A stretch of DNA of 64,000 nt from assembly GCA_000002445.1 (NCBI GenBank), contig CH464491.1, positions 288,001 to 352,000 of the forward strand. The letters run 5' to 3'. The notes under the pieces are model-generated. The model made no database searches. It was not told where the DNA came from and worked only from the letters and a program-made list of their open reading frames with translations. This stretch comes from Trypanosoma brucei (lineage: Eukaryota). Both the position numbers and the translations under genes were made by a program. Below are positions 1 to 64,000 of this stretch, in pieces; position 1 is the stretch's first letter; every line of letters begins with the position of its first letter.

Positions 1-3000
1 AAGCAGCAATGAACGAGCATTCACATGAGCTTGCTAAACTGAAAGCATCCGATAGCCGCAGCTTCCTTGATCCTATGCCAGAAGGAGTGCCGTTGAGTGA
101 GCTTGAATTGGATAAGGATGAGAAGTTCAGCACCATGGAAGAGGAGCGTCGTAAGCTTATTGCTGAGGATCGTGAAGGTAATGCTGCACGCATTGCTGAA
201 TTAGAAGCAGCAATGAACGAGCATTCACATGAGCTTGCTAAACTGAAAGCATCCGATAGCCGCAGCTTCCTTGATCCTATGCCAGAAGGAGTGCCGTTGA
301 GTGAGCTTGAATTGGATAAGGATGAGAAGTTCAGCACCATGGAAGAGGAGCGTCGTAAGCTTATTGCTGAGGATCGTGAAGGTAATGCTGCACGCATTGC
401 TGAATTAGAAGCAGCAATGAACGAGCATTCACATGAGCTTGCTAAACTGAAAGCATCCGATAGCCGCAGCTTCCTTGATCCTATGCCAGAAGGAGTGCCG
501 TTGAGTGAGCTTGAATTGGATAAGGATGAGAAGTTCAGCACCATGGAAGAGGAGCGTCGTAAGCTTATTGCTGAGGATCGTGAAGGTAATGCTGCACGCG
601 TTGCTGAACTAGAAGCTGCAATGAACGAGCATTCACATGAGCTTGCTAAACTGAAAGCATCCGATAGCCGCAGCTTCCTTGATCCTATGCCAGAAGGAGT
701 GCCGTTGAGTGAGCTAGGATTGGATAAGGATGAGAAGTTCAGCACCATGGAAGAGGAGCGTCGTAAGCTTATTGCTGAGGATCGTGAAGGTAATGCTGCA
801 CGCATTGCTGAACTAGAAGCAGCAATGAACGAGTATTCACATGAGCTTGCTAAACTGAAAGCATCCGATAGCCGCAGCTTCCTTGATCCTATGCCAGAAG
901 GAGTGCCGTTGAGTGAGCTAGGATTGGATAAGGATGAGAAGTTCAGCACCATGGAAGAGGAGCGTCGTAAGCTTATTGCTGAGGATCGTGAAGGTAATGC
1001 TGCACGCATTGCTGAATTAGAAGCAGCAATGAACGAGCATTCACATGAGCTTGCTAAACTGAAAGCATCCGATAGCCGCAGCTTCCTTGATCCTATGCCA
1101 GAAGGAGTGCCGTTGAGTGAGCTTGAATTGGATAAGGATGAGAAGTTCAGCACCATGGAAGAGGAGCGTCGTAAGCTTATTGCTGAGGATCGTGAAGGTA
1201 ATGCTGCACGCATTGCTGAATTAGAAGTTGCAATGAACGAGCATTCACATGAGCTTGCTAAACTGAAAGCATCCGATAGCCGCAGCTTCCTTGATCCTAT
1301 GCCAGAAGGAGTGCCGTTGAGTGAGCTTGAATTGGATAAGGATGAGAAGTTCAGCACCATGGAAGAGGAGCGTCGTAAGCTTATTGCTGAGGATCGTGAA
1401 GGTAATGCTGCACGCATTGCTGAACTAGAAGCAGCAATGAACGAGCATTCACATGAGCTTGCTAAACTGAAAGCATCCGATAGCCGCAGCTTCCTTGATC
1501 CTATGCCAGAAGGAGTGCCGTTGAGTGAGCTTGAATTGGATAAGGATGAGAAGTTCAGCACCATGGAAGAGGAGCGTCGTAAGCTTATTGCTGAGGATCG
1601 TGAAGGTAATGCTGCACGCATTGCTGAACTAGAAGCTGCAATGAACGAGCATTCACATGAGCTTGCTAAACTGAAAGCATCCGATAGCCGCAGCTTCCTT
1701 GATCCTATGCCAGAAGGAGTGCCGTTGAGTGAGCTAGGATTGGATAAGGATGAGAAGTTCAGCACCATGGAAGAGGAGCGTCGTAAGCTTATTGCTGAGG
1801 ATCGTGAAGGTAATGCTGCACGCATTGCTGAATTAGAAGCAGCGATGAACGAGTATTCACATGAGCTTGCTAAACTGAAAGCATCCGATAGCCGCAGCTT
1901 CCTTGATCCTATGCCAGAAGGAGTGCCACTAAATGAGCTTGAATTGGACAAGGATGAGAAGTTCAGCACCATGGAAGAGGAGCGTCGTAAGCTTATTGCT
2001 GAGGATCGTGAAGGTAATGCTGCACGCATTGCTGAACTAGAAGCAGCAATGAACGAGTATTCACATGAGCTTGCTAAACTGAAAGCATCCGATAGCCGCA
2101 GCTTCCTTGATCCTATGCCAGAAGGAGTGCCACTAAATGAGCTTGAATTGGACAAGGATGAGAAGTTCAGCACCATGGAAGAGGAGCGTCGTAAGCTTAT
2201 TGCCGAGGATCGTGAAGGTAATGCTGCACGCATTGCTGAACTAGAAGCTGCAATGAACGAGCATTCACATGAGCTTGCTAAACTGAAAGCATCCGATAGC
2301 CGCAGCTTCCTTGATCCTATGCCAGAAGGAGTGCCGTTGAGTGAGCTTGAATTGGACAAGGATGAGAAGTTCAGCACCATGGAAGAGGAGCGTCGTAAGC
2401 TTATTGCTGAGGATCGTGAAGGTAATGCTGCACGCATTGCTGAATTAGAAGCAGCAATGAACGAGCATTCACATGAGCTTGCTAAACTGAAAGCATCCGA
2501 TAGCCGCAGCTTCCTTGATCCTATGCCAGAAGGAGTGCCGCTAAGTGAGCTTGAATTGGATAAGGATGAGAAGTTCAGCACCATGGAAGAGGAGCGTCGT
2601 AAGCTTATTGCTGAGGATCGTGAAGGTAATGCTGCACGCATTGCTGAACTAGAAGCAGCAATGAACGAGCATTCACATGAGCTTGCTAAACTGAAAGCAT
2701 CCGATAGCCGCAGCTTCCTTGATCCTATGCCAGAAGGAGTGCCGTTGAGTGAGCTAGGATTGGATAAGGATGAGAAGTTCAGCACCATGGAAGAGGAGCG
2801 TCGTAAGCTTATTGCTGAGGATCGTGAAGGTAATGCTGCACGCATTGCTGAATTAGAAGCAGCAATGAACGAGCATTCACATGAGCTTGCTAAACTGAAA
2901 GCATCCGATAGCCGCAGCTTCCTTGATCCTATGCCAGAAGGAGTGCCGTTGAGTGAGCTAGGATTGGATAAGGATGAGAAGTTCAGCACCATGGAAGAGG

Positions 3001-6000
3001 AGCGTCGTAAGCTTATTGCTGAGGATCGTGAAGGTAATGCTGCACGCATTGCTGAATTAGAAGCAGCAATGAACGAGCATTCACATGAGCTTGCTAAACT
3101 GAAAGCATCCGATAGCCGCAGCTTCCTTGATCCTATGCCAGAAGGAGTGCCGTTGAGTGAGCTTGAATTGGATAAGGATGAGAAGTTCAGCACCATGGAA
3201 GAGGAGCGTCGTAAGCTTATTGCTGAGGATCGTGAAGGTAATGCTGCACGCATTGCTGAATTAGAAGCAGCAATGAACGAGCATTCACATGAGCTTGCTA
3301 AACTGAAAGCATCCGATAGCCGCAGCTTCCTTGATCCTATGCCAGAAGGAGTGCCGTTGAGTGAGCTTGAATTGGATAAGGATGAGAAGTTCAGCACCAT
3401 GGAAGAGGAGCGTCGTAAGCTTATTGCTGAGGATCGTGAAGGTAATGCTGCACGCATTGCTGAACTAGAAGCAGCAATGAACGAGTATTCACATGAGCTT
3501 GCTAAACTGAAAGCATCCGATAGCCGCAGCTTCCTTGATCCTATGCCAGAAGGAGTGCCGTTGAGTGAGCTTGAATTGGATAAGGATGAGAAGTTCAGCA
3601 CCATGGAAGAGGAGCGTCGTAAGCTTATTGCTGAGGATCGTGAAGGTAATGCTGCACGCATTGCTGAATTAGAAGCAGCAATGAACGAGCATTCACATGA
3701 GCTTGCTAAACTGAAAGCATCCGATAGCCGCAGCTTCCTTGATCCTATGCCAGAAGGAGTGCCGTTGAGTGAGCTTGAATTGGACAAGGATGAGAAGTTC
3801 AGCACCATGGAAGAGGAGCGTCGTAAGCTTATTGCTGAGGATCGTGAAGGTAATGCTGCACGCATTGCTGAATTAGAAGCAGCAATGAACGAGCATTCAC
3901 ATGAGCTTGCTAAACTGAAAGCATCCGATAGCCGCAGCTTCCTTGATCCTATGCCAGAAGGAGTGCCGTTGAGTGAGCTTGAATTGGATAAGGATGAGAA
4001 GTTCAGCACCATGGAAGAGGAGCGTCGTAAGCTTATTGCTGAGGATCGTGAAGGTAATGCTGCACGCATTGCTGAACTAGAAGCAGCAATGAACGAGTAT
4101 TCACATGAGCTTGCTAAACTGAAAGCATCCGATAGCCGCAGCTTCCTTGATCCTATGCCAGAAGGAGTGCCGTTGAGTGAGCTTGAATTGGATAAGGATG
4201 AGAAGTTCAGCACCATGGAAGAGGAGCGTCGTAAGCTTATTGCTGAGGATCGTGAAGGTAATGCTGCACGCATTGCTGAATTAGAAGCAGCAATGAACGA
4301 GCATTCACATGAGCTTGCTAAACTGAAAGCATCCGATAGCCGCAGCTTCCTTGATCCTATGCCAGAAGGAGTGCCGTTGAGTGAGCTTGAATTGGATAAG
4401 GATGAGAAGTTCAGCACCATGGAAGAGGAGCGTCGTAAGCTTATTGCTGAGGATCGTGAAGGTAATGCTGCACGCATTGCTGAACTAGAAGCTGCAATGA
4501 ACGAGCATTCACATGAGCTTGCTAAACTGAAAGCATCCGATAGCCGCAGCTTCCTTGATCCTATGCCAGAAGGAGTGCCGTTGAGTGAGCTTGAATTGGA
4601 CAAGGATGAGAAGTTCAGCACCATGGAAGAGGAGCGTCGTAAGCTTATTGCTGAGGATCGTGAAGGTAATGCTGCACGCATTGCTGAACTAGAAGCTGCA
4701 ATGAACGAGCATTCACATGAGCTTGCTAAACTGAAAGCATCCGATAGCCGCAGCTTCCTTGATCCTATGCCAGAAGGAGTGCCGTTGAGTGAGCTAGGAT
4801 TGGATAAGGATGAGAAGTTCAGCACCATGGAAGAGGAGCGTCGTAAGCTTATTGCTGAGGATCGTGAAGGTAATGCTGCACGCATTGCTGAATTAGAAGC
4901 AGCGATGAACGAGTATTCACATGAGCTTGCTAAACTGAAAGCATCCGATAGCCGCAGCTTCCTTGATCCTATGCCAGAAGGAGTGCCGTTGAGTGAGCTT
5001 GAATTGGACAAGGATGAGAAGTTCAGCACCATGGAAGAGGAGCGTCGTAAGCTTATTGCCGAGGATCGTGAAGGTAATGCTGCACGCATTGCTGAACTAG
5101 AAGCTGCAATGAACGAGCATTCACATGAGCTTGCTAAACTGAAAGCATCCGATAGCCGCAGCTTCCTTGATCCTATGCCAGAAGGAGTGCCGTTGAGTGA
5201 GCTTGGATTGGATAAGGATGAGAAGTTCAGCACCATGGAAGAGGAGCGTCGTAAGCTTATTGCTGAGGATCGTGAAGGTAATGCTGCACGCATTGCTGAA
5301 CTAGAAGCAGCGATGAACGAGCATTCACATGAGCTTGCTAAACTGAAAGCATCCGATAGCCGCAGCTTCCTTGATCCTATGCCAGAAGGAGTGCCACTAA
5401 GTGAGCTAGGATTGGATAAGGATGAGAAGTTCAGCACCATGGAAGAGGAGCGTCGTAAGCTTATTGCTGAGGATCGTGAAGGTAATGCTGCACGCATTGC
5501 TGAACTAGAAGCAGCGATGAACGAGCATTCACATGAGCTTGCTAAACTGAAAGCGTCATATAGCCGCAGCTTCCTTGATCCTATGCCAGAAGGAGTGCCG
5601 TTGAGTGAGCTTGAATTGGATAAGGATGAGAAGTTCAGCACCATGGAAGAGGAGCGTCGTAAGCTTATTGCTGAGGATCGTGAAGGTAATGCAACACGCA
5701 TTGCTGAATTAGAAGCAGCAATGAACGAGCATTCACATGAGCTTGCTAAACTGAAAGCATCCGATAGCCGCAGCTTCCTTGATCCTATGCCAGAAGGAGT
5801 GCCGTTGAGTGAGCTTGAATTGGATAAGGATGAGAAGTTCAGCACCATGGAAGAGGAGCGTCGTAAGCTTATTGCTGAGGATCGTGAAGGTAATGCTGCA
5901 CGCATTGCTGAACTAGAAGCAGCGATGAACGAGCATTCACATGAGCTTGCTAAACTGAAAGCATCCGATAGCCGCAGCTTCCTTGATCCTATGCCAGAAG

Positions 6001-9000
6001 GAGTGCCGTTGAGTGAGCTTGAATTGGATAAGGATGAGAAGTTCAGCACCATGGAAGAGGAGCGTCGTAAGCTTATTGCTGAGGATCGTGAAGGTAATGC
6101 TGCACGCATTGCTGAACTAGAAGCAGCAATGAACGAGCATTCACATGAGCTTGCTAAACTGAAAGCATCCGATAGCCGCAGCTTCCTTGATCCTATGCCA
6201 GAAGGAGTGCCGTTGAGTGAGCTAGGATTGGATAAGGATGAGAAGTTCAGCACCATGGAAGAGGAGCGTCGTAAGCTTATTGCTGAGGATCGTGAAGGTA
6301 ATGCAACACGCATTGCTGAACTAGAAGCAGCAATGAACGAGCATTCACATGAGCTTGCTAAACTGAAAGCGTCATATAGCCGCAGCTTCCTTGATCCTAT
6401 GCCAGAAGGAGTGCCGTTGAGTGAGCTTGAATTGGACAAGGATGAGAAGTTCAGCACCATGGAAGAGGAGCGTCGTAAGCTTATTGCTGAGGATCGTGAA
6501 GGTAATGCAACACGTATCGCTGAATTAGAAGTTGCAATGAACGAGCATTCACATGAGCTTGCTAAACTGAAAGCATCCGATAGCCGCAGCTTCCTTGATC
6601 CTATGCCAGAAGGAGTGCCACTAAGTGAGCTTGAATTGGATAAGGATGAGAAGTTCAGCACCATGGAAGAGGAGCGTCGTAAGCTTATTGCCGATGATCG
6701 TGAAGGTAATGCTGCACGCATTGCTAGACTTGAGGAGAGGATGAACGAACTTTCCCGTGAACTCGCAAGAATGAAGTTGAAGGATCGCAGCTTCCTCGAT
6801 CCTATGCCAGAAGGAGTGCCGTTGAGTGAGCTTGAATTGGATAAGGATGAGAAGTTCAGCACCATGGAAGAGGAGCGTCGTAAGCTTATTGCTGAGGATC
6901 GTGAAGGTAATGCAACACGCATTGCTGAATTAGAAGCAGCAATGAACGAGCATTCACATGAGCTTGCTAAACTGAAAGCATCCGATAGCCGCAGCTTCCT
7001 TGATCCTATGCCAGAAGGAGTGCCACTAAGTGAGCTTGAATTGGATAAGGATGAGAAGTTCAGCACCATGGAAGAGGAGCGTCGTAAGCTTATTGCCGAT
7101 GATCGTGAAGGTAATGCTGCACGCATTGCTAGACTCGAGGAGAGGATGAACGAACTTTCCCGTGAACTCGCAAGAATGAAGTTGAAGGATCGCAGCTTCC
7201 TCGATCCTATGCCAGAAGGAGTGCCACTAAGTGAGCTTGAATTGGATAAGGATGAGAAGTTCAGCACCATGGAAGAGGAGCGTCGTAAGCTTATTGCTGA
7301 GGATCGTGAAGGTAATGCAACACGCATTGCTGAATTAGAAGTTGCAATGAACGAGCATTCACATGAGCTTGCTAAACTGAAAGCATCCGATAGCCGCAGC
7401 TTCCTTGATCCTATGCCAGAAGGAGTGCCGTTGAGTGAGCTTGAATTGGATAAGGATGAGAAGTTCAGCACCATGGAAGAGGAGCGTCGTAAGCTTATTG
7501 CTGAGGATCGTGAAGGTAATGCAACACGCATTGCTGAATTAGAAGTTGCAATGAACGAGCATTCACATGAGCTTGCTAAACTGAAAGCATCCGATAGCCG
7601 CAGCTTCCTTGATCCTATGCCAGAAGGAGTGCCGTTGAGTGAGCTTGAATTGGACAAGGATGAGAAGTTCAGCACCATGGAAGAGGAGCGTCGTAAGCTT
7701 ATTGCTGAGGATCGTGAAGGTAATGCAACACGCATTGCTGAATTAGAAGCAGCAATGAACGAGCATTCACATGAGCTTGCTAAACTGAAAGCATCCGATA
7801 GCCGCAGCTTCCTTGATCCTATGCCAGAAGGAGTGCCGTTGAGTGAGCTTGAATTGGATAAGGATGAGAAGTTCAGCACCATGGAAGAGGAGCGTCGTAA
7901 GCTTATTGCTGAGGATCGTGAAGGTAATGCAACACGCATTGCTGAATTAGAAGCAGCAATGAACGAGCATTCACATGAGCTTGCTAAACTGAAAGCATCC
8001 GATAGCCGCAGCTTCCTTGATCCTATGCCAGAAGGAGTGCCGTTGAGTGAGCTAGGATTGGATAAGGATGAGAAGTTCAGCACCATGGAAGAGGAGCGTC
8101 GTAAGCTTATTGCTGAGGATCGTGAAGGTAATGCAACACGCATTGCTGAACTAGAAGCAGCAATGAACGAGCATTCACATGAGCTTGCTAAACTGAAAGC
8201 ATCCGATAGCCGCAGCTTCCTTGATCCTATGCCAGAAGGAGTGCCGTTGAGTGAGCTTGAATTGGATAAGGATGAGAAGTTCAGCACCATGGAAGAGGAG
8301 CGTCGTAAGCTTATTGCTGAGGATCGTGAAGGTAATGCTGCACGCATTGCTGAACTAGAAGCTGCAATGAACGAGCATTCACATGAGCTTGCTAAACTGA
8401 AAGCATCCGATAGCCGCAGCTTCCTTGATCCTATGCCAGAAGGAGTGCCGTTGAGTGAGCTTGAATTGGATAAGGATGAGAAGTTCAGCACCATGGAAGA
8501 GGAGCGTCGTAAGCTTATTGCTGAGGATCGTGAAGGTAATGCTGCACGCATTGCTGAATTAGAAGCAGCAATGAAGGAGAATTNNNNNNNNNNNNNNNNN
8601 NNNNNNNNNNNNNNNNNNNNNNNNNNNNNNNNNNNNNNNNNNNNNNNNNNNNNNNNNNNNNNNNNNNNNNNNNNNNNNNNNNNTAAGCTTATTGCTGAGG
8701 ATCGTGAAGGTAATGCTGCACGCATTGCTGAATTAGAAGCAGCAATGAACGAGCATTCACATGAGCTTGCTAAACTGAAAGCATCCGATAGCCGCAGCTT
8801 CCTTGATCCTATGCCAGAAGGAGTGCCACTAAGTGAGCTTGAATTGGACAAGGATGAGAAGTTCAGCACCATGGAAGAGGAGCGTCGTAAGCTTATTGCT
8901 GAGGATCGTGAAGGTAATGCAACACGCATTGCTGAATTAGAAGCAGCAATGAACGAGCATTCACATGAGCTTGCTAAACTGAAAGCATCCGATAGCCGCA

Positions 9001-12000
9001 GCTTCCTTGATCCTATGCCAGAAGGAGTGCCGTTGAGTGAGCTTGAATTGGATAAGGATGAGAAGTTCAGCACCATGGAAGAGGAGCGTCGTAAGCTTAT
9101 TGCTGAGGATCGTGAAGGTAATGCTGCACGCATTGCTGAATTAGAAGTTGCAATGAACGAGCATTCACATGAGCTTGCTAAACTGAAAGCATCCGATAGC
9201 CGCAGCTTCCTTGATCCTATGCCAGAAGGAGTGCCGTTGAGTGAGCTTGAATTGGATAAGGATGAGAAGTTCAGCACCATGGAAGAGGAGCGCCGTAAGC
9301 TTATTGCTGAGGATCGTGAAGGTAATGCAACACGCATTGCTGAATTAGAAGTTGCAATGAACGAGCATTCACATGAGCTTGCTAAACTGAAAGCATCCGA
9401 TAGCCGCAGCTTCCTTGATCCTATGCCAGAAGGAGTGCCACTAAGTGAGCTAGGATTGGACAAGGATGAGAAGTTCAGCACCATGGAAGAGGAGCGCCGT
9501 AAGCTCATTGCTGAGGATCGTGAAGGTAATGCAACACGCATCGCTGAATTAGAAGTTGCAATGAACGAGTATTCACATGAGCTTGCTAAACTGAAAGCAT
9601 CCGATAGCCGCAGCTTCCTTGATCCTATGCCAGAAGGAGTGCCACTAAGTGAGCTTGAATTGGACAAGGATGAGAAGTTCAGCACCATGGAAGAGGAGCG
9701 TCGTAAGCTCATTGCTGAGGATCGTGAAGGTAATGCAACACGCATTTGTCGCTTGGAAAGGAAAATGGGGAGGCGTGTTGATAAGCTGGCTAAACTGAAA
9801 GCGTCATATAGCCGCAGCTTCCTTGATCCTATGCCAGAAGGAGTGCCACTAAATGAGCTTGAATTGGATAAGGATGAGAAGTTCAGCACCATGGAAGAGG
9901 AGCGTCGTAAGCTCATTGCTGAGGATCGTGAAGGTAATGCAACACGCATTGCTGAATTAGAAGTTGCAATGAACGAGCATTCACATGAGCTTGCTAAACT
10001 GAAAGCATCCGATAGCCGCAGCTTCCTTGATCCTATGCCAGAAGGAGTGCCACTAAGTGAGCTTGAATTGGATAAGGATGAGAAGTTCAGCACCATGGAA
10101 GAGGAGCGTCGTAAGCTTATTGCTGAGGATCGTGAAGGTAATGCAACACGCATTGCTGAATTAGAAGAGTGTATGAGTGCTCGAGTTCGGAATTTGGCTA
10201 TTTGTAAGTCTACTTTAGGTGGAGTGATTGTTGATGAGAGAATTGGTCTTGTTCCTTTGTATTTGTTACCGTTGGGGGAGGATTCGGTTTTGAGTTCGTT
10301 GACTTCTAAATTGGAATCTATGCGATGTGGTGGGTGTTTACCCGATAGTGTTGCTGTGCGTGATATCCAAGAACAAATTATATGTCGAGTAGAGAAATTG
10401 GCAGAAGTGTATTTAGAACATGAACTTGATTTTCTGGAAACTGTTGACGGAATTTCTGTTTCTCAGATCGCACTTTCTGATGACAAGGTGTTTTGTGAAA
10501 TGCAGCGGTCGTTGCGCCAGTTGAGAAAAAGTCCGGTAAGAAATGCAGAAGCCATACGGGATATTGAGTATGCGATGAATAATATCGTTCGTGAACTGTC
10601 GTCAAAACTATTACTGGAGGATTGTAGTTACCTGAATCAGTGTCCTCACGGCGTACCTCTTGCTGACTTACCGCTGGATAATCGGTTATTTCGCGAGATT
10701 GAATTGAAGAGAAGAAGATTAAAAGAGGATGACCCGTTAAAAAATGCGACGAGGATTAGAGAGTTGGAGATGAAATTGAATGATCATGCCGAGCGTTTGG
10801 CCGCGCTTATGTTAAGTGAGGAACGTGCTTTTCTTGAGCCATGCTCGCACGGTCTTCCCCTTAGTCGCCTTCAGTTGGGAGAGGATTCTTCCTTTCTTGC
10901 AATGGAAAGGGAAAGAAGGAAGTTATTGCGTGAAGGGGGTAAAGACAAAAACCGTATCAGGTATCTCGAAGAATGCATGAGGGAACATGTCAGCAATGTC
11001 GCCCTCTCTCTAATTTCCTGGCAGGATGTTCAATTTCATGAAGCTAACCATTCTGTAGCGGAGATGTGGCCGCGAATCGGTGAGTTGTACCCTGAAGGAA
11101 TCCGAAACTCTGTGTTTCCGGAAATAACACAGCCGGGCGATACTTCATCTGCGCCTGGTGAACTTGGCTATTTAGCACCTTTCATTGCCGCTCTCAGTCA
11201 ACACCCGCCTCTAATTCATCGGCTTCTGGAAACGAAAACACATCCCGTTAATGGTCCATATTCTTTCATCTTTTTTGATCCGAACAGCAACCCTGTTCGT
11301 GTTGACATTGATGACCGTGTGCCAGTGGATGCGAAGTGTGAGCCCAAGTTTACACGCGTGCCACACCGGTCTTGGTACCCGCTGCTGCTGGAGAAGGCAT
11401 ATGCGAAGTTTGTTGGTGGGTACGCAAAGCTCGACCAGTGCACACCACACGAAACCCTCCATGACCTAACGGGCCGTCCAGTGACACATATCCCTTTTGA
11501 TGAGAAGCGAGCAGATGGAATCAAAATTGGGGACTTCCGATCTGTGAAATTCTGGAAGGGGATTAAAAGGGATCTTGCGGCTGGAGATGTTATTATGGCA
11601 ATGACGAACGGTAGTGTTCCCGACGGCCTTCACTCTCAATGTAGTTACGCTCTCCTTAGTGTAATCGAAACTGTGCATGAATCGAATGATGTCTCTGACA
11701 TCGTGATCAAATTACACAACTGCTACTACGATAGCCCGACATACGACGGCCCACTGTGTAACGATGATGATAACTGGACCGATGGTTTGAAGAGACTTTG
11801 CCATTATAATCCTGAGGAGGATGCACTTTACATACCTGTTCCTGTGTTTCTGCGTAACTTCTCGAGCATGCAGCGCTGTCACATAAACTGTGGCGACCGT
11901 CTGACTGCGCCTGGTGAGTGGACTGGGGTAAGCTGTGGAGGAAACCCGAAGTTCACAACTTTCCGGAACAACCCCATCTATCTTGTGGAAAACAAAACCT

Positions 12001-12914
12001 CCCGTCCCGTTACCATTCTTGCTGAGCTGCGGCATCAAGCCCCTGTGTTTTTTGATGCCGATGGGGTAAATCACTATCATCAGTCTGGGCTGGCGCTCTT
12101 ACAGCAGCATCATGTTTCTGAAATTATTACGTGGCTCCTTACTAGTACGACGCACCGCTTTTTGCAAAAAGGTATTTTAATGGATACACGCGAGATTTGC
12201 TCAAGGATGGAAATACCTCCGAATACCACGTGCTATCTCGTCCCATATACGTTGAAGCGAGGTAGCTACGGCAAGTTCAATGTGTCGCTGTATCCTGCAT
12301 CTTCTGACATTACTTTGGTCCCTTTGGCTGCTTTGTGTAATTCGCACGTGGTAATTAACGTTGATGTTTTGCTGAAACCGGGGAGCCGGGAGGGGAGAAG
12401 AGTCGACTTTTCGGTGCACGAAGCTTGTGATGTACACTTGCTGCTGCATCAGAATAAAATTACTGACCCTGCTAGTGTCAAAAGGGGTAACCTCCTTGCG
12501 GAGGACGAGGTTTCTATGTCTGTTAATGACGAGCGGATGTCAGTCCTGGCGACCACTCGTGACACCTCCAATGCGCGTGAGCAGTCCTTGGCTTTGGAGC
12601 TTCCAACCGCTGGTCGGTATTCCGTTTTTATTGAGTGCCGAAGCCGACTCAGAACTGGTGAATGTCCTTGTACTTTGTCTATATATTCGCCGAGCCGCGC
12701 CAAAACCAGGTTGGCTCCCCTTCCGCCTAGTGGGACGCAATCGGTACTTCCAGCAATTGCACCTCGTCAGCCTCCCCGGCAGCCCGCACTTTATGGGAGA
12801 AGGTTGGATCAGCCTCCTCTCAGTGCAGGCACGGTGAGGGCCGCCGCTGCTACGCTTCCTGTAGGCTTAGTTCCAGCACCTCCAAAGTCCGGCACGACAC
12901 CGCAGCGTAGATGA
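1..12914 (+). CDS. ClpGM6: Giant calpain-like cytoskeletal protein with 68-aa GM6-type tandem repeats (5' partial; reading phase begins at nt 3, first in-window Met codon at 9). At least 50 near-identical 68-aa units, then 4 degenerate units (10173-10990) and a C-terminal calpain-like module (10990-12914).
   Basis: Single 4301-codon ORF in the supplied track. 204-bp period read directly (MNEH Met codons at 9, 213, 417 ... 8571, then 8745 ... 9969). The C-terminal part has calpain domain II/III-like sequence (WYPLLLEKAYAKF, KLHNCYYDSPTYDGPL, GGNPKFTTFRNNPIYLV). A 68-aa repeat plus calpain-like ends matches the published description of T. brucei ClpGM6/GM6 antigen. The symbol is assigned from memory, not from a search. 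Confidence 0.8.
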   Translation, partial: AAMNEHSHELAKLKASDSRSFLDPMPEGVPLSELELDKDEKFSTMEEERRKLIAEDREGNAARIAELEAAMNEHSHELAKLKASDSRSFLDPMPEGVPLSELELDKDEKFSTMEEERRKLIAEDREGNAARIAELEAAMNEHSHELAKLKASDSRSFLDPMPEGVPLSELELDKDEKFSTMEEERRKLIAEDREGNAARVAELEAAMNEHSHELAKLKASDSRSFLDPMPEGVPLSELGLDKDEKFSTMEEERRKLIAEDREGNAARIAELEAAMNEYSHELAKLKASDSRSFLDPMPEGVPLSELGLDKDEKFSTMEEERRKLIAEDREGNAARIAELEAAMNEHSHELAKLKASDSRSFLDPMPEGVPLSELELDKDEKFSTMEEERRKLIAEDREGNAARIAELEVAMNEHSHELAKLKASDSRSFLDPMPEGVPLSELELDKDEKFSTMEEERRKLIAEDREGNAARIAELEAAMNEHSHELAKLKASDSRSFLDPMPEGVPLSELELDKDEKFSTMEEERRKLIAEDREGNAARIAELEAAMNEHSHELAKLKASDSRSFLDPMPEGVPLSELGLDKDEKFSTMEEERRKLIAEDREGNAARIAELEAAMNEYSHELAKLKASDSRSFLDPMPEGVPLNELELDKDEKFSTMEEERRKLIAEDREGNAARIAELEAAMNEYSHELAKLKASDSRSFLDPMPEGVPLNELELDKDEKFSTMEEERRKLIAEDREGNAARIAELEAAMNEHSHELAKLKASDSRSFLDPMPEGVPLSELELDKDEKFSTMEEERRKLIAEDREGNAARIAELEAAMNEHSHELAKLKASDSRSFLDPMPEGVPLSELELDKDEKFSTMEEERRKLIAEDREGNAARIAELEAAMNEHSHELAKLKASDSRSFLDPMPEGVPLSELGLDKDEKFSTMEEERRKLIAEDREGNAARIAELEAAMNEHSHELAKLKASDSRSFLDPMPEGVPLSELGLDKDEKFSTMEEERRKLIAEDREGNAARIAELEAAMNEHSHELAKLKASDSRSFLDPMPEGVPLSELELDKDEKFSTMEEERRKLIAEDREGNAARIAELEAAMNEHSHELAKLKASDSRSFLDPMPEGVPLSELELDKDEKFSTMEEERRKLIAEDREGNAARIAELEAAMNEYSHELAKLKASDSRSFLDPMPEGVPLSELELDKDEKFSTMEEERRKLIAEDREGNAARIAELEAAMNEHSHELAKLKASDSRSFLDPMPEGVPLSELELDKDEKFSTMEEERRKLIAEDREGNAARIAELEAAMNEHSHELAKLKASDSRSFLDPMPEGVPLSELELDKDEKFSTMEEERRKLIAEDREGNAARIAELEAAMNEYSHELAKLKASDSRSFLDPMPEGVPLSELELDKDEKFSTMEEERRKLIAEDREGNAARIAELEAAMNEHSHELAKLKASDSRSFLDPMPEGVPLSELELDKDEKFSTMEEERRKLIAEDREGNAARIAELEAAMNEHSHELAKLKASDSRSFLDPMPEGVPLSELELDKDEKFSTMEEERRKLIAEDREGNAARIAELEAAMNEHSHELAKLKASDSRSFLDPMPEGVPLSELGLDKDEKFSTMEEERRKLIAEDREGNAARIAELEAAMNEYSHELAKLKASDSRSFLDPMPEGVPLSELELDKDEKFSTMEEERRKLIAEDREGNAARIAELEAAMNEHSHELAKLKASDSRSFLDPMPEGVPLSELGLDKDEKFSTMEEERRKLIAEDREGNAARIAELEAAMNEHSHELAKLKASDSRSFLDPMPEGVPLSELGLDKDEKFSTMEEERRKLIAEDREGNAARIAELEAAMNEHSHELAKLKASYSRSFLDPMPEGVPLSELELDKDEKFSTMEEERRKLIAEDREGNATRIAELEAAMNEHSHELAKLKASDSRSFLDPMPEGVPLSELELDKDEKFSTMEEERRKLIAEDREGNAARIAELEAAMNEHSHELAKLKASDSRSFLDPMPEGVPLSELELDKDEKFSTMEEERRKLIAEDREGNAARIAELEAAMNEHSHELAKLKASDSRSFLDPMPEGVPLSELGLDKDEKFSTMEEERRKLIAEDREGNATRIAELEAAMNEHSHELAKLKASYSRSFLDPMPEGVPLSELELDKDEKFSTMEEERRKLIAEDREGNATRIAELEVAMNEHSHELAKLKASDSRSFLDPMPEGVPLSELELDKDEKFSTMEEERRKLIADDREGNAARIARLEERMNELSRELARMKLKDRSFLDPMPEGVPLSELELDKDEKFSTMEEERRKLIAEDREGNATRIAELEAAMNEHSHELAKLKASDSRSFLDPMPEGVPLSELELDKDEKFSTMEEERRKLIADDREGNAARIARLEERMNELSRELARMKLKDRSFLDPMPEGVPLSELELDKDEKFSTMEEERRKLIAEDREGNATRIAELEVAMNEHSHELAKLKASDSRSFLDPMPEGVPLSELELDKDEKFSTMEEERRKLIAEDREGNATRIAELEVAMNEHSHELAKLKASDSRSFLDPMPEGVPLSELELDKDEKFSTMEEERRKLIAEDREGNATRIAELEAAMNEHSHELAKLKASDSRSFLDPMPEGVPLSELELDKDEKFSTMEEERRKLIAEDREGNATRIAELEAAMNEHSHELAKLKASDSRSFLDPMPEGVPLSELGLDKDEKFSTMEEERRKLIAEDREGNATRIAELEAAMNEHSHELAKLKASDSRSFLDPMPEGVPLSELELDKDEKFSTMEEERRKLIAEDREGNAARIAELEAAMNEHSHELAKLKASDSRSFLDPMPEGVPLSELELDKDEKFSTMEEERRKLIAEDREGNAARIAELEAAMKENXXXXXXXXXXXXXXXXXXXXXXXXXXXXXXXXXXKLIAEDREGNAARIAELEAAMNEHSHELAKLKASDSRSFLDPMPEGVPLSELELDKDEKFSTMEEERRKLIAEDREGNATRIAELEAAMNEHSHELAKLKASDSRSFLDPMPEGVPLSELELDKDEKFSTMEEERRKLIAEDREGNAARIAELEVAMNEHSHELAKLKASDSRSFLDPMPEGVPLSELELDKDEKFSTMEEERRKLIAEDREGNATRIAELEVAMNEHSHELAKLKASDSRSFLDPMPEGVPLSELGLDKDEKFSTMEEERRKLIAEDREGNATRIAELEVAMNEYSHELAKLKASDSRSFLDPMPEGVPLSELELDKDEKFSTMEEERRKLIAEDREGNATRICRLERKMGRRVDKLAKLKASYSRSFLDPMPEGVPLNELELDKDEKFSTMEEERRKLIAEDREGNATRIAELEVAMNEHSHELAKLKASDSRSFLDPMPEGVPLSELELDKDEKFSTMEEERRKLIAEDREGNATRIAELEECMSARVRNLAICKSTLGGVIVDERIGLVPLYLLPLGEDSVLSSLTSKLESMRCGGCLPDSVAVRDIQEQIICRVEKLAEVYLEHELDFLETVDGISVSQIALSDDKVFCEMQRSLRQLRKSPVRNAEAIRDIEYAMNNIVRELSSKLLLEDCSYLNQCPHGVPLADLPLDNRLFREIELKRRRLKEDDPLKNATRIRELEMKLNDHAERLAALMLSEERAFLEPCSHGLPLSRLQLGEDSSFLAMERERRKLLREGGKDKNRIRYLEECMREHVSNVALSLISWQDVQFHEANHSVAEMWPRIGELYPEGIRNSVFPEITQPGDTSSAPGELGYLAPFIAALSQHPPLIHRLLETKTHPVNGPYSFIFFDPNSNPVRVDIDDRVPVDAKCEPKFTRVPHRSWYPLLLEKAYAKFVGGYAKLDQCTPHETLHDLTGRPVTHIPFDEKRADGIKIGDFRSVKFWKGIKRDLAAGDVIMAMTNGSVPDGLHSQCSYALLSVIETVHESNDVSDIVIKLHNCYYDSPTYDGPLCNDDDNWTDGLKRLCHYNPEEDALYIPVPVFLRNFSSMQRCHINCGDRLTAPGEWTGVSCGGNPKFTTFRNNPIYLVENKTSRPVTILAELRHQAPVFFDADGVNHYHQSGLALLQQHHVSEIITWLLTSTTHRFLQKGILMDTREICSRMEIPPNTTCYLVPYTLKRGSYGKFNVSLYPASSDITLVPLAALCNSHVVINVDVLLKPGSREGRRVDFSVHEACDVHLLLHQNKITDPASVKRGNLLAEDEVSMSVNDERMSVLATTRDTSNAREQSLALELPTAGRYSVFIECRSRLRTGECPCTLSIYSPSRAKTRLAPLPPSGTQSVLPAIAPRQPPRQPALYGRRLDQPPLSAGTVRAAAATLPVGLVPAPPKSGTTPQRR
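9..10172 (+). repeat. In-frame tandem array of a 204-bp unit (two 201-bp variant units), about 50 copies, interrupted by a 100-N gap
   Basis: Unit boundaries phase exactly at 204-bp steps from 9 to 8571. After the gap, phase restarts at 8745. Units are more than 97% identical even at synonymous sites. Confidence 0.95.
8584..8683. other. Assembly gap (100 N) inside the repeat array. The true copy number is unknown.
   Basis: Run of n. Repeat phase is discontinuous across it. The last unit before the gap reads MKEN instead of MNEH, which suggests a low-quality contig end. Confidence 0.95.
11021..11875 (+). repeat. Dispersed near-identical coding block shared by the three calpain-like genes. Copy A of three, with copies at 32005-32859 and in part at 36318-36960.
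   Basis: Direct nucleotide comparison, e.g. caggatgttcaatttcatgaagctaacc at 11021 and at 32005. catcccgttaatggtccatattctttc at 11233, 32217 and 36318. Identical antisense ORFs in the track (11216..11524, 32199..32591, 36250..36690). Confidence 0.9.
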
Positions 12915-15415
12915 AGAAATGATGTTATTGTGGAGGAAATGAAAATGATGGCCCGTAAATTTCCACCGAAGGGTGACACATTATTTATTTATTAACGTGA
13001 TTTTGATACTGTATATACCCTATGGAGGGGTTATTGGGTGTCGAAAGTGACGGTAAAAGTCAGAAGGGTGGAACGCCTTCGTAGGTCATGAGCGGTTTTT
13101 GCGTTTGCAGTGTCGTTCTTTATTGCATTATTCTTACACGTGTGTATGCTTTTCGTGTGGGCAACAATTTCGGTATTGTTAATGGTGGACAATTGGTGCT
13201 GGTGGGCGTTAGGTAGGGCAGCTCAGGGCGTATATTATTAAATAAGTGTCTCACAAACAACGGACCATATACCGTGTGGAAGCGGGGGCGGGAAGTGAAC
13301 AAAAATTAGGGAGGAGGAAGTGGAGTAAAGGTGCAGGTGGTCAGAGAGTTTTGTGAAGTATGCCACGTGTCTTAAGTCTCTGGGATGCACTTTTATGGTG
13401 CTTTAGGGATTGACGCCTTTTTTTTTGGCGACTGTCTTGCGCCGTACTCCGTTTACTTGTTCACAAAGTGTGGTCTAACTCTTCGCCATTGTTTCTTATC
13501 TTATTTATGCGTAGATGAGTTAACTGTTCCGTTAGTTTTTTCTGACCTCTCGTGTTTGCTACAGTTTTGACGAGTGGTTGATTGTTTTTTTTTAATTTTA
13601 TCTTTCCATTTTTTTCCCTTTTGGAAACTGTTTTCGTGTTCCTTGTTTTCTGTTCATGTGATGCCATGTTTTTTTTTCTATTCGTCGCATAGGGGGTGTG
13701 CTGACGCATGGTATAAAAATATGCTCATCTGCGTGGTGTTACGTTTTCCCCTTTTTCACACGTCGCGTTGTTATTATCGTTTTGTGGTTTGTACCCTTTG
13801 TCGTGGGAGCATATTAAAGAATTGAAGAGGTTATGAAACAGCTTAAAAACATAATAACAAAGAGCGGTTCAAGTGCGGGTTGCATCAAAGAGGAAGGGGC
13901 AAGGGGAAGATCCCTTAACAAAAATACAAAGGAGGGAATACACACGAAATGACACATTATTTCCATGTAAGCGATGTTTCGATAAATTTTATTCTACAGA
14001 CTAATTTTTTCTTCTTTTTTTATTTCTCTCTCTTTGAGGGCTGTGCCTGTTTGCGTCACATCTCGTGGTGCATGGGGGAGCAGGCATTTGTTATTACTTG
14101 AAAGAGTGAAAGGAGGAGGGAAGAAAAATTTGGTCTGAAGATCAGTTGGGATGGATAGTGGTTATGTGTGAGGAAAGAAAAAGAATGAGTATTATCTTCC
14201 CTTGATTACCTTGTCCAAACACTTTAGTTTGTTAAAGCTGCTGTTTCGCATGTAAAAAAAAAGAAGTAAATGAAAGAATATTGAAGCGGTGTGTGTGTGT
14301 ATATGGCTGCCCTAAAATGGAGGAAGTGCTGGCGGGCCGAAGGTTTATGTATCGCTCTGTAGATAGTTGTGTGACGCTGAGTAGCGTTCCAAAAAAAATG
14401 ATATGATGGAGGAGGCAGCATGGGATTACTCCTGTGGAATGTTACGTTACACAAGGAGCGGTTAGAGGGGGATATACGCACACACATATGCATGCTTTCG
14501 TTCGGTAGCAGCTGCAGTAGGAAAAGTGAATAGAAGAGATAATGTCAAATAGATAAACAGCGAAATAAACGCTGGGAAAATTTTTTGTTGGGGAGTGGTA
14601 TAGAAGGTGGAGCGTGGAGTAATAAGTGGGGAGAAGAAGAAGGGGAGGGAGAGAAAAAGAAGGCGACCCCGCGCCTAGACTGTGAAGTAGCGAAGAAGAA
14701 AAAGAAAACTACGTTGGGCTTCTGACAGCTGACGCACATGGATAAAAGTGAAACATTCGTTGTTACAAAGACCTTATAACGTTGGCCAAAAGGGGGGAAG
14801 GAGCACTTAGAACTAGTAGGTCCCATACATTTCACATTTGTGCTGATCTCGGATCAGTACAGCAATGGGCCGCTCTTTTAACCATTTGGTTTTTTTTACT
14901 TTTCGCAACAGTGACGATCAATTCGAAAGAGCAACAAGTAAAACTGTTTTCCAACGTCCACTGGAGGTGATGTTTGTTGAGAGAAAGTACATTGAGATAA
15001 AGAGGTTTCCTAGTGCTATACTGTTCTCTTTTTCTTTCCTTTACCTGTGTAATTGCAACTTCCCTTGTAACAGACAAACGACGAAGAAATTGACAAAGAA
15101 AAACGACTTTGAACGCACAAAAAAAGTGTTTCATCATCAAAAACAAAACTCGAGGTAGAAACAGCATTTAAACCACAACAAAAAAACACAAATAGGGACA
15201 CAGAAGGCAATAAACCGCGATATTATAACGACATTGTAACGTAAAGTCTTTCATCCGAGGAAAAGCGAGGGTAAATCGTTCCTCATCAGGAGGCTCATTG
15301 TTGCAACAAGATTTGCGAAGAACTATCAGTCTACATATATTTATCAAAAAAGCAGTAAAAAAAACAAAATATAAAAAGAACAGAAACACTAGCGCCGTTA
15401 TCTACAGGAAAAGAG

Positions 15416-15435
15416 TGTTTTTTTTTCTTGCATAG
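15416..15435 (+). promoter_or_regulatory. Poly-pyrimidine tract plus AG: putative spliced-leader trans-splice acceptor for gene 2
   Basis: gtttttttttcttgcatag sits 28 nt upstream of ATG 15463. Trypanosomatid mRNAs are trans-spliced at an AG downstream of a poly-Y tract. Confidence 0.35.
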
Positions 15436-15462
15436 TTACCGAAGAACAATACTGACAGAATT

Positions 15463-18400
15463 ATGAATTACCAAGCAATTACCGAAATTCCAGATAGCAA
15501 TACGATATTCCATGACACCATTTTTATGAGAAACAACAAACACGTCTCGGAGCAATGGATTCGTATTGGCGAATTGTACCCCAATGGTGCGAAGGAATCA
15601 TTGCTCCCGGAGACGTTTGCACGCGAACAGTTCGGACAAGGAAGTCACTATGAGTGCTTCATGCTTTCTGCCCTCGCCACTTTAGTAAAATTCCCCGACA
15701 TCATTCGGAACTGCTTCGTGTCGAGGAATGTGCGGCGTGACGGGAGGTACACTTTTCAGTTCTTTCGTGACAAGGAATGGGTGAAGGTTGAAATTGATGA
15801 CTCTGTTATGCTTGAGGATGATGAAGTTTTGTTCATCCGATCACCCACTAGTCATTGGTGGCCGCTACTGTTTGAGAAGGCTTATGCGAAATTCTACACC
15901 AGCTACGACAATTTGGAGGGTTGTACCTTACAGGAGGCGTACCATGACTTAACTGGCAACCCCGTGCTCAACATCCCCATGGACGCGAGGCTTGCCAAGG
16001 CTGCAGGTGTGGATGTGACTGGAGGTCAGTATTGGCTTGACCTCGCACAGAAGCTGCAATCCGGCCAGTTTGTTGGTTCGCTGCTGACGAGGGAAACGGA
16101 CCTTGAGTCGATGGGCTTGCAGAGTGAGCAACAATACGGGATACTAGAGATTTTTTCGCTAACTGGGACATCATCTGTAAGCGACATTGTGATTCACCTA
16201 TACAACCCATTCGAGGACGAGGAATTCACGTACAAAGGCCCGCTGAACAGTAAGGACACGGAGTGGACCCCCAAACTCCGTGAAAAGTATAACGTGGATG
16301 ATACGCACTCCATATTTCTTCCGCTACACGTTGCCCTGAAGATCGTAAATTCGGTGCAACTTTGCTACATATCCCCTATTGATGGTGACGCGACGTATTT
16401 TGATGATGAGTGGAAGGGTGAAACTGCGGGAGGGAACCCCACGAGTGTAACATGGCGCAAGAACCCCCTATACTGCGTCAGGAACGCTGGGATCAACCCC
16501 GTGGAACTGGTTGTCGTGATTAAGCAGAAGGATCAACGACGTTACATGTCTTCTGAGGAGCGAACCATGTACCTTCAATGTGGCATTGTTGTTGTTCAGA
16601 GTACCACAGTCACACAAATACCGACATATTTTGTAACAGGGAACAATCACAAAGCAATACACAAGAGTTTGTTCCTAAACTCTCGTGAAGTGTCCAGTTT
16701 CGTTCGGATACCACCTAATTCCTTGTGCTACCTTGTACCTTCTTGCATGAAGAAGGGAGCGGAGAGTGCATTTACGCTCGCACTGTACCGAGTGAAACTT
16801 CAAGACTACAGCAATATTCTGATTAAGAAACTTGAGGTCCCCTCTATGGATTGGGGACATTGTGCCATTGGAAAGGTTACGTTGGAAACAAAAGTGAAGG
16901 AACGGGTTGATTTTTTTGTTGACTGCCCTACTGACATTCACATTTTGATGCATCAAGAAAAACCGTTTGTGAACAAAGTTGGTGGTGATATTACAACTCG
17001 GGATTACGTTGGTGTCTACCTTTATGATGACACGGACCGTAAGATTGGAGGTGTGCACGCTGCGACGAATTTCAGGGAAACAAGTGTCTTGCATCGCCTT
17101 CCTCGTAGTGGTCGTTATGCTATTTCAATTACGTGTCCCCGGGCAAGTGGTGAAGTACCCATTGCTCTCACAATTGTTGGTTCTCCTGATGCTAATGTTC
17201 GTATTGTTGAGGCTCCTGATGATGCCTCCATGTTTGATGATGAGGATGATATTGCAGAGGGTGATGAGGATGCTACTGTTTCTAATCCCATTGACTACAT
17301 TCCTGTTGCTGGTGGAGGGCAGGTGTTCACTGAGGTACCCGATAGTACGGTCCCATTTGAAGATAAACGTTTCATGGTTGATAATAAGATTATGACGAAT
17401 GAACCGTGGATCCACATTGGTGACCTTTATCCTGAGGGAAAGACGCGCTCACTTTTGCCGGAGCGTCTGAGTCGTGAGCAGTTTGAGCAGGGTGAACACT
17501 TCGAGTGCTGTTGTCTGACCGCTTTTGCAGCGCTGGTGGAGCACCACCCCAACGTAATTCGTGACGCGTTTGTGACGAAGGCTGTACGACGTGACGGACG
17601 GTACACGTTCCGGTTCCACCGCTACGGTCAGTGGGTGAAGGTGGAGATTGATGATCGTATTCCCCTTCTTGGTGGGAAAACTTTATTCTGTCGATCATCT
17701 GATGGTTATTGGTGGCCACTACTACTAGAGAAGGCGTATGCTAAGTTCTACACACTATACCAAAATATTGAGGGATGTACGCTGCGGGAACTGTTTTACG
17801 ACCTAACAGGGCTTCCTGTGCTTAGCATTCCGATGGAGTTGAAACTCGCGAAGGCTGTACTGTGTGATGTTGATGATGTGAGTTTTTGGGTTGAGCTCAG
17901 TGAGGGTCTGAAGGATTGTGCGTGTGCTGCCGTTGCACGCCCCGGTTTCGATGACACCCTTGGTTTGTCCAATGGGCAAGAGTACGCTGTCCTTGATGTG
18001 GTATCGTTAACGGATGGTGAGGCCTCTTCCATATCTGATCTTGTTGTAAAACTTCATAATCCGTTTCTGGAGACTGAGTACAAAGGCCCTATGAATGCAA
18101 GCGATGCTGCGTGGTCGTCTGAGCTGCGTACCCGTCTATGTCCGGAGCGACGGGATACTATCTACATTCCCGTGGAAGTTTTCTGCAATGCATTTCTCAC
18201 TGTGGAGAAAGTTATGGTGCGTGGTCTTATTGTTCCCGGGTGGCAATTCAACAGTGAATGGGGTGAGGGCACGAACGGTGGCAATCCAACACTTGTGACG
18301 TGGCGTGAGAACCCCATTTACGTTGTGCAGAACACTGCGGATACCCCGTTACAGATTATTGCAATGATTGGGCAACCTGATCAGCGTCGCGTGCTACACC

Positions 18401-21400
18401 TTCTCCCCGAGCAAGAGGTAAACTATGTTCAATGTGGGTTGGTTCTTTCTCAGTGTACATGTAGCAATCCTGTACCAACATATTTGGTGACGAGTAACAA
18501 CCATCGTGTTGTGCACAAGGGTCTGTTCGTGAACTTTCGTGAGTCGGCGAATATTGTTACCATTCCAGCTAACTCTATGTCGTACCTAATTCCAAGCGCG
18601 ATGTTTCGTGACAAAACGAAGTTTCTTCTCTCATACTGGTTTCAAAAATTGCCTGACATGAAATTTATCAAAATCAGTCGTATCAATGTGAGTGTTGCGC
18701 GGTCACTACCTGCAATTGAGCACCTTGAGCTGCATAACCATGAAAAGAAACGCGTGGATTTTCTGGTTGATGTTCCCACTGATATTCACATTCTGCTTCG
18801 TCAGGAGAAACCTTGTGTGACGGTCCGTACGCACGATGCTATGGCTGATGACTTCCTAGGGATATATCTGTACAACGAGGATGAAAAGCGTATTGATGGT
18901 GTGACCGCTGCGACGAACTACAGGGAAATGGGGCTTGTTCACCGGCTTGCCACTGCGGGGAGATACGCTCTGTCGATCACGTGTCCTCGGGGAACCGGTG
19001 TTGTGCCGTGCCGTGTGGAGATCGTTGGCGTGGAAGATGCGAAGGTGCGTATCACCGACCCACCTGAGGATGCTGGTAATCTGTGTGAGGTTGACCTTCG
19101 CTTTCTGGGTTCTGAAGCTGAGGGTGTGCCTCTTGAAGACCTTCCGCTCGATAGTGACGCCGATTTGCAAGCTATATTGGAAGAACTGAGACGCCTGCAC
19201 GGAGACATTGATGCGAATGCTGAGCCAATTGCAAAACATGAGAGGATGATGAGTGACCGAGTTCATAAGATGGCGAGGCAGCTTCTTGCTAAGGATCGTT
19301 CGAAGTACTTACCAGGATACGATCTTCAAACGGTTAATTCCATACTTGACGCGGAGCCACATTTTGTCGTTTTAGAGCGCGATCGGTACCACCTAAAGGG
19401 TGATCCCAGGAATGCCACGAAGGTTCGGAATGTAGAGAGAAGCCTTCTTACTCTCGCTAATGAAATTCTGGAAAAACACGATGACCCTGACTTATCTTTC
19501 CTTGGAGCCGAGGTGGAAGGAATTCCCACCCTGGATCTCACTCTGATGAGCGACTCTTCATTTTCTGAGATGGCACGTGAGCGCATGCAATTAAAGCGGG
19601 ATCCCATTGCTAATGCGAGTCGTTTGGCTGAGGTTGAAGATAGTATGGTGGCACGTGCGAATGCTATTGCCAAGGAGATGCATTTGAGAGAGCGGCGATA
19701 TCTGAACCCTGAGCCTGAGGGTGTCCCCCTTGAGTTGCTTCCTTTAAACGAGGACGAAGTTGTGAGTGAGAAGGAGGACCGCCTCCGTGCGCTGAATCGT
19801 AAGGAGCGAAAAGACGAGAAACTGTTACGGAGTCTTGAGGACGTGATAGCGGACCGTGTACACGAGATCGCGAGGGAGCTGAAGCTGAGTGAACGTGATC
19901 TGTTCCTTGATCCCACTCCAGGAGGTTTCCCTGTAGCGCAGCTTCCGCTGGACGAAGACGATGTGTTTCATTCACTCGAAGTGGAGCGACTGCAACTGCG
20001 ACTGCGTCAGGATTCCCTTGCGAATAAGACATCAGAGATCAAAGAACTTGAAAGTTGGTTGAACCGTCGAGCGTGTGAACTTGCGCGTGTGAAGGTAGAG
20101 GAGGGTCGAGCGTTTCTAGACCCTGAACCTCTGGGGTTCCCACTTACCGACCTTAACCTTGACGGAGATAGTGAGTTTGTCAAGCTGGAATCGGAACTTC
20201 GTAAGTTGCGTTGGGAGCCGCGTGTGAACAGCACTGCTATGAGGACTGTGGAGGAGGATATTGCTCGCGTTGTATACCGCATAGCACTGAGGAAAACGTG
20301 TCTCGATCGTGACTATCTTGACGCGGAATATGAGGGTCGACCTGTGCAGGGGTTGCCTCTGAATGATAGTAAGGAGGTGCTTGCGATGGAGACGAGGCGC
20401 CGGGTGTTAATTAACGCGAAGGCTGACCGTGACGAAATCGGTGTTGCAGAGAATATGATACGTGATGCTGTGCGTGAGATCGCTCGCGCTCTGAATGTGG
20501 GCGAGCGCTTGGACTACTTGGAGCCATGCCCAAGAGGTGTCCCTGTAGAAGACCTCCCCCTTGACATGGATACGGAATTCCACGAGCTTGAGGTGCATCG
20601 GCAACGTCTCAAGTGTGATGCGAAGAAACAGGACACAGTAATAATGGATGTGGAGCGTGCACTGAATGATCGTGCGGAAGCCCTTGCGAGGGAGCACTTG
20701 TCGAGTGACCGTGGTTACTTGGACCCAGCATCTGTTGGTGTGCCGCTTCGTTTGCTACCACTTGATAGCGATAGTGTGTTCCAGGAGCTTGAAATTAAAC
20801 GTGCGCTACTGAAGAAGAACCCTCAGAGGAACGGACGTGCCATCTCGGCTTTGGAGGGTGGCCTGAACGAGCGTGCACACGTTCTTGCTACGGAAATGAA
20901 GCACGCGGAGCGATCGAAATTTATGGACCCTAACCCTGGTGGTATTGCCATTGAGGATGTTCCTATTGATAACGACGAGGTTTTTTGTGATCTTGAAATT
21001 CGTCGGTTTGGTTTGTGCGAGGACCCGCATGCTAATATAGCAGCGATACGAAATCTTGAAGATGCGATGAATGAGAGGGTGATCGAACTGGCTGATAAGA
21101 TGCGTTGTGAGATCCGCATGTTTCTGGACCCGATGCCATTGGGGGTGTCCTTAGATGAGCTGCCCCTTGACAATAACGAGAGCTTTGTTGCGAAAGAAGC
21201 TGAACTGCACAAGCTTCGGAAGGACCTGCGGGCAAATGGTGCCGATGTTGCTTTGCTGAAGTCTGACTTGAACGAGTTAGCCAAGCAGATGGCGGCGGAG
21301 ATGATTTCTAAAGATCGTGCTTTTCTCTTCCCTGAGCCTGAGGGTCGTCTACTGGAGGAATTGCCTCTAGATAGCGATAAGGAGTTTCGTTCTCTTGAAA

Positions 21401-24400
21401 AGCAACTACGGCTTCTTTGTAAGGAGTCTCCTCCTGAGGCACAGAAAATTGCTGCCATTGAGGAGTTGCTGGATGGTCGTGCGCATCAGCTTGCTAAAAT
21501 GAAGAACTGTGCGGAGCGGAAGGATTACCTGATTTCTCACCCTTGTGGTGTACCTTTGGATGATGTGCCACTGGACAATGACGATGAATTTTCGATGCTT
21601 GAAGTGAAACGAGCTGCGCTAATGCGTGACGTGGTGGGTAACAAGGACTCAATTGCCAGTGTGGAGAAGGCCCTGAATGGGCGAGCGGAAAAGCTTGCGT
21701 TGTTAAAGTTGCGTAGTGAGAGGTCGTTTCTCGATCCTGAGCCTCATGGCATCCCATTGCATTGTGTACCTCTTGATGATGATGATAACTTTCATTTGCT
21801 AGAGGTGGAGCGCTTGACATTGAAGGGTCTGAACATTCGCGAGAATGATCGTAAGTTGGTGGGTGTGGAAAATGCCATGAGGGACTACGTGAATGATTTA
21901 GCCCTTGAGGTGAAGCGAAAAATGAGAGAGGATGTTCTTGACACCTCACCTGATGGTCTTCCGTTGTCGGTGCTTCCTCTTGACAATGACTTACCGTTTA
22001 TTGAGTTGGAGAATGGATACATTAAAGCTGTTTTTGATGCTAAGGATACTTTGAAAATCCAGGACCTTGCAGGGGCGATGCGAAGACGTTCTGAGGACAT
22101 AGCACGTAAGCTGCGAAGTGATGTGAGGTTATCTCTCGAGCAACACCCACTCGGCTTTACTCTAGACGAGCTTCCCGTTGACGATAGTGAATTATTCTTG
22201 GGAAAAGAAAGGGAACTTCTAGAGTTGAAGCAAGATGGAAGATACAATTCCCCAACTGCTATTGAAATCATGGAGGAGCTTAACAGTATCATTTTGGACA
22301 TTGCCAAAGAACAAGCAATTAGAGAGCGCGAATTCCTTGACCAAGAACCGGAAGGTCGACATATCACTGAGTTGAATCTCGATAGCGATACGACATTCCT
22401 CGGGTTAGAAAGGCAGAGGAGATTACTCAAGAAGGATCCGTTTGCTGATCGCAGTAGGATTGTAGACTTGGAACAAATGCTTAACGATCGTTCGCACGAA
22501 CTGGCGAAAAAGCTCAACTCCCTAGATCGACCTAAATTCCTTCCCGTCGCCATACGTGGTGTGTTACTGTCTGAACTTCCCCTTGACAGCGATGCTGAAT
22601 TTACCCGACTTGAAGTTGAGCGCAGCTCTCTCTATCGCGATCCCGTACGAAACGCATCAACAATAAACCATGTGGAGGAAGCCTTGAATATCCGAGTAGC
22701 GGCTATGGCCGACGAAGTTGTCCGCCAGGATCGAATGTTCTTGGGCGAGGATGTTGAAGGTGTTTGTGTGCGTCACTTACCTCTTGATGATGACGCAGAG
22801 TTTCGTGCCCTAGAAACCAAGAGGGCGACATATAAAAGTTGTGGTTCTCGCATGGGCACGAAGGCTATCAAAGACCTTGAGGATCAGCTGGGAGATCGTG
22901 CAGCTGAGCTCGCCCGCACTGCAAAGAAGGAACTTCGCAACCTTCTCGGTACAGAACCCCTTGGTGTCCCACTCAGTGATCTACCAATTGATGTGGATGG
23001 TCGGTTTCGTGCGCTTGAAGACAATTATCGTGATCTTTCTCGTAACTCTGCGAACGGAGGGAAGCTTTGTGAGATTATTCTACAGTTGAACGAACGTGCG
23101 CTTGAACTGGCGGCGGAGTTGCACACCAAAGAGCGAGTTGTGCTAAGTCAATGTCCTGGAGGTATTCCACTGTCTGCACTTGCGCTGAATGAAGATGAAA
23201 TGTTCAAAGCTCTCGAAACGGAAGCTCGGAAGCTTAGGCATAGTACTGCTGGTCGAGGTCGCAACGCCGCTCGTATTTCTGAACTTGAGAGCGCGATGAA
23301 TGAGCGGGCGATGGAACTGGCGAACCAGTTGCGTAGGACATACTGCGACGCCGCTCCTGAGGGGATTCCACTGGAGCTACTTGGCTTGGGAGGGGTGGAG
23401 GAGTTTACGAAACTTGAAGATGCCTTGCGTGATGCGACGAAGGACCCCGTGAAGAATCGTGAGATAATAAGTGACATTGAGTTTGAACTGAACAGCCGTG
23501 CACACGTTGCTGCGATGGGACTTCTGGAAGGCGACCGCGATTACCTTGAATGTGAAACCATGGAAGTACCACTTTCTGATTTGCCTCTGAATACGGACAG
23601 TGTTTTTCGTGCGCTTGAGGTGGAGCGAGCGGTGCTGAAGTTGAGAGAACCTCACCGTGGCGCTCGTAGAGTCCGGGAGTTGGAGTTGAAACTCGTCGAG
23701 CGTGCTCACAGGCTTGCGGAAGAACTGAAAGAGGAGGATCTGAGTGGTCTTGATGGTGAGCCTGAGGGTGTATCATTACGTGCACTGAAACCACACAACG
23801 ACTCTTTGTTCAGTGAGTTTGTTGGAGCGATGCGAAAACTGAAAAGGGGACCGAAGAGAAACACTGTTGCTATTGAGGAATTGCGGGAGCGTATGAACGA
23901 GCGTGCGCACGAGTTGGCACAGGAAAAATTGAAGGATGACCGGGAGTTTCTGGATCAGTGTCCGGAGGGTGTTCCGCTTAGTGACCTTCCCTTGGGTACA
24001 GATCCTCTTTTCCACAAGCTGGAGACGGAACGCGCGAGGTTGAAGGAGCGTGACGCTGCTCGGAACATAACCCACATCCACGAACTTGAGAGTCGTCTGA
24101 AGGAGCGCGCAGTTGAGCTGGCAAATGAACAGAAAGGTCGTGATTTGAGCGAACTGGAGCAGTCGCCGTGCGGCGTGCCTATATATATCCTGCAGTTACA
24201 CGATGATCCCGTGTTGCAGAAGATGCTGAACAAAATGCGTGGATTGAGGAACCGCGGCGTCACTGGTCCCGAGTTTGTCGCACTCATTGATGAAATAAAC
24301 AACTGTGCGAGGGACGCTGCCGAGGAGCTACTGCTGCGGGACCGTGAGTACCTTGAACCTGAACCTCTCGGTGTACCACTGAGCCTTCTATCACTCACAA

Positions 24401-27400
24401 CGGACACTGTGTTTCATGGTCTGGAAGTGCAGCGTGCGGTGCTCAAGGCGCAAAATGCACGTCGGAACGCAGCGAAGATTTCTGATTTTGAGATGCGTTT
24501 AAATGAACGTGCTGTGCAACTGGCAGAAGTGCAACGGCAGCGGGAGCTGGAGGGGCTTGATCCCGAACCTGAGGGTATTCCTATATCTGTGCTTAATCCT
24601 CACGGAGATGTGGAATTTATTAAGCTTGTAACTGAGTTGCGTCAATTGTGTAGTGAGGGCAATAATGAGGGCATGTGTGATGTGCTGAAGACCACGATGA
24701 ACGACGTTGTGCATGCTCTGGCGAAGCGATTGAAGGAGGGAGATCGTGGCTACCTCGACCCTGAGCCCGAGGGTGTTCCGCTGTGTGTGCTGCCGTTGGA
24801 CACTGATGTGTTGTTTTTTAGGCTAGAGTGTGAACGTGTGACTCTGAAGGCACGTAATGCGCACTTAAACGCGAGGAGAATATGTGAGTTGGAGGACGCA
24901 CTCAATAACCGTGCAGTGGAACTTGCTCGCGAGCAACTGCGGCAGGACGTTAATGGTGTGGACGAGGCGCCGTGCGGTATTCCTCTGCAGCTGCTACGAC
25001 TTCACGAGGACAGTACCTTTCTTGTGATGGTGGATGATATTCGCACCCTAAGGAAGAATCCGGATGCTAACAGCGAGGCGATTGACGCCGTTGTCATGTC
25101 CATGAATGATCGCGCCTATGACGTTGCGATAGCTCAATTTGACCGTGGTTTCCTTGATCCTGAACCCGAGGGCGTTCCATTATGTATTTTGCCACTGGAT
25201 GACGATGAGTTGTTCCATGGTATGGAGGTGGAGCGGATTAAACTGAAGCTTACTGATGCGCGTCGCAATGCGCAGACGATTGGCACACTGGAGGAAGAAA
25301 TGAATGGCCGCGCACACGAACTCGCATTGCAGCAGTTGCGTGAGGAGCTTTCCGGTATTGATGCGGCACCTGAAGGCATTCCCTTGTCATTGTTGAGGGT
25401 GATGGAAGACCCTGCCTTTGCACTGATGGTGCTGGAGTTGCGTGACCTCAAGAAGGGCACCCAGGGTAATGCGGAACGGATTCGGGAGGTGGAGGACGCT
25501 ATGAACAACCGCGCTTACGAACTCGCGGATGGGCTGCTGGAGGGTGATCGCAGCTATCTAGACCCTATTCCCCTCGGCGTACCCGTCTCGGAACTTCCCT
25601 TGTGTTCCGACGAACCGTTTGCCACTATGGAGGTTGAACGAGCGAGGTTGAAGGCCGAAGACGCACGACGGAATGCAGCAGGGATTGGAGAACTTGAGTT
25701 GAAACTTAACAACCGCGCGAAGGAACTTGCGTCTGAACAACTATTACGTGATTTGGAAGGATTCCACGACGAGTATGAAGGGATTGACCTTGCGCACCTG
25801 AGGCCACACGACGACAAAGAATTTGTCTCCCTTGTACCGGAATTACGGAGGTTGAAAAGAGATGGTGACAAGGAAGCTGTTGAGCAACATATGCGCAGCA
25901 TGGATAGGCGCTTACGTGAGCTTGCGAAAGAGCTTGTTGGTGGTGATCTTTGGTTTCTTGACAAGGAACCGGAGGGTGTTCCCTTGACGTACTTACCTTT
26001 GGATGGGGACGAGATTCTCGACAAATTGCGCCATGAACGAGCTCAACTAAAGATACAAGATCCGCGGGGGAATGCTGACAGAATTGCGGAACTTGAGAGG
26101 AAAATGAATGAACGTATTCATGATCTAGCGAGGTGTATAGGAGATGAGGATTTTGATGGTGTTGAGGGAGAGCCTTGTGGCATTCCGTTGAGTTTACTCT
26201 CTCCTAGAGATGATGAGGTTGTTGCAAAACTTATCAATGACATTCGTAAAGTGAAATATTCTACAGGGGAGAAAAGCTCGAATGGTGCGCTGAATAACTT
26301 GCAGGTTGAACTTAGCAAACGTGTACACCAACTAGCAGAGGATGTTTTAATAAGAGACAGGGTGAAGTACCTAAACCAGTGCCCAGAAAGTGTTGATATA
26401 TCTTTTCTTCCCCTTAGTACTGACGAACAGTTTCGTGCCTTGGAGTTGGAGCGGGTCATTATTAATATCCAATCGAACGGTGACGACAAACGTTTGGACG
26501 GCTTAGAAGATATGCTTAACAAGAGAGCGCATGAGCTTGCAAAGGAACAGCTGCAGGAGGACCTAAGAGGACTGGAACAGGCTCCCCATGGTGTTCCACT
26601 TGACGTTCTTAAACCCCACAGCGACTTACGATTCATTAAAGAGGCGGAACAGCTACGGAACTTAAAAAGAGACCCGCTTCGTAATAAGAGGGAGATAGAT
26701 GACCTTGTGGAGCAAATGAATAATACTGTTGGTGAACTTGCCCTGAACTTACTACGTAGCGATCGTGACTACTTGCATTTGGCTCCTGAGGGAGTACCGA
26801 TTGAAGAGCTTCCACTGGAGGTCGATGCAAAGTTTTGTGCTTTGGAGGCGGAGCGTGCAATGTTAAAAGGCGAGAACAACCCGAAGAATGCGAGTATGAT
26901 ATTATCTTTGGAAGAGAAATTAAATGAGCGTGCTCGCCAGCTGGCTCAAGAGCAACTACTGGAAGACCTGAAGGAATTGAGTTCTTTTCAGCATTGTGTT
27001 CCTCTCTCACTTTTATCGCCTCATACTGACGTTCAGTTTGCTGCTGATGTTGCTGAATTTCGACGACTGAAAAAAGAAGGGGAGCAAAACACCCCTGCCA
27101 TTCAGGGCGTTGTCGGGAGACTTAACGCACGTGCGAATGAGCTCGCGGAAGAGTATTTGCGTACCGATCGCGCATCGTATCTTAACCCTGAACAACTTGG
27201 TGTGCCACTTGACTTGCTATCTTTGGACACAGACTCTGAGTTCGTGTCACTGGAAGCTGAGAGGCTAAAATTGTTGTCCTATCCGGCGGTTAACAATGAG
27301 CAAATAACTCGTTTGGAAGCTGAGTTGAATGCATGTGCCAAAAAATTGCTTGTTAAAAGATTGTATAAAGAAAGGAATTATCTGGATAGGGATCCACTTG

Positions 27401-30400
27401 GCGTGTCTCTGAATGCTTTACCTCTTGATACGGATTCGCAGTTTCATTTCATGGAGCTGAAGCGGTTGGCTTTGAAGGCAGGAGATCCCTGTTGTAATGA
27501 AGTCGCAATCAATACTTTGGAGGAGAGATTGAGTGACCGTGCATACGAGTTAGCAAGGGGGCAAATTGCGGAAGACTTGAGTGATCTGATAAGTGCTCCC
27601 AGGGGTATCCCGGTGAGTCTCCTTCATCCCCATAATGATCCAGAGTTTCATGAGATGGTTGTTAGTGTTCGACTGTTAAAGAGGGATTCTCAACCTGATC
27701 TATCGAAACTTATGAGGCTGGTCGATGACCTGAACAGGAGGGTAAAGGAGCTTGCAGACTGTGCTGTAGGTACATGCCGGAGAAAACTCAACCCACTCCC
27801 GGATGGTATACCCCTGCAGTCGCTTCCCCTAGATGAAGATCCATTATTCAGTCAGATGGAGCGTGATCTCGTTTCATTGTTCCTTGAAGATGAGAAAAAG
27901 AATGCCACTCGGATAACTAAGCTGGAGGACCGCCTCAATGAACGTGCGGCGAACATTGCTGTCTCTGTAAAGGCGAAGGATTTGGAGCAGTTGGAACAGA
28001 CGCCTTGCGGCATACCTATTGAGCTTTTAAGGCCCCATGAGGATTCAACTTTCGCCTCACTGGCAAATCAATATCGCATTTCCAAGCACCTGGGGGGGAG
28101 TGATTCACACGGCGTGAATGTTGGAACCCTGAACAAAAGGGCTACGGAAATAGCCATAGAGCTTCTGAGGGGCGATCAGAGTTACATTGATCGTCAACCT
28201 TGTGGGGTTCCTTTTTCCGCTTTGGAATTGGAGAAGGATCCCCAATTCCGCGACTTGCAAGTTCAGCGGATGAGGATGGTACTTTCAAATCCGAAACGCA
28301 ATCTCAACAGAATAACTGAACTTGAGGTACAACTTAACTCGTACGTTCAGAGGTGTGCGCAGGCGTTCTTGGCTGCTGATCGTGGATTTGTTGACAAAGA
28401 ACCTGGGGGTGTACCGCTCGCGGAGCTAGACCTTGACAATGATCCTCTCTTTCATCGAATGGAGGTAGAACGAGCAAAGTTGAAAATAAGAGAGCCAGTC
28501 ATCAACGCCTATCGGATACGTAATCTGGAGGAAAAATTGAACGATCGCGCTCATGAGTTGGCAGAGGAATTGTTGGCCACTGACCTTGAGGGAATTGCGC
28601 CCGAACCCGAGGGAGTTTTGTTGGCTTCCTTGCACCCGCACGACGATGCCGAATGTGCCTCCCTCATCGCCGCAAAACGGCGGTTGCTAAAGGAACCGTC
28701 CCAAAACATGGAAAAGATTAGGGACGTTCAGGAAAAGTTGAACAACCGCGTGTTTCAGTTGGCAAGGGAGGTAATTTCCAAGCTCCGTAAACAGTTGGTT
28801 CAAGAGCCGGAGGGGATTCCGCTGGAATTCTTACCGCTTGACGCAGATAATACATTTCGCAGCATGGAGAGAGATCTCCTTGCCTTGCAAGCTACTCCTC
28901 GACGTAATGATATTAAAGTGGAGACCTTGAGGGGGAGTCTGAACGAACGCGCGTGCGAGTTAGCAAGGGGTCAAATACAATGTGGCCGTGGATTCCTTAA
29001 CCCACAACCGGAGGGTGTTGATCTCGAGCACCTTCCCCTTGATGAAAATGTGGTGTTTCGAAGCAAGGAGGTAGAAAGGACCAAACTCAAAAGGTGCCCT
29101 CACGAAAATGCAGCCGCTATTACGCAGCTAGAAAGTGATCTGAATGCCCTCGTACACAGCATCGCAAAAGACATAAAATTATCAGACCGTGCATTTCTGA
29201 ACCTAACGTCACACGGTATCCCGAGGGAATTGCTACCACTTGATGAGGATCGGAGCTTCACGACGATGGAACGTCGGCGAAGGAGACTGAAACGTGACGG
29301 CAACCGTAGGGCCACTGCAATGATGAATCTGGAGGAAATGATGCAGGATCGTGTAGATGACTTGGCTTTTCGCATTTTGCGAGGGGATCGGGGTAACTAT
29401 GTCACTCTTCCTGATGGGATTGACGCAGCAGACATTCCTATAGATACTGATGAACGTTTCGGAACCTTGGAGTTGAGGCGCGCAGTCGTAATGTTACAGG
29501 GTTCGGATGATTGCAAGGAACAAGTGGGGAAGTTGGAGCACCAGATGAGCGAGCGACTACAAGAATTAGTCAGGAAGCGGGTAAAAGAAGACAGAGATTT
29601 CCTTGATCCGGAACCTGAGGGCATTCCATTGAAGGATATTCCACTTGACTCCGATGCCGAGTTTAGGCATCTTGAGGCGCGAAGAAGAAAAATCCGTCGC
29701 GAATCGCGTCGTCGAGTAACTAATGTCGCCGATCTGGAGGAGGCTATGAATGATCGCGCACATGTACTTGCAAGGTGTATCGTCGCTGAAGATGTCGGGC
29801 ACCTTCGGCCTGATTACCGAAGGATTCCAACCAACGAGCTGCATCTTCATAACGATGACACGTTTAGGTCACTCGCTAGCAAACGTCGGGAGCTGCTACA
29901 GGTGGGCGCAGTCACCGTTGATATTGCTGCCATCGAAGACGATATGGACATCCGGGCGCTGCAGGTTGCTGATGATGTAGTAGCGGAGGAACGGGCCTTT
30001 TTAGACCCACAACCCGGGGGCATGTTTATTGTTGACTTGCAGCTCGATGAAGATGAAACATTCTTTGCACTTGAGCGTGAGCGGCGGAGGATGAGAAAGG
30101 ATTTCCGTTTCGCTAAGCGGAACAAGGAGGCCATTAACGACCTTGAAGTCAGTCTTAATGAACGTGCTTGTGAATTGGCAAGGGAGGCGTTTTCAAAACA
30201 ACGCGATTTCATGGATCAGGAGCCCGAAGGTATTCCTCTAAAGGAGCTGCCTCTTGATAATGACTTGATTTTTAAAGATGCTGAAATTTCTCGATACGTG
30301 TTGTTGAAGGATCCAAAACATGCAGCGAATGAATTAATTGCCTTCGAAAACGTCATGAATTGTCGGGCGCATGAGCTAGCGAAGGAGATCATTGCAAAAG

Positions 30401-32859
30401 ATCGTGACTTCCTTGACCTTGAACCTGATGGCGTCCCTCGAGAAGAGTTGCCGCTTGATACAGATGAGAGGTTTCAGGTATTGGCACAAGAACATTTTCG
30501 ATTAAAAAGGCTGAATGGAAATCTGAAGTCCACTGAGGTAAGAGTTTTAGAGGAAAAAATGAATGAACGTCTGCACGAACTTGCCAAAGAATTCCTTCAA
30601 GAAAATCGTTCATTTCTTGATTCAGAACCAGAAGGCGTTCCGATAGCCGATGTTCCCTTTAGATGTGACCCTACTTTCGTCGAAATTGAACGAGAGTTAC
30701 TAAAGTTGAGCAGGAATCCGGTGGTGCCCGATAGCGCGAAGCAAATCGTTCGTGATCTTCTAAACAAGAGGTTGCATGAGATCGCTGCGGCTTTTTTGAA
30801 GAAAGAACGAATATTCCTCGACCCTGAACCCTTTGGTCTTCCATTGGCGTGTTTACCACTTAATTATGACCACATCTTGAATTTACTTGAACGAAAGCGG
30901 CGTGCTCTCAAAAAGAACGGGAGGGGAGAGATCAAAACAATTCGCTCCCTGGAGGAAGAGATCCAAGATCGTGTTAACGTTATTGCAGTGGAGTACTTGG
31001 AGATGGAACGGAGTTTTCTTGACCCCCGACCCCGGGGAGTGCCTTTGACCTTACTTCCTCTCAATGGTGATTGGCGTTTTCGTAGCATGGAGGTTGAGCT
31101 ACGGGCACTACGGAAGAACCAAACGAAAAACCGAAAGGATATTGAAAAAATAGAGGGAGACCTTAATCTTAGGGCGACGGAACTGGCAGGAGCCTTTCTA
31201 CAAAAACATCGTGTTTTTATCGATCCTGAGCCCCTTGGTGTGCCCATTGAAGAATTACCTCTTGACTCCGATTCCATCTTTCACAATATGGAGAGTATGT
31301 ATCTTCAAATGGGACGAGATATCCCGAGAGCAGCAGAACTTCGAAGAATGGAAGAGGAAATGAATGACCGAGTACGTGAACTCGCTACCGAGCATCTTCA
31401 GGGAGAACGCGCTTTTTTGAACCAAAAACCTCAAGGTATACCACTGTGTGACCTATCGCTTAACAACGATAGGCCGTTTCGTGACATGGAAAAGCGACTC
31501 CGTGCCCTTCGCAAGCACCCTCGTAGCAACACCGAAGGTATCAAAACTATTCAAGACGAAATGAACCAACGAGTAAATGCATTGGCTCGTCGCAAAATAT
31601 CTGATGATCGAAGCTATCTTCCGCTTGAGCTTCATGGCGTTCCCGTATATGACATTCCACTTGATGATGATAGGGAGTTCAGGGACCTTGAGATCAAACG
31701 GCACAGAGACAAAAACCTATCACCCGAGGACGCTGTGTTAGTTCAACGGGTTGAAGAAGAACTGGTCAGCCGCGCTCTGGATATCGCAAAAGATTTTGTG
31801 TCGAGAGAGCGCTCTTTTCTAGACTCTAACCCACAAGGAGTTCCAATAATCCGTCTTCCGTTGAGTACCGATGAGCAGTTCCGAGAATTAGAGACGAGGC
31901 GCCGCCACCTCAAAAAAGATCCGAGGAATGCGGGCATAGTCGCACTGCTAGAGCAGCAGCTCAGAGCGCGAGCACACGAGCTAGCAGAGGGACTATTAGG
32001 TTGGCAGGATGTTCAATTTCATGAAGCTAACCATTCCGTAGCGGAGATGTGGCCGCGAATCGGTGAGTTGTACCCTGAAGGAATCCGAAACTCTGTGTTT
32101 CCGGAAATAACACAGCCGGGCGATACTTCATCTGCGCCTGGTGAACTTGGCTATTTAGCACCTTTCATTGCCGCTCTCAGTCAACACCCGCCTCTAATTC
32201 ATCGGCTTCTGGAAACGAAAACACATCCCGTTAATGGTCCATATTCTTTCATCTTTTTTGATCCGAACAGCAACCCTGTTCGTGTTGACATTGATGACCG
32301 TGTGCCAGTGGATGCGAAGTGTGAGCCCAAGTTTACACGCGTGCCACACCGGTCTTGGTACCCGCTGCTGCTGGAGAAGGCATATGCGAAGTTTGTTGGT
32401 GGGTACGCAAAGCTCGACCAGTGCACACCACACGAAACCCTCCGTGATCTAACGGGCCGTCCAGTGCTACATATCCCTTTTGATGATCGACTCGCAGATG
32501 CAGCGAATACGGGTGACTTCCGATCTGTGAAATTCTGGAAGGGGATTAAAAGGAACCTCGCGGCTGGAGATGTGATCACATGCATAAGCAACCACGAAAG
32601 TGTGGACGGCCTTCACTCTCAATGCAGTTACGCTCTCCTTAGTGTAATCGAAACTGTGCATGAATCGAATGATGTCTCTGACATCGTGATCAAATTACAC
32701 AACTGCTACTACGATAGCCCGACATACGACGGCCCACTGTGTAACGATGATGATAACTGGACCGATGGTTTGAAGAGACTTTGCCATTATAATCCTGAGG
32801 AGGATGCACTTTACATACCTGTTCCTGTGTTTCTGCGTAACTTCTCGAGCATGCAGCGC
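15463..32859 (+). CDS. Giant calpain-like protein with four parts: two tandem N-terminal calpain-like modules (15463-17215 and 17340-19060), about 60 degenerate 68-70-aa GM6/FRA-type repeats (19080-31990), and a C-terminal calpain-like module (31990-32859). The 3' end is truncated by an N-gap.
   Basis: 5834-codon ORF beginning at the first ATG after a poly-T/AG signal (15416-15435). Module 1 has ...GSHYECFMLSALATL...WWPLLFEKAYAKFY... and module 2 has ...GEHFECCCLTAFAAL...WWPLLLEKAYAKFY...; each is followed by a domain-III-like GGNPT..TWR.NP.Y motif. The repeat core is FLDPEPEGVPL..LPLD.D..F..LE.ER..LK....N...I..LE..MN.RA.ELA. The ORF's apparent stop at 32965-32967 is a gap-edge artefact. Confidence 0.8.
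19080..31990 (+). repeat. Degenerate coding tandem repeats of about 204-210 bp (68-70 aa). They are the same family as the 1-10172 array but strongly diverged.
   Basis: The motif FLDPEPEG[VI]PL recurs roughly every 68-70 residues across about 4300 aa of the translated ORF. Confidence 0.8.
26634..27278 (+). repeat. 645-bp segment duplicated at 32960-33604 (immediately after the N-gap)
   Basis: gaggcggaacagctacggaacttaaaaagagacccgcttcgt ... gaggctaaaattgttg is identical in both places, apart from one 1-nt indel at the gap edge, one n, and one gag/gaa difference. Confidence 0.9.
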
Positions 32860-32959
32860 NNNNNNNNNNNNNNNNNNNNNNNNNNNNNNNNNNNNNNNNN
32901 NNNNNNNNNNNNNNNNNNNNNNNNNNNNNNNNNNNNNNNNNNNNNNNNNNNNNNNNNNN
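32860..32959. other. Assembly gap (100 N)
   Basis: Run of n. The flanking sequence has an ambiguous base (n at 33011) and a 1-nt indel relative to its duplicate. Confidence 0.95.
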
Positions 32960-35900
32960 ATTCATAAAGAGGCGGAACAGCTACGGAACTTAAAAAGAGA
33001 CCCGCTTCGTNATAAGAGGGAGATAGATGACCTTGTGGAGCAAATGAATAATACTGTTGGTGAACTTGCCCTGAACTTACTACGTAGCGATCGTGACTAC
33101 TTGCATTTGGCTCCTGAGGGAGTACCGATTGAAGAGCTTCCACTGGAGGTCGATGCAAAGTTTTGTGCTTTGGAGGCGGAGCGTGCAATGTTAAAAGGCG
33201 AGAACAACCCGAAGAATGCGAGTATGATATTATCTTTGGAAGAGAAATTAAATGAGCGTGCTCGCCAGCTGGCTCAAGAGCAACTACTGGAAGACCTGAA
33301 GGAATTGAGTTCTTTTCAGCATTGTGTTCCTCTCTCACTTTTATCGCCTCATACTGACGTTCAGTTTGCTGCTGATGTTGCTGAATTTCGACGACTGAAA
33401 AAAGAAGGGGAGCAAAACACCCCTGCCATTCAGGGCGTTGTCGGGAGACTTAACGCACGTGCGAATGAGCTCGCGGAAGAGTATTTGCGTACCGATCGCG
33501 CATCGTATCTTAACCCTGAACAACTTGGTGTGCCACTTGACTTGCTATCTTTGGACACAGACTCTGAGTTCGTGTCACTGGAAGCTGAAAGGCTAAAATT
33601 GTTGTTGGACAGAGATGGTTATGTGTCTTATATTAATGTGTTGGAAACTCGTTTGAATGATAGGGTGCGGGAGCTGTGTCGTCTGAGTCTACTTGATTTT
33701 CCCGAATTTTTGTTGGATGTGTCGAACTTTGGGGTTCCTTTGGAGGAACTGTGCCTCTTCGAGGATGATGGTTATCGGCGTCACATTTGTTCGTGGTACA
33801 AGCTTCGTAGGACCCCGGAGGTTGATAACGAACGCATTTCTTGTGAAGCTTGTATTGTTGAAATAGTTCGGGAAAAAGCAAAATTGTATACTGAGGAGAT
33901 ACTTCGATCTCTTCCTCTCGTATATCGTGGTATACCGCTACGTGATGCCGATTTGTTTCGGAACGATGGTTTTATTAATAGTGTTAAACGTTTTCGGCGC
34001 GCCGTTCGTGAAAAGCGGGATGAGAGTGAGATTGTGGAGGCCGAAGATAATATGAAAAATATAGCATTTGATATAATTGATGGTTTGATTTTAAAGGAAC
34101 GTGGCAGTCTTGACCAAGAGCCGGAAGGAATATCTATCAATAACGTTCCACTTGATTACGACAACGCCTATCTTGAGATGGAAGCAGAACTCCATAGTCT
34201 TTTAAAGCAACAATCCATGTGTGAAGCGGCTTCCATATTGCAACTCCGAAAAGCAATGAACGACAGGGTACACCATCTTGCCCTTATTGAGCTGGCGAAG
34301 ATGAGGACTTTCTTGGACCCTGAGATATTCGGCATACCCATTAAAGATCTTCGTCTTGAAGGTGACATGGACTTCCGGAACGCGGAAATTAGTCGATATA
34401 AAAAATTAAAAAATGAGGCAAATGCTGATGTGAAAGACCTTGAAGTTTTAATGACAGCACGTGCACTTGAGGTAGCGAAGGCTTTTGTTGCGCGAGAGAG
34501 AGCTTTTTTAGAGCCAGAACCACATGGGTTGTTGTTAGAGGAATTGCTTCTAGATACGCATAAGGTGTTTACGGATTTGGAGAGGGAGCGCCGAGTGCTC
34601 CTCAAGGAGCCAGGGTTGTGTGAAAACACTGTGAAAATCAAATCACTGCAGGACAAAATGAGAGCTGTGGTCAACGAGTTGGCGGTAGCGTACGTTGCAG
34701 AGTCCCGTAAGTTCCTAGATCCTGCGCCAGAGGGTGTTCCGCTTGAGGAATTGTCTTTAGACTCGAACGAGCTATTTATTGAATTGGAGAAAAGGCGGTT
34801 TGGGCTCCTGCGGGAGGGGAAGGGAGATGAGGGTAATCTTAAAGATGTCGAGAAAAGTATGCAGGACTGCATTCGTGAGTTGGCTAAGGGGCTTTTGAAG
34901 GAAAATCGTGCCTATCTCAACCAAAAGCCATTAGGTATACCACTTGATTATCTACCCCTCAACAACGACAAGAAGCTCCGTGAATTAGAGAGGAAACGAC
35001 GGGAACTTCTGAATACCTACGATAATGATTCTCCCCAAGTGAAGTCTATAGAGGGGGTGATTATTAAGCGAATTGACAAAATTGCTGCTCGTTACCTTGA
35101 AGGAGAGCGCTCCTTTCTGGATCCTTGTCCACAAACTGTTCCCCTGCGTTACTTGCCTCTTAACGCAGACACCAATTTTTGTTCCCTGGAACAGAGGCGG
35201 AGGGAGCTGCGCAGGGGAGGAGACACTGCCGAAGATGATGCAATGATAAAGGAACTGGAAATTCGTATAAATGATCGCGCTCATGAACTGGCTAAAGAGG
35301 TACTACACAATGGTCGGCTTTTTCTTCATCCTGAAATTCTCGGTGTCGCAGTTTCTGATATTCCTTTGAGTGATCACGAACCGTTTGTTCAACTTGAAGA
35401 AGCTCTGAGAAGAATCAAGGTCGACAACCCAATAAACAGCTTTATGGAGGTTGACCTAAGGGAGAAATTAAAGCAGTGTGCGAGACAGGTAACTGAAAAG
35501 ATGCTCGATGAAGAACGGAGTTTCTTGGATCAAAATCCTTTGGGTATTCCACTGAACAGTTTGATGCTGAATTATGACCCGAAAATGCAAGAACTCGAGC
35601 GAGTGAGAAGGAAGAAACTGCGGGATAAAGTGGACGCTAACGAGGAGGAGAGGGAGATGGTGAGGCGCGTCAACGAGATGGCGGAGGAGGAATTACGCCG
35701 TCAACGTATGTACCTTCCGGCCACACCATTGGGAATCCCATTCCAGTACTTGGGTCTTGACAGCGATGGGAAATTTGGCCAAATGGAAAATTTTCTACGC
35801 ACATTGAAAAGGGATCCTCTGTCGAAAGAAAAAGCGATTCGTGATCAGGAGAACGCAAATAGGCAGTACGTATTTAGAACGGCAGCGGAATACAAACGAA

Positions 35901-37993
35901 GGGAGCGCGCGTATCTTAACCCCGAGCCTAATGGAGTTTCCCTTAAGCGGCTATCCCTAGATACTGATCCCAAGTTTCAGAAGTTAGAACAAATGAGAAG
36001 AATGCTGATGCATAGCTCTGATTCAAATGATGCCCAAATTGGTCATTTGGAACATTTGGCTAACGAATATGTGCTTCAACTCGCTTTGCAACAGCTCGGG
36101 TGGCAAGACGCAGAATTCCATGACAGAAATAGGCACCTCGCAGACGATTGGGTGCGCATTAGCGAACTATACCCTGAAGGTAAATACGTACCCTTTGAAC
36201 CCACAAAAGCTAACGGTTGCTCGGTTGTCTCCGCGCCCAACGACGCAAGTTACCTGGCACCTTTTATCGCCGCTTTGAGCCGCTGTCCAGATATGCTAAG
36301 GCAATTATGTGATACAACATCACATCCCGTTAATGGTCCATATTCTTTCATCTTTTTTGATCCGAACAGCAACCCTGTTCGTGTTGACATTGATGACCGT
36401 GTGCCAGTGGATGCGAAGTGTGAGCCCAAGTTTACACGCGTGCCACACCGGTCTTGGTACCCGCTGCTGCTGGAGAAGGCATATGCGAAGTTTGTTGGTG
36501 GGTACGCAAAGCTCGACCAGTGCACACCACACGAAACCCTCCGTGATCTAACGGGCCGTCCAGTGCTACATATCCCTTTTGATGATCGACTCGCAGATGC
36601 AGCGAATACGGGTGACTTCCGATCTGTGAAATTCTGGAAGGGGATTAAAAGGAACCTCGCGGCTGGAGATGTGATCACATGCATAAGCAACCACGAAAGT
36701 GTGGACGGCCTTCACTCTCAATGCAGTTACGCTCTCCTTAGTGTAATCGAAACTGTGCATGAATCGAATGATGTCTCTGACATCGTGATCAAATTACACA
36801 ACTGCTACTACGATAGCCCGACATACGACGGCCCACTGTGTAACGATGATGATAACTGGACCGATGGTTTGAAGAGACTTTGCCATTATAATCCTGAGGA
36901 GGATGCACTTTACATACCTGTTCCTGTGTTTCTGCGTAACTTCTCGAGCATGCAGCGCTGTCACATAAACTGTGGCGACCGTCTGACTGCGCCTGGTGAG
37001 TGGACTGGGGTAAGCTGTGGAGGAAACCCGAAGTTCACAACTTTCCGGAACAACCCCATCTATCTTGTGGAAAACAAAACCTCCCGTCCCGTTACCATTC
37101 TTGCTGAGCTGCGGCATCATGCGCCAGCATACCGTGACCCTGACGATGTAAATCACTATCACCAGTCTGGGCTTGCACTGCTAAAGGCGATAAACACGCG
37201 TATGCCTGTGAGTCCGATCTTGACAAGTGTGACACACCGCTTTTTGCATAGGGGCATGATGTTGGATGCACGGGAGGTGTGTGCTCAAATGGAGTTGCCT
37301 CCGAGTACCACGTGCTATCTCGTCCCATATACGTTGGGTCGTGAGAACTATGGAAAGTTTCACATATCTGTGTACCCCGGTCTTGCAAAGGTGAATCTTG
37401 CCCCTCTTCGAACTGCGGCTCTCTTTGCCTCTCCTGTTGTTATTTCTATGTCGTTGAAAACGGAACTGCGGAACGGTGTGAAGGTTGAGTTTGTTGTGAG
37501 CAGAGCATGTGATGCTCATGTTTTGCTTTGTCAGAGACGACCAAAGGTTATTGATGTATGTAAAAGTGATTTACTCGGTGATTTCAGTGTTAACATGGCA
37601 GTTTATGATGAAAATGGAATCCTGTTGATGAACACAGGGGAGCCTAGGAATGCGCGGGAGGTTGCGGTTTCCTTCCGAGTTCCCCAGCAAGGTTTGTATT
37701 CTGCTGTAATTATGGCTCTTGGCGTGGATCGCCGAGGAAATCATAGAGGATGTCCCTGCCACCTAACGATATTTACGTCGAAAAAAGCGAAAGTGAGACT
37801 CCTTGGTACGGTCCCTAATTTTCCCAGGCGTGCAACACCAAGAACCTCTATCCGAAGTCAGTCAGCGGAAATCATGACACCAGTTAGTTTAACACCAAGA
37901 GACGGTCCCAAAACTGCAGGTTCGTTTCATTTGCCGTATATTTCCGGTGGACAGTCAACGACAGACTCTCCTTTTGTAATGGGCATAAAATGA
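32960..37993 (+). CDS. Third calpain-like repeat protein (5' end missing in the gap). It has degenerate repeats (32960-36100) and a C-terminal calpain-like module with a distinct tail (36100-37993).
   Basis: ORF of the track (32804..37993); the real sequence starts at 32960 in the same frame. The first 645 bp are identical to 26634-27278 of gene 2. The C-terminal module 36318-37115 is near-identical to 11233-12030 of gene 1. The tail after TILAELRH diverges from gene 1. Confidence 0.65.
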   Translation: MHKEAEQLRNLKRDPLRXKREIDDLVEQMNNTVGELALNLLRSDRDYLHLAPEGVPIEELPLEVDAKFCALEAERAMLKGENNPKNASMILSLEEKLNERARQLAQEQLLEDLKELSSFQHCVPLSLLSPHTDVQFAADVAEFRRLKKEGEQNTPAIQGVVGRLNARANELAEEYLRTDRASYLNPEQLGVPLDLLSLDTDSEFVSLEAERLKLLLDRDGYVSYINVLETRLNDRVRELCRLSLLDFPEFLLDVSNFGVPLEELCLFEDDGYRRHICSWYKLRRTPEVDNERISCEACIVEIVREKAKLYTEEILRSLPLVYRGIPLRDADLFRNDGFINSVKRFRRAVREKRDESEIVEAEDNMKNIAFDIIDGLILKERGSLDQEPEGISINNVPLDYDNAYLEMEAELHSLLKQQSMCEAASILQLRKAMNDRVHHLALIELAKMRTFLDPEIFGIPIKDLRLEGDMDFRNAEISRYKKLKNEANADVKDLEVLMTARALEVAKAFVARERAFLEPEPHGLLLEELLLDTHKVFTDLERERRVLLKEPGLCENTVKIKSLQDKMRAVVNELAVAYVAESRKFLDPAPEGVPLEELSLDSNELFIELEKRRFGLLREGKGDEGNLKDVEKSMQDCIRELAKGLLKENRAYLNQKPLGIPLDYLPLNNDKKLRELERKRRELLNTYDNDSPQVKSIEGVIIKRIDKIAARYLEGERSFLDPCPQTVPLRYLPLNADTNFCSLEQRRRELRRGGDTAEDDAMIKELEIRINDRAHELAKEVLHNGRLFLHPEILGVAVSDIPLSDHEPFVQLEEALRRIKVDNPINSFMEVDLREKLKQCARQVTEKMLDEERSFLDQNPLGIPLNSLMLNYDPKMQELERVRRKKLRDKVDANEEEREMVRRVNEMAEEELRRQRMYLPATPLGIPFQYLGLDSDGKFGQMENFLRTLKRDPLSKEKAIRDQENANRQYVFRTAAEYKRRERAYLNPEPNGVSLKRLSLDTDPKFQKLEQMRRMLMHSSDSNDAQIGHLEHLANEYVLQLALQQLGWQDAEFHDRNRHLADDWVRISELYPEGKYVPFEPTKANGCSVVSAPNDASYLAPFIAALSRCPDMLRQLCDTTSHPVNGPYSFIFFDPNSNPVRVDIDDRVPVDAKCEPKFTRVPHRSWYPLLLEKAYAKFVGGYAKLDQCTPHETLRDLTGRPVLHIPFDDRLADAANTGDFRSVKFWKGIKRNLAAGDVITCISNHESVDGLHSQCSYALLSVIETVHESNDVSDIVIKLHNCYYDSPTYDGPLCNDDDNWTDGLKRLCHYNPEEDALYIPVPVFLRNFSSMQRCHINCGDRLTAPGEWTGVSCGGNPKFTTFRNNPIYLVENKTSRPVTILAELRHHAPAYRDPDDVNHYHQSGLALLKAINTRMPVSPILTSVTHRFLHRGMMLDAREVCAQMELPPSTTCYLVPYTLGRENYGKFHISVYPGLAKVNLAPLRTAALFASPVVISMSLKTELRNGVKVEFVVSRACDAHVLLCQRRPKVIDVCKSDLLGDFSVNMAVYDENGILLMNTGEPRNAREVAVSFRVPQQGLYSAVIMALGVDRRGNHRGCPCHLTIFTSKKAKVRLLGTVPNFPRRATPRTSIRSQSAEIMTPVSLTPRDGPKTAGSFHLPYISGGQSTTDSPFVMGIK

Positions 37994-40167
37994 TTTTTTT
38001 TTCCAGCCTCCAGGCAAGTGAAACCATCGTTATCGTTTTTTTTGTTTTTGTGATCGTTTTTTTTTTGTTCTGTCGTCTCTTTCGTCATTTTGTGTGGGAT
38101 CCTCAAAGTATAAGTGCTTTTTTTCCTTTCTTTCGACGGCCTTGTCACGCGGTCGACATCGTATTATCGTAGCGCAAATGCGCGATTAATGTTTTCATTC
38201 TTTGTATTGATGCACCCAACGGCGACAAGTATAGTAATATTCTACCACTATTCTTCGCAAACGCACTTTCCCCCCTTTTTTATTTGTAGTGTGTTAAAAT
38301 GGTAGCAGTTTGCTGACTTGCGTGTGTATGAGGTATATACCTTCATTCTATTTGTTATACTCGCTTTTTTGCTATATTCGTTATATTCTCTGCCATTTTA
38401 CCTCCTTTACTCTTAGCAAGTGTCCACTTTTCCGTATACTTACTCATTTTTTTACACGTGTTCCTCTCTTTTTTTTTTCTTGAGTGTAATATCTTGCCCT
38501 TACATGTTTGTATTTATTTAACCTTTATCACCGCACGCTTCGTTGGCCAGATGATTGTAGTTTGCGCCCTATGATTTTTAGCTTTTTTGTGTGTGCTTTG
38601 CGTTCACACTTTTATGCGACGCATTTATTCCGTTGTATCGATCATTTTGTATCGTGTCACTGTAACATCAACAACGGACAATTAAAATGAATTTGTTCAC
38701 ATATTTATCACTCGTCCGGCGCTTTCAAGAATTTTTTTGAAAAGACAATTTTTACTGCTAGTTTGCATAATTTAATTCTTCCTAAAGGTGGTTCGGCAAC
38801 TGTAACGGGTCTGATGGGACATAAAATACTTTTTTTTAAAAAAAAGAAAAGGAAGGAAGAAAAAAAAAGACAAAAAGAAATGAGGAATGACGCTGCAATA
38901 ACTGACAGCCTCTCATTTATTTCGTCATTCCTTTTACATGCGCTTGTGTTTATTATTTTCGTATCTTTCTGAAGGGGGAAGAGAGAGAAGGATAATTCGG
39001 CATTGGGCATTTGAAGGAAATGACAGGAAGGGTGGTGAAGGGAATTGTTTCGTTTTCATTTTGAAGTAGAGACAATAATCGCAAATAAACGGAATTATTA
39101 TTATTATTATTTAGTGCTTTGTTTCAAAAATACGGACCTCTTTTTTTTTTGTATGTGTGCTTTCTTATTTTGATTTTCCTATTTTTTCTCCTCCTTTTTT
39201 TTAAAAAAAAAGAAACTTTATCTGCCCTGTTTTTTTTAATTCCACAGGAACAGATGCACGTTTTGTTGATGCAACGGCAATTGATGCGGATTTTAAGCAT
39301 ATCAGCACGCTGCCATAGTCCAAAGAGGGAGTAAAACATCATCTAATGTTTTTATTTTGAGTATTTATTTGGTATTCCCTTACACACTATTTTTTTTCGG
39401 GTCTATTTCCCTGTCGCCGACCGTTTTTTTTTCCCCCTCTTTCATTCTATTTTTTCCATTTTCATTGTTAGTGAACCAATGATATCAAGATTATTTATAC
39501 TTTTTGTTGTTATTGAACAAGTGCGAATTGTTTTACTCCAAATCCAATTCCTTCAAGGTGCTTTTTTTAAAAAAATATTATTACTCTTCATGTTAACATT
39601 AGAGTTAAATATTTTATTGTTCCCTCTTCTTTTCCCTTGCTGTTTTTTCTTCCTTCTCGTTGGGGAACCAAAACGTGCTGAACAAAAAAAAACAATCAAC
39701 AAAAGGGAAGGTGTAGGACAATAGGAAAGATTAGAAAGACCAGAGAAAGAAGCCGAATCAGTACGAAGGCCAAGCAGAGAGATTGCAGTAGTTAAATAAG
39801 AGAGGAATAAGCAAGAAGAAGGATAACGCGGTTTCATACGTTTATTTTTTGTGTGGTCCTGACAACACCGGGCTCTCTGTGTTTAAAACAAATTTACTGG
39901 TACTTGTGTGACCAAGTGTGTCGAGCCATTAAAACGCACAGGACATTAGACAGCTAAGAGAACAAGGAAGAGGTTTAAGTTGAATAAAGAGGGTTATTGT
40001 GAGCAGAAAATATCATCACTGTACCGCCGAGATAAATCTAAAAAGAAAAAAAAAAGAGAAATTAACAACCCTTTCCTCCAGAGAAAAAAAAAAAGAGGAA
40101 AAGAAGAGGGCGAAAGAAGAGTCAAAATAAACAATCAAGATATTGGTGGTAGAAAGTGTTTTGAATC

Positions 40168-41166
40168 ATGCAAGGGCAAAACCAAGCAGCAGTGGATGGC
40201 ACTATGGCCTACACCTTTCAGCACCCACCACAGGGGTTCTTACACGCACAATACAGGGATCCTCACAGCAGTGTAGGCCGTAAGCAATATGCCAATATTA
40301 TGCATGACCGTCGTGTGTATCGCGGGAATACGTACGCCGCCGTGCCCATGTCAACATATGCGCGAGACGAGGAAGAGCGAGTGGTTCGCGAGGCAAACAG
40401 ACGTCGCAAGGAACTTCAGCAGCGGGCCACTTCTATAAAGCGTCGTAAAGAACTTGACGCAGCCCAACGGAAACTTGCGACTCCGCCCCCCGTTGTTGGA
40501 CGGCAGCACATAGAAGTACAAACGGAGGAATTCCTCGAGGAACTGAAGGATGAGGTGGAAGTGGTTCAGCAGGAAACACAAACTGATCCCCTTCTCGACC
40601 GCCCTGCGACACCACCGTATGTTCCTGTAAAGTCTGGTCGTGATGCGGAGTCGCAAATTAATGAAGGAGATTTGTTTCACTTCGACGACGCCGTTGACCC
40701 GATTCTCGATGTTATGGTTGGAAAGACACTTGAACAAGCGATGTTGGAGGTATTGCAGGAGGAAGAACTGGAACTTCTGCGGCAGCAGCAACTGGAGTTT
40801 GAGCAACGACGCAAGGAGGAGTTACTGGAGGCACAGCGACTTGAAGCTCGTGAGAAACGCCTCTTTGAGGAGAAGGAGCGGCGGAAAAAGCAGGAAATCG
40901 AGCGCATCAAGCGCGAGAAGGCTACACGTGAGAAGCTCCAGGCCCGTCAGTTTGCCAAGATGTATTTAATGAACCTCGAAAACCGTGTCTTTGCAAGGCT
41001 TCAGGATGAGGGCTGGTTTCGTGATCGCGTATTACACGAGGTGGAGTTTGACTTCTTCCCGTGGCTCATGGATCAGGTCGCGGTGGAACTTGAAAAGAAG
41101 CAGCGGGCGCGTGTGTTGGTAGACGATCTCATTCGCCAAGTAGTTGCCATACAGTTGAATAGCTGA
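40168..41166 (+). CDS. RSP3: Radial spoke protein 3 homolog (axonemal)
   Basis: 332-aa ORF. ANIMHDRRVYRGNTYA near the N-terminus, and the segment TQTDPLLDRPATPPYVPVKSGRDAESQINEGDLFHFDDAVDPILDVMVGKTLEQAMLEV followed by an E/R/K-rich coiled coil, match my recollection of the conserved RSP3 core. My recollection that trypanosome RSP3 lies next to calpain-like genes also supports this. Confidence 0.65.
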   Translation: MQGQNQAAVDGTMAYTFQHPPQGFLHAQYRDPHSSVGRKQYANIMHDRRVYRGNTYAAVPMSTYARDEEERVVREANRRRKELQQRATSIKRRKELDAAQRKLATPPPVVGRQHIEVQTEEFLEELKDEVEVVQQETQTDPLLDRPATPPYVPVKSGRDAESQINEGDLFHFDDAVDPILDVMVGKTLEQAMLEVLQEEELELLRQQQLEFEQRRKEELLEAQRLEAREKRLFEEKERRKKQEIERIKREKATREKLQARQFAKMYLMNLENRVFARLQDEGWFRDRVLHEVEFDFFPWLMDQVAVELEKKQRARVLVDDLIRQVVAIQLNS

Positions 41167-41185
41167 GATATAAATAAATAAATAA

Positions 41186-41220
<35 letters not shown>
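41167..41220. repeat. (AAAT)n then (TA)n microsatellite that starts directly after the RSP3 stop codon
   Basis: gatataaataaataaataaataaatatatatatatatatatatatatatata read directly. Confidence 0.9.
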
Positions 41221-42292
41221 CATATGCATAAATAAAATATGTGTATTTACATGTATTTATTCACTTTTTCTACTGTTGGAGAGGTAAAAGGAGAGTATGC
41301 ACTGACCAACGGCTAGTGCTGTGGTTAAGCGGCACGATACAATGAAGGGAAGCGAAGGAGGAGCGGGATATCGTCGGCCCGCAACCGGTTAGAGCAGAAA
41401 TAATGAATGAAAGACACGTGAGAAGGAAAGAGGATGTTAGATGTTAATCTTTTCCTTTAAGCGATTCCATCCTCTCTTCTGCTGCACTCTCTACTTGTAC
41501 GATGTCAATTTCTCACTCCTTCAACTTTTTAGGCTTGTGAATTTGCTCGCTATTTTTATCATCCTTTTTGTTTTTTTGTGTGTGTTTGTGGTTGTCGCCT
41601 TTCTTCCTACAGTCACCGCCCCCCTATTCGCTTCTCTTTCGGATCACGCTCTCCTTCTCGTCATTTGAGCATATGTCACCGCCAGTGTTATTGGCATGTT
41701 TCAGAGAGTTAAACCATTTCAAACTTTCTTTTTACTGCAGACGCTGTGTAGAACGGTTAGAGACAAGTTTATGGTTGGAAATGGCGAGAAACTTATTGTT
41801 GATCTTCTTACGGTGCTGCTGCTTCCGCAAATAGTTGTTTTACTCGCCGTTTTCACATGAGACTGTTTTGTTTCGTTTTTTGCAATTTTCTCACCAACAG
41901 TCGCTGTTGTCGTTGCGTGTGCGAAGTCATTTTTTTTTTTTTTTGATTCGTGCCGTGTCGTGTTCGGTCATATTTTCTTTGTGTGTGCTTGTGACGTCTT
42001 TTCTTCGTTCCGTCTCATGTAGTTGAAGCTATTGAGGGAACAAGCGAATACGTAAAGCACTCGTGCACAAAGAAATCTTTAAAGGAAAAACGAAAGAGAG
42101 AAAAAACACGTGTCAGCTCTTGAGGTAATTCAGAGAGGCTACATGTATATTTATAGCAGTTCTGTCACTACCAAGATTGCCATGCACGTGAAGAAGAAAA
42201 AAAAAGGAAACTGAGGGGTACTTGTATATTGAGGGATGATAATTAGGAGGGGGTGAAACATGAGGCAGCACCTTCATGTTTAATATAAGAAT

Positions 42293-42295
<3 letters not shown>

Positions 42296-42322
<27 letters not shown>
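42296..42322. repeat. (TA)n microsatellite
   Basis: atatatatatatatatatatatata in the intergenic region. Confidence 0.9.
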
Positions 42323-42326
<4 letters not shown>

Positions 42327-42930
42327 CTTATTTAAAAAAAAACTCTTAGCCTCTTCTATTGTGCTCCTCTCACATCTACTCTCCTTCGGTACCTTTACCT
42401 TACCCTCGCTTTCTTTTTTCTTTTTTTTTTCTTTTTTTGTTTGATTTGTTTGATTTGTTTGACTGAGTGTTTTCTATTGGTGGTGTTGTTGTGGCGGTTG
42501 TTGTTGTTTGGCACTCTACTGTCGTGCACCGGATGTGTCTCATTCTAGAAAAGAAATCAGTTTTTTTTATTCAATATACATATATGTATATATCTTTTAT
42601 TTGTCCATTTTATTGTTATTATTATTTTTGGGGGGAGTGTGGGGGGAGAAATGTCATTGTAGAAGCCATCGCTTGTGGTTGCTGGTTTCTTCTTCCTCCA
42701 CCCCCAGTGCACGATATGTTGATGGTGCTATGAAATTCTCTGTTAGCCGGTTAACGTAATTTTACATCCCCTTCTTCTTCTTTCCCCCTCGGTCGTTTCC
42801 GCTACTCGCATTTCATTCCAGTTATATACGCTACGGTTTGAGATACTCAACCGCTTCCTGCATCGCGAACCTGCAAGCGGAAGAAGCAAGCTCGAAAAAG
42901 GGAGGTACAAAAGGGTTTGCTTCAAGAACT

Positions 42931-42953
42931 GTTGTTTTTTTTTTTGCTACAAG
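42931..42953 (+). promoter_or_regulatory. Poly-pyrimidine tract plus AG: putative SL acceptor for the Vps-like gene
   Basis: gttgtttttttttttgctacaag sits about 95 nt upstream of ATG 43050. Confidence 0.3.
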
Positions 42954-43049
42954 TTGTTGACCGACACCAGGACACAAAAAAACCGGAGAATCACCGTCTT
43001 AGCCGTTCCGAGTTTCAAAAAAGGAAATCAAAAAAAAAAAGGCGGTAGT

Positions 43050-46000
43050 ATGAAGGCGCTTAGTGACGATTCTCTACCTTCTTTCCGATTGGGATCACAG
43101 GGGAACTTAGCCGCGGTTCCCACGAAGGGACCATCACCGCGGTTTGAACTTGCACCTATTGTGAATGAACTTCAGCAGCAGATCATATCAGCGGACTGTC
43201 AAAGTGATGTCATTGCCATGCTTGGCGCATCCGGACGACTGGTGTTACGTGACACAATGCAAGATGGTCCACCACTAGTGACCTCTGTGCGTAACCCTTA
43301 CCGCGTGTTTATGAGCCCAGACGGCAACCACACTCTTGTCTCCACCACCGATGGGGAGTTGTGTTACTTTTCTGTACGGAATCGTAAATCAACAGGGCAT
43401 TTCACTCTCCACAATCGTGGTGCCAGTGGGAATGAGGCTGCGCGAAATAATGTGGCTTCGTGTGTTTGTTGGCTTTCATCTGATGCTGGGTTTATTGGAA
43501 GTCCACGCACTTCTATCAGTGGGGCAGAAGGAGTAAGCGGCAGTGGCAGTGGTTGGCAGTTGGGATCAGGAACCGTTTACTGCCTTGTGGGCACAAAGTT
43601 GGGTGGTCTTGTGTTTTTAGTGAAAGTGGAGGTACATGGAGACGGGGGTAGTGTGAAGTTAACGTGCTTCCGTTCTCTGCAACTTCCCGACGCCAACCCC
43701 CAACAACAAGTTGGGTCTGTTGAGGTCGAACATATAAACTCCTTATGGGTTTTGTTCGTGTCAACTCCTACAGTTCTCTATCGAGTGGAGGGGCTCATGG
43801 ATTCTCCAGCAGATTTCTTTGATAGTATCACTGCTTCAACAGGTATGTGGAATATTCGTAGGGTGTCTACTGCGGGGAATGCTTCAGCGTCGGGTGCTGT
43901 CGTGTTGTACCGTCCAGGTATTGGGATGCCGGCACAATCGTATGCATGGGCAAGTGTAGCTGGTGTGGTACATGGTTTGCTAAATAGCCGTTCAGATGGA
44001 AGTTCTGCTAATAGTGGTGAAGCAGCTCTTGTTGAATTAACCGACGGAGGTTCTGTTGTGAATGAACAGCTTCTTGACTTGGAGCACGTAGTGGTACCCA
44101 AAAGTAGTTCCAACGAAAGTGCCGCGATTACGGCGGCGGTGCCTGATCACTCCTTCAGAGGCGAGTCACAATTGCCGGTTGGTGCAACGTTGGTGGACGT
44201 TGGACTAACTGCTTTCCATATGTTGTTACTGTATAGGGATAGGTTCATTGTGCTCAACCACCCAGCCGGTCTTTCGTGGCGGGGAGCCTCCTCCACACTG
44301 CAGGGGGATTGGCCATACCTTTGTGAAATTGAGGAGCGTATTCGGTTCGATCCATTTCGTTATTCAAAGCGGGAGTCACCCCTACGCGGAATCGTTCGAG
44401 ACACTGCAGCACGGAAGGTGTACGTCTTTGATGCGAACACTTTCTGGGAGCTTCAGGTAGAACAGGAGCACCGACAGCAGTCGGAACTCTTCCTTGACCG
44501 AGCGGTCAACACAAGGGAGAGCTCTCATCTGCGAAACCGCTACTTCAGGGCCGCGTATCAACTATGCAAATACGATAAGACAATGAGAAATAAGGTTCAA
44601 TTTCTTCGTGGAAGGTTTCTCCTTCAAATAGGTGCTATTCGTCGGGCGATGGATGTTCTTGCGGAATGTGACTTCTTCGAGGACGTTTACCACCTCCTTA
44701 TGTCCTTTCGGAACAGTAAGGTGTTGCAACTGTACGTAGAGAAACGGTACAAGAACTTGGTCAGGCGTGTCACTGAGGGGAAAGGTGTGCAAATGCAGTT
44801 GGCGTGTTTGTTGGCGCTCATTGTAGTGTTGCGGTTGGACACCATTGCACGTAGTGAAAACATAACTGATGCACCTTCCGCAACTGCGGTAGCAGAGACT
44901 TTAACATCGGGGTTGACAGCTTTCATTGAAGAGACGTTGGAAGAGCGATTGCCCATGTTTAGTTGTGTTGGTTACGTTAATCTCATCGCACAGCTGTTGG
45001 AAGAGCAGTCTCGACCAGAATTAGTACTGAGGTTCGCTGAAAGGATGAACAAGATGCGCTACGTTATCACTTACCATGTATCGCGCGCCAACTATGTAGA
45101 GGCAGCAAATGTGCTTGGGGCTCATGCGCGGCGGATCGATATGCGGAGTACCTGGTACAGTCTTGCCCCCATCCTCATGAAGAAGTGTCCTATACAGTTT
45201 ACCAAAGCGATGCTGCGTGCGGTTAGCCGAGATGCCTATGACATGCCCTATTTGCTTTTGAATGCTGAAAAACTCATCCCAGTTTTCACCCAATATGAAC
45301 CGCACATGAACGAGGATCCTGACAATCAGGAGCATCAAGTTGTTTTATTTCTCGACAATTGCATCACGAAATTGGGTTGTGATTCTCCTGCCGTCCACAA
45401 TTACTACCTAAGCCTTGTGGTCAAACACGACACGAAGCGCCTAGATGAATTTCTCCAGTCTTCGCTTTACTATGATATAAGATTTGCCCTGCGGCAGTGC
45501 CTCGAGTCGCGCAGATATCGGCAGTGCGTGAGATTGTACAGCCAACTTCACCTTTATGAGGATGCATTGCGAGCAGCATTGGATTGTGCGGAGTTGACAC
45601 AGGACGAGACGCCAGGTGGCGCCAGCAGTGCCATCGTCGGTAGTGGTGTGAACGAATGTGCTGCGACATCTCTCGTAAGCGGAGCGGATTTGGGATGTAA
45701 TGAAGGTGAGGAAAGGGATGCATGGTCGAGGTTGAGCGTAGCGCAGGAATTACTTCTATCGCTTCCGGATGATATGCCGTTACCTCGGCGCAAGGCCTTA
45801 TGGCTCATTGTGGCTCAACATGTTATTCAGAAGAATGACAACCGTGCAGCACTCCGTATTTTAGCTGACTCCTGTGGAGTTTTGAAACTGGAGGATATTC
45901 TCGAGGAAATGAACGACGTTAGCGTCATGGAAAACTTCAAAGGGGCTATATGCAAGAGTCTTGAGGTTTATGCATCGTTGACTAAGCAGCTTCGGGAGAA

Positions 46001-46373
46001 GCAGTTGGAGGCGGGTCGCATGTCCGAGGAACTGAAACGGGAGATTGAACAGCCTCGCAACAGCTTTGGTTACGTAACAGCGAATCAGCGATGTATAATT
46101 TGCCGCTCAACTTTGCTTCAGGGGGATGCCCCGTTCTTCATTTACCCCCGCTGTTGCCATGCAGTACACGAGTCTTGCGCGGTGGCAAAATTAGAGAGCA
46201 TTGGGGGGTTGGAGGCTTTTGTTGTGGACGAAGGACTTCCAAAAAACTTCTTGGACGGCATTAACTCGACACGTGATTTGGCCCAGATGGATTGCGTGAT
46301 TTGCGGCGAAACTGCAATATTGGAGATTGACATGCCATTATTTACAGAGGACGATTCTTGGTTAGTGTTGTAG
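43050..46373 (+). CDS. Vps11/Vps18-family HOPS/CORVET tethering-complex subunit with a C-terminal RING-H2 finger
   Basis: 1108 aa counted from the first ATG (the track ORF starts at an upstream TTG, 42954). The N-terminal region is beta-propeller-like. The C-terminus reads CIICRSTLLQGDAPFFIYPRCCHAVHESCAV ... CVICGE, typical of Vps11/18/41 RING-H2. A poly-pyrimidine/AG signal lies at 42931-42953. Confidence 0.5.
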   Translation: MKALSDDSLPSFRLGSQGNLAAVPTKGPSPRFELAPIVNELQQQIISADCQSDVIAMLGASGRLVLRDTMQDGPPLVTSVRNPYRVFMSPDGNHTLVSTTDGELCYFSVRNRKSTGHFTLHNRGASGNEAARNNVASCVCWLSSDAGFIGSPRTSISGAEGVSGSGSGWQLGSGTVYCLVGTKLGGLVFLVKVEVHGDGGSVKLTCFRSLQLPDANPQQQVGSVEVEHINSLWVLFVSTPTVLYRVEGLMDSPADFFDSITASTGMWNIRRVSTAGNASASGAVVLYRPGIGMPAQSYAWASVAGVVHGLLNSRSDGSSANSGEAALVELTDGGSVVNEQLLDLEHVVVPKSSSNESAAITAAVPDHSFRGESQLPVGATLVDVGLTAFHMLLLYRDRFIVLNHPAGLSWRGASSTLQGDWPYLCEIEERIRFDPFRYSKRESPLRGIVRDTAARKVYVFDANTFWELQVEQEHRQQSELFLDRAVNTRESSHLRNRYFRAAYQLCKYDKTMRNKVQFLRGRFLLQIGAIRRAMDVLAECDFFEDVYHLLMSFRNSKVLQLYVEKRYKNLVRRVTEGKGVQMQLACLLALIVVLRLDTIARSENITDAPSATAVAETLTSGLTAFIEETLEERLPMFSCVGYVNLIAQLLEEQSRPELVLRFAERMNKMRYVITYHVSRANYVEAANVLGAHARRIDMRSTWYSLAPILMKKCPIQFTKAMLRAVSRDAYDMPYLLLNAEKLIPVFTQYEPHMNEDPDNQEHQVVLFLDNCITKLGCDSPAVHNYYLSLVVKHDTKRLDEFLQSSLYYDIRFALRQCLESRRYRQCVRLYSQLHLYEDALRAALDCAELTQDETPGGASSAIVGSGVNECAATSLVSGADLGCNEGEERDAWSRLSVAQELLLSLPDDMPLPRRKALWLIVAQHVIQKNDNRAALRILADSCGVLKLEDILEEMNDVSVMENFKGAICKSLEVYASLTKQLREKQLEAGRMSEELKREIEQPRNSFGYVTANQRCIICRSTLLQGDAPFFIYPRCCHAVHESCAVAKLESIGGLEAFVVDEGLPKNFLDGINSTRDLAQMDCVICGETAILEIDMPLFTEDDSWLVL

Positions 46374-46976
46374 CGGCTGACTGTCGCTAAGGCGGTCGCA
46401 GCACGCCGTGTTCCACGTTCTCATTATTTTTTACTCATTCCGTTACCTTGCCGTGTGCTGTGGTGCCCGACGTTCACCCGGAAAACTGCAGGTATGCACG
46501 CTAGTGAGGGAGTCTACAGTACAAAACAAAAGGAAATTTACCGTTGCTATATAGTAATTAATTCACGACCCCTCTTTGTGTGTGTGTGTGTGTTATTTTT
46601 TTTTTTAATGTTATTCTGTGCTACTCGTATAACCTCCGCTATGCCATTTGTTTTCCATATTTGATTCTTGCGTCGATGACGTGAATAAATGTACATTAAT
46701 TCGCGAGATATATATTCATAGAAGTTGTTGGAATCTTTGAAAAAAAAAAACGACCGCCACGTGGCGTGGGGTGGACTAAAGATATTTCCAACCGACCGGT
46801 GCTGCAGTTCATCCGTTTCGCCGAAACGCTTGTCATCTGCTGTGGGTATTACTCACTTGTGATCAAAGAGTAACTGGGAGGAGGCTCACCACGCTGCCGG
46901 CACTCTCCTTGTTTTTCGTTTAGCGGTATCTTTATTTATTTTAGATCAACGTTACGGAACTAACAGCGTGTGTGCA

Positions 46977-49133
46977 ATGAAGTTTTGGGTGAAGGCAATA
47001 ACGGATAAAAACGTGCAAGAGCAACTTCTTGTTGACGCTGAGAGTTTAGATGAGCTCACGAAGGAGCTCAGCAGCTTACTCAACACGTGTGTGACTTCAA
47101 TATCCGTTTCCGACTTCCAGTCACAAGTAGTGGACAAGATCAACAGTGGTACCGATATTGTGACTGTCAACGTCGGCACATCAACCACCTGTAGTGATAA
47201 CAATTCAAAGGCGAATACTAACACCAGTCATTTTGAGACAAGTGTAACGAGCACAGGGCATTGGTTATGTAACGATGCAGCCTTGTCGTTGACTGAAGAT
47301 GACGAGTGGTTGTGTTCAACCGCCAGCACAGCTATTGCGGAAGGAACACCCGTAAGACGTACATTAGTAGCAAATCAGTTGCTCCTGGATGCTACACCGC
47401 AAATAGACCGTATTTGCCTTCGCCGTGACCAGTTGGAGTTACTACTTCGGCCGTCCCATAGGGGTGCCTACCACAGTGTTATCACGGGTTGTTTTGCACG
47501 CATGCGATGGCGACAGGGATACAGTCTGTACCAAATCGTTCGCCCTGCAAGTGATCAGATGCTCGTATTCGACATGATTCACTATGAGGAAACGCATGGA
47601 ATGGAGGTAGTTAGCAACGCTCCACCTGTTGCCCAGGAACTTACCACGTGGGGGAAGCGGATGCGTGCTGCCTCTCGTCCCTTCGTGACTGCAGGTTTTA
47701 TTGAGGCAAAGGTGGGAGATGTAAATTCTGCCCTGCGAACTGCAAGGGGATCCTCTGTGGAGCGCCCGTCGCTACAACCACAAATAATGGTCCCTTCAAC
47801 TCCCCCTGCTTCCAGCACAGATTCTTACCCAAGACGAGCGCGAAAAACGCTTAATGCGTATAGTCCCTCCCTAGCCTTCTTCAGCTTTGACCGCTTACTG
47901 ATAAAAACGAACGATACACTCAAACACTCGCAGTTTTGTATTGTGAATGAACCGGAAATGGATTCTTTCAGCGTCGTCATTTTCGCGTCACGGTTTTCCA
48001 ACACTTATGCGAAGAAACCAAGACGGTCAGACTTTGCGGGGTGTATGATTACCTTAGATAAGAATGCTCGAACCCCCGGAATAGCAAGTGAAAGAGATAT
48101 TACAGAGAAGGGTTACGAAATGCTTTGCTCTCCGCAGTGGTGGGGGTGCCGTTATATCGCACTGGTTAGACCCCAACCAACCGGAAGTAGTGAACCCTAC
48201 ATTGATAGTAGAGGAATTTGTATGCAGGACTTCACGGTGTTGTCCGGTCGCTTCTTGTCGAGTCTCTTTAATCCACCAACGACAACGTCCCTACCGGTTC
48301 CTACTTGGGCAACAGGCGAGGGTCTCTCTGCTAACATTTTGCGTCCCCAACTTGTTGTGCACCACAAAAAGCTTCATGTATTCTACCTTATTAGCATTGT
48401 GACATCGTCTCCGGTTCGACGTCCGTGCAGCGTTCGCTTAGGAGCTTGTGAGCCGTTAAATGTTGGTGCTGTGTCAAGCAATGCCAATGCAGACAGCCAA
48501 GCTGCTGAAGGTGGTGCTTCTTTGGATGGCTCGTTCGCGAACAGTGGTGCACTACCGCACAGGAACAGATCGAATAGTCCCGCACTTGTGGGTATATGCC
48601 AGTATAGTCTAGCACACGCGGTTTGTGAAGGGGATGCGTTTGGACAGTGGCATATTGTGTCAGATGAGGAACCGCTGCTGTCTTGTCAAACTAATATGCC
48701 CGTATTTACTGCTGCCTCAGTCCCTGCAGTCGATGCTAAGCGTGAGAAAAGTATTGTTAGCGACAATTCACCAGAAAGTGATCCATTGAACGTGCTGCAA
48801 TTACTGTGGTATGAAGGGGACGCTTCCGACAGTCAGTCCTCGGCCCCATCCAACCAATCCACATTGTCCTCCGCATCTCGAAGTAATAGCGTGAGTAACC
48901 GCCCTCTACTACCGTTTGAGCGATGGGTAAACACGCATGAGGATGCATCACCAGATGCTTGGGAACAGGAACCAAGTTATTCCGCTGTACGCATAAATAC
49001 GGAACTAATGAAATCCGGCGTTTGTTCCCTGTCATTATGTGAGCACGAGGGGATGGTACTTGCTGCCTCCGTCAACCGAGACGCTCAGCAGCGCACTGTT
49101 GTGATAGTGGCACCACTAACGACAGAACCGTGA
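46977..49133 (+). CDS. Plus3-domain protein (Rtf1-like, putative PAF1-complex component), otherwise hypothetical
   Basis: 718 aa counted from the first ATG (the track ORF starts at GTG 46968). The segment LRRDQLELLLRPSHRGAYHSVITGCFARMRWRQGYSLYQIV resembles the Plus3 core (..GCFVRI...YR.a.I). The C-terminal half is Ser/Asn-rich and low complexity. Confidence 0.4.
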   Translation: MKFWVKAITDKNVQEQLLVDAESLDELTKELSSLLNTCVTSISVSDFQSQVVDKINSGTDIVTVNVGTSTTCSDNNSKANTNTSHFETSVTSTGHWLCNDAALSLTEDDEWLCSTASTAIAEGTPVRRTLVANQLLLDATPQIDRICLRRDQLELLLRPSHRGAYHSVITGCFARMRWRQGYSLYQIVRPASDQMLVFDMIHYEETHGMEVVSNAPPVAQELTTWGKRMRAASRPFVTAGFIEAKVGDVNSALRTARGSSVERPSLQPQIMVPSTPPASSTDSYPRRARKTLNAYSPSLAFFSFDRLLIKTNDTLKHSQFCIVNEPEMDSFSVVIFASRFSNTYAKKPRRSDFAGCMITLDKNARTPGIASERDITEKGYEMLCSPQWWGCRYIALVRPQPTGSSEPYIDSRGICMQDFTVLSGRFLSSLFNPPTTTSLPVPTWATGEGLSANILRPQLVVHHKKLHVFYLISIVTSSPVRRPCSVRLGACEPLNVGAVSSNANADSQAAEGGASLDGSFANSGALPHRNRSNSPALVGICQYSLAHAVCEGDAFGQWHIVSDEEPLLSCQTNMPVFTAASVPAVDAKREKSIVSDNSPESDPLNVLQLLWYEGDASDSQSSAPSNQSTLSSASRSNSVSNRPLLPFERWVNTHEDASPDAWEQEPSYSAVRINTELMKSGVCSLSLCEHEGMVLAASVNRDAQQRTVVIVAPLTTEP

Positions 49134-50721
49134 ATACAACGAGAAAAAACCGGAAAGAAAAAAACATAACATATTGAACAAATCGAAGAAGGGTGTACTT
49201 TGTTCTGCGAGTAAGAAGAGGGTGGAGGAATCGTATTTTTCCGATTTCTTGATGAACGTTCGCCTTTTTTTTTTATATATTTTAAGAGGACTATTGTGGT
49301 TGCATGTGGGTACAAAAGAAGGAAATAAATGAAATGATAATAAAGTGTGCATTTATGTCTTTTTCGTTATCATTTTACTTTTCGTTCATTCATTTTATAT
49401 TCTTTTTTTCCAGCTTCAATAATTCCGTTGTACCTTATTGTTCTAAATAATGTATAATCGTGTTACAATCCCCGTGTCCCATGTTTTCTTCACCTACGAC
49501 TTTTCCCTCTCCTTCTAAAAAAAGAGAAGAATGAAAAATATAATATTAATGAGCTTTCTTTAATTGTGGTTACTGTTATCTGTACTATATTTTTCAATGT
49601 TTTTTTGTTTTTGTATTTTTCGCTTTAGCATATTTATGTCAATAAGATGCGGGAGCGTTCACGAGAATTATTAGTTGTGTGGTTGTCGTCTTTGTTATCT
49701 CCGGCACAACACCTTATGTGCTTATTGTGTGGACACAAGAGAAACAGAAATGGGAGAAGGGGGATTTTTTTTTTTTAAAAAAGAAGAACCTTTTTTCGTT
49801 TTATTTTCGTATTCGGTCGTATAATCCCACTTTTCGTTACTTTTATCTCTATTACCTCTTTTCATTTTGCTTCCCGCTTTCTTCTTTTAACTTTTCCCCC
49901 ATCTTCCTCTTCCCAAGTTTCTTTTTTGTATAGTGTGCTGAAGTTTGCGAGACTGAGCGAGACTGTTACACGTTACAACAGTCGTAATGGTATTATTATT
50001 ATTATTATTAAACAATGATAATAATAATGATAATAACTTTTGCTAGTGTTATTATTACTATTTTGATTTCCGTCTACGTTCTATTTATTTTGATTTTGCC
50101 TTCTGTTACTTTCTTTATTACTTTAGTTGTTTTAGTTCCAGTTTCACTTTTTTGTTGTTTTGTGTGTATGTGTGCATTTTGCGTGTTTGTAGTAGTTATT
50201 CAGTGCCCACTCCTCCCTTCTCCCATACGCTCAGATTTCCTTTATTACGCTAGAAGGAAGCAGAGCGAACACGCATACACAAAACGAATAAAGAAAATTT
50301 AAAATGAAAAAAGAGAAAGAAAAGAAAAGTACTCTCCATCATTCCTCTTTATTTTTCCATATGAGATCCTGTTGGCTCCCATCTCATCTCATCACTTCTC
50401 CCGTTATCTGTCTCCTCACAGTGTCAGTGGCATCGGCGCCAGATGATTATTTGCATGTTCATTGCTTGCGGTTCTTTCCAGTCTAAACTAAAAAACAACA
50501 AAAACTTCGCTTTTCCCCCTATTTCATCTGATTATTCCCTTTTGTAATCGATTTTTTAAAAAAAATGTTTATATGCGTACAACGTGCGTAGATACATTTT
50601 CTCTAATATATATATATATATATATTGATACGCAAGTAATTATAAGAGAATCAAGGCGGAGGGGTTCAGTACGTTACTTTAGGCGTAAGGGGTGGCGGGA
50701 AACTGAAACGGGTTGGATATC

Positions 50722-51699
50722 ATGTCTGATACATTAAGTAGCAAACTAGACGATGTCGATGCGGATGTTTTGCGCGGCGCGTATGAGCCCGTAGCGATTA
50801 TCGGAGAGGGAACTTATGGTGTTGTCTTCCGTGCACGTGGGGTTGCGAGCGGGGCCGAGTTTGCGATAAAGAAACTAAGAAGTGACAAGCTGAAGGAAGG
50901 CGTTCCTGCAACAACACTTCGAGAAGTGACGCTGCTGCACGAAATGAGTGACAATCCAAATGTGGTGCGACTGCTCGATGTTCTGTGCTCCAAGCGTCGT
51001 GTTTATTTGGTGTTTGAGTTGCTTAACGAAGATCTGAGGTCTTTTATTCGCCGCAACTATCCGCAACCACCCGCTACTGCCAGTAGCTCTGTTGTACCTT
51101 TGAGACTCGTGAAAAATTTTACCTGTCAAATGCTTCACGCCTTGTGGAGGTGCCACCAGAATCGAATCATTCACAGGGACCTTAAACCTGCAAATGTGCT
51201 TCTCGGGGTAAAGAAGTCAACGAGGAATGACGGCGAGGATTCGTACATTTTGAAACTGGCGGACTTTGGGCTTGCGCGTACTTATGAGATGACATTGTTG
51301 ACGTATACGAAAGAAGTAATGACGTTGTGGTATCGTGCACCAGAGATTTTGCTTGGGGAGCGGCACTACACGCCAGCCGCAGATGTGTGGTCGGTTGGTT
51401 GCATTGTGTTGGAGATGATTGTTGGTTGTCCTGTTTTTAGAGGTGAGTCCAACCGGGACCAGTTAGATAGGATCTTCTACACTGTGGGAACACCGACGGA
51501 AGAGACATGGGCTGGCGTAGCAATGATGCCAGGATATGACAAGGCAACGAAAATATATAAGGTGGCGCCTCTCCATGAGCGATTGCCGACATTCGATAAG
51601 GAGGCAGTACAGTTTGTTGCATTTCTTTTGCAAGTCAATCCAAAAAGCCGTCCCACTATTCCTACAATTCTTCAACATCCTTTTCTGCAAGGTGACTAG
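50722..51699 (+). CDS. CDC2-related protein kinase (CDK/CRK family)
   Basis: Gly loop IGEGTYGVVF. AIKK. PSTAIRE-like GVPATTLREVTLL. HRDLKPANVLL. DFGLAR. T-loop YTKEVMTLWYRAPEILLG, which is CDK-type (THEVVTLWYRAPE). 325 aa counted from the first ATG (the track ORF starts at TTG 50713). It may correspond to one of the T. brucei CRKs; which one is not determined. Confidence 0.8.
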   Translation: MSDTLSSKLDDVDADVLRGAYEPVAIIGEGTYGVVFRARGVASGAEFAIKKLRSDKLKEGVPATTLREVTLLHEMSDNPNVVRLLDVLCSKRRVYLVFELLNEDLRSFIRRNYPQPPATASSSVVPLRLVKNFTCQMLHALWRCHQNRIIHRDLKPANVLLGVKKSTRNDGEDSYILKLADFGLARTYEMTLLTYTKEVMTLWYRAPEILLGERHYTPAADVWSVGCIVLEMIVGCPVFRGESNRDQLDRIFYTVGTPTEETWAGVAMMPGYDKATKIYKVAPLHERLPTFDKEAVQFVAFLLQVNPKSRPTIPTILQHPFLQGD

Positions 51700-52897
51700 C
51701 TCCTTCCCCTCCTTCCACCCCCAACACGTTCGTTGCTTTGCTGTTGCTTTGTTTTATATCATGATTAATTTATCGGTGAAGATGTGGTAATCAGTTTTGA
51801 TTGAATAAAATCTCCGGGGTCTCGATCATTTGGTGAGGCGTTACGATTTAACAATGCGTATTTTTGTGCGTGTTTTGCAATCAACCATTGTAGTCGAATA
51901 GATATGAGAGGAATCAACATCCCGTAGAATTTCCAAAGGCTCAGACGTAATGAAATCACCTGAGTCGCGTAAATCATTTCTTAATTTTTTAATTTTTCGC
52001 CGTCGTTGTTTTTTTTTCTTTCTTTGTATTCTTGGAGGTTTCTTCGTAGCGGCTTTCTTGGCGCGGATCATACACATAATTAGTGCGGGGTGAGGGTCAT
52101 TGATTGAGGGAATGGGGAACCAACTTCAGTAACCGCTTTTGTATGAGGGGATGGGGCATGAGTTGTGTACTCAAAATAAGAAAAATAACGCAAAGAGAGT
52201 GAAAATCAGTACACACGGTCTGTACGCATAGCCGGTGTTCGCGACTGGGGAAACAACACAATGCTATTAGTTATTAAGTTGTTAGTGGAGGTGGTGTTTT
52301 TGATTATTTATGCACTTCACCTGTGGTAATGTCTCTGAGGTATCGTGGGGTACCTCGTTTTGTAAATCTATTGAAAATGTTTTTTAAATCTCCCACGTCT
52401 CTTGCTTCGTTTTCGTTTTGTTTAATAGTTGCTGAAGTGTTATTGGCATATTCTTCATTTCTCTTTTTATTTCCGTTTCATTTGTTTCTTCCTCCACCCC
52501 TTATCACCCTTTTCTTCTTTCGCTGTTTGGAGTATGAAAATGATTGATCACCACTCGCCATGTGCAGGGGTATGTTTCTTCTTGATATGAAATGCCGATC
52601 AAGGTTGCGGTTATTCCCTCCCTGAAATGCTAAAGCGAAAATATATATATGTCAGCGGTTTCTTCGTTAACACTTTTCTCGGCCGGTTTATATCGTGTGT
52701 AATTGCTTTTAAGGCTTGTGAAAGCTATGGTCGCCTCTGTAATTAGTTGAATGATTTTTTTAAAAAAAGCTTTCATTGTAATATTCTGGTCATCTCTTGG
52801 TTTCCCTTTTTTTCCCATCAAACATGTCCTTCTAACACTTCATTAAACTAACAAAATATAAAGAAAACAAGCAAGTATAGTGAGTCATATTTGTTGC

Positions 52898-54247
52898 ATG
52901 AGCACCTCAATTGAGGGAGACAATTGTGGTATATGTTTCACTTCGATTCATCCTCAGTGTAACCCACGTGGAAAACTGAATAGTTGTGGACACATATTTT
53001 GTGCATATTGTATTAAGAAGTGGGCGGAAAGCACAAATGTCTGCCCTCATTGCAAGGCAAGATTTACAACCATTACGGTGTCAAATACCAAAGGTAAAAA
53101 TGAAGTAAAGAAGGTTCGAAAGCGAAACTACAAACTATGGGAATTAAGTGATTCGGAAAGTGAGGGTGAGGGCGGTGAAGCCCTGGCACTGCCACGCGGT
53201 TCGGTGCGATGTGGCGTTTGCGGTGAAGGCGACAACGCCATTCGTATGATTTTTTGCGACCGCTCCCAATGTGACTATACCGTTCATTTGGATTGTGTTG
53301 GGATGTCCGACAGGCCATCTGAGTTCTTTTGTTCCGAGTGTCGTGCGATGTTCGGGGAAGGGGAAACTTCAACATGTCCGCCACCCAACGTCGGAAAGGA
53401 TCGCAGTTGTAACCCAACAGAATATAACGGCAGTAGCTCCTCGCCCAGTTCTAATGTTTGTGCGCCTGCTCCTTCACCTTGCACAACTACAGCGAGGAAA
53501 ATTAGTGTCCCACCGCCGGCATTTCTCCGAGAGGCAATGGAGCGATCCGCTGGGAAGAGGCTAAGAGACGCTAATGTGGAGAACCGCAGTGAAACGCCGG
53601 TCATGCCGCGCCGAAACGCAAATGACTGGAGTCCTGAAGGCGGATATGTAAATGTCGACAACGGCACCATCAACCACGCAGCACAAACCGCGATGCAGCA
53701 ATATCTTCAACGTATGGAGCAACGCGCGCATAGGGAGAAACTTCAATGCGCACACCGCCCCGCGCAACGGCAAGGAGGGGGAGACTGTTTGCGTCAAAAT
53801 ACCCAACTGCGTCTCGATAGAAGGTGCGCTCAGGTCAGGTCTGCTGCAAATGCTGCTGAAATGGAAGCGCTTCTCAATCCGATAACACGGCAGCGTGAAG
53901 AGGAGAGACTTGCAAGGCAACTGGCTAAGGACCTGATGCCCGTGCTTCGCCGCAATCAGTACCTTAAAGACAACCGATTAGTGTTGGACAGTGACGGGTG
54001 TGTGGTTATGAATCCGCCACCGTCGGAACTGGAGGCTTCTGGACGTGAAGCTGAATTGTACAGTCAAGCCATGGTGGAAGGGCGGCGCATGGCTCAGCAA
54101 CGCATTAGTGCAAAGGTGGCAAGTGCACGCCTTCGGAAGGAACAATTACTCATGATTCAGGCAGAAAGGGAGGCTCTTGCGCTTAACCAGCTGGCGATGA
54201 TGATTGCCTCACGTCGCACCGGGGGGGGGGATCCGAAGGTTGACTGA
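52898..54247 (+). CDS. RING (C3HC4) plus PHD zinc-finger protein
   Basis: RING motif CGICFTS...CGHIFCAYCIKKW...CPHC. PHD motif CGVCGEGDNAIRMIFCDRSQCDYTVHLDCVG...FFCSEC. The first ATG is at 52898 (the track ORF starts at GTG 52880). Confidence 0.7.
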   Translation: MSTSIEGDNCGICFTSIHPQCNPRGKLNSCGHIFCAYCIKKWAESTNVCPHCKARFTTITVSNTKGKNEVKKVRKRNYKLWELSDSESEGEGGEALALPRGSVRCGVCGEGDNAIRMIFCDRSQCDYTVHLDCVGMSDRPSEFFCSECRAMFGEGETSTCPPPNVGKDRSCNPTEYNGSSSSPSSNVCAPAPSPCTTTARKISVPPPAFLREAMERSAGKRLRDANVENRSETPVMPRRNANDWSPEGGYVNVDNGTINHAAQTAMQQYLQRMEQRAHREKLQCAHRPAQRQGGGDCLRQNTQLRLDRRCAQVRSAANAAEMEALLNPITRQREEERLARQLAKDLMPVLRRNQYLKDNRLVLDSDGCVVMNPPPSELEASGREAELYSQAMVEGRRMAQQRISAKVASARLRKEQLLMIQAEREALALNQLAMMIASRRTGGGDPKVD

Positions 54248-54782
54248 TTTTGTGATATCCTATCCGAAATTTTATTATTTTTGGTGAGTGTGTGGAGCTG
54301 GAGTAAGGACTCCATGATTTTTGTCTTTTTTTTTCTTGGTGGATGCTGCTGTTACTTCTCTACCGCAGTTGTTTCGGTTTTTTTTGTTTTTTGAAAAGTC
54401 AGTTCGTTGATACGACAAATTACTTTGAGGTTTTTTTTTTTAAAAAATGGAAGCAGACACAACAATTATTAAGCGAGGTTATTGCGAGAGAGCCTATACA
54501 TTACATGTATACGTTTGTGCGTGTTTAATTGATTAAGTTGCAGTTGGTTGTGTTGCGTCACTTAGATTATTATGTTGTTTTGTTGATGTCTGAATAGTCA
54601 TTACCATATTGCGTTCTACTCTTGCACTGCTGTCCGCTACTTTCACTCCGCTTCGTGATCAACTTTGCTATTTGCTCCATTTACAATATCAAATATGTAC
54701 CAATATTGAAGAACTGCTAGGTTTGTATCACTAAAGAACAGATAGTGAGATCAAACAGAAGGGCAGTAATCCATCACCCTTC

Positions 54783-56627
54783 ATGGGAGACAGTGTGATA
54801 CCCCATCACACGGTGGTGCAGTGTATTTACTCATTTTTAAAGGCACATGGGTACAAAAACTCACTTCTCGCCCTGCAGAGCGAGTCCCGTGTGCCGTATA
54901 ATACCATTGATGTTGTTGAGATTGATGAAGCAAGCAAAGACACACCGTGTGTGAACCCGAAGTCACTGGAGCGCGCAGTTCTAGGAGGCAAATGGGACGT
55001 TGTACTCCACAATTATGTGGATACTTTGTTACTCCCTGAGGAGATTGTTTTTGCTCTCTATGAGCTCATATTTGAGGAGCTGCTGGCGTTGGGAGGGTTT
55101 GTTCATGCGGCGCGTGCTTTGTTTACATCTTCGCCGGTGTTTGCCAACATGAAGCGCTCTTCCGGCGCCCGATACGCTCGGTTGGAGCGAATGCTCGCTT
55201 CTTTCAAAAACGAAAACATTAACGACGTAGGAACTGGAGGAACTGAAGTGGTTCCTCGCCATCTTATGGAGAAGCGTGAGGCATTGTTGAAAACCTTACA
55301 GGAAGCTATCACTTGGAATGAAGAACCATACGATGGTGCTCTCCCCGCAGCGTTATGCCGGATGTTCAGTAATGATGGACGTATTGGTGGGCCCCCTTCA
55401 CAGCAATCGACCATGGCGAAAGGGAATGATGCTGTAAGCGTTGGTGATGCCTCAGCAGTTTGTGCTCCTACCACCTTTTTGCGCTATCCGCTTTGCTGCC
55501 CAAAGAAACTCAAAAGCCAAACGCTACCTGGGGGCGGAAGACCATCCGCTTGCATCGTCACACCTCTGTCCAGGAGTGGAGGGGAACAAAGGAAGTTTAC
55601 TGCCCTCGTTGTTGGCACGACTGACGGTGTAGTTAATATTCTTGATGCTGAATCTGCGGGTCCTGTGGAAGGTTCTGTCAAACACACCGATGAGGTTTTG
55701 AGTGTAACCGTGGACGCAGGAGCGGACGGCGGCGTTGCATGGGTTGCGGTTGGGTATCGGGATGGTTGGGTGAAGATTTATAACACAGAGACTAGGAAGT
55801 TGGTGCGCCGTTTCACACAAGTCCACAGTGGGGGCGTAACGTCTGTTGTTTTTACTGGGTCAAGGGCGCCTGAGCTTTTTGGGCACCGGACGCACCTTGT
55901 TTCGGGATCATACGATGGCAGCGTGCAGCTCCTTAACATTCTTAGTGGGGTTTCGCTTCAGCGTATCGGTGATGCACATCATTCCAAGTATGTGTTGTCC
56001 TTGTGTGGGATTTGTTCGGAATCTAGCGAGGATTACCACGTCGTGTCGGCTGGGAATGACGGCGTTCTTTGCTTCTGGAGCTTCTCCGAAGAAAAAATCC
56101 AGCGAGTGGGACATCCGCGAGCGTTGACGACAATTCATGCCGCCTTGAGGGATGACATTCCAACCCGGTTGCTGCCTATAGATGACAGTGGGACAACGAA
56201 GGAAATCTTGGTTCTTACCCGCGGGCAGTGGGCGCTGGTGCTGAGTACCTGTTTTACAAATAACTCAGCGGAACCGCTTGTACTAACACTCCACTGCACC
56301 ATTTACACTCCTCGACCGATGTTTGGCGGTTGCTTGAGGGTTGTGAATACTCCGGCGCAACCGGAGCCTATGTTGACCGTCTTTCTAACTGATAGAAGTG
56401 GTACCATTATACTTTACAATATTGAAATGAGGTGGCGCGGGTCTACTACTGTTGGTACAACCAAGGAATTTCGTCCTGTCGATGAGAGCTCTATTGTGGT
56501 GATAGAACACGGAAAGACTGTAGAAACTCTTAACGTAGCATACGTTCCGGGGAAGCTCGACAATCTTTTGGCTTATTCCCCTTCGATTCCTGCCATGTAT
56601 CTTCTTTCGTGGGAAGCAGAGGCGTGA
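54783..56627 (+). CDS. LisH-CTLH-WD40 repeat protein (SMU1/WDR26-like)
   Basis: N-terminal LisH-like segment TVVQCIYSFLKAHGYKNSLLALQSE. CTLH-like helix region. C-terminal WD repeats (GSYDGSVQLLNI, SAGNDGVLCFWSF). Confidence 0.6.
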   Translation: MGDSVIPHHTVVQCIYSFLKAHGYKNSLLALQSESRVPYNTIDVVEIDEASKDTPCVNPKSLERAVLGGKWDVVLHNYVDTLLLPEEIVFALYELIFEELLALGGFVHAARALFTSSPVFANMKRSSGARYARLERMLASFKNENINDVGTGGTEVVPRHLMEKREALLKTLQEAITWNEEPYDGALPAALCRMFSNDGRIGGPPSQQSTMAKGNDAVSVGDASAVCAPTTFLRYPLCCPKKLKSQTLPGGGRPSACIVTPLSRSGGEQRKFTALVVGTTDGVVNILDAESAGPVEGSVKHTDEVLSVTVDAGADGGVAWVAVGYRDGWVKIYNTETRKLVRRFTQVHSGGVTSVVFTGSRAPELFGHRTHLVSGSYDGSVQLLNILSGVSLQRIGDAHHSKYVLSLCGICSESSEDYHVVSAGNDGVLCFWSFSEEKIQRVGHPRALTTIHAALRDDIPTRLLPIDDSGTTKEILVLTRGQWALVLSTCFTNNSAEPLVLTLHCTIYTPRPMFGGCLRVVNTPAQPEPMLTVFLTDRSGTIILYNIEMRWRGSTTVGTTKEFRPVDESSIVVIEHGKTVETLNVAYVPGKLDNLLAYSPSIPAMYLLSWEAEA

Positions 56628-56932
56628 AGTTGACTTGAAATGTTCGCACTGATGGTTTTGCGCAGTGATTTTACAAACTTTTGTGCATTTCTGGAATAGC
56701 TGCCAACTATCTGGATGCGGCATCGGTGTCTTCTCTCTCTCTCTATATATATATACGTTTTTTTTAAAAAGTCATGAATGTCCTTACCCACGAAATTCCC
56801 TTGACGTTACGTGGTCATCTGGGTTTGGCTTATTGGGGGAGTTGGGTGTGATCAAAAGTCCCCTTAATAGTTTTCACGCGAATTCATTGCATCGGTTTAA
56901 AATATTATTATTATTATTATTACCGTTATATA

Positions 56933-56956
56933 TGTTCCTTTTTTTTTTGTCGTCAG
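56933..56956 (+). promoter_or_regulatory. Poly-pyrimidine tract plus AG: putative SL acceptor for the DNAAF3-like gene
   Basis: tgttccttttttttttgtcgtcag sits about 130 nt upstream of ATG 57087. Confidence 0.3.
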
Positions 56957-57086
56957 CAAGTGCGTAAGTTGAGCACTTCCCATTCCCCTTCCCCTCATCT
57001 TTTTTTCTTTTGACCACCGTAGCTCTTCTCTGGTTTTTCTTCTATAATGATAAGTTTTAGTACAGTAAGTGGAAATAACTGACTCC

Positions 57087-58778
57087 ATGAGCAACAAATA
57101 CCTTTTGGATGAGAAGCAACAGTTTATTAATGGGATTGGCACCGAGTTGGCATGGGGATGGTCTCCAGCGATAGATTTTACCGAATTTTTGAATACAAGG
57201 AAGAGGGAACAAACTCTTGGAAAGGGGCCTGAGGGCACCTCAGAAGTGGTGAATCCAACTGTATCCGATGACAAAAAGTCCAGCCAAGAATCAAGTTGCC
57301 TTACCAAAGAAGAAAAGGATATTGAGTCGATGATTGCGACTATCAAACAGCGCTCAGTGGAAGATAAGGAAAGAAATGGATCTGATGAGCCCGGTGACGT
57401 GCGTGTGCTTCTTTGCGGAGCATGTGATATACGCCATGTTTTCCGCACCCTTTCCAGTTTACGGGTGAAGGGATCACTCACATCATCGGGGGAGTCAGTT
57501 GATCCTACGTGGCACTTCTATTTTTATGAGCCCAATCTGCGCGTGCATGCTCGTCACCTATTTTTCCTCAAGTGGCTGTTAGACAGTACTTTTTCTCTCG
57601 ATGAGCTTGAAGAGAGGGTGCTAATGTTCCTTGATGTTTTTGGTAATGCCATGACACGTGACACAACGGCTGCGCAGGTGCGAAATGTCGCCCAACAGCT
57701 ACTCAATGCGTTGCGCTCTGAGGGTGGAGGAGATCTCGCTGAGTTGGTGTCCTTTGCAGAAATGAAGGAAAAGGAACGCGACTTTGTGGAGCAGCAGATT
57801 GTGCACTGGACGCGTGATCGCTCGGTAGCTCACGTGGAAGAGACCCGCTCCAAACGCCTGAGGCAAGAGATGGCGGAGCGTTTCGATAACCGGGACAATA
57901 TCATTGACTGGGACTTCCACTTTCATCTGAATGACTACACAAACCTAATCAAATTTACAGAATATCGCACATGGCGCAACAATGGTGTTGCTTTCGATGC
58001 GACACACATCAACCCACGCCGTGAGTTCACGTATACTTACTCGGTTCCTAACAAAACGCTCTGCCACTTTAACAATAAAGGGGATGGTGTTTTCTTGGGT
58101 GATGTGAAGAATGGGCCGTTCTTTGCCTTGGGGGCACAAACTGCGAATACACACATTCGTTCCAGAACTTTCGATGGCACGTGTAAATATGGCAATGGTG
58201 TTGTCTCGATGCATAATATTCGTGCGTGGTTATATGGTCTCATGACAGGGTTGCGGTGGCCGTGGAGTGACCACTTATTTGCGTGGGATGATGCCTCTAA
58301 CTACAATTGGCTTCCAGAAGGTACCCCCAAAGACGTTACGCACCAAACCACATTACCTAAGGTGAAGTTTCATTTCATTGGTTTGGACTTGGACCGCTTC
58401 CTAAAGCGGATGCGGGATAAGGGAAGACAGAAGTTTGATGCAGCCTTTGTTGGGACAGGATGCACGCAGTTTATGACTCCCTCCTTTTTTGAGATTGCAA
58501 TGATGGAGGACGCTGTCGTGGTTGCGGAAACTGCAAAGTTTGTTATAGATATGAGAGATGAGGGCAAAAAAGCTTTTGTTAACAAAATATGCGAACTGGC
58601 TCGTGCGGCTAACTGGAACCGAAACGAAGACATAACCAAATCTCTTCACAAGGACCAGCCAGATCCTCAGAAAGTTGACGAGAACTCATCAAATAACAAG
58701 GCAGCGCTAATGGCGAAGGAGCGGTACGAAATGCCCTACCAAATAGCCCTTACGCGTTGCTGCTCTGTGGTGGCGTGA
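57087..58778 (+). CDS. Dynein axonemal assembly factor 3 (DNAAF3/PF22)-like protein
   Basis: N-terminal ELAWGWSPAIDF and VRVLLCGACDIRHVFRTLSSL resemble the DUF4470 signature of DNAAF3 (WGFSPALD ... LLvGsGD.RH.LkT). The first ATG is at 57087 (the track ORF starts at GTG 57069). A poly-Y/AG signal lies at 56933-56956. Confidence 0.45.
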   Translation: MSNKYLLDEKQQFINGIGTELAWGWSPAIDFTEFLNTRKREQTLGKGPEGTSEVVNPTVSDDKKSSQESSCLTKEEKDIESMIATIKQRSVEDKERNGSDEPGDVRVLLCGACDIRHVFRTLSSLRVKGSLTSSGESVDPTWHFYFYEPNLRVHARHLFFLKWLLDSTFSLDELEERVLMFLDVFGNAMTRDTTAAQVRNVAQQLLNALRSEGGGDLAELVSFAEMKEKERDFVEQQIVHWTRDRSVAHVEETRSKRLRQEMAERFDNRDNIIDWDFHFHLNDYTNLIKFTEYRTWRNNGVAFDATHINPRREFTYTYSVPNKTLCHFNNKGDGVFLGDVKNGPFFALGAQTANTHIRSRTFDGTCKYGNGVVSMHNIRAWLYGLMTGLRWPWSDHLFAWDDASNYNWLPEGTPKDVTHQTTLPKVKFHFIGLDLDRFLKRMRDKGRQKFDAAFVGTGCTQFMTPSFFEIAMMEDAVVVAETAKFVIDMRDEGKKAFVNKICELARAANWNRNEDITKSLHKDQPDPQKVDENSSNNKAALMAKERYEMPYQIALTRCCSVVA

Positions 58779-59043
58779 TGTGCTTTATTTTAACTTGGCC
58801 GTTACTTTTCTAAATACCTTCCCGTGTCACTTTCCATGTGCTATTCTCATTACTGAGCGTAACTCACGTTTCTGACGTTACCGCTAGCTTTTCATGGATG
58901 AATGTGACGGAAACTGAAATCTTACGTGACTTATCTTCTGCTGCGTCTTCGTTGAACTACCGTTGTCGCTATCATACATTGTGCCTTTACCCTCACTTTA
59001 TGTGTTTTGTTAAGTTTCGGCTTCGTATGCGCCCCTATTAAAC

Positions 59044-59153
59044 CTTTACCCTCCGCTTTCTGTCTTCTTGTTACGCACTGTTTTTTCCCCCTCTCGTTTT
59101 TTTCTTTGCTTTCTCATCGTTGTTATATTGCCTTTGCAATTTTTTTTAAAAAG
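59044..59153 (+). promoter_or_regulatory. Long poly-pyrimidine tract ending in AG: putative SL acceptor / upstream polyadenylation determinant
   Basis: About 110 nt, more than 80% C/T, ending ...ttttttttaaaaag just before ATG 59167. Confidence 0.3.
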
Positions 59154-59166
59154 AAGGTACCTCATT

Positions 59167-61509
59167 ATGTCGGATTTCGTCGATATTAATGTGAATACGC
59201 AGCCGGCCAGGGCGAATACCATCAGTTGGTTTGACGCAATTAGCCCTGGACGTGCCTCCCGGGTTGTAACACCTGCCACTTGTCCTCCACCCAGCAGCAC
59301 AAACATGTCCACAAAGGAAATACGCCAGAGTGACCTTGCGGTTACACAACGTCATCAGGAAAATGACCTCACCGTTTCGACAATATGTTACGACGACGAA
59401 AGTAACAGCTCACTGTTAAGGCGCTTAAACTCCACAGTAACGCCACCTCGTCCGCATACTAATTTAACCGATGGCGAAATGGGCACTTCTGTGGTCCTGG
59501 GTGAATATTCTACCGCTGCTGCCGCATCGCCACAACGACGGATGGTGAGTTCAGGAGCCGTTCCTCGTTCGCGTAGGCGGTGTGATGACATGTATGAGGA
59601 AGCTGTTCGAGGGAAATTGGCTAAAAGGCAGTGGGCTGCCGCCGAGCAAATTCGGCAATCGATTCTCGAGAGAGCGCGTATTGAGCGGGATTGCACGTTC
59701 CAACCTCAACTCTCCCCATATGCAAAAAAATTACACCGCCCTTCTCACCTTGCACCGGAAAACCGCATTTATGAAGAGCTTATGCGAAAGAGTGAATGGC
59801 GTGCACAGAAGCAAAAGGAGCACATTGAGGATGAGTTGAAGGGTTGCACTTTTCGACCGCTGACTGTGCAAGCAGCTAAGCTGAAATCATCGGCTCATGT
59901 ACGTGACTCTCATATCTTTAGCGAGCTCTATAATCACCATGAAGAGCAGCAATACTTTCGCGACGAACTTCGCCCGCGCGTGGTACAGCATTTGGAACAG
60001 CAAATACTGTACAAAAACCCATCCAATAAAATAGTCTCGGAGAACAAGATGAGTGAGGTTGTGGAGCGACTTATTTCCCGGGGCGCCATTGTACAGGCCG
60101 ATCGGCAAAGGGCGAAAAGCGCTGCTATTAGTTCTGAGACATTCAAACCAGCTATCAGCACCAAGTCGGAGCGTATTGTCTCACGACAACAGGATGCCGG
60201 TTTACTGTCGGAGGATGTGTTGGAACGGTTAATGAATCCGCCAAAGACGATGTCGCAGGATCGGTGTCAGCGCCGTGAACGTGAAGAAAAGTTATTTGAT
60301 GAGGATTTCAAGGAGATATGCTCCGAGTATTTGAAAGGTGTTCGCGTTTCGTTGCGGAAGGAATTAGAAAAGAACTTTATCTCCGCCAAATTCGATGCAT
60401 TGGCAGATTACATTCATAGAGAAGAACCCGATTACAAGGGATGTGACAGTCGTGTTGACAAGTACCCCATCAAACAACTGTTGAAGGCTGCTGTTTCTAT
60501 TCTCTCAGCAGAAGAGGGAGATGAGTTGGTGCACATACTAACACACAGTAGGTCTCCCGCTCTCAACCGAAAGGGATTTGTTACTCTGTGTCTGAAGGCT
60601 TTAGCAGTGGTTGAAGACCCACGCAGTAGTGCTCTGGCATCACTACCACCACCCCCTTCTAATTCAGGAAATGGAAACCGCACCGGATTTGTCGATAACA
60701 CCGACAAGAATCGTAGGGATCATTTGAACCGCTTGCGCCACAACATGTCACCCGAGGAAGTTGCGGCCATAAAGGCAAGCGCATTGGAGCGGCAGCAACG
60801 GCGCACTGAGGAGGAACTGCAACGGCAACGTGCAAAAGAAGAGGAAGAGATGAGGGAATGTACCTTCCGACCTCAGACAACCAGAAAAATACCACGTGAA
60901 TGTCGTTCTGGTCGGTACACAAACGTGAGGATCACCAAGGGGGAGATGCTCCGCCGAGCGCATATTCGAAAATCAAGGACTGAAAGCGTGGAAACCCCTA
61001 GTTTAGACCTACCAATTCCTCTGGTGAGGGATATATTTAAAAAACTAAAGATTCCAACAGCGTTTCCTTCACCGCAACGCAGAGCGCATAGCGCCGGTGC
61101 ACACCCTGGCGTTTGTGGGAAGCACCGCCAGATACGTACAACGGCCGTGTTGAAGTCACCCAAACAGCGGGTGAAATCCACGAGCAGACGAAGCAGAGCA
61201 GAAGGGGACCAACAGGGCGTTGCTACGCGTGCCGCTTCTGCCGTCGATAAAAAGAGTCATTTCCCAGCAAAGTCAAAGGGTAAAGAAGAGGCCGCATGTG
61301 CAGCAGTTCCGTCTGAACAAAGTTCGGAGGATGCTGCTGAAACTTATACCGGCCGCTCGTTTGATGGCAACCCTTGGCCAAATGCAGGAGCCCTGTTTCG
61401 TGATGCGGCTTCTGAGCATGGCGTTTTTGGTGGTGAGGGAGCGCTCACTGATCTTGGAAGGCAGCTGATTTTACAGCAACTGCGCGAATACAGAAGTAGG
61501 CAACGGTAA
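59167..61509 (+). CDS. Hypothetical basic/coiled-coil protein with three copies of a [DE]CTF[RQ]P motif
   Basis: ORF in track (59068..61509). The first ATG, at 59167, follows a 110-nt poly-pyrimidine tract ending in AG (59044-59153). The motifs are ERDCTFQPQ, LKGCTFRPL and MRECTFRPQ, each preceded by an E/R/K-rich helix. Confidence 0.6.
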   Translation: MSDFVDINVNTQPARANTISWFDAISPGRASRVVTPATCPPPSSTNMSTKEIRQSDLAVTQRHQENDLTVSTICYDDESNSSLLRRLNSTVTPPRPHTNLTDGEMGTSVVLGEYSTAAAASPQRRMVSSGAVPRSRRRCDDMYEEAVRGKLAKRQWAAAEQIRQSILERARIERDCTFQPQLSPYAKKLHRPSHLAPENRIYEELMRKSEWRAQKQKEHIEDELKGCTFRPLTVQAAKLKSSAHVRDSHIFSELYNHHEEQQYFRDELRPRVVQHLEQQILYKNPSNKIVSENKMSEVVERLISRGAIVQADRQRAKSAAISSETFKPAISTKSERIVSRQQDAGLLSEDVLERLMNPPKTMSQDRCQRREREEKLFDEDFKEICSEYLKGVRVSLRKELEKNFISAKFDALADYIHREEPDYKGCDSRVDKYPIKQLLKAAVSILSAEEGDELVHILTHSRSPALNRKGFVTLCLKALAVVEDPRSSALASLPPPPSNSGNGNRTGFVDNTDKNRRDHLNRLRHNMSPEEVAAIKASALERQQRRTEEELQRQRAKEEEEMRECTFRPQTTRKIPRECRSGRYTNVRITKGEMLRRAHIRKSRTESVETPSLDLPIPLVRDIFKKLKIPTAFPSPQRRAHSAGAHPGVCGKHRQIRTTAVLKSPKQRVKSTSRRSRAEGDQQGVATRAASAVDKKSHFPAKSKGKEEAACAAVPSEQSSEDAAETYTGRSFDGNPWPNAGALFRDAASEHGVFGGEGALTDLGRQLILQQLREYRSRQR

Positions 61510-62885
61510 GCCGTGTGGTACTCTCAACCACTGACGAGGGATGCGATGAGTTGAAAAGGTGGGGACTTTATTGCCCATAAGGGAGAATACATATGTTTGC
61601 CAATTCATTTCTCATCTTAGATGGGTTTACCCATAGATGCACCCTGATGTGTGCGTACGGACTTGTATTTGTGTGTCTGTATTGATGAGTACAGCTGTAG
61701 CATGTTTTGCAGCATCACGGGTGAAGCGCAGGCCGATGGGGGGAAAAAATCTATCTTTATTTTTTGCCATTCGTTTAACTTTTTTTTTTCGGATCCCCAA
61801 TCTACCTTCTCTCTCTTTTTTTGCTTTGTATGCATTTTCTTGTACGATTTTTACTAGTATTATTACTACCATAGAGATTTCGGTATTTTCCGCGGGTTTA
61901 ATTTACACTGTATTCGCACACTGTATACGAATTCGGAGGAGGGGATGCCATAGTAACCATAAAGATATCCATACATGAATGTATAAAAATATATACACTT
62001 ACGTATTTTATTTGTTTCCGCCTTCGTTCCTCGAATTTCTTTTGTTCTCATTTTTTGTGCAGAAGTGTCCTTCGGCATCTACATGAGCGAATGCAACATT
62101 GCATGTATTGTCGCTTGTCTCCCATCAGTTCCTCCTTCGTTTTTTTTTACCTGCGACCATTGAATGTAACGGGCATTGATAGCAGGTGCCGCATAAAGCG
62201 AATAATGTGGCAAAAAAAAAAAAAGAAGGTTAATGAGTGGATACGGGAAAATAAATGAGGGAATAGAGGGTTCATACTGCGATTGTAAACTGATGGGAAA
62301 GTTCGAAAGTAGTTTCGATGACACAACATATCGGGATTGGGAGGTAAAGTACTGCAGTGGACCATTTTGTTAGTTATAAGTGTGAATATGGAGGCTTTTG
62401 AAGCGTTTCACGATATTAAAAGTGTGTGAGGATTTCACGCACTCGGACATTATGATTTTTTTCAAAATGGCCCATATAATTCTTTCTTGATCTTAAATAG
62501 AATAGGAGAGGGGAAGATGAGAGTGCGTTGAAACCGCTGAGTCTCCTGCTTCCTGTGTGGCGGTTTCTCTCCTTTTTTTTCCTTTTTTTTCTTTTTTCTT
62601 TGTGAGGAATGATCAAATACATTAATAATTAATTTATTTTTGCATGTTCGCCTGAGAAGGTCTGCTTCTGTCTTCGATCGGTGGTTATCAACATAAACCC
62701 CCTTCACACTCATACACGCATCATAGCAGCTCTCTTCTACCTTTCTGTTAAATTCGTCGATCACCTTCCTTTAATATTAAGCATTAGGCAGGTCAGATTG
62801 ATTTTGCTTTTTGCTGTTCGGTTGCCGTATTGCGGTGTAGCTTGCGGTACTTGAGTAGGCGGGATTCTTTAGGTTCACTGATACA

Positions 62886-64000
62886 ATGGTGACCACACAA
62901 CCTAACCAGAGGCGGAAGCAGGGGCGTGCGCATTCTTTGGGTATGGCGTCAGAGCAACGTGAGTATGAAGCCATAATGGCACAAATAAAGAATATCATGC
63001 TACTGGCCAATGAGGAACCACCACAAGGTGAAGATGAGGCCTCCATTGCGAAGCGCATTGACTTGCTTCAACAGGCCCTTGGAGCATTGGAGCAGAGGGC
63101 GAAGGACAACCAACTGATGGTGGAAGTGATGCGGACAAATTTACTGAACAAACGGCAGGAGCGGCTCGTGGAAACGGCTCAGCAGAGACAGGAAAAGTTG
63201 TCCAAGAAGCTAGAGGAAAGAGAAAAGTTTATCCACCTTTTGCAAGAGGACCGTAAGTATATGCTAAGTCAAAAACATGAGGTAGCGGACTCACGAATGG
63301 GTTTGGTGCAAGAGAACGCGTACAACTTGTTCACAACAGCACATGCAAAGGCTGAGGCCGAAAGGCAGCGCAGGGAGAAGGCCGTAGAAAGGATTTATGA
63401 GGAACGGGCGCGTGCGGTAAAGGAACACAGGGACAGAACACAACAGCGCGAAGACCAGAATCGTGAAGCTCTGCTGAGGCAAAAGAAACAGGAGAAGCTC
63501 CAGCGCCGGCAGAGGGAGTTGGAAATTCAAGAGCACGATAAGTACGTGGCGAAACGGCAATACGAAGCGGACAGAAAGCAACAAGAGGCAATGAGGGAGC
63601 AGTGGCAACCGTATTTGCGTAACGGCGCTTCAAGCGCGAATGCCCTGCAACGTTGCGGATCTGGTATGACTGCACATGAGGCTGCGCGTCAGAACCTTAT
63701 GGATGAGTTGAAGGAAAAGGAAAAGCAACACCAGGAACGATACGAAGAAGAGCAGATAACTAGACGTTACGAAATAGAGAGACGGGCCTACAAACATAAG
63801 GAGCGGCAAGAGAGGCAACGCCAGCGATACAGTCAACAGCTGGACGAGAGAATAAAGCGTGGTGACGAAATAATTGCGAAAGCGCAAGAAAAAAAGCGAC
63901 GTGCTGAAAAGGCTCAGGAAAATCGTCAGAAGCAAGAATCAGACGCGGGCGCTGCATTTGCTCGGGACGTAGAGGAACACCGAAAGCGGGCTGAGGCCAT
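62886..64000 (+). CDS. Charged coiled-coil (E/R/K/Q-rich) protein, 3' partial (continues past the window end)
   Basis: Manual translation from ATG 62886 (MVTTQPNQRRKQGRAHSLGMASEQREYEAIMAQIKNIML...) is open to nt 64000 with no stop. It is not in the ORF track because it has no in-window stop. A poly-Y/AG signal lies at 62545-62604. Three listed minus-strand ORFs (63291-63935) are antisense artefacts of it. Confidence 0.6.
   Translation, partial: MVTTQPNQRRKQGRAHSLGMASEQREYEAIMAQIKNIMLLANEEPPQGEDEASIAKRIDLLQQALGALEQRAKDNQLMVEVMRTNLLNKRQERLVETAQQRQEKLSKKLEEREKFIHLLQEDRKYMLSQKHEVADSRMGLVQENAYNLFTTAHAKAEAERQRREKAVERIYEERARAVKEHRDRTQQREDQNREALLRQKKQEKLQRRQRELEIQEHDKYVAKRQYEADRKQQEAMREQWQPYLRNGASSANALQRCGSGMTAHEAARQNLMDELKEKEKQHQERYEEEQITRRYEIERRAYKHKERQERQRQRYSQQLDERIKRGDEIIAKAQEKKRRAEKAQENRQKQESDAGAAFARDVEEHRKRAEA

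Follow-up and report, generated by a model that had tools for sequence, protein, structure and literature searches.

Results

Organisation of the locus

We analysed a window of 64,000 nucleotides carrying calpain-like genes on the forward strand (Table 1). The source of the window is Trypanosoma brucei, and gene 2 showed 99% identity to a T. brucei equiperdum 'calpain'. Gene 1 contains 49 near-identical 68-aa GM6 repeats together with a small number of degenerate units and, at the C terminus, a calpain domain. The two halves of ClpGM6 correspond to Tb927.11.1090/1100, and its array is known to be collapsed in assemblies; an assembly gap lies at 8584-8683. We rejected the possibility that gene 2 is ClpGM6 itself, because identity between its units is only about 32% and because the antibody peptides of Hayes et al. 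2014, KASDSRSFLDPMPE and ERRKLIAEDREGN, both lie in the gene 1 repeat and not in gene 2; gene 2 is a paralogue and neighbour.

The ORF of gene 2 was called at 15463..32967, with 5,799 readable codons. Its 3′ end is lost in an assembly gap (N run 32860-32959), and therefore the stop at 32965-32967 is not real. Pfam placed Peptidase_C2 and Calpain_III on both sides of the unit array; in the N-terminal modules, Peptidase_C2 matched two stretches (E 3e-71) and Calpain_III was also matched. When the first CysPc domain was aligned to m-calpain (1kfu), the Cys and Asn positions were kept while the catalytic His aligned to Glu, so that this first domain lacks the full Cys-His-Asn triad, and the gene 2 protein is probably non-proteolytic. 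The start of the C-terminal calpain domain shares 99% DNA identity with gene 3 and 94% with gene 1. Gene 3 resumes after the gap with a 100% copy of u38-u41 of gene 2 (B, A, B and half of C), after which come divergent canonical units peculiar to gene 3 and a calpain domain, a layout matching the T. b. gambiense fragment P0011.

Table 1. Features of the gene 2 locus (positions within the 64,000-nucleotide window)
Feature	Position	Strand	Basis
Gene 1, 3′ part of ClpGM6	9..12914	+	Translation, antibody peptides, repeat count
Gene 2, giant calpain-like protein, directly 3′ of ClpGM6	15463..32859	+	ORF list and translation, N runs
Two N-terminal calpain modules (CysPc + domain III) of gene 2	15463..19101	+	Pfam Peptidase_C2, Calpain_III
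u01-u22, canonical (C-type) DUF7623 units; u21-u22 a borderline AB-like pair	19102..23541	+	HMM segmentation, leave-one-out typing
u23-u40, strict A/B alternation, nine AB pairs of 133-138 aa	23542..27177	+	HMM typing, lag statistics, Pfam
u41, single canonical unit breaking the alternation	27178..27378	+	HMM typing
u42-u48: AB, AB, single A-like u46, AB	27379..28791	+	HMM typing
u49-u64, canonical units	28792..32019	+	HMM segmentation, leave-one-out typing
Start of C-terminal calpain domain of gene 2, cut by gap	32020..32859	+	Pfam; direct repeats D1/D2
Gene 3, paralogue, 5′ end lost in gap	32965..37993	+	Translation, repeat matches

Gene 2 encodes 64 degenerate units with a central A/B zone

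Delimitation by an iterated HMM split resolved the gene 2 array into 64 degenerate DUF7623 (GM6/H49-type) units of 65-70 aa each, spanning aa 1214-5519. The strictly alternating units u23-u40 occupy aa 2694-3905 (3636 nt), over which Pfam DUF7623 (PF24610) matched 18 stretches (E 1.9e-300, 970 bits against a cut-off of 27). The A-like unit u46 carries a canonical '..DR.' end. Inside the downstream canonical zone we observed a cryptic AB-like pair, u53-u54, at 29599-29997, with '..EDVG' joined to HLRPDYRRIPTNELHLHND; orthologous junctions are present in P0006, P0008 and P0009. Minus-strand ORFs also occur within the A/B zone (23955-24407, 25554-26024 and 26118-26636), and we treated these as by-products of a long strand-biased coding region.

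The first-pass annotation had placed a strictly alternating two-unit super-repeat of about 137 aa at 23400-27500. The four peptides quoted there as examples are all present, as u24, u25, u28 and u29, and the strict alternation was borne out by HMM typing and lag statistics in agreement. The strict zone lies within the proposed interval, which runs from the tail of u22 across the canonical u41 into the start of u42, and the alternation extends past 27500. The proposed length had to be corrected, since the pairs average about 134.6 aa.

Unit comparison establishes the two-unit period

Residue-lag autocorrelation had been proposed as a check of the period. Lags 68, 135 and 268 gave nearly equal values, and only a modest band-summed excess appeared (0.92 vs 0.82), because unit lengths vary and a core motif is common to A and B. 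This plain autocorrelation is nearly uninformative as a test of a two-unit period, and given the drift in unit length we replaced it by in-register comparison of units, where the excess was clear. Within u23-u40, identity at lags 1-8 was 0.30/0.41/0.30/0.41/0.29/0.41/0.31/0.39, while it was flat by lag in the flanking zones of the array (0.30-0.36). The observed lag-2 minus lag-1 excess was reached in 2 of 100,000 shuffles of unit order (z = 4.7). Mean unit identities were 0.474 for A-A, 0.335 for B-B, 0.302 for A-B and 0.318 among other units. Separate A and B HMMs had also been proposed, and leave-one-out A/B/C typing was right for all 18 strict-zone units and for the three later pairs. The u23-u40 zone is thus a higher-order repeat, in which even-lag similarity exceeds odd-lag similarity up to lag 8.

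The A-to-B junction distinguishes the two unit types

Column frequencies were computed from 47 A and 47 B units of four species. The A-to-B junction reads '..DL.' followed by 'G....P.GIPL..L.PH.D', in contrast to the canonical '..DR.' followed by '[FY]LDPEPEGVPL..LPLD.D'. A units end in '..E-D-L-x' instead of '..D-R-x', and B units start with G, not F/Y, replace 'G-V-P-L..L-P-L-D.D' by 'G-I-P-L..L.P-H.D' and, in helix 1, are without the 'LE.ER' glutamate; B-to-A junctions follow the canonical pattern. P and H of the P-H motif stand at 85% and 81% in B units and at 0% in A units, and the terminal '..DL.' occurs in 83% of A units vs 3% of canonical units. Overall, B-specific states were kept in about 80-98% of the 47 B units and were essentially absent from A and canonical units. 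Most of the type-specific residues fall at the A-to-B junction or within the extended N-terminal segment of B rather than along the long helices.

These states follow a junction rule: an aromatic F/Y came after '..R.' in 104 of 120 junctions and a non-aromatic residue after '..L.' in 40 of 46 (Fisher p = 4e-19, with orthologous junctions treated as independent observations), and T. brucei alone gave 38/7 vs 1/10. Every second inter-unit junction in the AB zone is of the second kind, which on sequence grounds would give the rod a two-unit structural period. The retention of type-specific residues across A and B units speaks for purifying selection acting on two distinct classes of unit.

AB and canonical units share a predicted fold

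AlphaFold modelled an ABAB block (pLDDT 92.4, pTM 0.74) and a canonical CCCC block (pLDDT 92.9, pTM 0.76) as helical-hairpin arrays with the same unit architecture and the same confidence. In the models each 67-aa unit begins with an extended segment, after which come two helices of 13-17 and 21-30 residues, with proline-rich segments separating the helices. The AB zone was not predicted to be more ordered than canonical units, pLDDT and pTM being equal, and nothing in the comparison of the two blocks pointed to a different geometry of the AB zone. A structure search gave no significant match.

A spectrin-type three-helix bundle (about 106 aa) or a continuous heptad coiled coil was rejected because the units are two-helix, 67-aa modules with proline-rich breaks. 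Antiparallel self-pairing of the AB zone was rejected by reasoning, as the interruptions u41 and u46 break the A-on-B register. We found no charge complementarity between A and B, both of which are acidic (about -5 and about -2).

The alternation is conserved across trypanosomatids

The same alternation, with the same interruptions at the same positions, was found in Phytomonas, Leishmania, Angomonas, Strigomonas, T. conorhini and T. congolense. HMMs trained on T. brucei typed Angomonas P0002 as cABABABABABABABABCaBABcABC and T. conorhini as ABABABABABABCABABa, and Phytomonas and Leishmania likewise. The u41 interruption is conserved in Angomonas, T. conorhini, T. congolense, Leishmania and Phytomonas, and the order AB, AB, A-like, AB of u42-u48 recurs in other genera. 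Phytomonas P0020 has 64 units, 62 of them on an exact diagonal with T. brucei, and cross-species identity was also periodic by unit lag (0.37 vs 0.28). Positional orthologues were more similar than same-type units at other positions, both for A (0.496 vs 0.434, p = 0.011) and for B (0.376 vs 0.304, p = 4e-4). By contrast, T. rangeli has lost most AB pairs and keeps about 2.5, indicating that the full pair number is dispensable in at least one lineage. With the N-terminal calpain modules as query, the full-length T. cruzi orthologue (XP_809993) was not retrieved.

In a neighbour-joining tree of T. brucei and Phytomonas units, 24/24 B units formed one clade with zero intruders and 20/24 A units formed one pure clade. 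Synonymous positions were saturated (same codon given the same residue 0.356, expected 0.337), and third-codon-position identity was 0.31-0.33. These clades, the saturation and the shared positions across genera uphold the earlier proposal of a dimeric period that became fixed ahead of the divergence of the units. Same-position alternation across genera goes further and implies that the amplification predates the trypanosomatid radiation; on this comparison, the two-unit block was probably amplified in the ancestor of all trypanosomatids sampled here. Unit number and order in the canonical zones are likewise shared by T. brucei and Phytomonas, so order conservation is not specific to the AB zone and may stem partly from an absence of recombination substrates.

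Relation to known repeat proteins

Gene 2 resembles ClpGM6 of T. brucei, with which it shares the locus, and the H49/calpains of T. cruzi, including the 'degenerate-repeat' calpain XP_809993: all belong to the PF24610 family and carry repeats with a tandem period of about 68 aa between calpain-like domains. In the ClpGM6/H49 arrays the units are homogenised to 90-100% identity and their copy number varies, whereas gene 2 has units about 32% identical, a number and order fixed across genera, and a central third of two alternating subtypes. Conserved and degenerate repeats have been distinguished in T. cruzi, the degenerate arrays being proposed as rarely recombining ancestral remnants (PMC3214072). 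The literature searched contained no mention of A/B alternation in GM6/H49 repeats and no functional data on gene 2. DUF7623 matched only 108 of 1.84 billion representatives, and the 27 with a source name are all trypanosomatid, in line with a restriction to kinetoplastids.

Other DUF7623 proteins, including the flagellum-attachment-zone protein FLAM3, contain young higher-order repeats of 5, 6, 7 or 8 units at 84-98% identity. The described 567-aa repeat of FLAM3 (PMC4541047) comprises 7 GM6-like units repeated at 96% identity. In FLAM3, as in gene 2, the amplified element is a block of several such units; the AB block differs in having two units, in copies only about 41-47% identical, and in being older than the trypanosomatid radiation.

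The 7-module super-repeats of nebulin, the 7- and 11-domain super-repeats of titin and the dystrophin/spectrin rod belong to giant cytoskeletal ruler or rod proteins. Like these, gene 2 encodes a giant rod-like protein built from a simple unit, with a higher-order period and position-specific unit conservation across species.

Discussion

We consider it probable that the central zone of gene 2 is an ancient amplified AB block in a cytoskeletal rod, with its two unit classes kept by selection. It lies at the centre of a 64-unit alpha-helical hairpin array in a giant calpain-like cytoskeletal protein encoded beside ClpGM6. An A+B block of about 135 aa would have been amplified to about 12 copies in the ancestor of the sampled trypanosomatids, by blocks as DUF7623 arrays still grow, after which the array would have ceased recombining and the units would have diverged, each holding its position. 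Selection may keep both classes because the altered junction would modify a rigid rod locally, in its geometry or in a surface. If so, this zone could be a distinct, periodically patterned segment that serves docking or spacing in the flagellum-attachment or subpellicular cytoskeleton. We infer that the two-unit period is a selected structural feature.

Alternatively, a two-unit block was amplified by unequal crossing-over and may persist only because recombination in the diverged array has ceased and every unit is under generic purifying selection; the alternation would then have no function of its own. Block amplification is normal in the family, the canonical zones of T. brucei and Phytomonas match in unit number and order as well, the AF2 fold and confidence are alike for AB and canonical blocks, and T. 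rangeli tolerated the loss of most pairs. However, B-specific states were held while the rest of the unit diverged to about 33% identity, and the A- and B-specific changes sit side by side across the A-to-B junction and vary together, which looks like a co-adapted interface rather than drift. We therefore regard a functionless alternation as unlikely, though it deserves serious consideration. The structural requirement, such as helix pairing, suggested in the first-pass annotation is supported only in part: the retention of type-specific residues speaks for a requirement, whereas their location mainly at the junction, the equivalence of the AlphaFold models and the losses in T. rangeli do not favour it.

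Recent duplication, gene conversion or mis-assembly could also make units alike, and the two assembly gaps, the gene 2 segment duplicated at the start of gene 3 and the collapsed ClpGM6 array next door invite this explanation. It is nevertheless very improbable, given that units are just 30-47% identical with saturated synonymous sites, that Tandem Repeats Finder found no DNA-level tandem repeat, and that the same unit order in independently assembled genomes of six genera already refutes it. The near-equal autocorrelation peaks at 68 and 135 could be taken to mean that the pattern over-reads a degenerate array whose units merely vary, but the unit-order shuffles, the error-free typing and the recovery of the pattern in other species by HMMs from T. 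brucei alone leave chance almost no room.

Beyond the favoured explanation of an AB block kept by selection, a doubtful further idea is that the AB zone is a molecular ruler, in which two junction types would fix a two-unit period matching a periodic cytoskeletal lattice. If so, the lattice might be that of subpellicular or FAZ microtubules, with their 8-nm tubulin dimer repeat, or regularly spaced FAZ junctional complexes, with each of roughly 12 AB modules docking one lattice repeat. Conservation of all 64 positions would then reflect the register of the molecule on the lattice, like nebulin on the thin filament.

These results leave established views unchanged, and their value lies in structural annotation and in generating hypotheses. 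GM6/H49 repeat proteins such as ClpGM6 and FLAM3 control flagellum attachment and cell shape, while the repeat itself is a domain of unknown function. The conservation of 64 units, their order and a central two-unit period across Trypanosoma, Leishmania and Phytomonas recasts a 'degenerate repeat' as a defined rod with addressable positions. Two junction types, diagnostic residues and natural deletion variants such as T. rangeli provide handles on the function of the repeat and on a possible role of these giant proteins as rulers or spacers.

The A/B alternation in gene 2

The repeat array of gene 2, the giant calpain-like gene next to ClpGM6, was cut by an iterated HMM into 64 units of 65-70 aa (u01 to u64 from the N-terminus), spanning aa 1214-5519. 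The example peptides for which the first-pass annotation had claimed a strict alternation of two unit types, A and B, were found here as u24, u25, u28 and u29. When u23-u40 were aligned, identity at unit lags 1 to 8 was 0.30, 0.41, 0.30, 0.41, 0.29, 0.41, 0.31 and 0.39, and in the flanking zones it was flat across unit lags (0.30-0.36). Mean identity was 0.474 between A units, 0.335 between B units, 0.302 between A and B, and 0.318 between units of the canonical type, C. Random reordering of the 18 units matched the excess of lag 2 over lag 1 in 2 of 100,000 trials. Leave-one-out HMMs typed the array as 22 C units, nine AB pairs, one C, two AB pairs, an A-like unit, one AB pair and 16 C units; the AB super-repeat is 133-138 aa long, and u21 and u52, within C stretches, gave weak A scores. 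In-register lag identity, shuffling and leave-one-out HMMs agree, and the alternation is confirmed. It stands even though the residue-lag autocorrelation proposed for detecting it, which we also ran, was almost blind to it because unit lengths drift.

The C-terminal canonical zone, within which the eroded AB-like pair u53-u54 falls, showed a faint even-over-odd excess (band-summed autocorrelation 0.835 and 0.82 vs 0.78). The two-unit period may once have reached further into this zone.

Coordinates of features in the window
Feature	Position (nt)	Strand	Remark
Gene 1	9-12914	+	49 near-identical 68-aa repeats, then calpain-like domain (translation, repeat count)
Gene 1 variant units	6717-6788, 7122-7193, 9741-9800		
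Gene 1 array, N run	8584-8683		
Gene 1 C-terminal calpain domain	11229-11921		
Gene 2	15463-32859	+	3' end interrupted by N run
Gene 2 first CysPc domain	15463-16500		
Strict A/B zone (u23-u40)	23542-27177	+	leave-one-out HMM typing
u34-u36	25771-26367		
Gene 2 part of u38-u41 copied in gene 3	26637-27270		
Interrupted AB continuation	to 28791	+	leave-one-out HMM typing
C-terminal canonical zone	28792-32019		
u53-u54, eroded AB-like pair	29599-29997	+	resembles further pair
Gene 2 C-terminal calpain domain	32212-32859		
Assembly gap	32860-32959		
Gene 3 copy of u38-u41	32965-33600		
Gene 3 C-terminal calpain domain	36311-37003		

A and B units differ at the junction that they share

Four genera supplied the units from which residue frequencies were taken: 47 A, 47 B and 91 canonical. 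An initial G occurs in 62% of B units and in none of A or C. B carries P-H (P 85%, H 81%; 0-4% elsewhere) at the place of L-D in A and C; the P preceding this position is found in 0% of B, 91% of A and 71% of C, and the E of 'LE.ER' in 0% of B and about 90% of A and C. The terminal '..DL.' marks 83% of A units (3% of C, 9% of B), B and C ending in '..DR.'. The B-to-A junction is canonical; with A derived at its C-terminus and B at its N-terminus, the derived states therefore meet across the A-to-B junction. Among all junctions, 104 of 120 '..R.' endings were followed by F or Y and 40 of 46 '..L.' endings by a non-aromatic residue; in T. brucei alone, the counts were 38/7 for '..R.' vs 1/10 for '..L.' junctions. 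The best description of the AB zone is a rod with a second type of junction at every other position.

AlphaFold2 modelled an ABAB block (u29-u32, 31-sequence alignment; pLDDT 92.4, pTM 0.74) and a canonical block (u08-u11; pLDDT 92.9, pTM 0.76). In all units, a proline-rich stretch, extended and with short turns, is predicted to precede two helices. Helix 1 is predicted to be longer in A (17 residues, then a 4-residue loop) than in B and C (13-14 residues, 15 in one modelled B unit, with a longer connector of 5-7 residues), and the 'L.PH.D' segment of B to form extra helical turns.

The array is conserved across trypanosomatids

Homologues were typed with HMMs built from T. brucei units alone, and L. 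braziliensis, L. orientalis, L. mexicana and T. vivax alternate likewise. The single-unit interruptions u41 and u46 lie at identical positions in all typed homologues.

Unit order in homologous arrays by HMM typing (lower case as in the typing strings)
Homologue	Unit types
Angomonas deanei	cABABABABABABABABCaBABcABC
T. conorhini, one fragment	C x14 ABABABAB
T. conorhini, other fragment	ABABABABABABCABABa
Strigomonas culicis	cBABABABABABAbAb
T. congolense	BaBCaBABAABCCC...
Phytomonas EM1	C x22 aBABABABABABCBAbABCABABcABCCC...

The Phytomonas array has exactly 64 units, and when it is aligned unit by unit to that of T. brucei, 62 fall on the exact diagonal. Positional orthologues are more identical than same-type units elsewhere, both for A (0.496 vs 0.434) and for B (0.376 vs 0.304, p = 4e-4). 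The B unit u34 ends '..GDLW', followed by 'FLDKEPEG', and the A unit u35 ends '..DFDG' (junction 'DFDGV'), followed by '..P.GIPL..L.PR.D'; both of these unusual junctions are kept in Trypanosoma, Angomonas, Strigomonas, Phytomonas and Leishmania. Individual units of the array keep a conserved identity of their own.

Two homologues differ in length. The T. rangeli orthologue (P0026, 2821 aa) has only 28 units; the equivalents of about u4-u16 are absent and so is most of the AB zone, which leaves a remnant of about 2.5 pairs, A B A(u44) B(u45) A A. Either the deletion is natural or the draft assembly is collapsed. The Leishmania orientalis protein P0018 (7062 aa) has 90 units; compared with T. 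brucei, about 25 additional units stand as a block after the u53 equivalent. This block includes more AB pairs, as if part of the array had undergone segmental duplication.

The two-unit block was amplified early

Tandem Repeats Finder found no tandem repeat in the DNA of the AB zone. Identity between A units was 0.55, 0.655 and 0.33 at codon positions 1, 2 and 3, and the codon was the same for 35.6% of identical residues, vs 33.7% expected from codon usage. Synonymous sites are therefore saturated, and the similarity is kept in the protein sequence. When T. brucei and Phytomonas units were placed in a neighbour-joining tree, the 24 B units all fell into one clade and 20 of the 24 A units into another, both free of intruders. 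Together with the cross-species collinearity, these clades indicate that the two-unit block was amplified before the sampled lineages split and that unit positions in the array have stayed fixed ever since. The first-pass reading that the dimer was fixed early is thereby borne out and extended.

Other DUF7623 proteins carry young higher-order repeats, in which blocks are 84-98% identical to each other and adjacent units only about 25-30%: five units in the L. braziliensis protein P0027 (88%), six in T. melophagium P0035 (98%), seven in T. brucei FLAM3 (P0048, 96%; the known 567-aa repeat, PMC4541047), and eight in the 'Tb-292-like' proteins P0037 of Leishmania and P0029 of Porcisia (84-86%). 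Block-wise amplification is thus the usual growth mode of DUF7623 proteins. The AB zone exemplifies this mode with an old block of two units; it is of the same kind as these GM6/DUF7623 repeats but ancient and positionally frozen.

Genomic context and possible role of gene 2

Three giant ORFs lie in tandem on the plus strand of the window. The gene 1 repeat includes both peptides against which the anti-ClpGM6 antibody was raised (Hayes et al. 2014, PMC4121973), and the halves of ClpGM6 are the gene models Tb927.11.1090 and Tb927.11.1100 (PMC9981465). At 99% identity, a T. brucei equiperdum 'calpain' matches the AB region of gene 2. The window is thus T. brucei sequence from the ClpGM6 locus.

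A few variant units stand among the near-identical ones of gene 1, '..RIARLEERMNELSRELARMKLKDR' occurring twice at a spacing of 405 nt and '..RICRLERKMGRRVDKLAKLK' once; this array also contains an N run. The arrays of genes 1, 2 and 3 (gene 3 being the next paralogue) differ strongly despite C-terminal calpain domains of 94-100% DNA identity, which suggests concerted evolution of their 3' ends. Right after the assembly gap, gene 3 starts again with gene 2 u38-u41 copied at 100% DNA identity and departs from them mid-u41; beyond this point, 'LLLDRDGYVS..' is closer to the T. congolense u41 orthologue ('LLLDRNGNKN..') than gene 2 u41 is. The breakpoint may reflect recombination or gene conversion, or a mis-join.

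In Pfam order, gene 2 encodes two N-terminal calpain modules, the long DUF7623 array and a C-terminal calpain domain. Its first CysPc domain, aligned to m-calpain (1kfu), retains the Cys and Asn positions and has Glu for the catalytic His; the protein is probably not a protease. The literature that we searched held no description of gene 2 or of the alternation. A degenerate-repeat calpain of T. cruzi is located at cytoskeletal microtubules and the flagellum (PMC3214072), and ClpGM6 and FLAM3 are flagellum-attachment-zone proteins (PMC4121973, PMC4541047). The canonical zones are as frozen in unit number and order between T. brucei and Phytomonas as the AB zone; this, with the few pairs left in T. 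rangeli, argues against a strict requirement for AB pairs. A structural requirement behind the two-unit repeat, as first suggested, is plausible, and the role of the gene 2 protein is most likely structural, as a long rod whose central segment is specialised and periodically patterned.

Follow-up and report, generated by a model that had tools for sequence, protein, structure and literature searches.

The 100-N gap between the second and third of three tandem giant calpain-like genes in the T. b. brucei TREU927 reference very probably conceals about 13.1 kb of sequence, including a second copy of a long shared block, the three genes being genuine tandem paralogs whose order in the reference is right. 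Such a gap is commonplace in assemblies and carries no new biology; the complete arrangement can be found in assemblies already public. The stretch of 64,000 nucleotides analysed here (the window) corresponds to the ClpGM6 locus on chromosome 11 and contains two runs of 100 N each, at 8584-8683 and 32860-32959, and a lone N at 33011.

Three calpain-like genes and the duplicates at the gap edges

All three genes lie on the forward strand. Gene 1 (9-12914) is the C-terminal part of ClpGM6 and comprises GM6 repeats, a calpain-like module and a stop codon. Its repeats are 204-bp/68-aa GM6 units in a near-perfect array, inside which the first gap (8584-8683) is located; the sequence before that gap does read MKEN for MNEH (AATGAAGGAGAATT vs AATGAACGAGCATT), as had been remarked in a reading of the sequence only. 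The published ClpGM6 antibody peptides KASDSRSFLDPMPE and ERRKLIAEDREGN are present in the gene 1 repeat, and both the peptides and the GM6 array are confined to gene 1. Genes 2 and 3 are paralogues with divergent DUF7623 repeats, not ClpGM6.

Gene 2 (15463-32859; XP_828204.1, 5799 aa, partial) is cut within its C-terminal Peptidase_C2 module. XP_828204.1 has the length of the gene 2 translation, clusters with the N-terminal fragment of gene 2 from T. b. equiperdum IVM-t1, matches the gene-2-specific repeat stretch mid1 (see below) at 100% and shares 99% identity with the full-length protein of T. b. gambiense DAL972. The 3′ part of gene 3 (32960-37993; XP_828205.1 / Tb11.v4.0001) encodes 14 DUF7623 repeats, a Peptidase_C2 module, a tail of its own and a stop. 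The observation that gene 2 lacks a natural stop before the gap and gene 3 lacks a start holds; a mechanical list of open reading frames offers a TAA at 32965-32967 and an ATG at 32804, both of them artefacts of the N run and of a 1-nt deletion. According to the module alignment gene 2 ends about 345 aa before the ends of genes 1 and 3. The Peptidase_C2 profile (PF00648) matched the N-terminus of gene 2 (3.9e-71), its C-terminal module (2.1e-20), gene 3 (2.5e-20) and gene 1 (7.1e-21). In pairwise alignment to m-calpain only, the catalytic triad Cys-His-Asn was incomplete in the examined modules: the first module of gene 2 has retained Cys and Asn and not His, and the C-terminal module carries Cys in place of the triad His. 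Direct protein searches with mid1 or with the N-terminal region of gene 2 returned no close T. brucei-group proteins, which is no sign of their absence; such proteins surfaced when a T. congolense relative was used as the query and the clusters were listed.

The gap is flanked by two duplicates, both directly observed in the window. A segment internal to the repeat array of gene 2 (A, 26631-27277) reappears at the start of the contig that follows the gap (A′, 32960-33605). By local alignment 26637-27277 equals 32965-33605 over 641 bp, with A26683/N33011 and G27261/A33589 as the only differences, and five further bases (26631-26635 and 32960-32964) match across a 1-nt deletion (ATTCATTAAAGAG vs ATTCATAAAGAG). 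The total of two differences and one indel over 646 bp is far beyond chance. G27261/A33589 occupies a third-codon position (GAG/GAA, Glu) and is silent, and the identity is lost abruptly past 27277/33605. The duplicate of 645 bp described by the sequence-only reading, with one silent change, one n, a 1-nt edge indel and divergence behind it, is real, its coordinates having been off by 1-3 bases.

At the opposite edge, the last 638 bp before the gap (B, 32222-32859) match 36321-36958 within gene 3 at 100% and open a tract of 1090 bp that occurs in the C-terminal calpain module of gene 2 and of gene 3 alike. The gene 3 copy of this tract (B′, 36321-37410) has an in-window partner for 36321-36958 only, the remainder being known from IVM-t1 and DAL972. 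At 32222/36321 the identity jumps to 100% from a visibly low level upstream (about half of the aligned bases, estimated by eye and not computed). This mirror-image duplicate had been overlooked by the sequence-only reading.

Within the gene 2/gene 3 region no further matches at 90% identity or more were found besides A/A′ and B/B′, and the other repeat units of the two genes are only about 30-44% identical at the protein level. Between the duplicates lie the gene-specific repeat stretches, mid1 of gene 2 (27278-32221, 4.9 kb) and mid2 of gene 3 (33606-36320, 2.7 kb), which share about 30-44% of their amino acids. A T. congolense orthologue of mid1 is 55-57% identical, and mid2 is 98.7-98.8% conserved at the amino acid level in DAL972 and IVM-t1.

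Sequence corresponding to the gap in other Trypanozoon genomes

The gapless counterpart of the region is provided by a composite from T. b. equiperdum IVM-t1 (CM010682.1, 275461-326924; 51,464 bp, no N). IVM-t1 has been assembled de novo and the reference has been used only for chromosome building; its long reads, as described, are modest, with a mean of 8.5 kb vs the 11.8-kb repeat. Positions 1603-20153 of the composite correspond to 14300-32859 of the window (99.3%), 22136-33903 to 15508-27277 (99.2%) and 33257-41480 to 32960-41182. Both flanking contigs are thus directly seen to be colinear with IVM-t1, and the counterpart of the gap (20154-33256) is 13,103 bp long vs the 100 N of the window. 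It consists of the 3′ end of the gene 2 coding sequence (999 bp, the final 332 codons and the stop), a spacer of 935 bp and the 5′ coding sequence of gene 3 (11,169 bp), with a distinct gene 3 start and a second copy of the block that forms the 5′ part of gene 2.

In the window this block extends over 11,770 bp (15508-27277) and encodes two calpain-like modules and divergent DUF7623 repeats. Its second copy in IVM-t1 makes up the 5′ two-thirds of gene 3, is 11.77 kb long, is 99.86% identical to the 5′ part of gene 2 and ends exactly at the end of the duplicate. The two IVM-t1 copies differ by 10 substitutions and 5 indels spread over the block, with private alleles mostly in the gene 3 copy. 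The 645 bp at the gap edge are the visible end of this near-identical block of about 11.8 kb common to genes 2 and 3, A′ being the final 646 bp of the gene 3 copy, and it is the contig end, and no biological border, that fixes how long the duplicate appears in the window. Of the proposal that tandem paralogs share a 645-bp conversion tract, the paralogs are borne out by IVM-t1 and DAL972 and the extent is not, the 645 bp being part of the 11,770-bp block. We infer that the 100 N stand as a placeholder for about 13 kb in which gene 2 would finish, the spacer would follow and gene 3 would run through its first 11.2 kb; judged by two other Trypanozoon genomes (IVM-t1 and DAL972), the gap of TREU927 should have the same content as the interval in IVM-t1. 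Contigs of T. equiperdum OVI and Logan short-read contigs are broken at or before the repeats and give no information on the gap.

The genes reconstructed across the gap were found to be coherent in their reading frames. Gene 2 is a single open frame of 6131 aa, 99.2% identical to CBH17004.1 of DAL972, with 332 aa absent from the window. Gene 3 is likewise a single open frame, with a predicted 5401 aa, about 3,724 N-terminal codons of which fall in the gap; its specific first 48 nt begin ATGGCGTGTCAAGAGGTAAATAGTGAAG. The tails of the two genes are 71% identical over an alignment of 278 aa, in which the first ~150 aa are identical and the rest has clearly diverged.

The order A-mid1-B, gap, A′-mid2-B′, with both duplicates ending at contig ends, is also the pattern that would arise if genes 2 and 3 were haplotypes or alternative assemblies of one locus, A and B flanking allelic mid1 and mid2. 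One locus with two alleles was at first favoured, when a piece of IVM-t1 ran from gene 2 sequence via a single A into mid2, and was dropped when the IVM-t1 sequence further upstream showed the piece to be the second copy, placed in tandem behind a complete gene 2. This option, which the sequence-only reading had also raised, is discarded because both versions stand in tandem on one contiguous, gapless sequence with different tails and starts, and because two paralogue-specific SNPs in segment A are common to IVM-t1 and DAL972. Between the two versions IVM-t1 has a gene 2 tail unlike that of gene 3, the spacer of 935 bp and another context around the start codon, and DAL972 has the same tail, spacer and gene 3 start. 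Moreover, the divergence of mid1 and mid2 is far beyond allelic variation and mid1 has an orthologue of its own in T. congolense. We consider a single locus extremely improbable.

In DAL972 gene 2 is full-length (6131 aa), and behind it come the spacer, the gene 3 start and the shared block as in IVM-t1. The two genomes are colinear over 25 kb at 99.8%, and DAL972 supports the first ~4.8 kb of the IVM-t1 gap sequence. Since the gapless IVM-t1 sequence is colinear with the window and DAL972 independently has gene 2 and the gene 3 start, we conclude with good confidence that three real tandem paralogs are present. Past the gene 3 start and 2934 bp of the shared block, DAL972 continues with a copy of the ClpGM6 N-terminus, GM6 repeats and a gap before A′/mid2 is reached. 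It had been considered as a second full witness and was dropped, as its agreement with the expected layout ends 2.9 kb into gene 3.

This arrangement, together with the provenance of the second-copy interior (equivalent to 18442-26630 of the window) from one assembly only, IVM-t1, speaks for a third gene that is real and whose 5′ part, in the TREU927 gap, is not a full gene-2-like half; it might for example be a ClpGM6-type 5′ region with GM6 repeats as in DAL972, or a copy that is shortened or rearranged. However, the sequence immediately before mid2 in TREU927, DAL972 and IVM-t1 is of gene 2 type (A′) and does not consist of GM6 repeats, and the spacing of the block in IVM-t1 is exactly colinear (11,771 bp vs 11,770 bp). 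Besides, the divergent DAL972 segment is a 99.88% duplicate of that genome's own upstream ClpGM6 N-terminus and adjoins gaps, as is expected for a repeat-induced mis-join. Because it is such a duplicate beside gaps, and starts at the 2.9-kb block common to all three genes, the switch into ClpGM6-type sequence may well be a misassembly. Gap content of another kind is considered unlikely.

Probable origin of the break and proposed mosaic structure of genes 2 and 3

If the gap conceals the second block copy, genes 2 and 3 would be mosaics. Each would start with its own first 15-16 codons, followed by the near-identical 11.77-kb block, with N-terminal calpain-like modules plus repeats, up to 27277/33605; the remainder would be built of the gene-specific mid1 or mid2, the identical 1090-bp tract in the C-terminal calpain module and a distinct tail. 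The two copies of the long block were probably inseparable for the assembly, so that the first contig would keep a single collapsed copy and then run on into mid1; the stretch 15508-27277 of the window is probably a collapse of two copies. The first contig halts 638 bp into the second shared tract, and the second contig begins 646 bp before gene 3 becomes unique. Both contig ends would lie about one read length inside a repeat, with low-quality bases at the edge, and the lengths of the edge segments would reflect the read length.

The 1-nt deletion after 32964 and the N at 33011 are regarded as read-end errors because both are absent from the equivalent gene 3 copy of IVM-t1, and the poor contig-end quality suspected earlier is thus corroborated. 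Duplicates of about one read in length, at contig ends with evident base-calling errors, might also be chimeric or misplaced reads, or the scaffold join might be wrong, and the duplicates would then be uninformative on the genome; there is moreover no overlap to explain the A′/mid2 junction. Against this, the A′/mid2 and mid1/B junctions both recur in IVM-t1 and DAL972, and A and A′ differ at one TREU927 position and at paralogue-specific positions in other strains. The scaffold mis-join put forward by the sequence-only reading is rejected because the order and orientation of the contigs agree with the gapless assembly, and the chance that the edge segments are such artefacts is very slight.

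The borders of the shared tracts are sharp: at 32222/36321, in the tails and at the A/mid boundary near-identity passes into deep divergence within alignable sequence. The paralogues may be older than the identical blocks, whose likeness could then be due to gene conversion or to unequal exchange; the comparison bearing on their age covered the mid1 side, with its T. congolense orthologue at 55-57%.

Known systems and consequences for the gene models

The break probably corresponds to a collapsed segmental duplication at a gap, with no difference of kind: the contig ends lie about a read length inside sequence present elsewhere in the scaffold (near-copies A/A′ and B/B′), the gap is of placeholder size and two copies are found in an independent, contiguous assembly (IVM-t1). 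At the same locus, problems with the TREU927 gene model of ClpGM6 (Tb927.11.1090 / Tb927.11.1100) have been described (Hayes et al. 2014, PMC4121973; Billington et al. 2023, PMC9981465). In both cases giant calpain-like genes with 68-aa-type repeats are fragmented at reference gaps, leaving one fragment without a stop and the next without a start, and gene 1 is the C-terminal fragment concerned. The ClpGM6 break, however, falls within one gene, in its near-perfect tandem array of 204-bp units, whereas that of genes 2 and 3 separates neighbouring paralogues, is due to the 11.8-kb dispersed duplicate and the 1.1-kb tract and conceals the end of one gene, the spacer and the start of the next. No paper describing the gene 2/3 gap was found in the literature searched for the gene identifiers.

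Tandem paralogues in trypanosomatids can be homogenised by gene conversion in tandem arrays. Genes 2 and 3 resemble them in having blocks of at least 99.86% identity, sharp borders, far-diverged neighbouring stretches and adjacent positions on one strand. They differ in that the block is unusually long (11.8 kb), and may have arisen by conversion or by recent partial duplication, and in that it starts 45-48 bp inside the coding sequence, so that the N-terminal peptides are distinct. The architecture of Peptidase_C2 (+Calpain_III) twice, DUF7623 repeats and then Peptidase_C2 is that of other kinetoplastid calpain-like proteins, and relatives from T. cruzi, Leishmania, T. congolense and others are 45-70% identical; this likeness bears on the nature of the genes, not on the gap finding.

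The value of the finding is practical and consists in gene-model correction only. In the most-used T. brucei reference two gene models are cut short: the gene 2 model is without 332 C-terminal residues and the stop, Tb11.v4.0001 is without about 3,700 N-terminal residues and the start, and chromosome 11 is probably short of about 13 kb at the gap. As annotated, C-terminal tagging of gene 2 and N-terminal tagging of gene 3 cannot work, and reads, peptides, RNAi fragments and primers from 15508-27277 are not assignable to one gene.

It is conceivable, although we regard it only as a tentative suggestion, that the three genes are kept as deliberate mosaics in which ongoing conversion holds the shared N-terminal part near-identical. 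Conversion would then, in an equally speculative detail, begin precisely 45-48 bp after the ATG and cover about 2.9 kb across all three genes and 11.8 kb between genes 2 and 3, while each gene might, no less doubtfully, retain 15-16 initial residues, a repeat 'spacer' and a C-terminal tail of its own. If true, the proteins would be targeted or assembled through a module common to them all, their differences would lie in length and tail, and published RNAi, tagging or expression data for one gene model would report on two or three genes.

Identity of the locus and of its calpain-like genes

The TREU927 protein XP_828204.1 (5799 aa, "calpain-like cysteine peptidase, putative, partial") has the length of the gene 2 translation (15463-32859, + strand) and is 100% identical to it over mid1 (27278-32221), and XP_828205.1 (1649 aa, "hypothetical protein Tb11.v4.0001") is 100% identical to gene 3 (32960-37993, + strand) over mid2 (33606-36320); both were obtained from protein cluster membership listings. 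Gene 1 (9-12914, + strand) encodes near-perfect 68-aa repeats containing both peptides used for the ClpGM6 antibody, and these matches together place the window on chromosome 11 of the TREU927 reference (T. b. brucei). ClpGM6 is known to have been broken by its repeats into two models, an N-terminal one that has no stop and a C-terminal one that lacks a start (PMC4121973, PMC9981465). Gene 1 is the C-terminal fragment of that split; the N-terminal end of ClpGM6 is outside the window, further upstream.

The Pfam order of gene 2 is Peptidase_C2, Calpain_III, Peptidase_C2, DUF7623 repeats and a Peptidase_C2 module that the gap truncates; gene 3 comprises 14 DUF7623 repeats and Peptidase_C2. In pairwise alignments with mammalian calpains the first calpain-like module of gene 2 (15463-16500) has Cys and Asn but lacks His, and in gene 3 (C-terminal module, 36080-37993) the His position aligns with Cys, an incomplete catalytic triad that agrees with the published description of ClpGM6. 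At nucleotide level the C-terminal calpain module encoded by gene 1 (11019-12254) is 91% identical to its gene 2 counterpart and 89% to its gene 3 counterpart, a similarity below that of the near-identical tracts and above that of the diverged parts. Downstream (40168-61509) lie ordinary single-copy genes on the same strand, among them a radial spoke 3-like gene (40168-41166, +), a Vps18/Pep3-like gene (42954-46373, +) and a protein kinase gene (50713-51699, +), colinear with DAL972, IVM-t1 and OVI at 98.6-99.6%.

Duplicated segments at the edges of the gaps

N occurs in the window in two runs, each exactly 100 long (8584-8683 and 32860-32959), and once on its own at 33011. The first run sits within the 204-bp GM6 repeat array, where two substitutions in the final bases before it give MKEN in place of MNEH, an error correctly pointed out in the sequence-only reading. 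The repeat phase jumps across this run, so some number of GM6 repeats is missing; Southern blots suggest at least 55 repeats (PMC4121973).

At the second gap, alignment bore out the earlier description of a post-gap duplicate of the gene 2 interior with an edge indel, one N and one silent change. Segment A of gene 2 (26631-27277) recurs as A' (32960-33605): 26637-27277 equals 32965-33605 over 641 bp with only A26683/N33011 and G27261/A33589 different, the latter silent since it lies at a third-codon position (GAG/GAA), and five more bases match at the extreme gap edge across a 1-nt deletion (ATTCATTAAAGAG vs ATTCATAAAGAG). Divergence is immediate past 27277/33605. The other edge is duplicated as well: the last 638 bp of the contig before the gap (segment B, 32222-32859) are 100% identical to 36321-36958 in gene 3, within B' (36321-37410), and directly upstream of B the C-terminal calpain modules are alignable yet clearly diverged (about half of the bases match, by eye), with identity rising abruptly to 100% where B begins. 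Across the gene 2/gene 3 region no segment pair is at least 90% identical besides A/A' and B/B', and the other repeat units share only about 30-44% protein identity, which excludes chance or ordinary repeat similarity.

As also noted from sequence alone, the open frame from 15463 meets no stop before the gap, and the frame closing at 37993 lacks a start on the far side of it; module alignment ends gene 2 about 345 residues short of the ends of genes 1 and 3. ORFs called mechanically are fused across the N run (32804-32967), where the "stop" TAA 32965-32967 and the "start" ATG 32804 are artefacts, because 100 N is not a multiple of 3 and the edge carries the 1-nt deletion. The resulting layout is A-mid1-B, gap, A'-mid2-B'-tail, with mid1 (4944 bp) and mid2 (2715 bp) deeply divergent from each other. 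Taken alone, it would be as compatible with two versions of one locus as with tandem paralogues.

The gap region in other T. brucei-group assemblies

Protein searches with the window sequence missed near-identical T. brucei-group proteins present in the collection, which surfaced via a T. congolense query and cluster listing; missing close matches in those searches thus do not mean absence. Other assemblies were anchored on the radial spoke 3-like gene and then on proteins from related clusters. From chromosome 11 of T. b. equiperdum IVM-t1, three overlapping pieces (CM010682.1 275461-326924) were merged into a 51,464-bp composite with zero N. Its positions 1603-20153 match window 14300-32859 (99.3%, containing A, mid1 and B), 19516-20605 the full 1090-bp tract B (36321-37410), 22136-33903 window 15508-27277 (99.2%, 11,771 bp), and 33257-41480 window 32960-41182, the 3' part of gene 3 and downstream sequence.

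The 100 N thus correspond to composite 20154-33256, 13,103 bp, comprising 999 bp that complete gene 2 (332 codons, with a tail of its own and a stop), an AT-rich spacer of 935 bp and 11,169 bp from the 5' coding part of gene 3. The gene starts differ (gene 3 MACQEVNSEVLDSDVV vs gene 2 MNYQAITEIPDSNTI), and gene 3 turns gene-2-like 48 bp past its ATG. Within IVM-t1 the two block copies share 99.86% identity; the 10 substitutions and 5 indels that separate them are scattered along the block, and private alleles lie mostly in the gene-3 copy. This copy reads ATTCATTAAAGAG at the edge and A at the N position, so the indel and N33011 of the window are read-end errors. IVM-t1 was assembled de novo (PacBio and MiSeq), the reference serving only for chromosome building; its additional 13 kb therefore cannot derive from TREU927. 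Its annotation splits genes 2 and 3 into fragments (2333, 1386, 1641 and 603 aa; 228, 1159, 687, 2209 and 771 aa), which fits residual indel errors in the assembly, and the models are unusable as given.

T. b. gambiense DAL972 (FN554974.1; pieces L011 29381-38396 and L001 1-1922) runs from gene 2, full length there (6131 aa, CBH17004.1), to the gene-3 start and 2934 bp of the shared block. It is colinear with IVM-t1 for 25 kb at 99.8%, spanning the gene 2 tail, the spacer, the gene-3 start and the initial 2.9 kb of the block, and two positions in segment A separate the gene-2 from the gene-3 copy identically in both strains. Past the 2934 bp, DAL972 repeats its own ClpGM6 N-terminal region at 99.88% identity (L011 31510-34939 = L011 1-3429), followed by GM6 repeats, a gap and A'/mid2; its contig starting with A' likewise continues into mid2. 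The switch beside gaps is probably a repeat-induced mis-join, because gene-2-type sequence, not GM6 repeats, precedes mid2 in all three strains. The DAL972 ClpGM6 N-terminal region matches gene 2 at 100% (17637-18441/L011 1-805) and 99.6% (19482-20021/L011 1579-2118), so near-identical N-terminal calpain-like sequence is common to all three tandem genes. Elsewhere in DAL972, window 36788-37617 is present on both flanks of a 100-N gap (L001 6511-6610), whose contigs overlap and were left unmerged.

Tandem paralogues and a probable collapsed block

These comparisons argue strongly that the window holds three real tandem paralogues, one of the options proposed earlier, whose long shared block was very probably collapsed to one copy with the gap as an undersized placeholder: IVM-t1 and DAL972 have the gene 2 tail, the spacer and a separate gene-3 start. 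That genes 2 and 3 are alleles or alternative assemblies of one locus is highly improbable, since copies in tandem with different tails and starts exclude it for both strains. Chimeric or misplaced reads, or a wrong scaffold join, are just as implausible, both junctions reappearing in two other strains and order and orientation agreeing with IVM-t1. Somewhat less remote, though still unlikely, is a TREU927 gap with content other than the full gene-2-like 5' half, such as the DAL972-like ClpGM6 layout: DAL972 follows the gene-2-like path for only 2.9 kb and IVM-t1 is the one witness for the gene-3 copy interior (equivalent to 18442-26630), against which stands the gene-2-type sequence before mid2 in all three strains.

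With three paralogues, scaffold order and orientation would be correct and the gap far too small, the assembler having retained a single copy of the block. Genes 2 and 3 would be mosaics of distinct first codons, an 11.77-kb common block, own repeat stretches, a 1090-bp common tract and distinct tails. The contig ends run 638-646 bp into shared segments, presumably about one read length. The 645-bp segment, a "recent internal gene-conversion tract" in one option of the sequence-only reading, is a real duplicate, but its length would be set by the contig end, the tract being the visible tip of the block. Joined to the IVM-t1 continuation, 15463-32859 reads as a single 6131-aa open frame that shares 99.2% identity with the DAL972 protein; joining the gene-3 start to 15508-27277 and 33606-37993 gives one of 5401 aa. 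The mid1 orthologue in T. congolense (55-57% identity) suggests that the gene-specific parts are old. The block identity may reflect either gene conversion or a recent partial duplication.

The gap at 32860-32959 is very probably a standard collapsed-duplication gap, and the split ClpGM6 model one gene upstream is a documented problem of the same kind. Literature searches, including gene identifiers, found no paper on this gap; the complete structure of genes 2 and 3 is already in public assemblies, and the result is unsurprising. Its use lies in correcting two gene models, which is relevant to the tagging, knock-down and quantification of genes 2 and 3.
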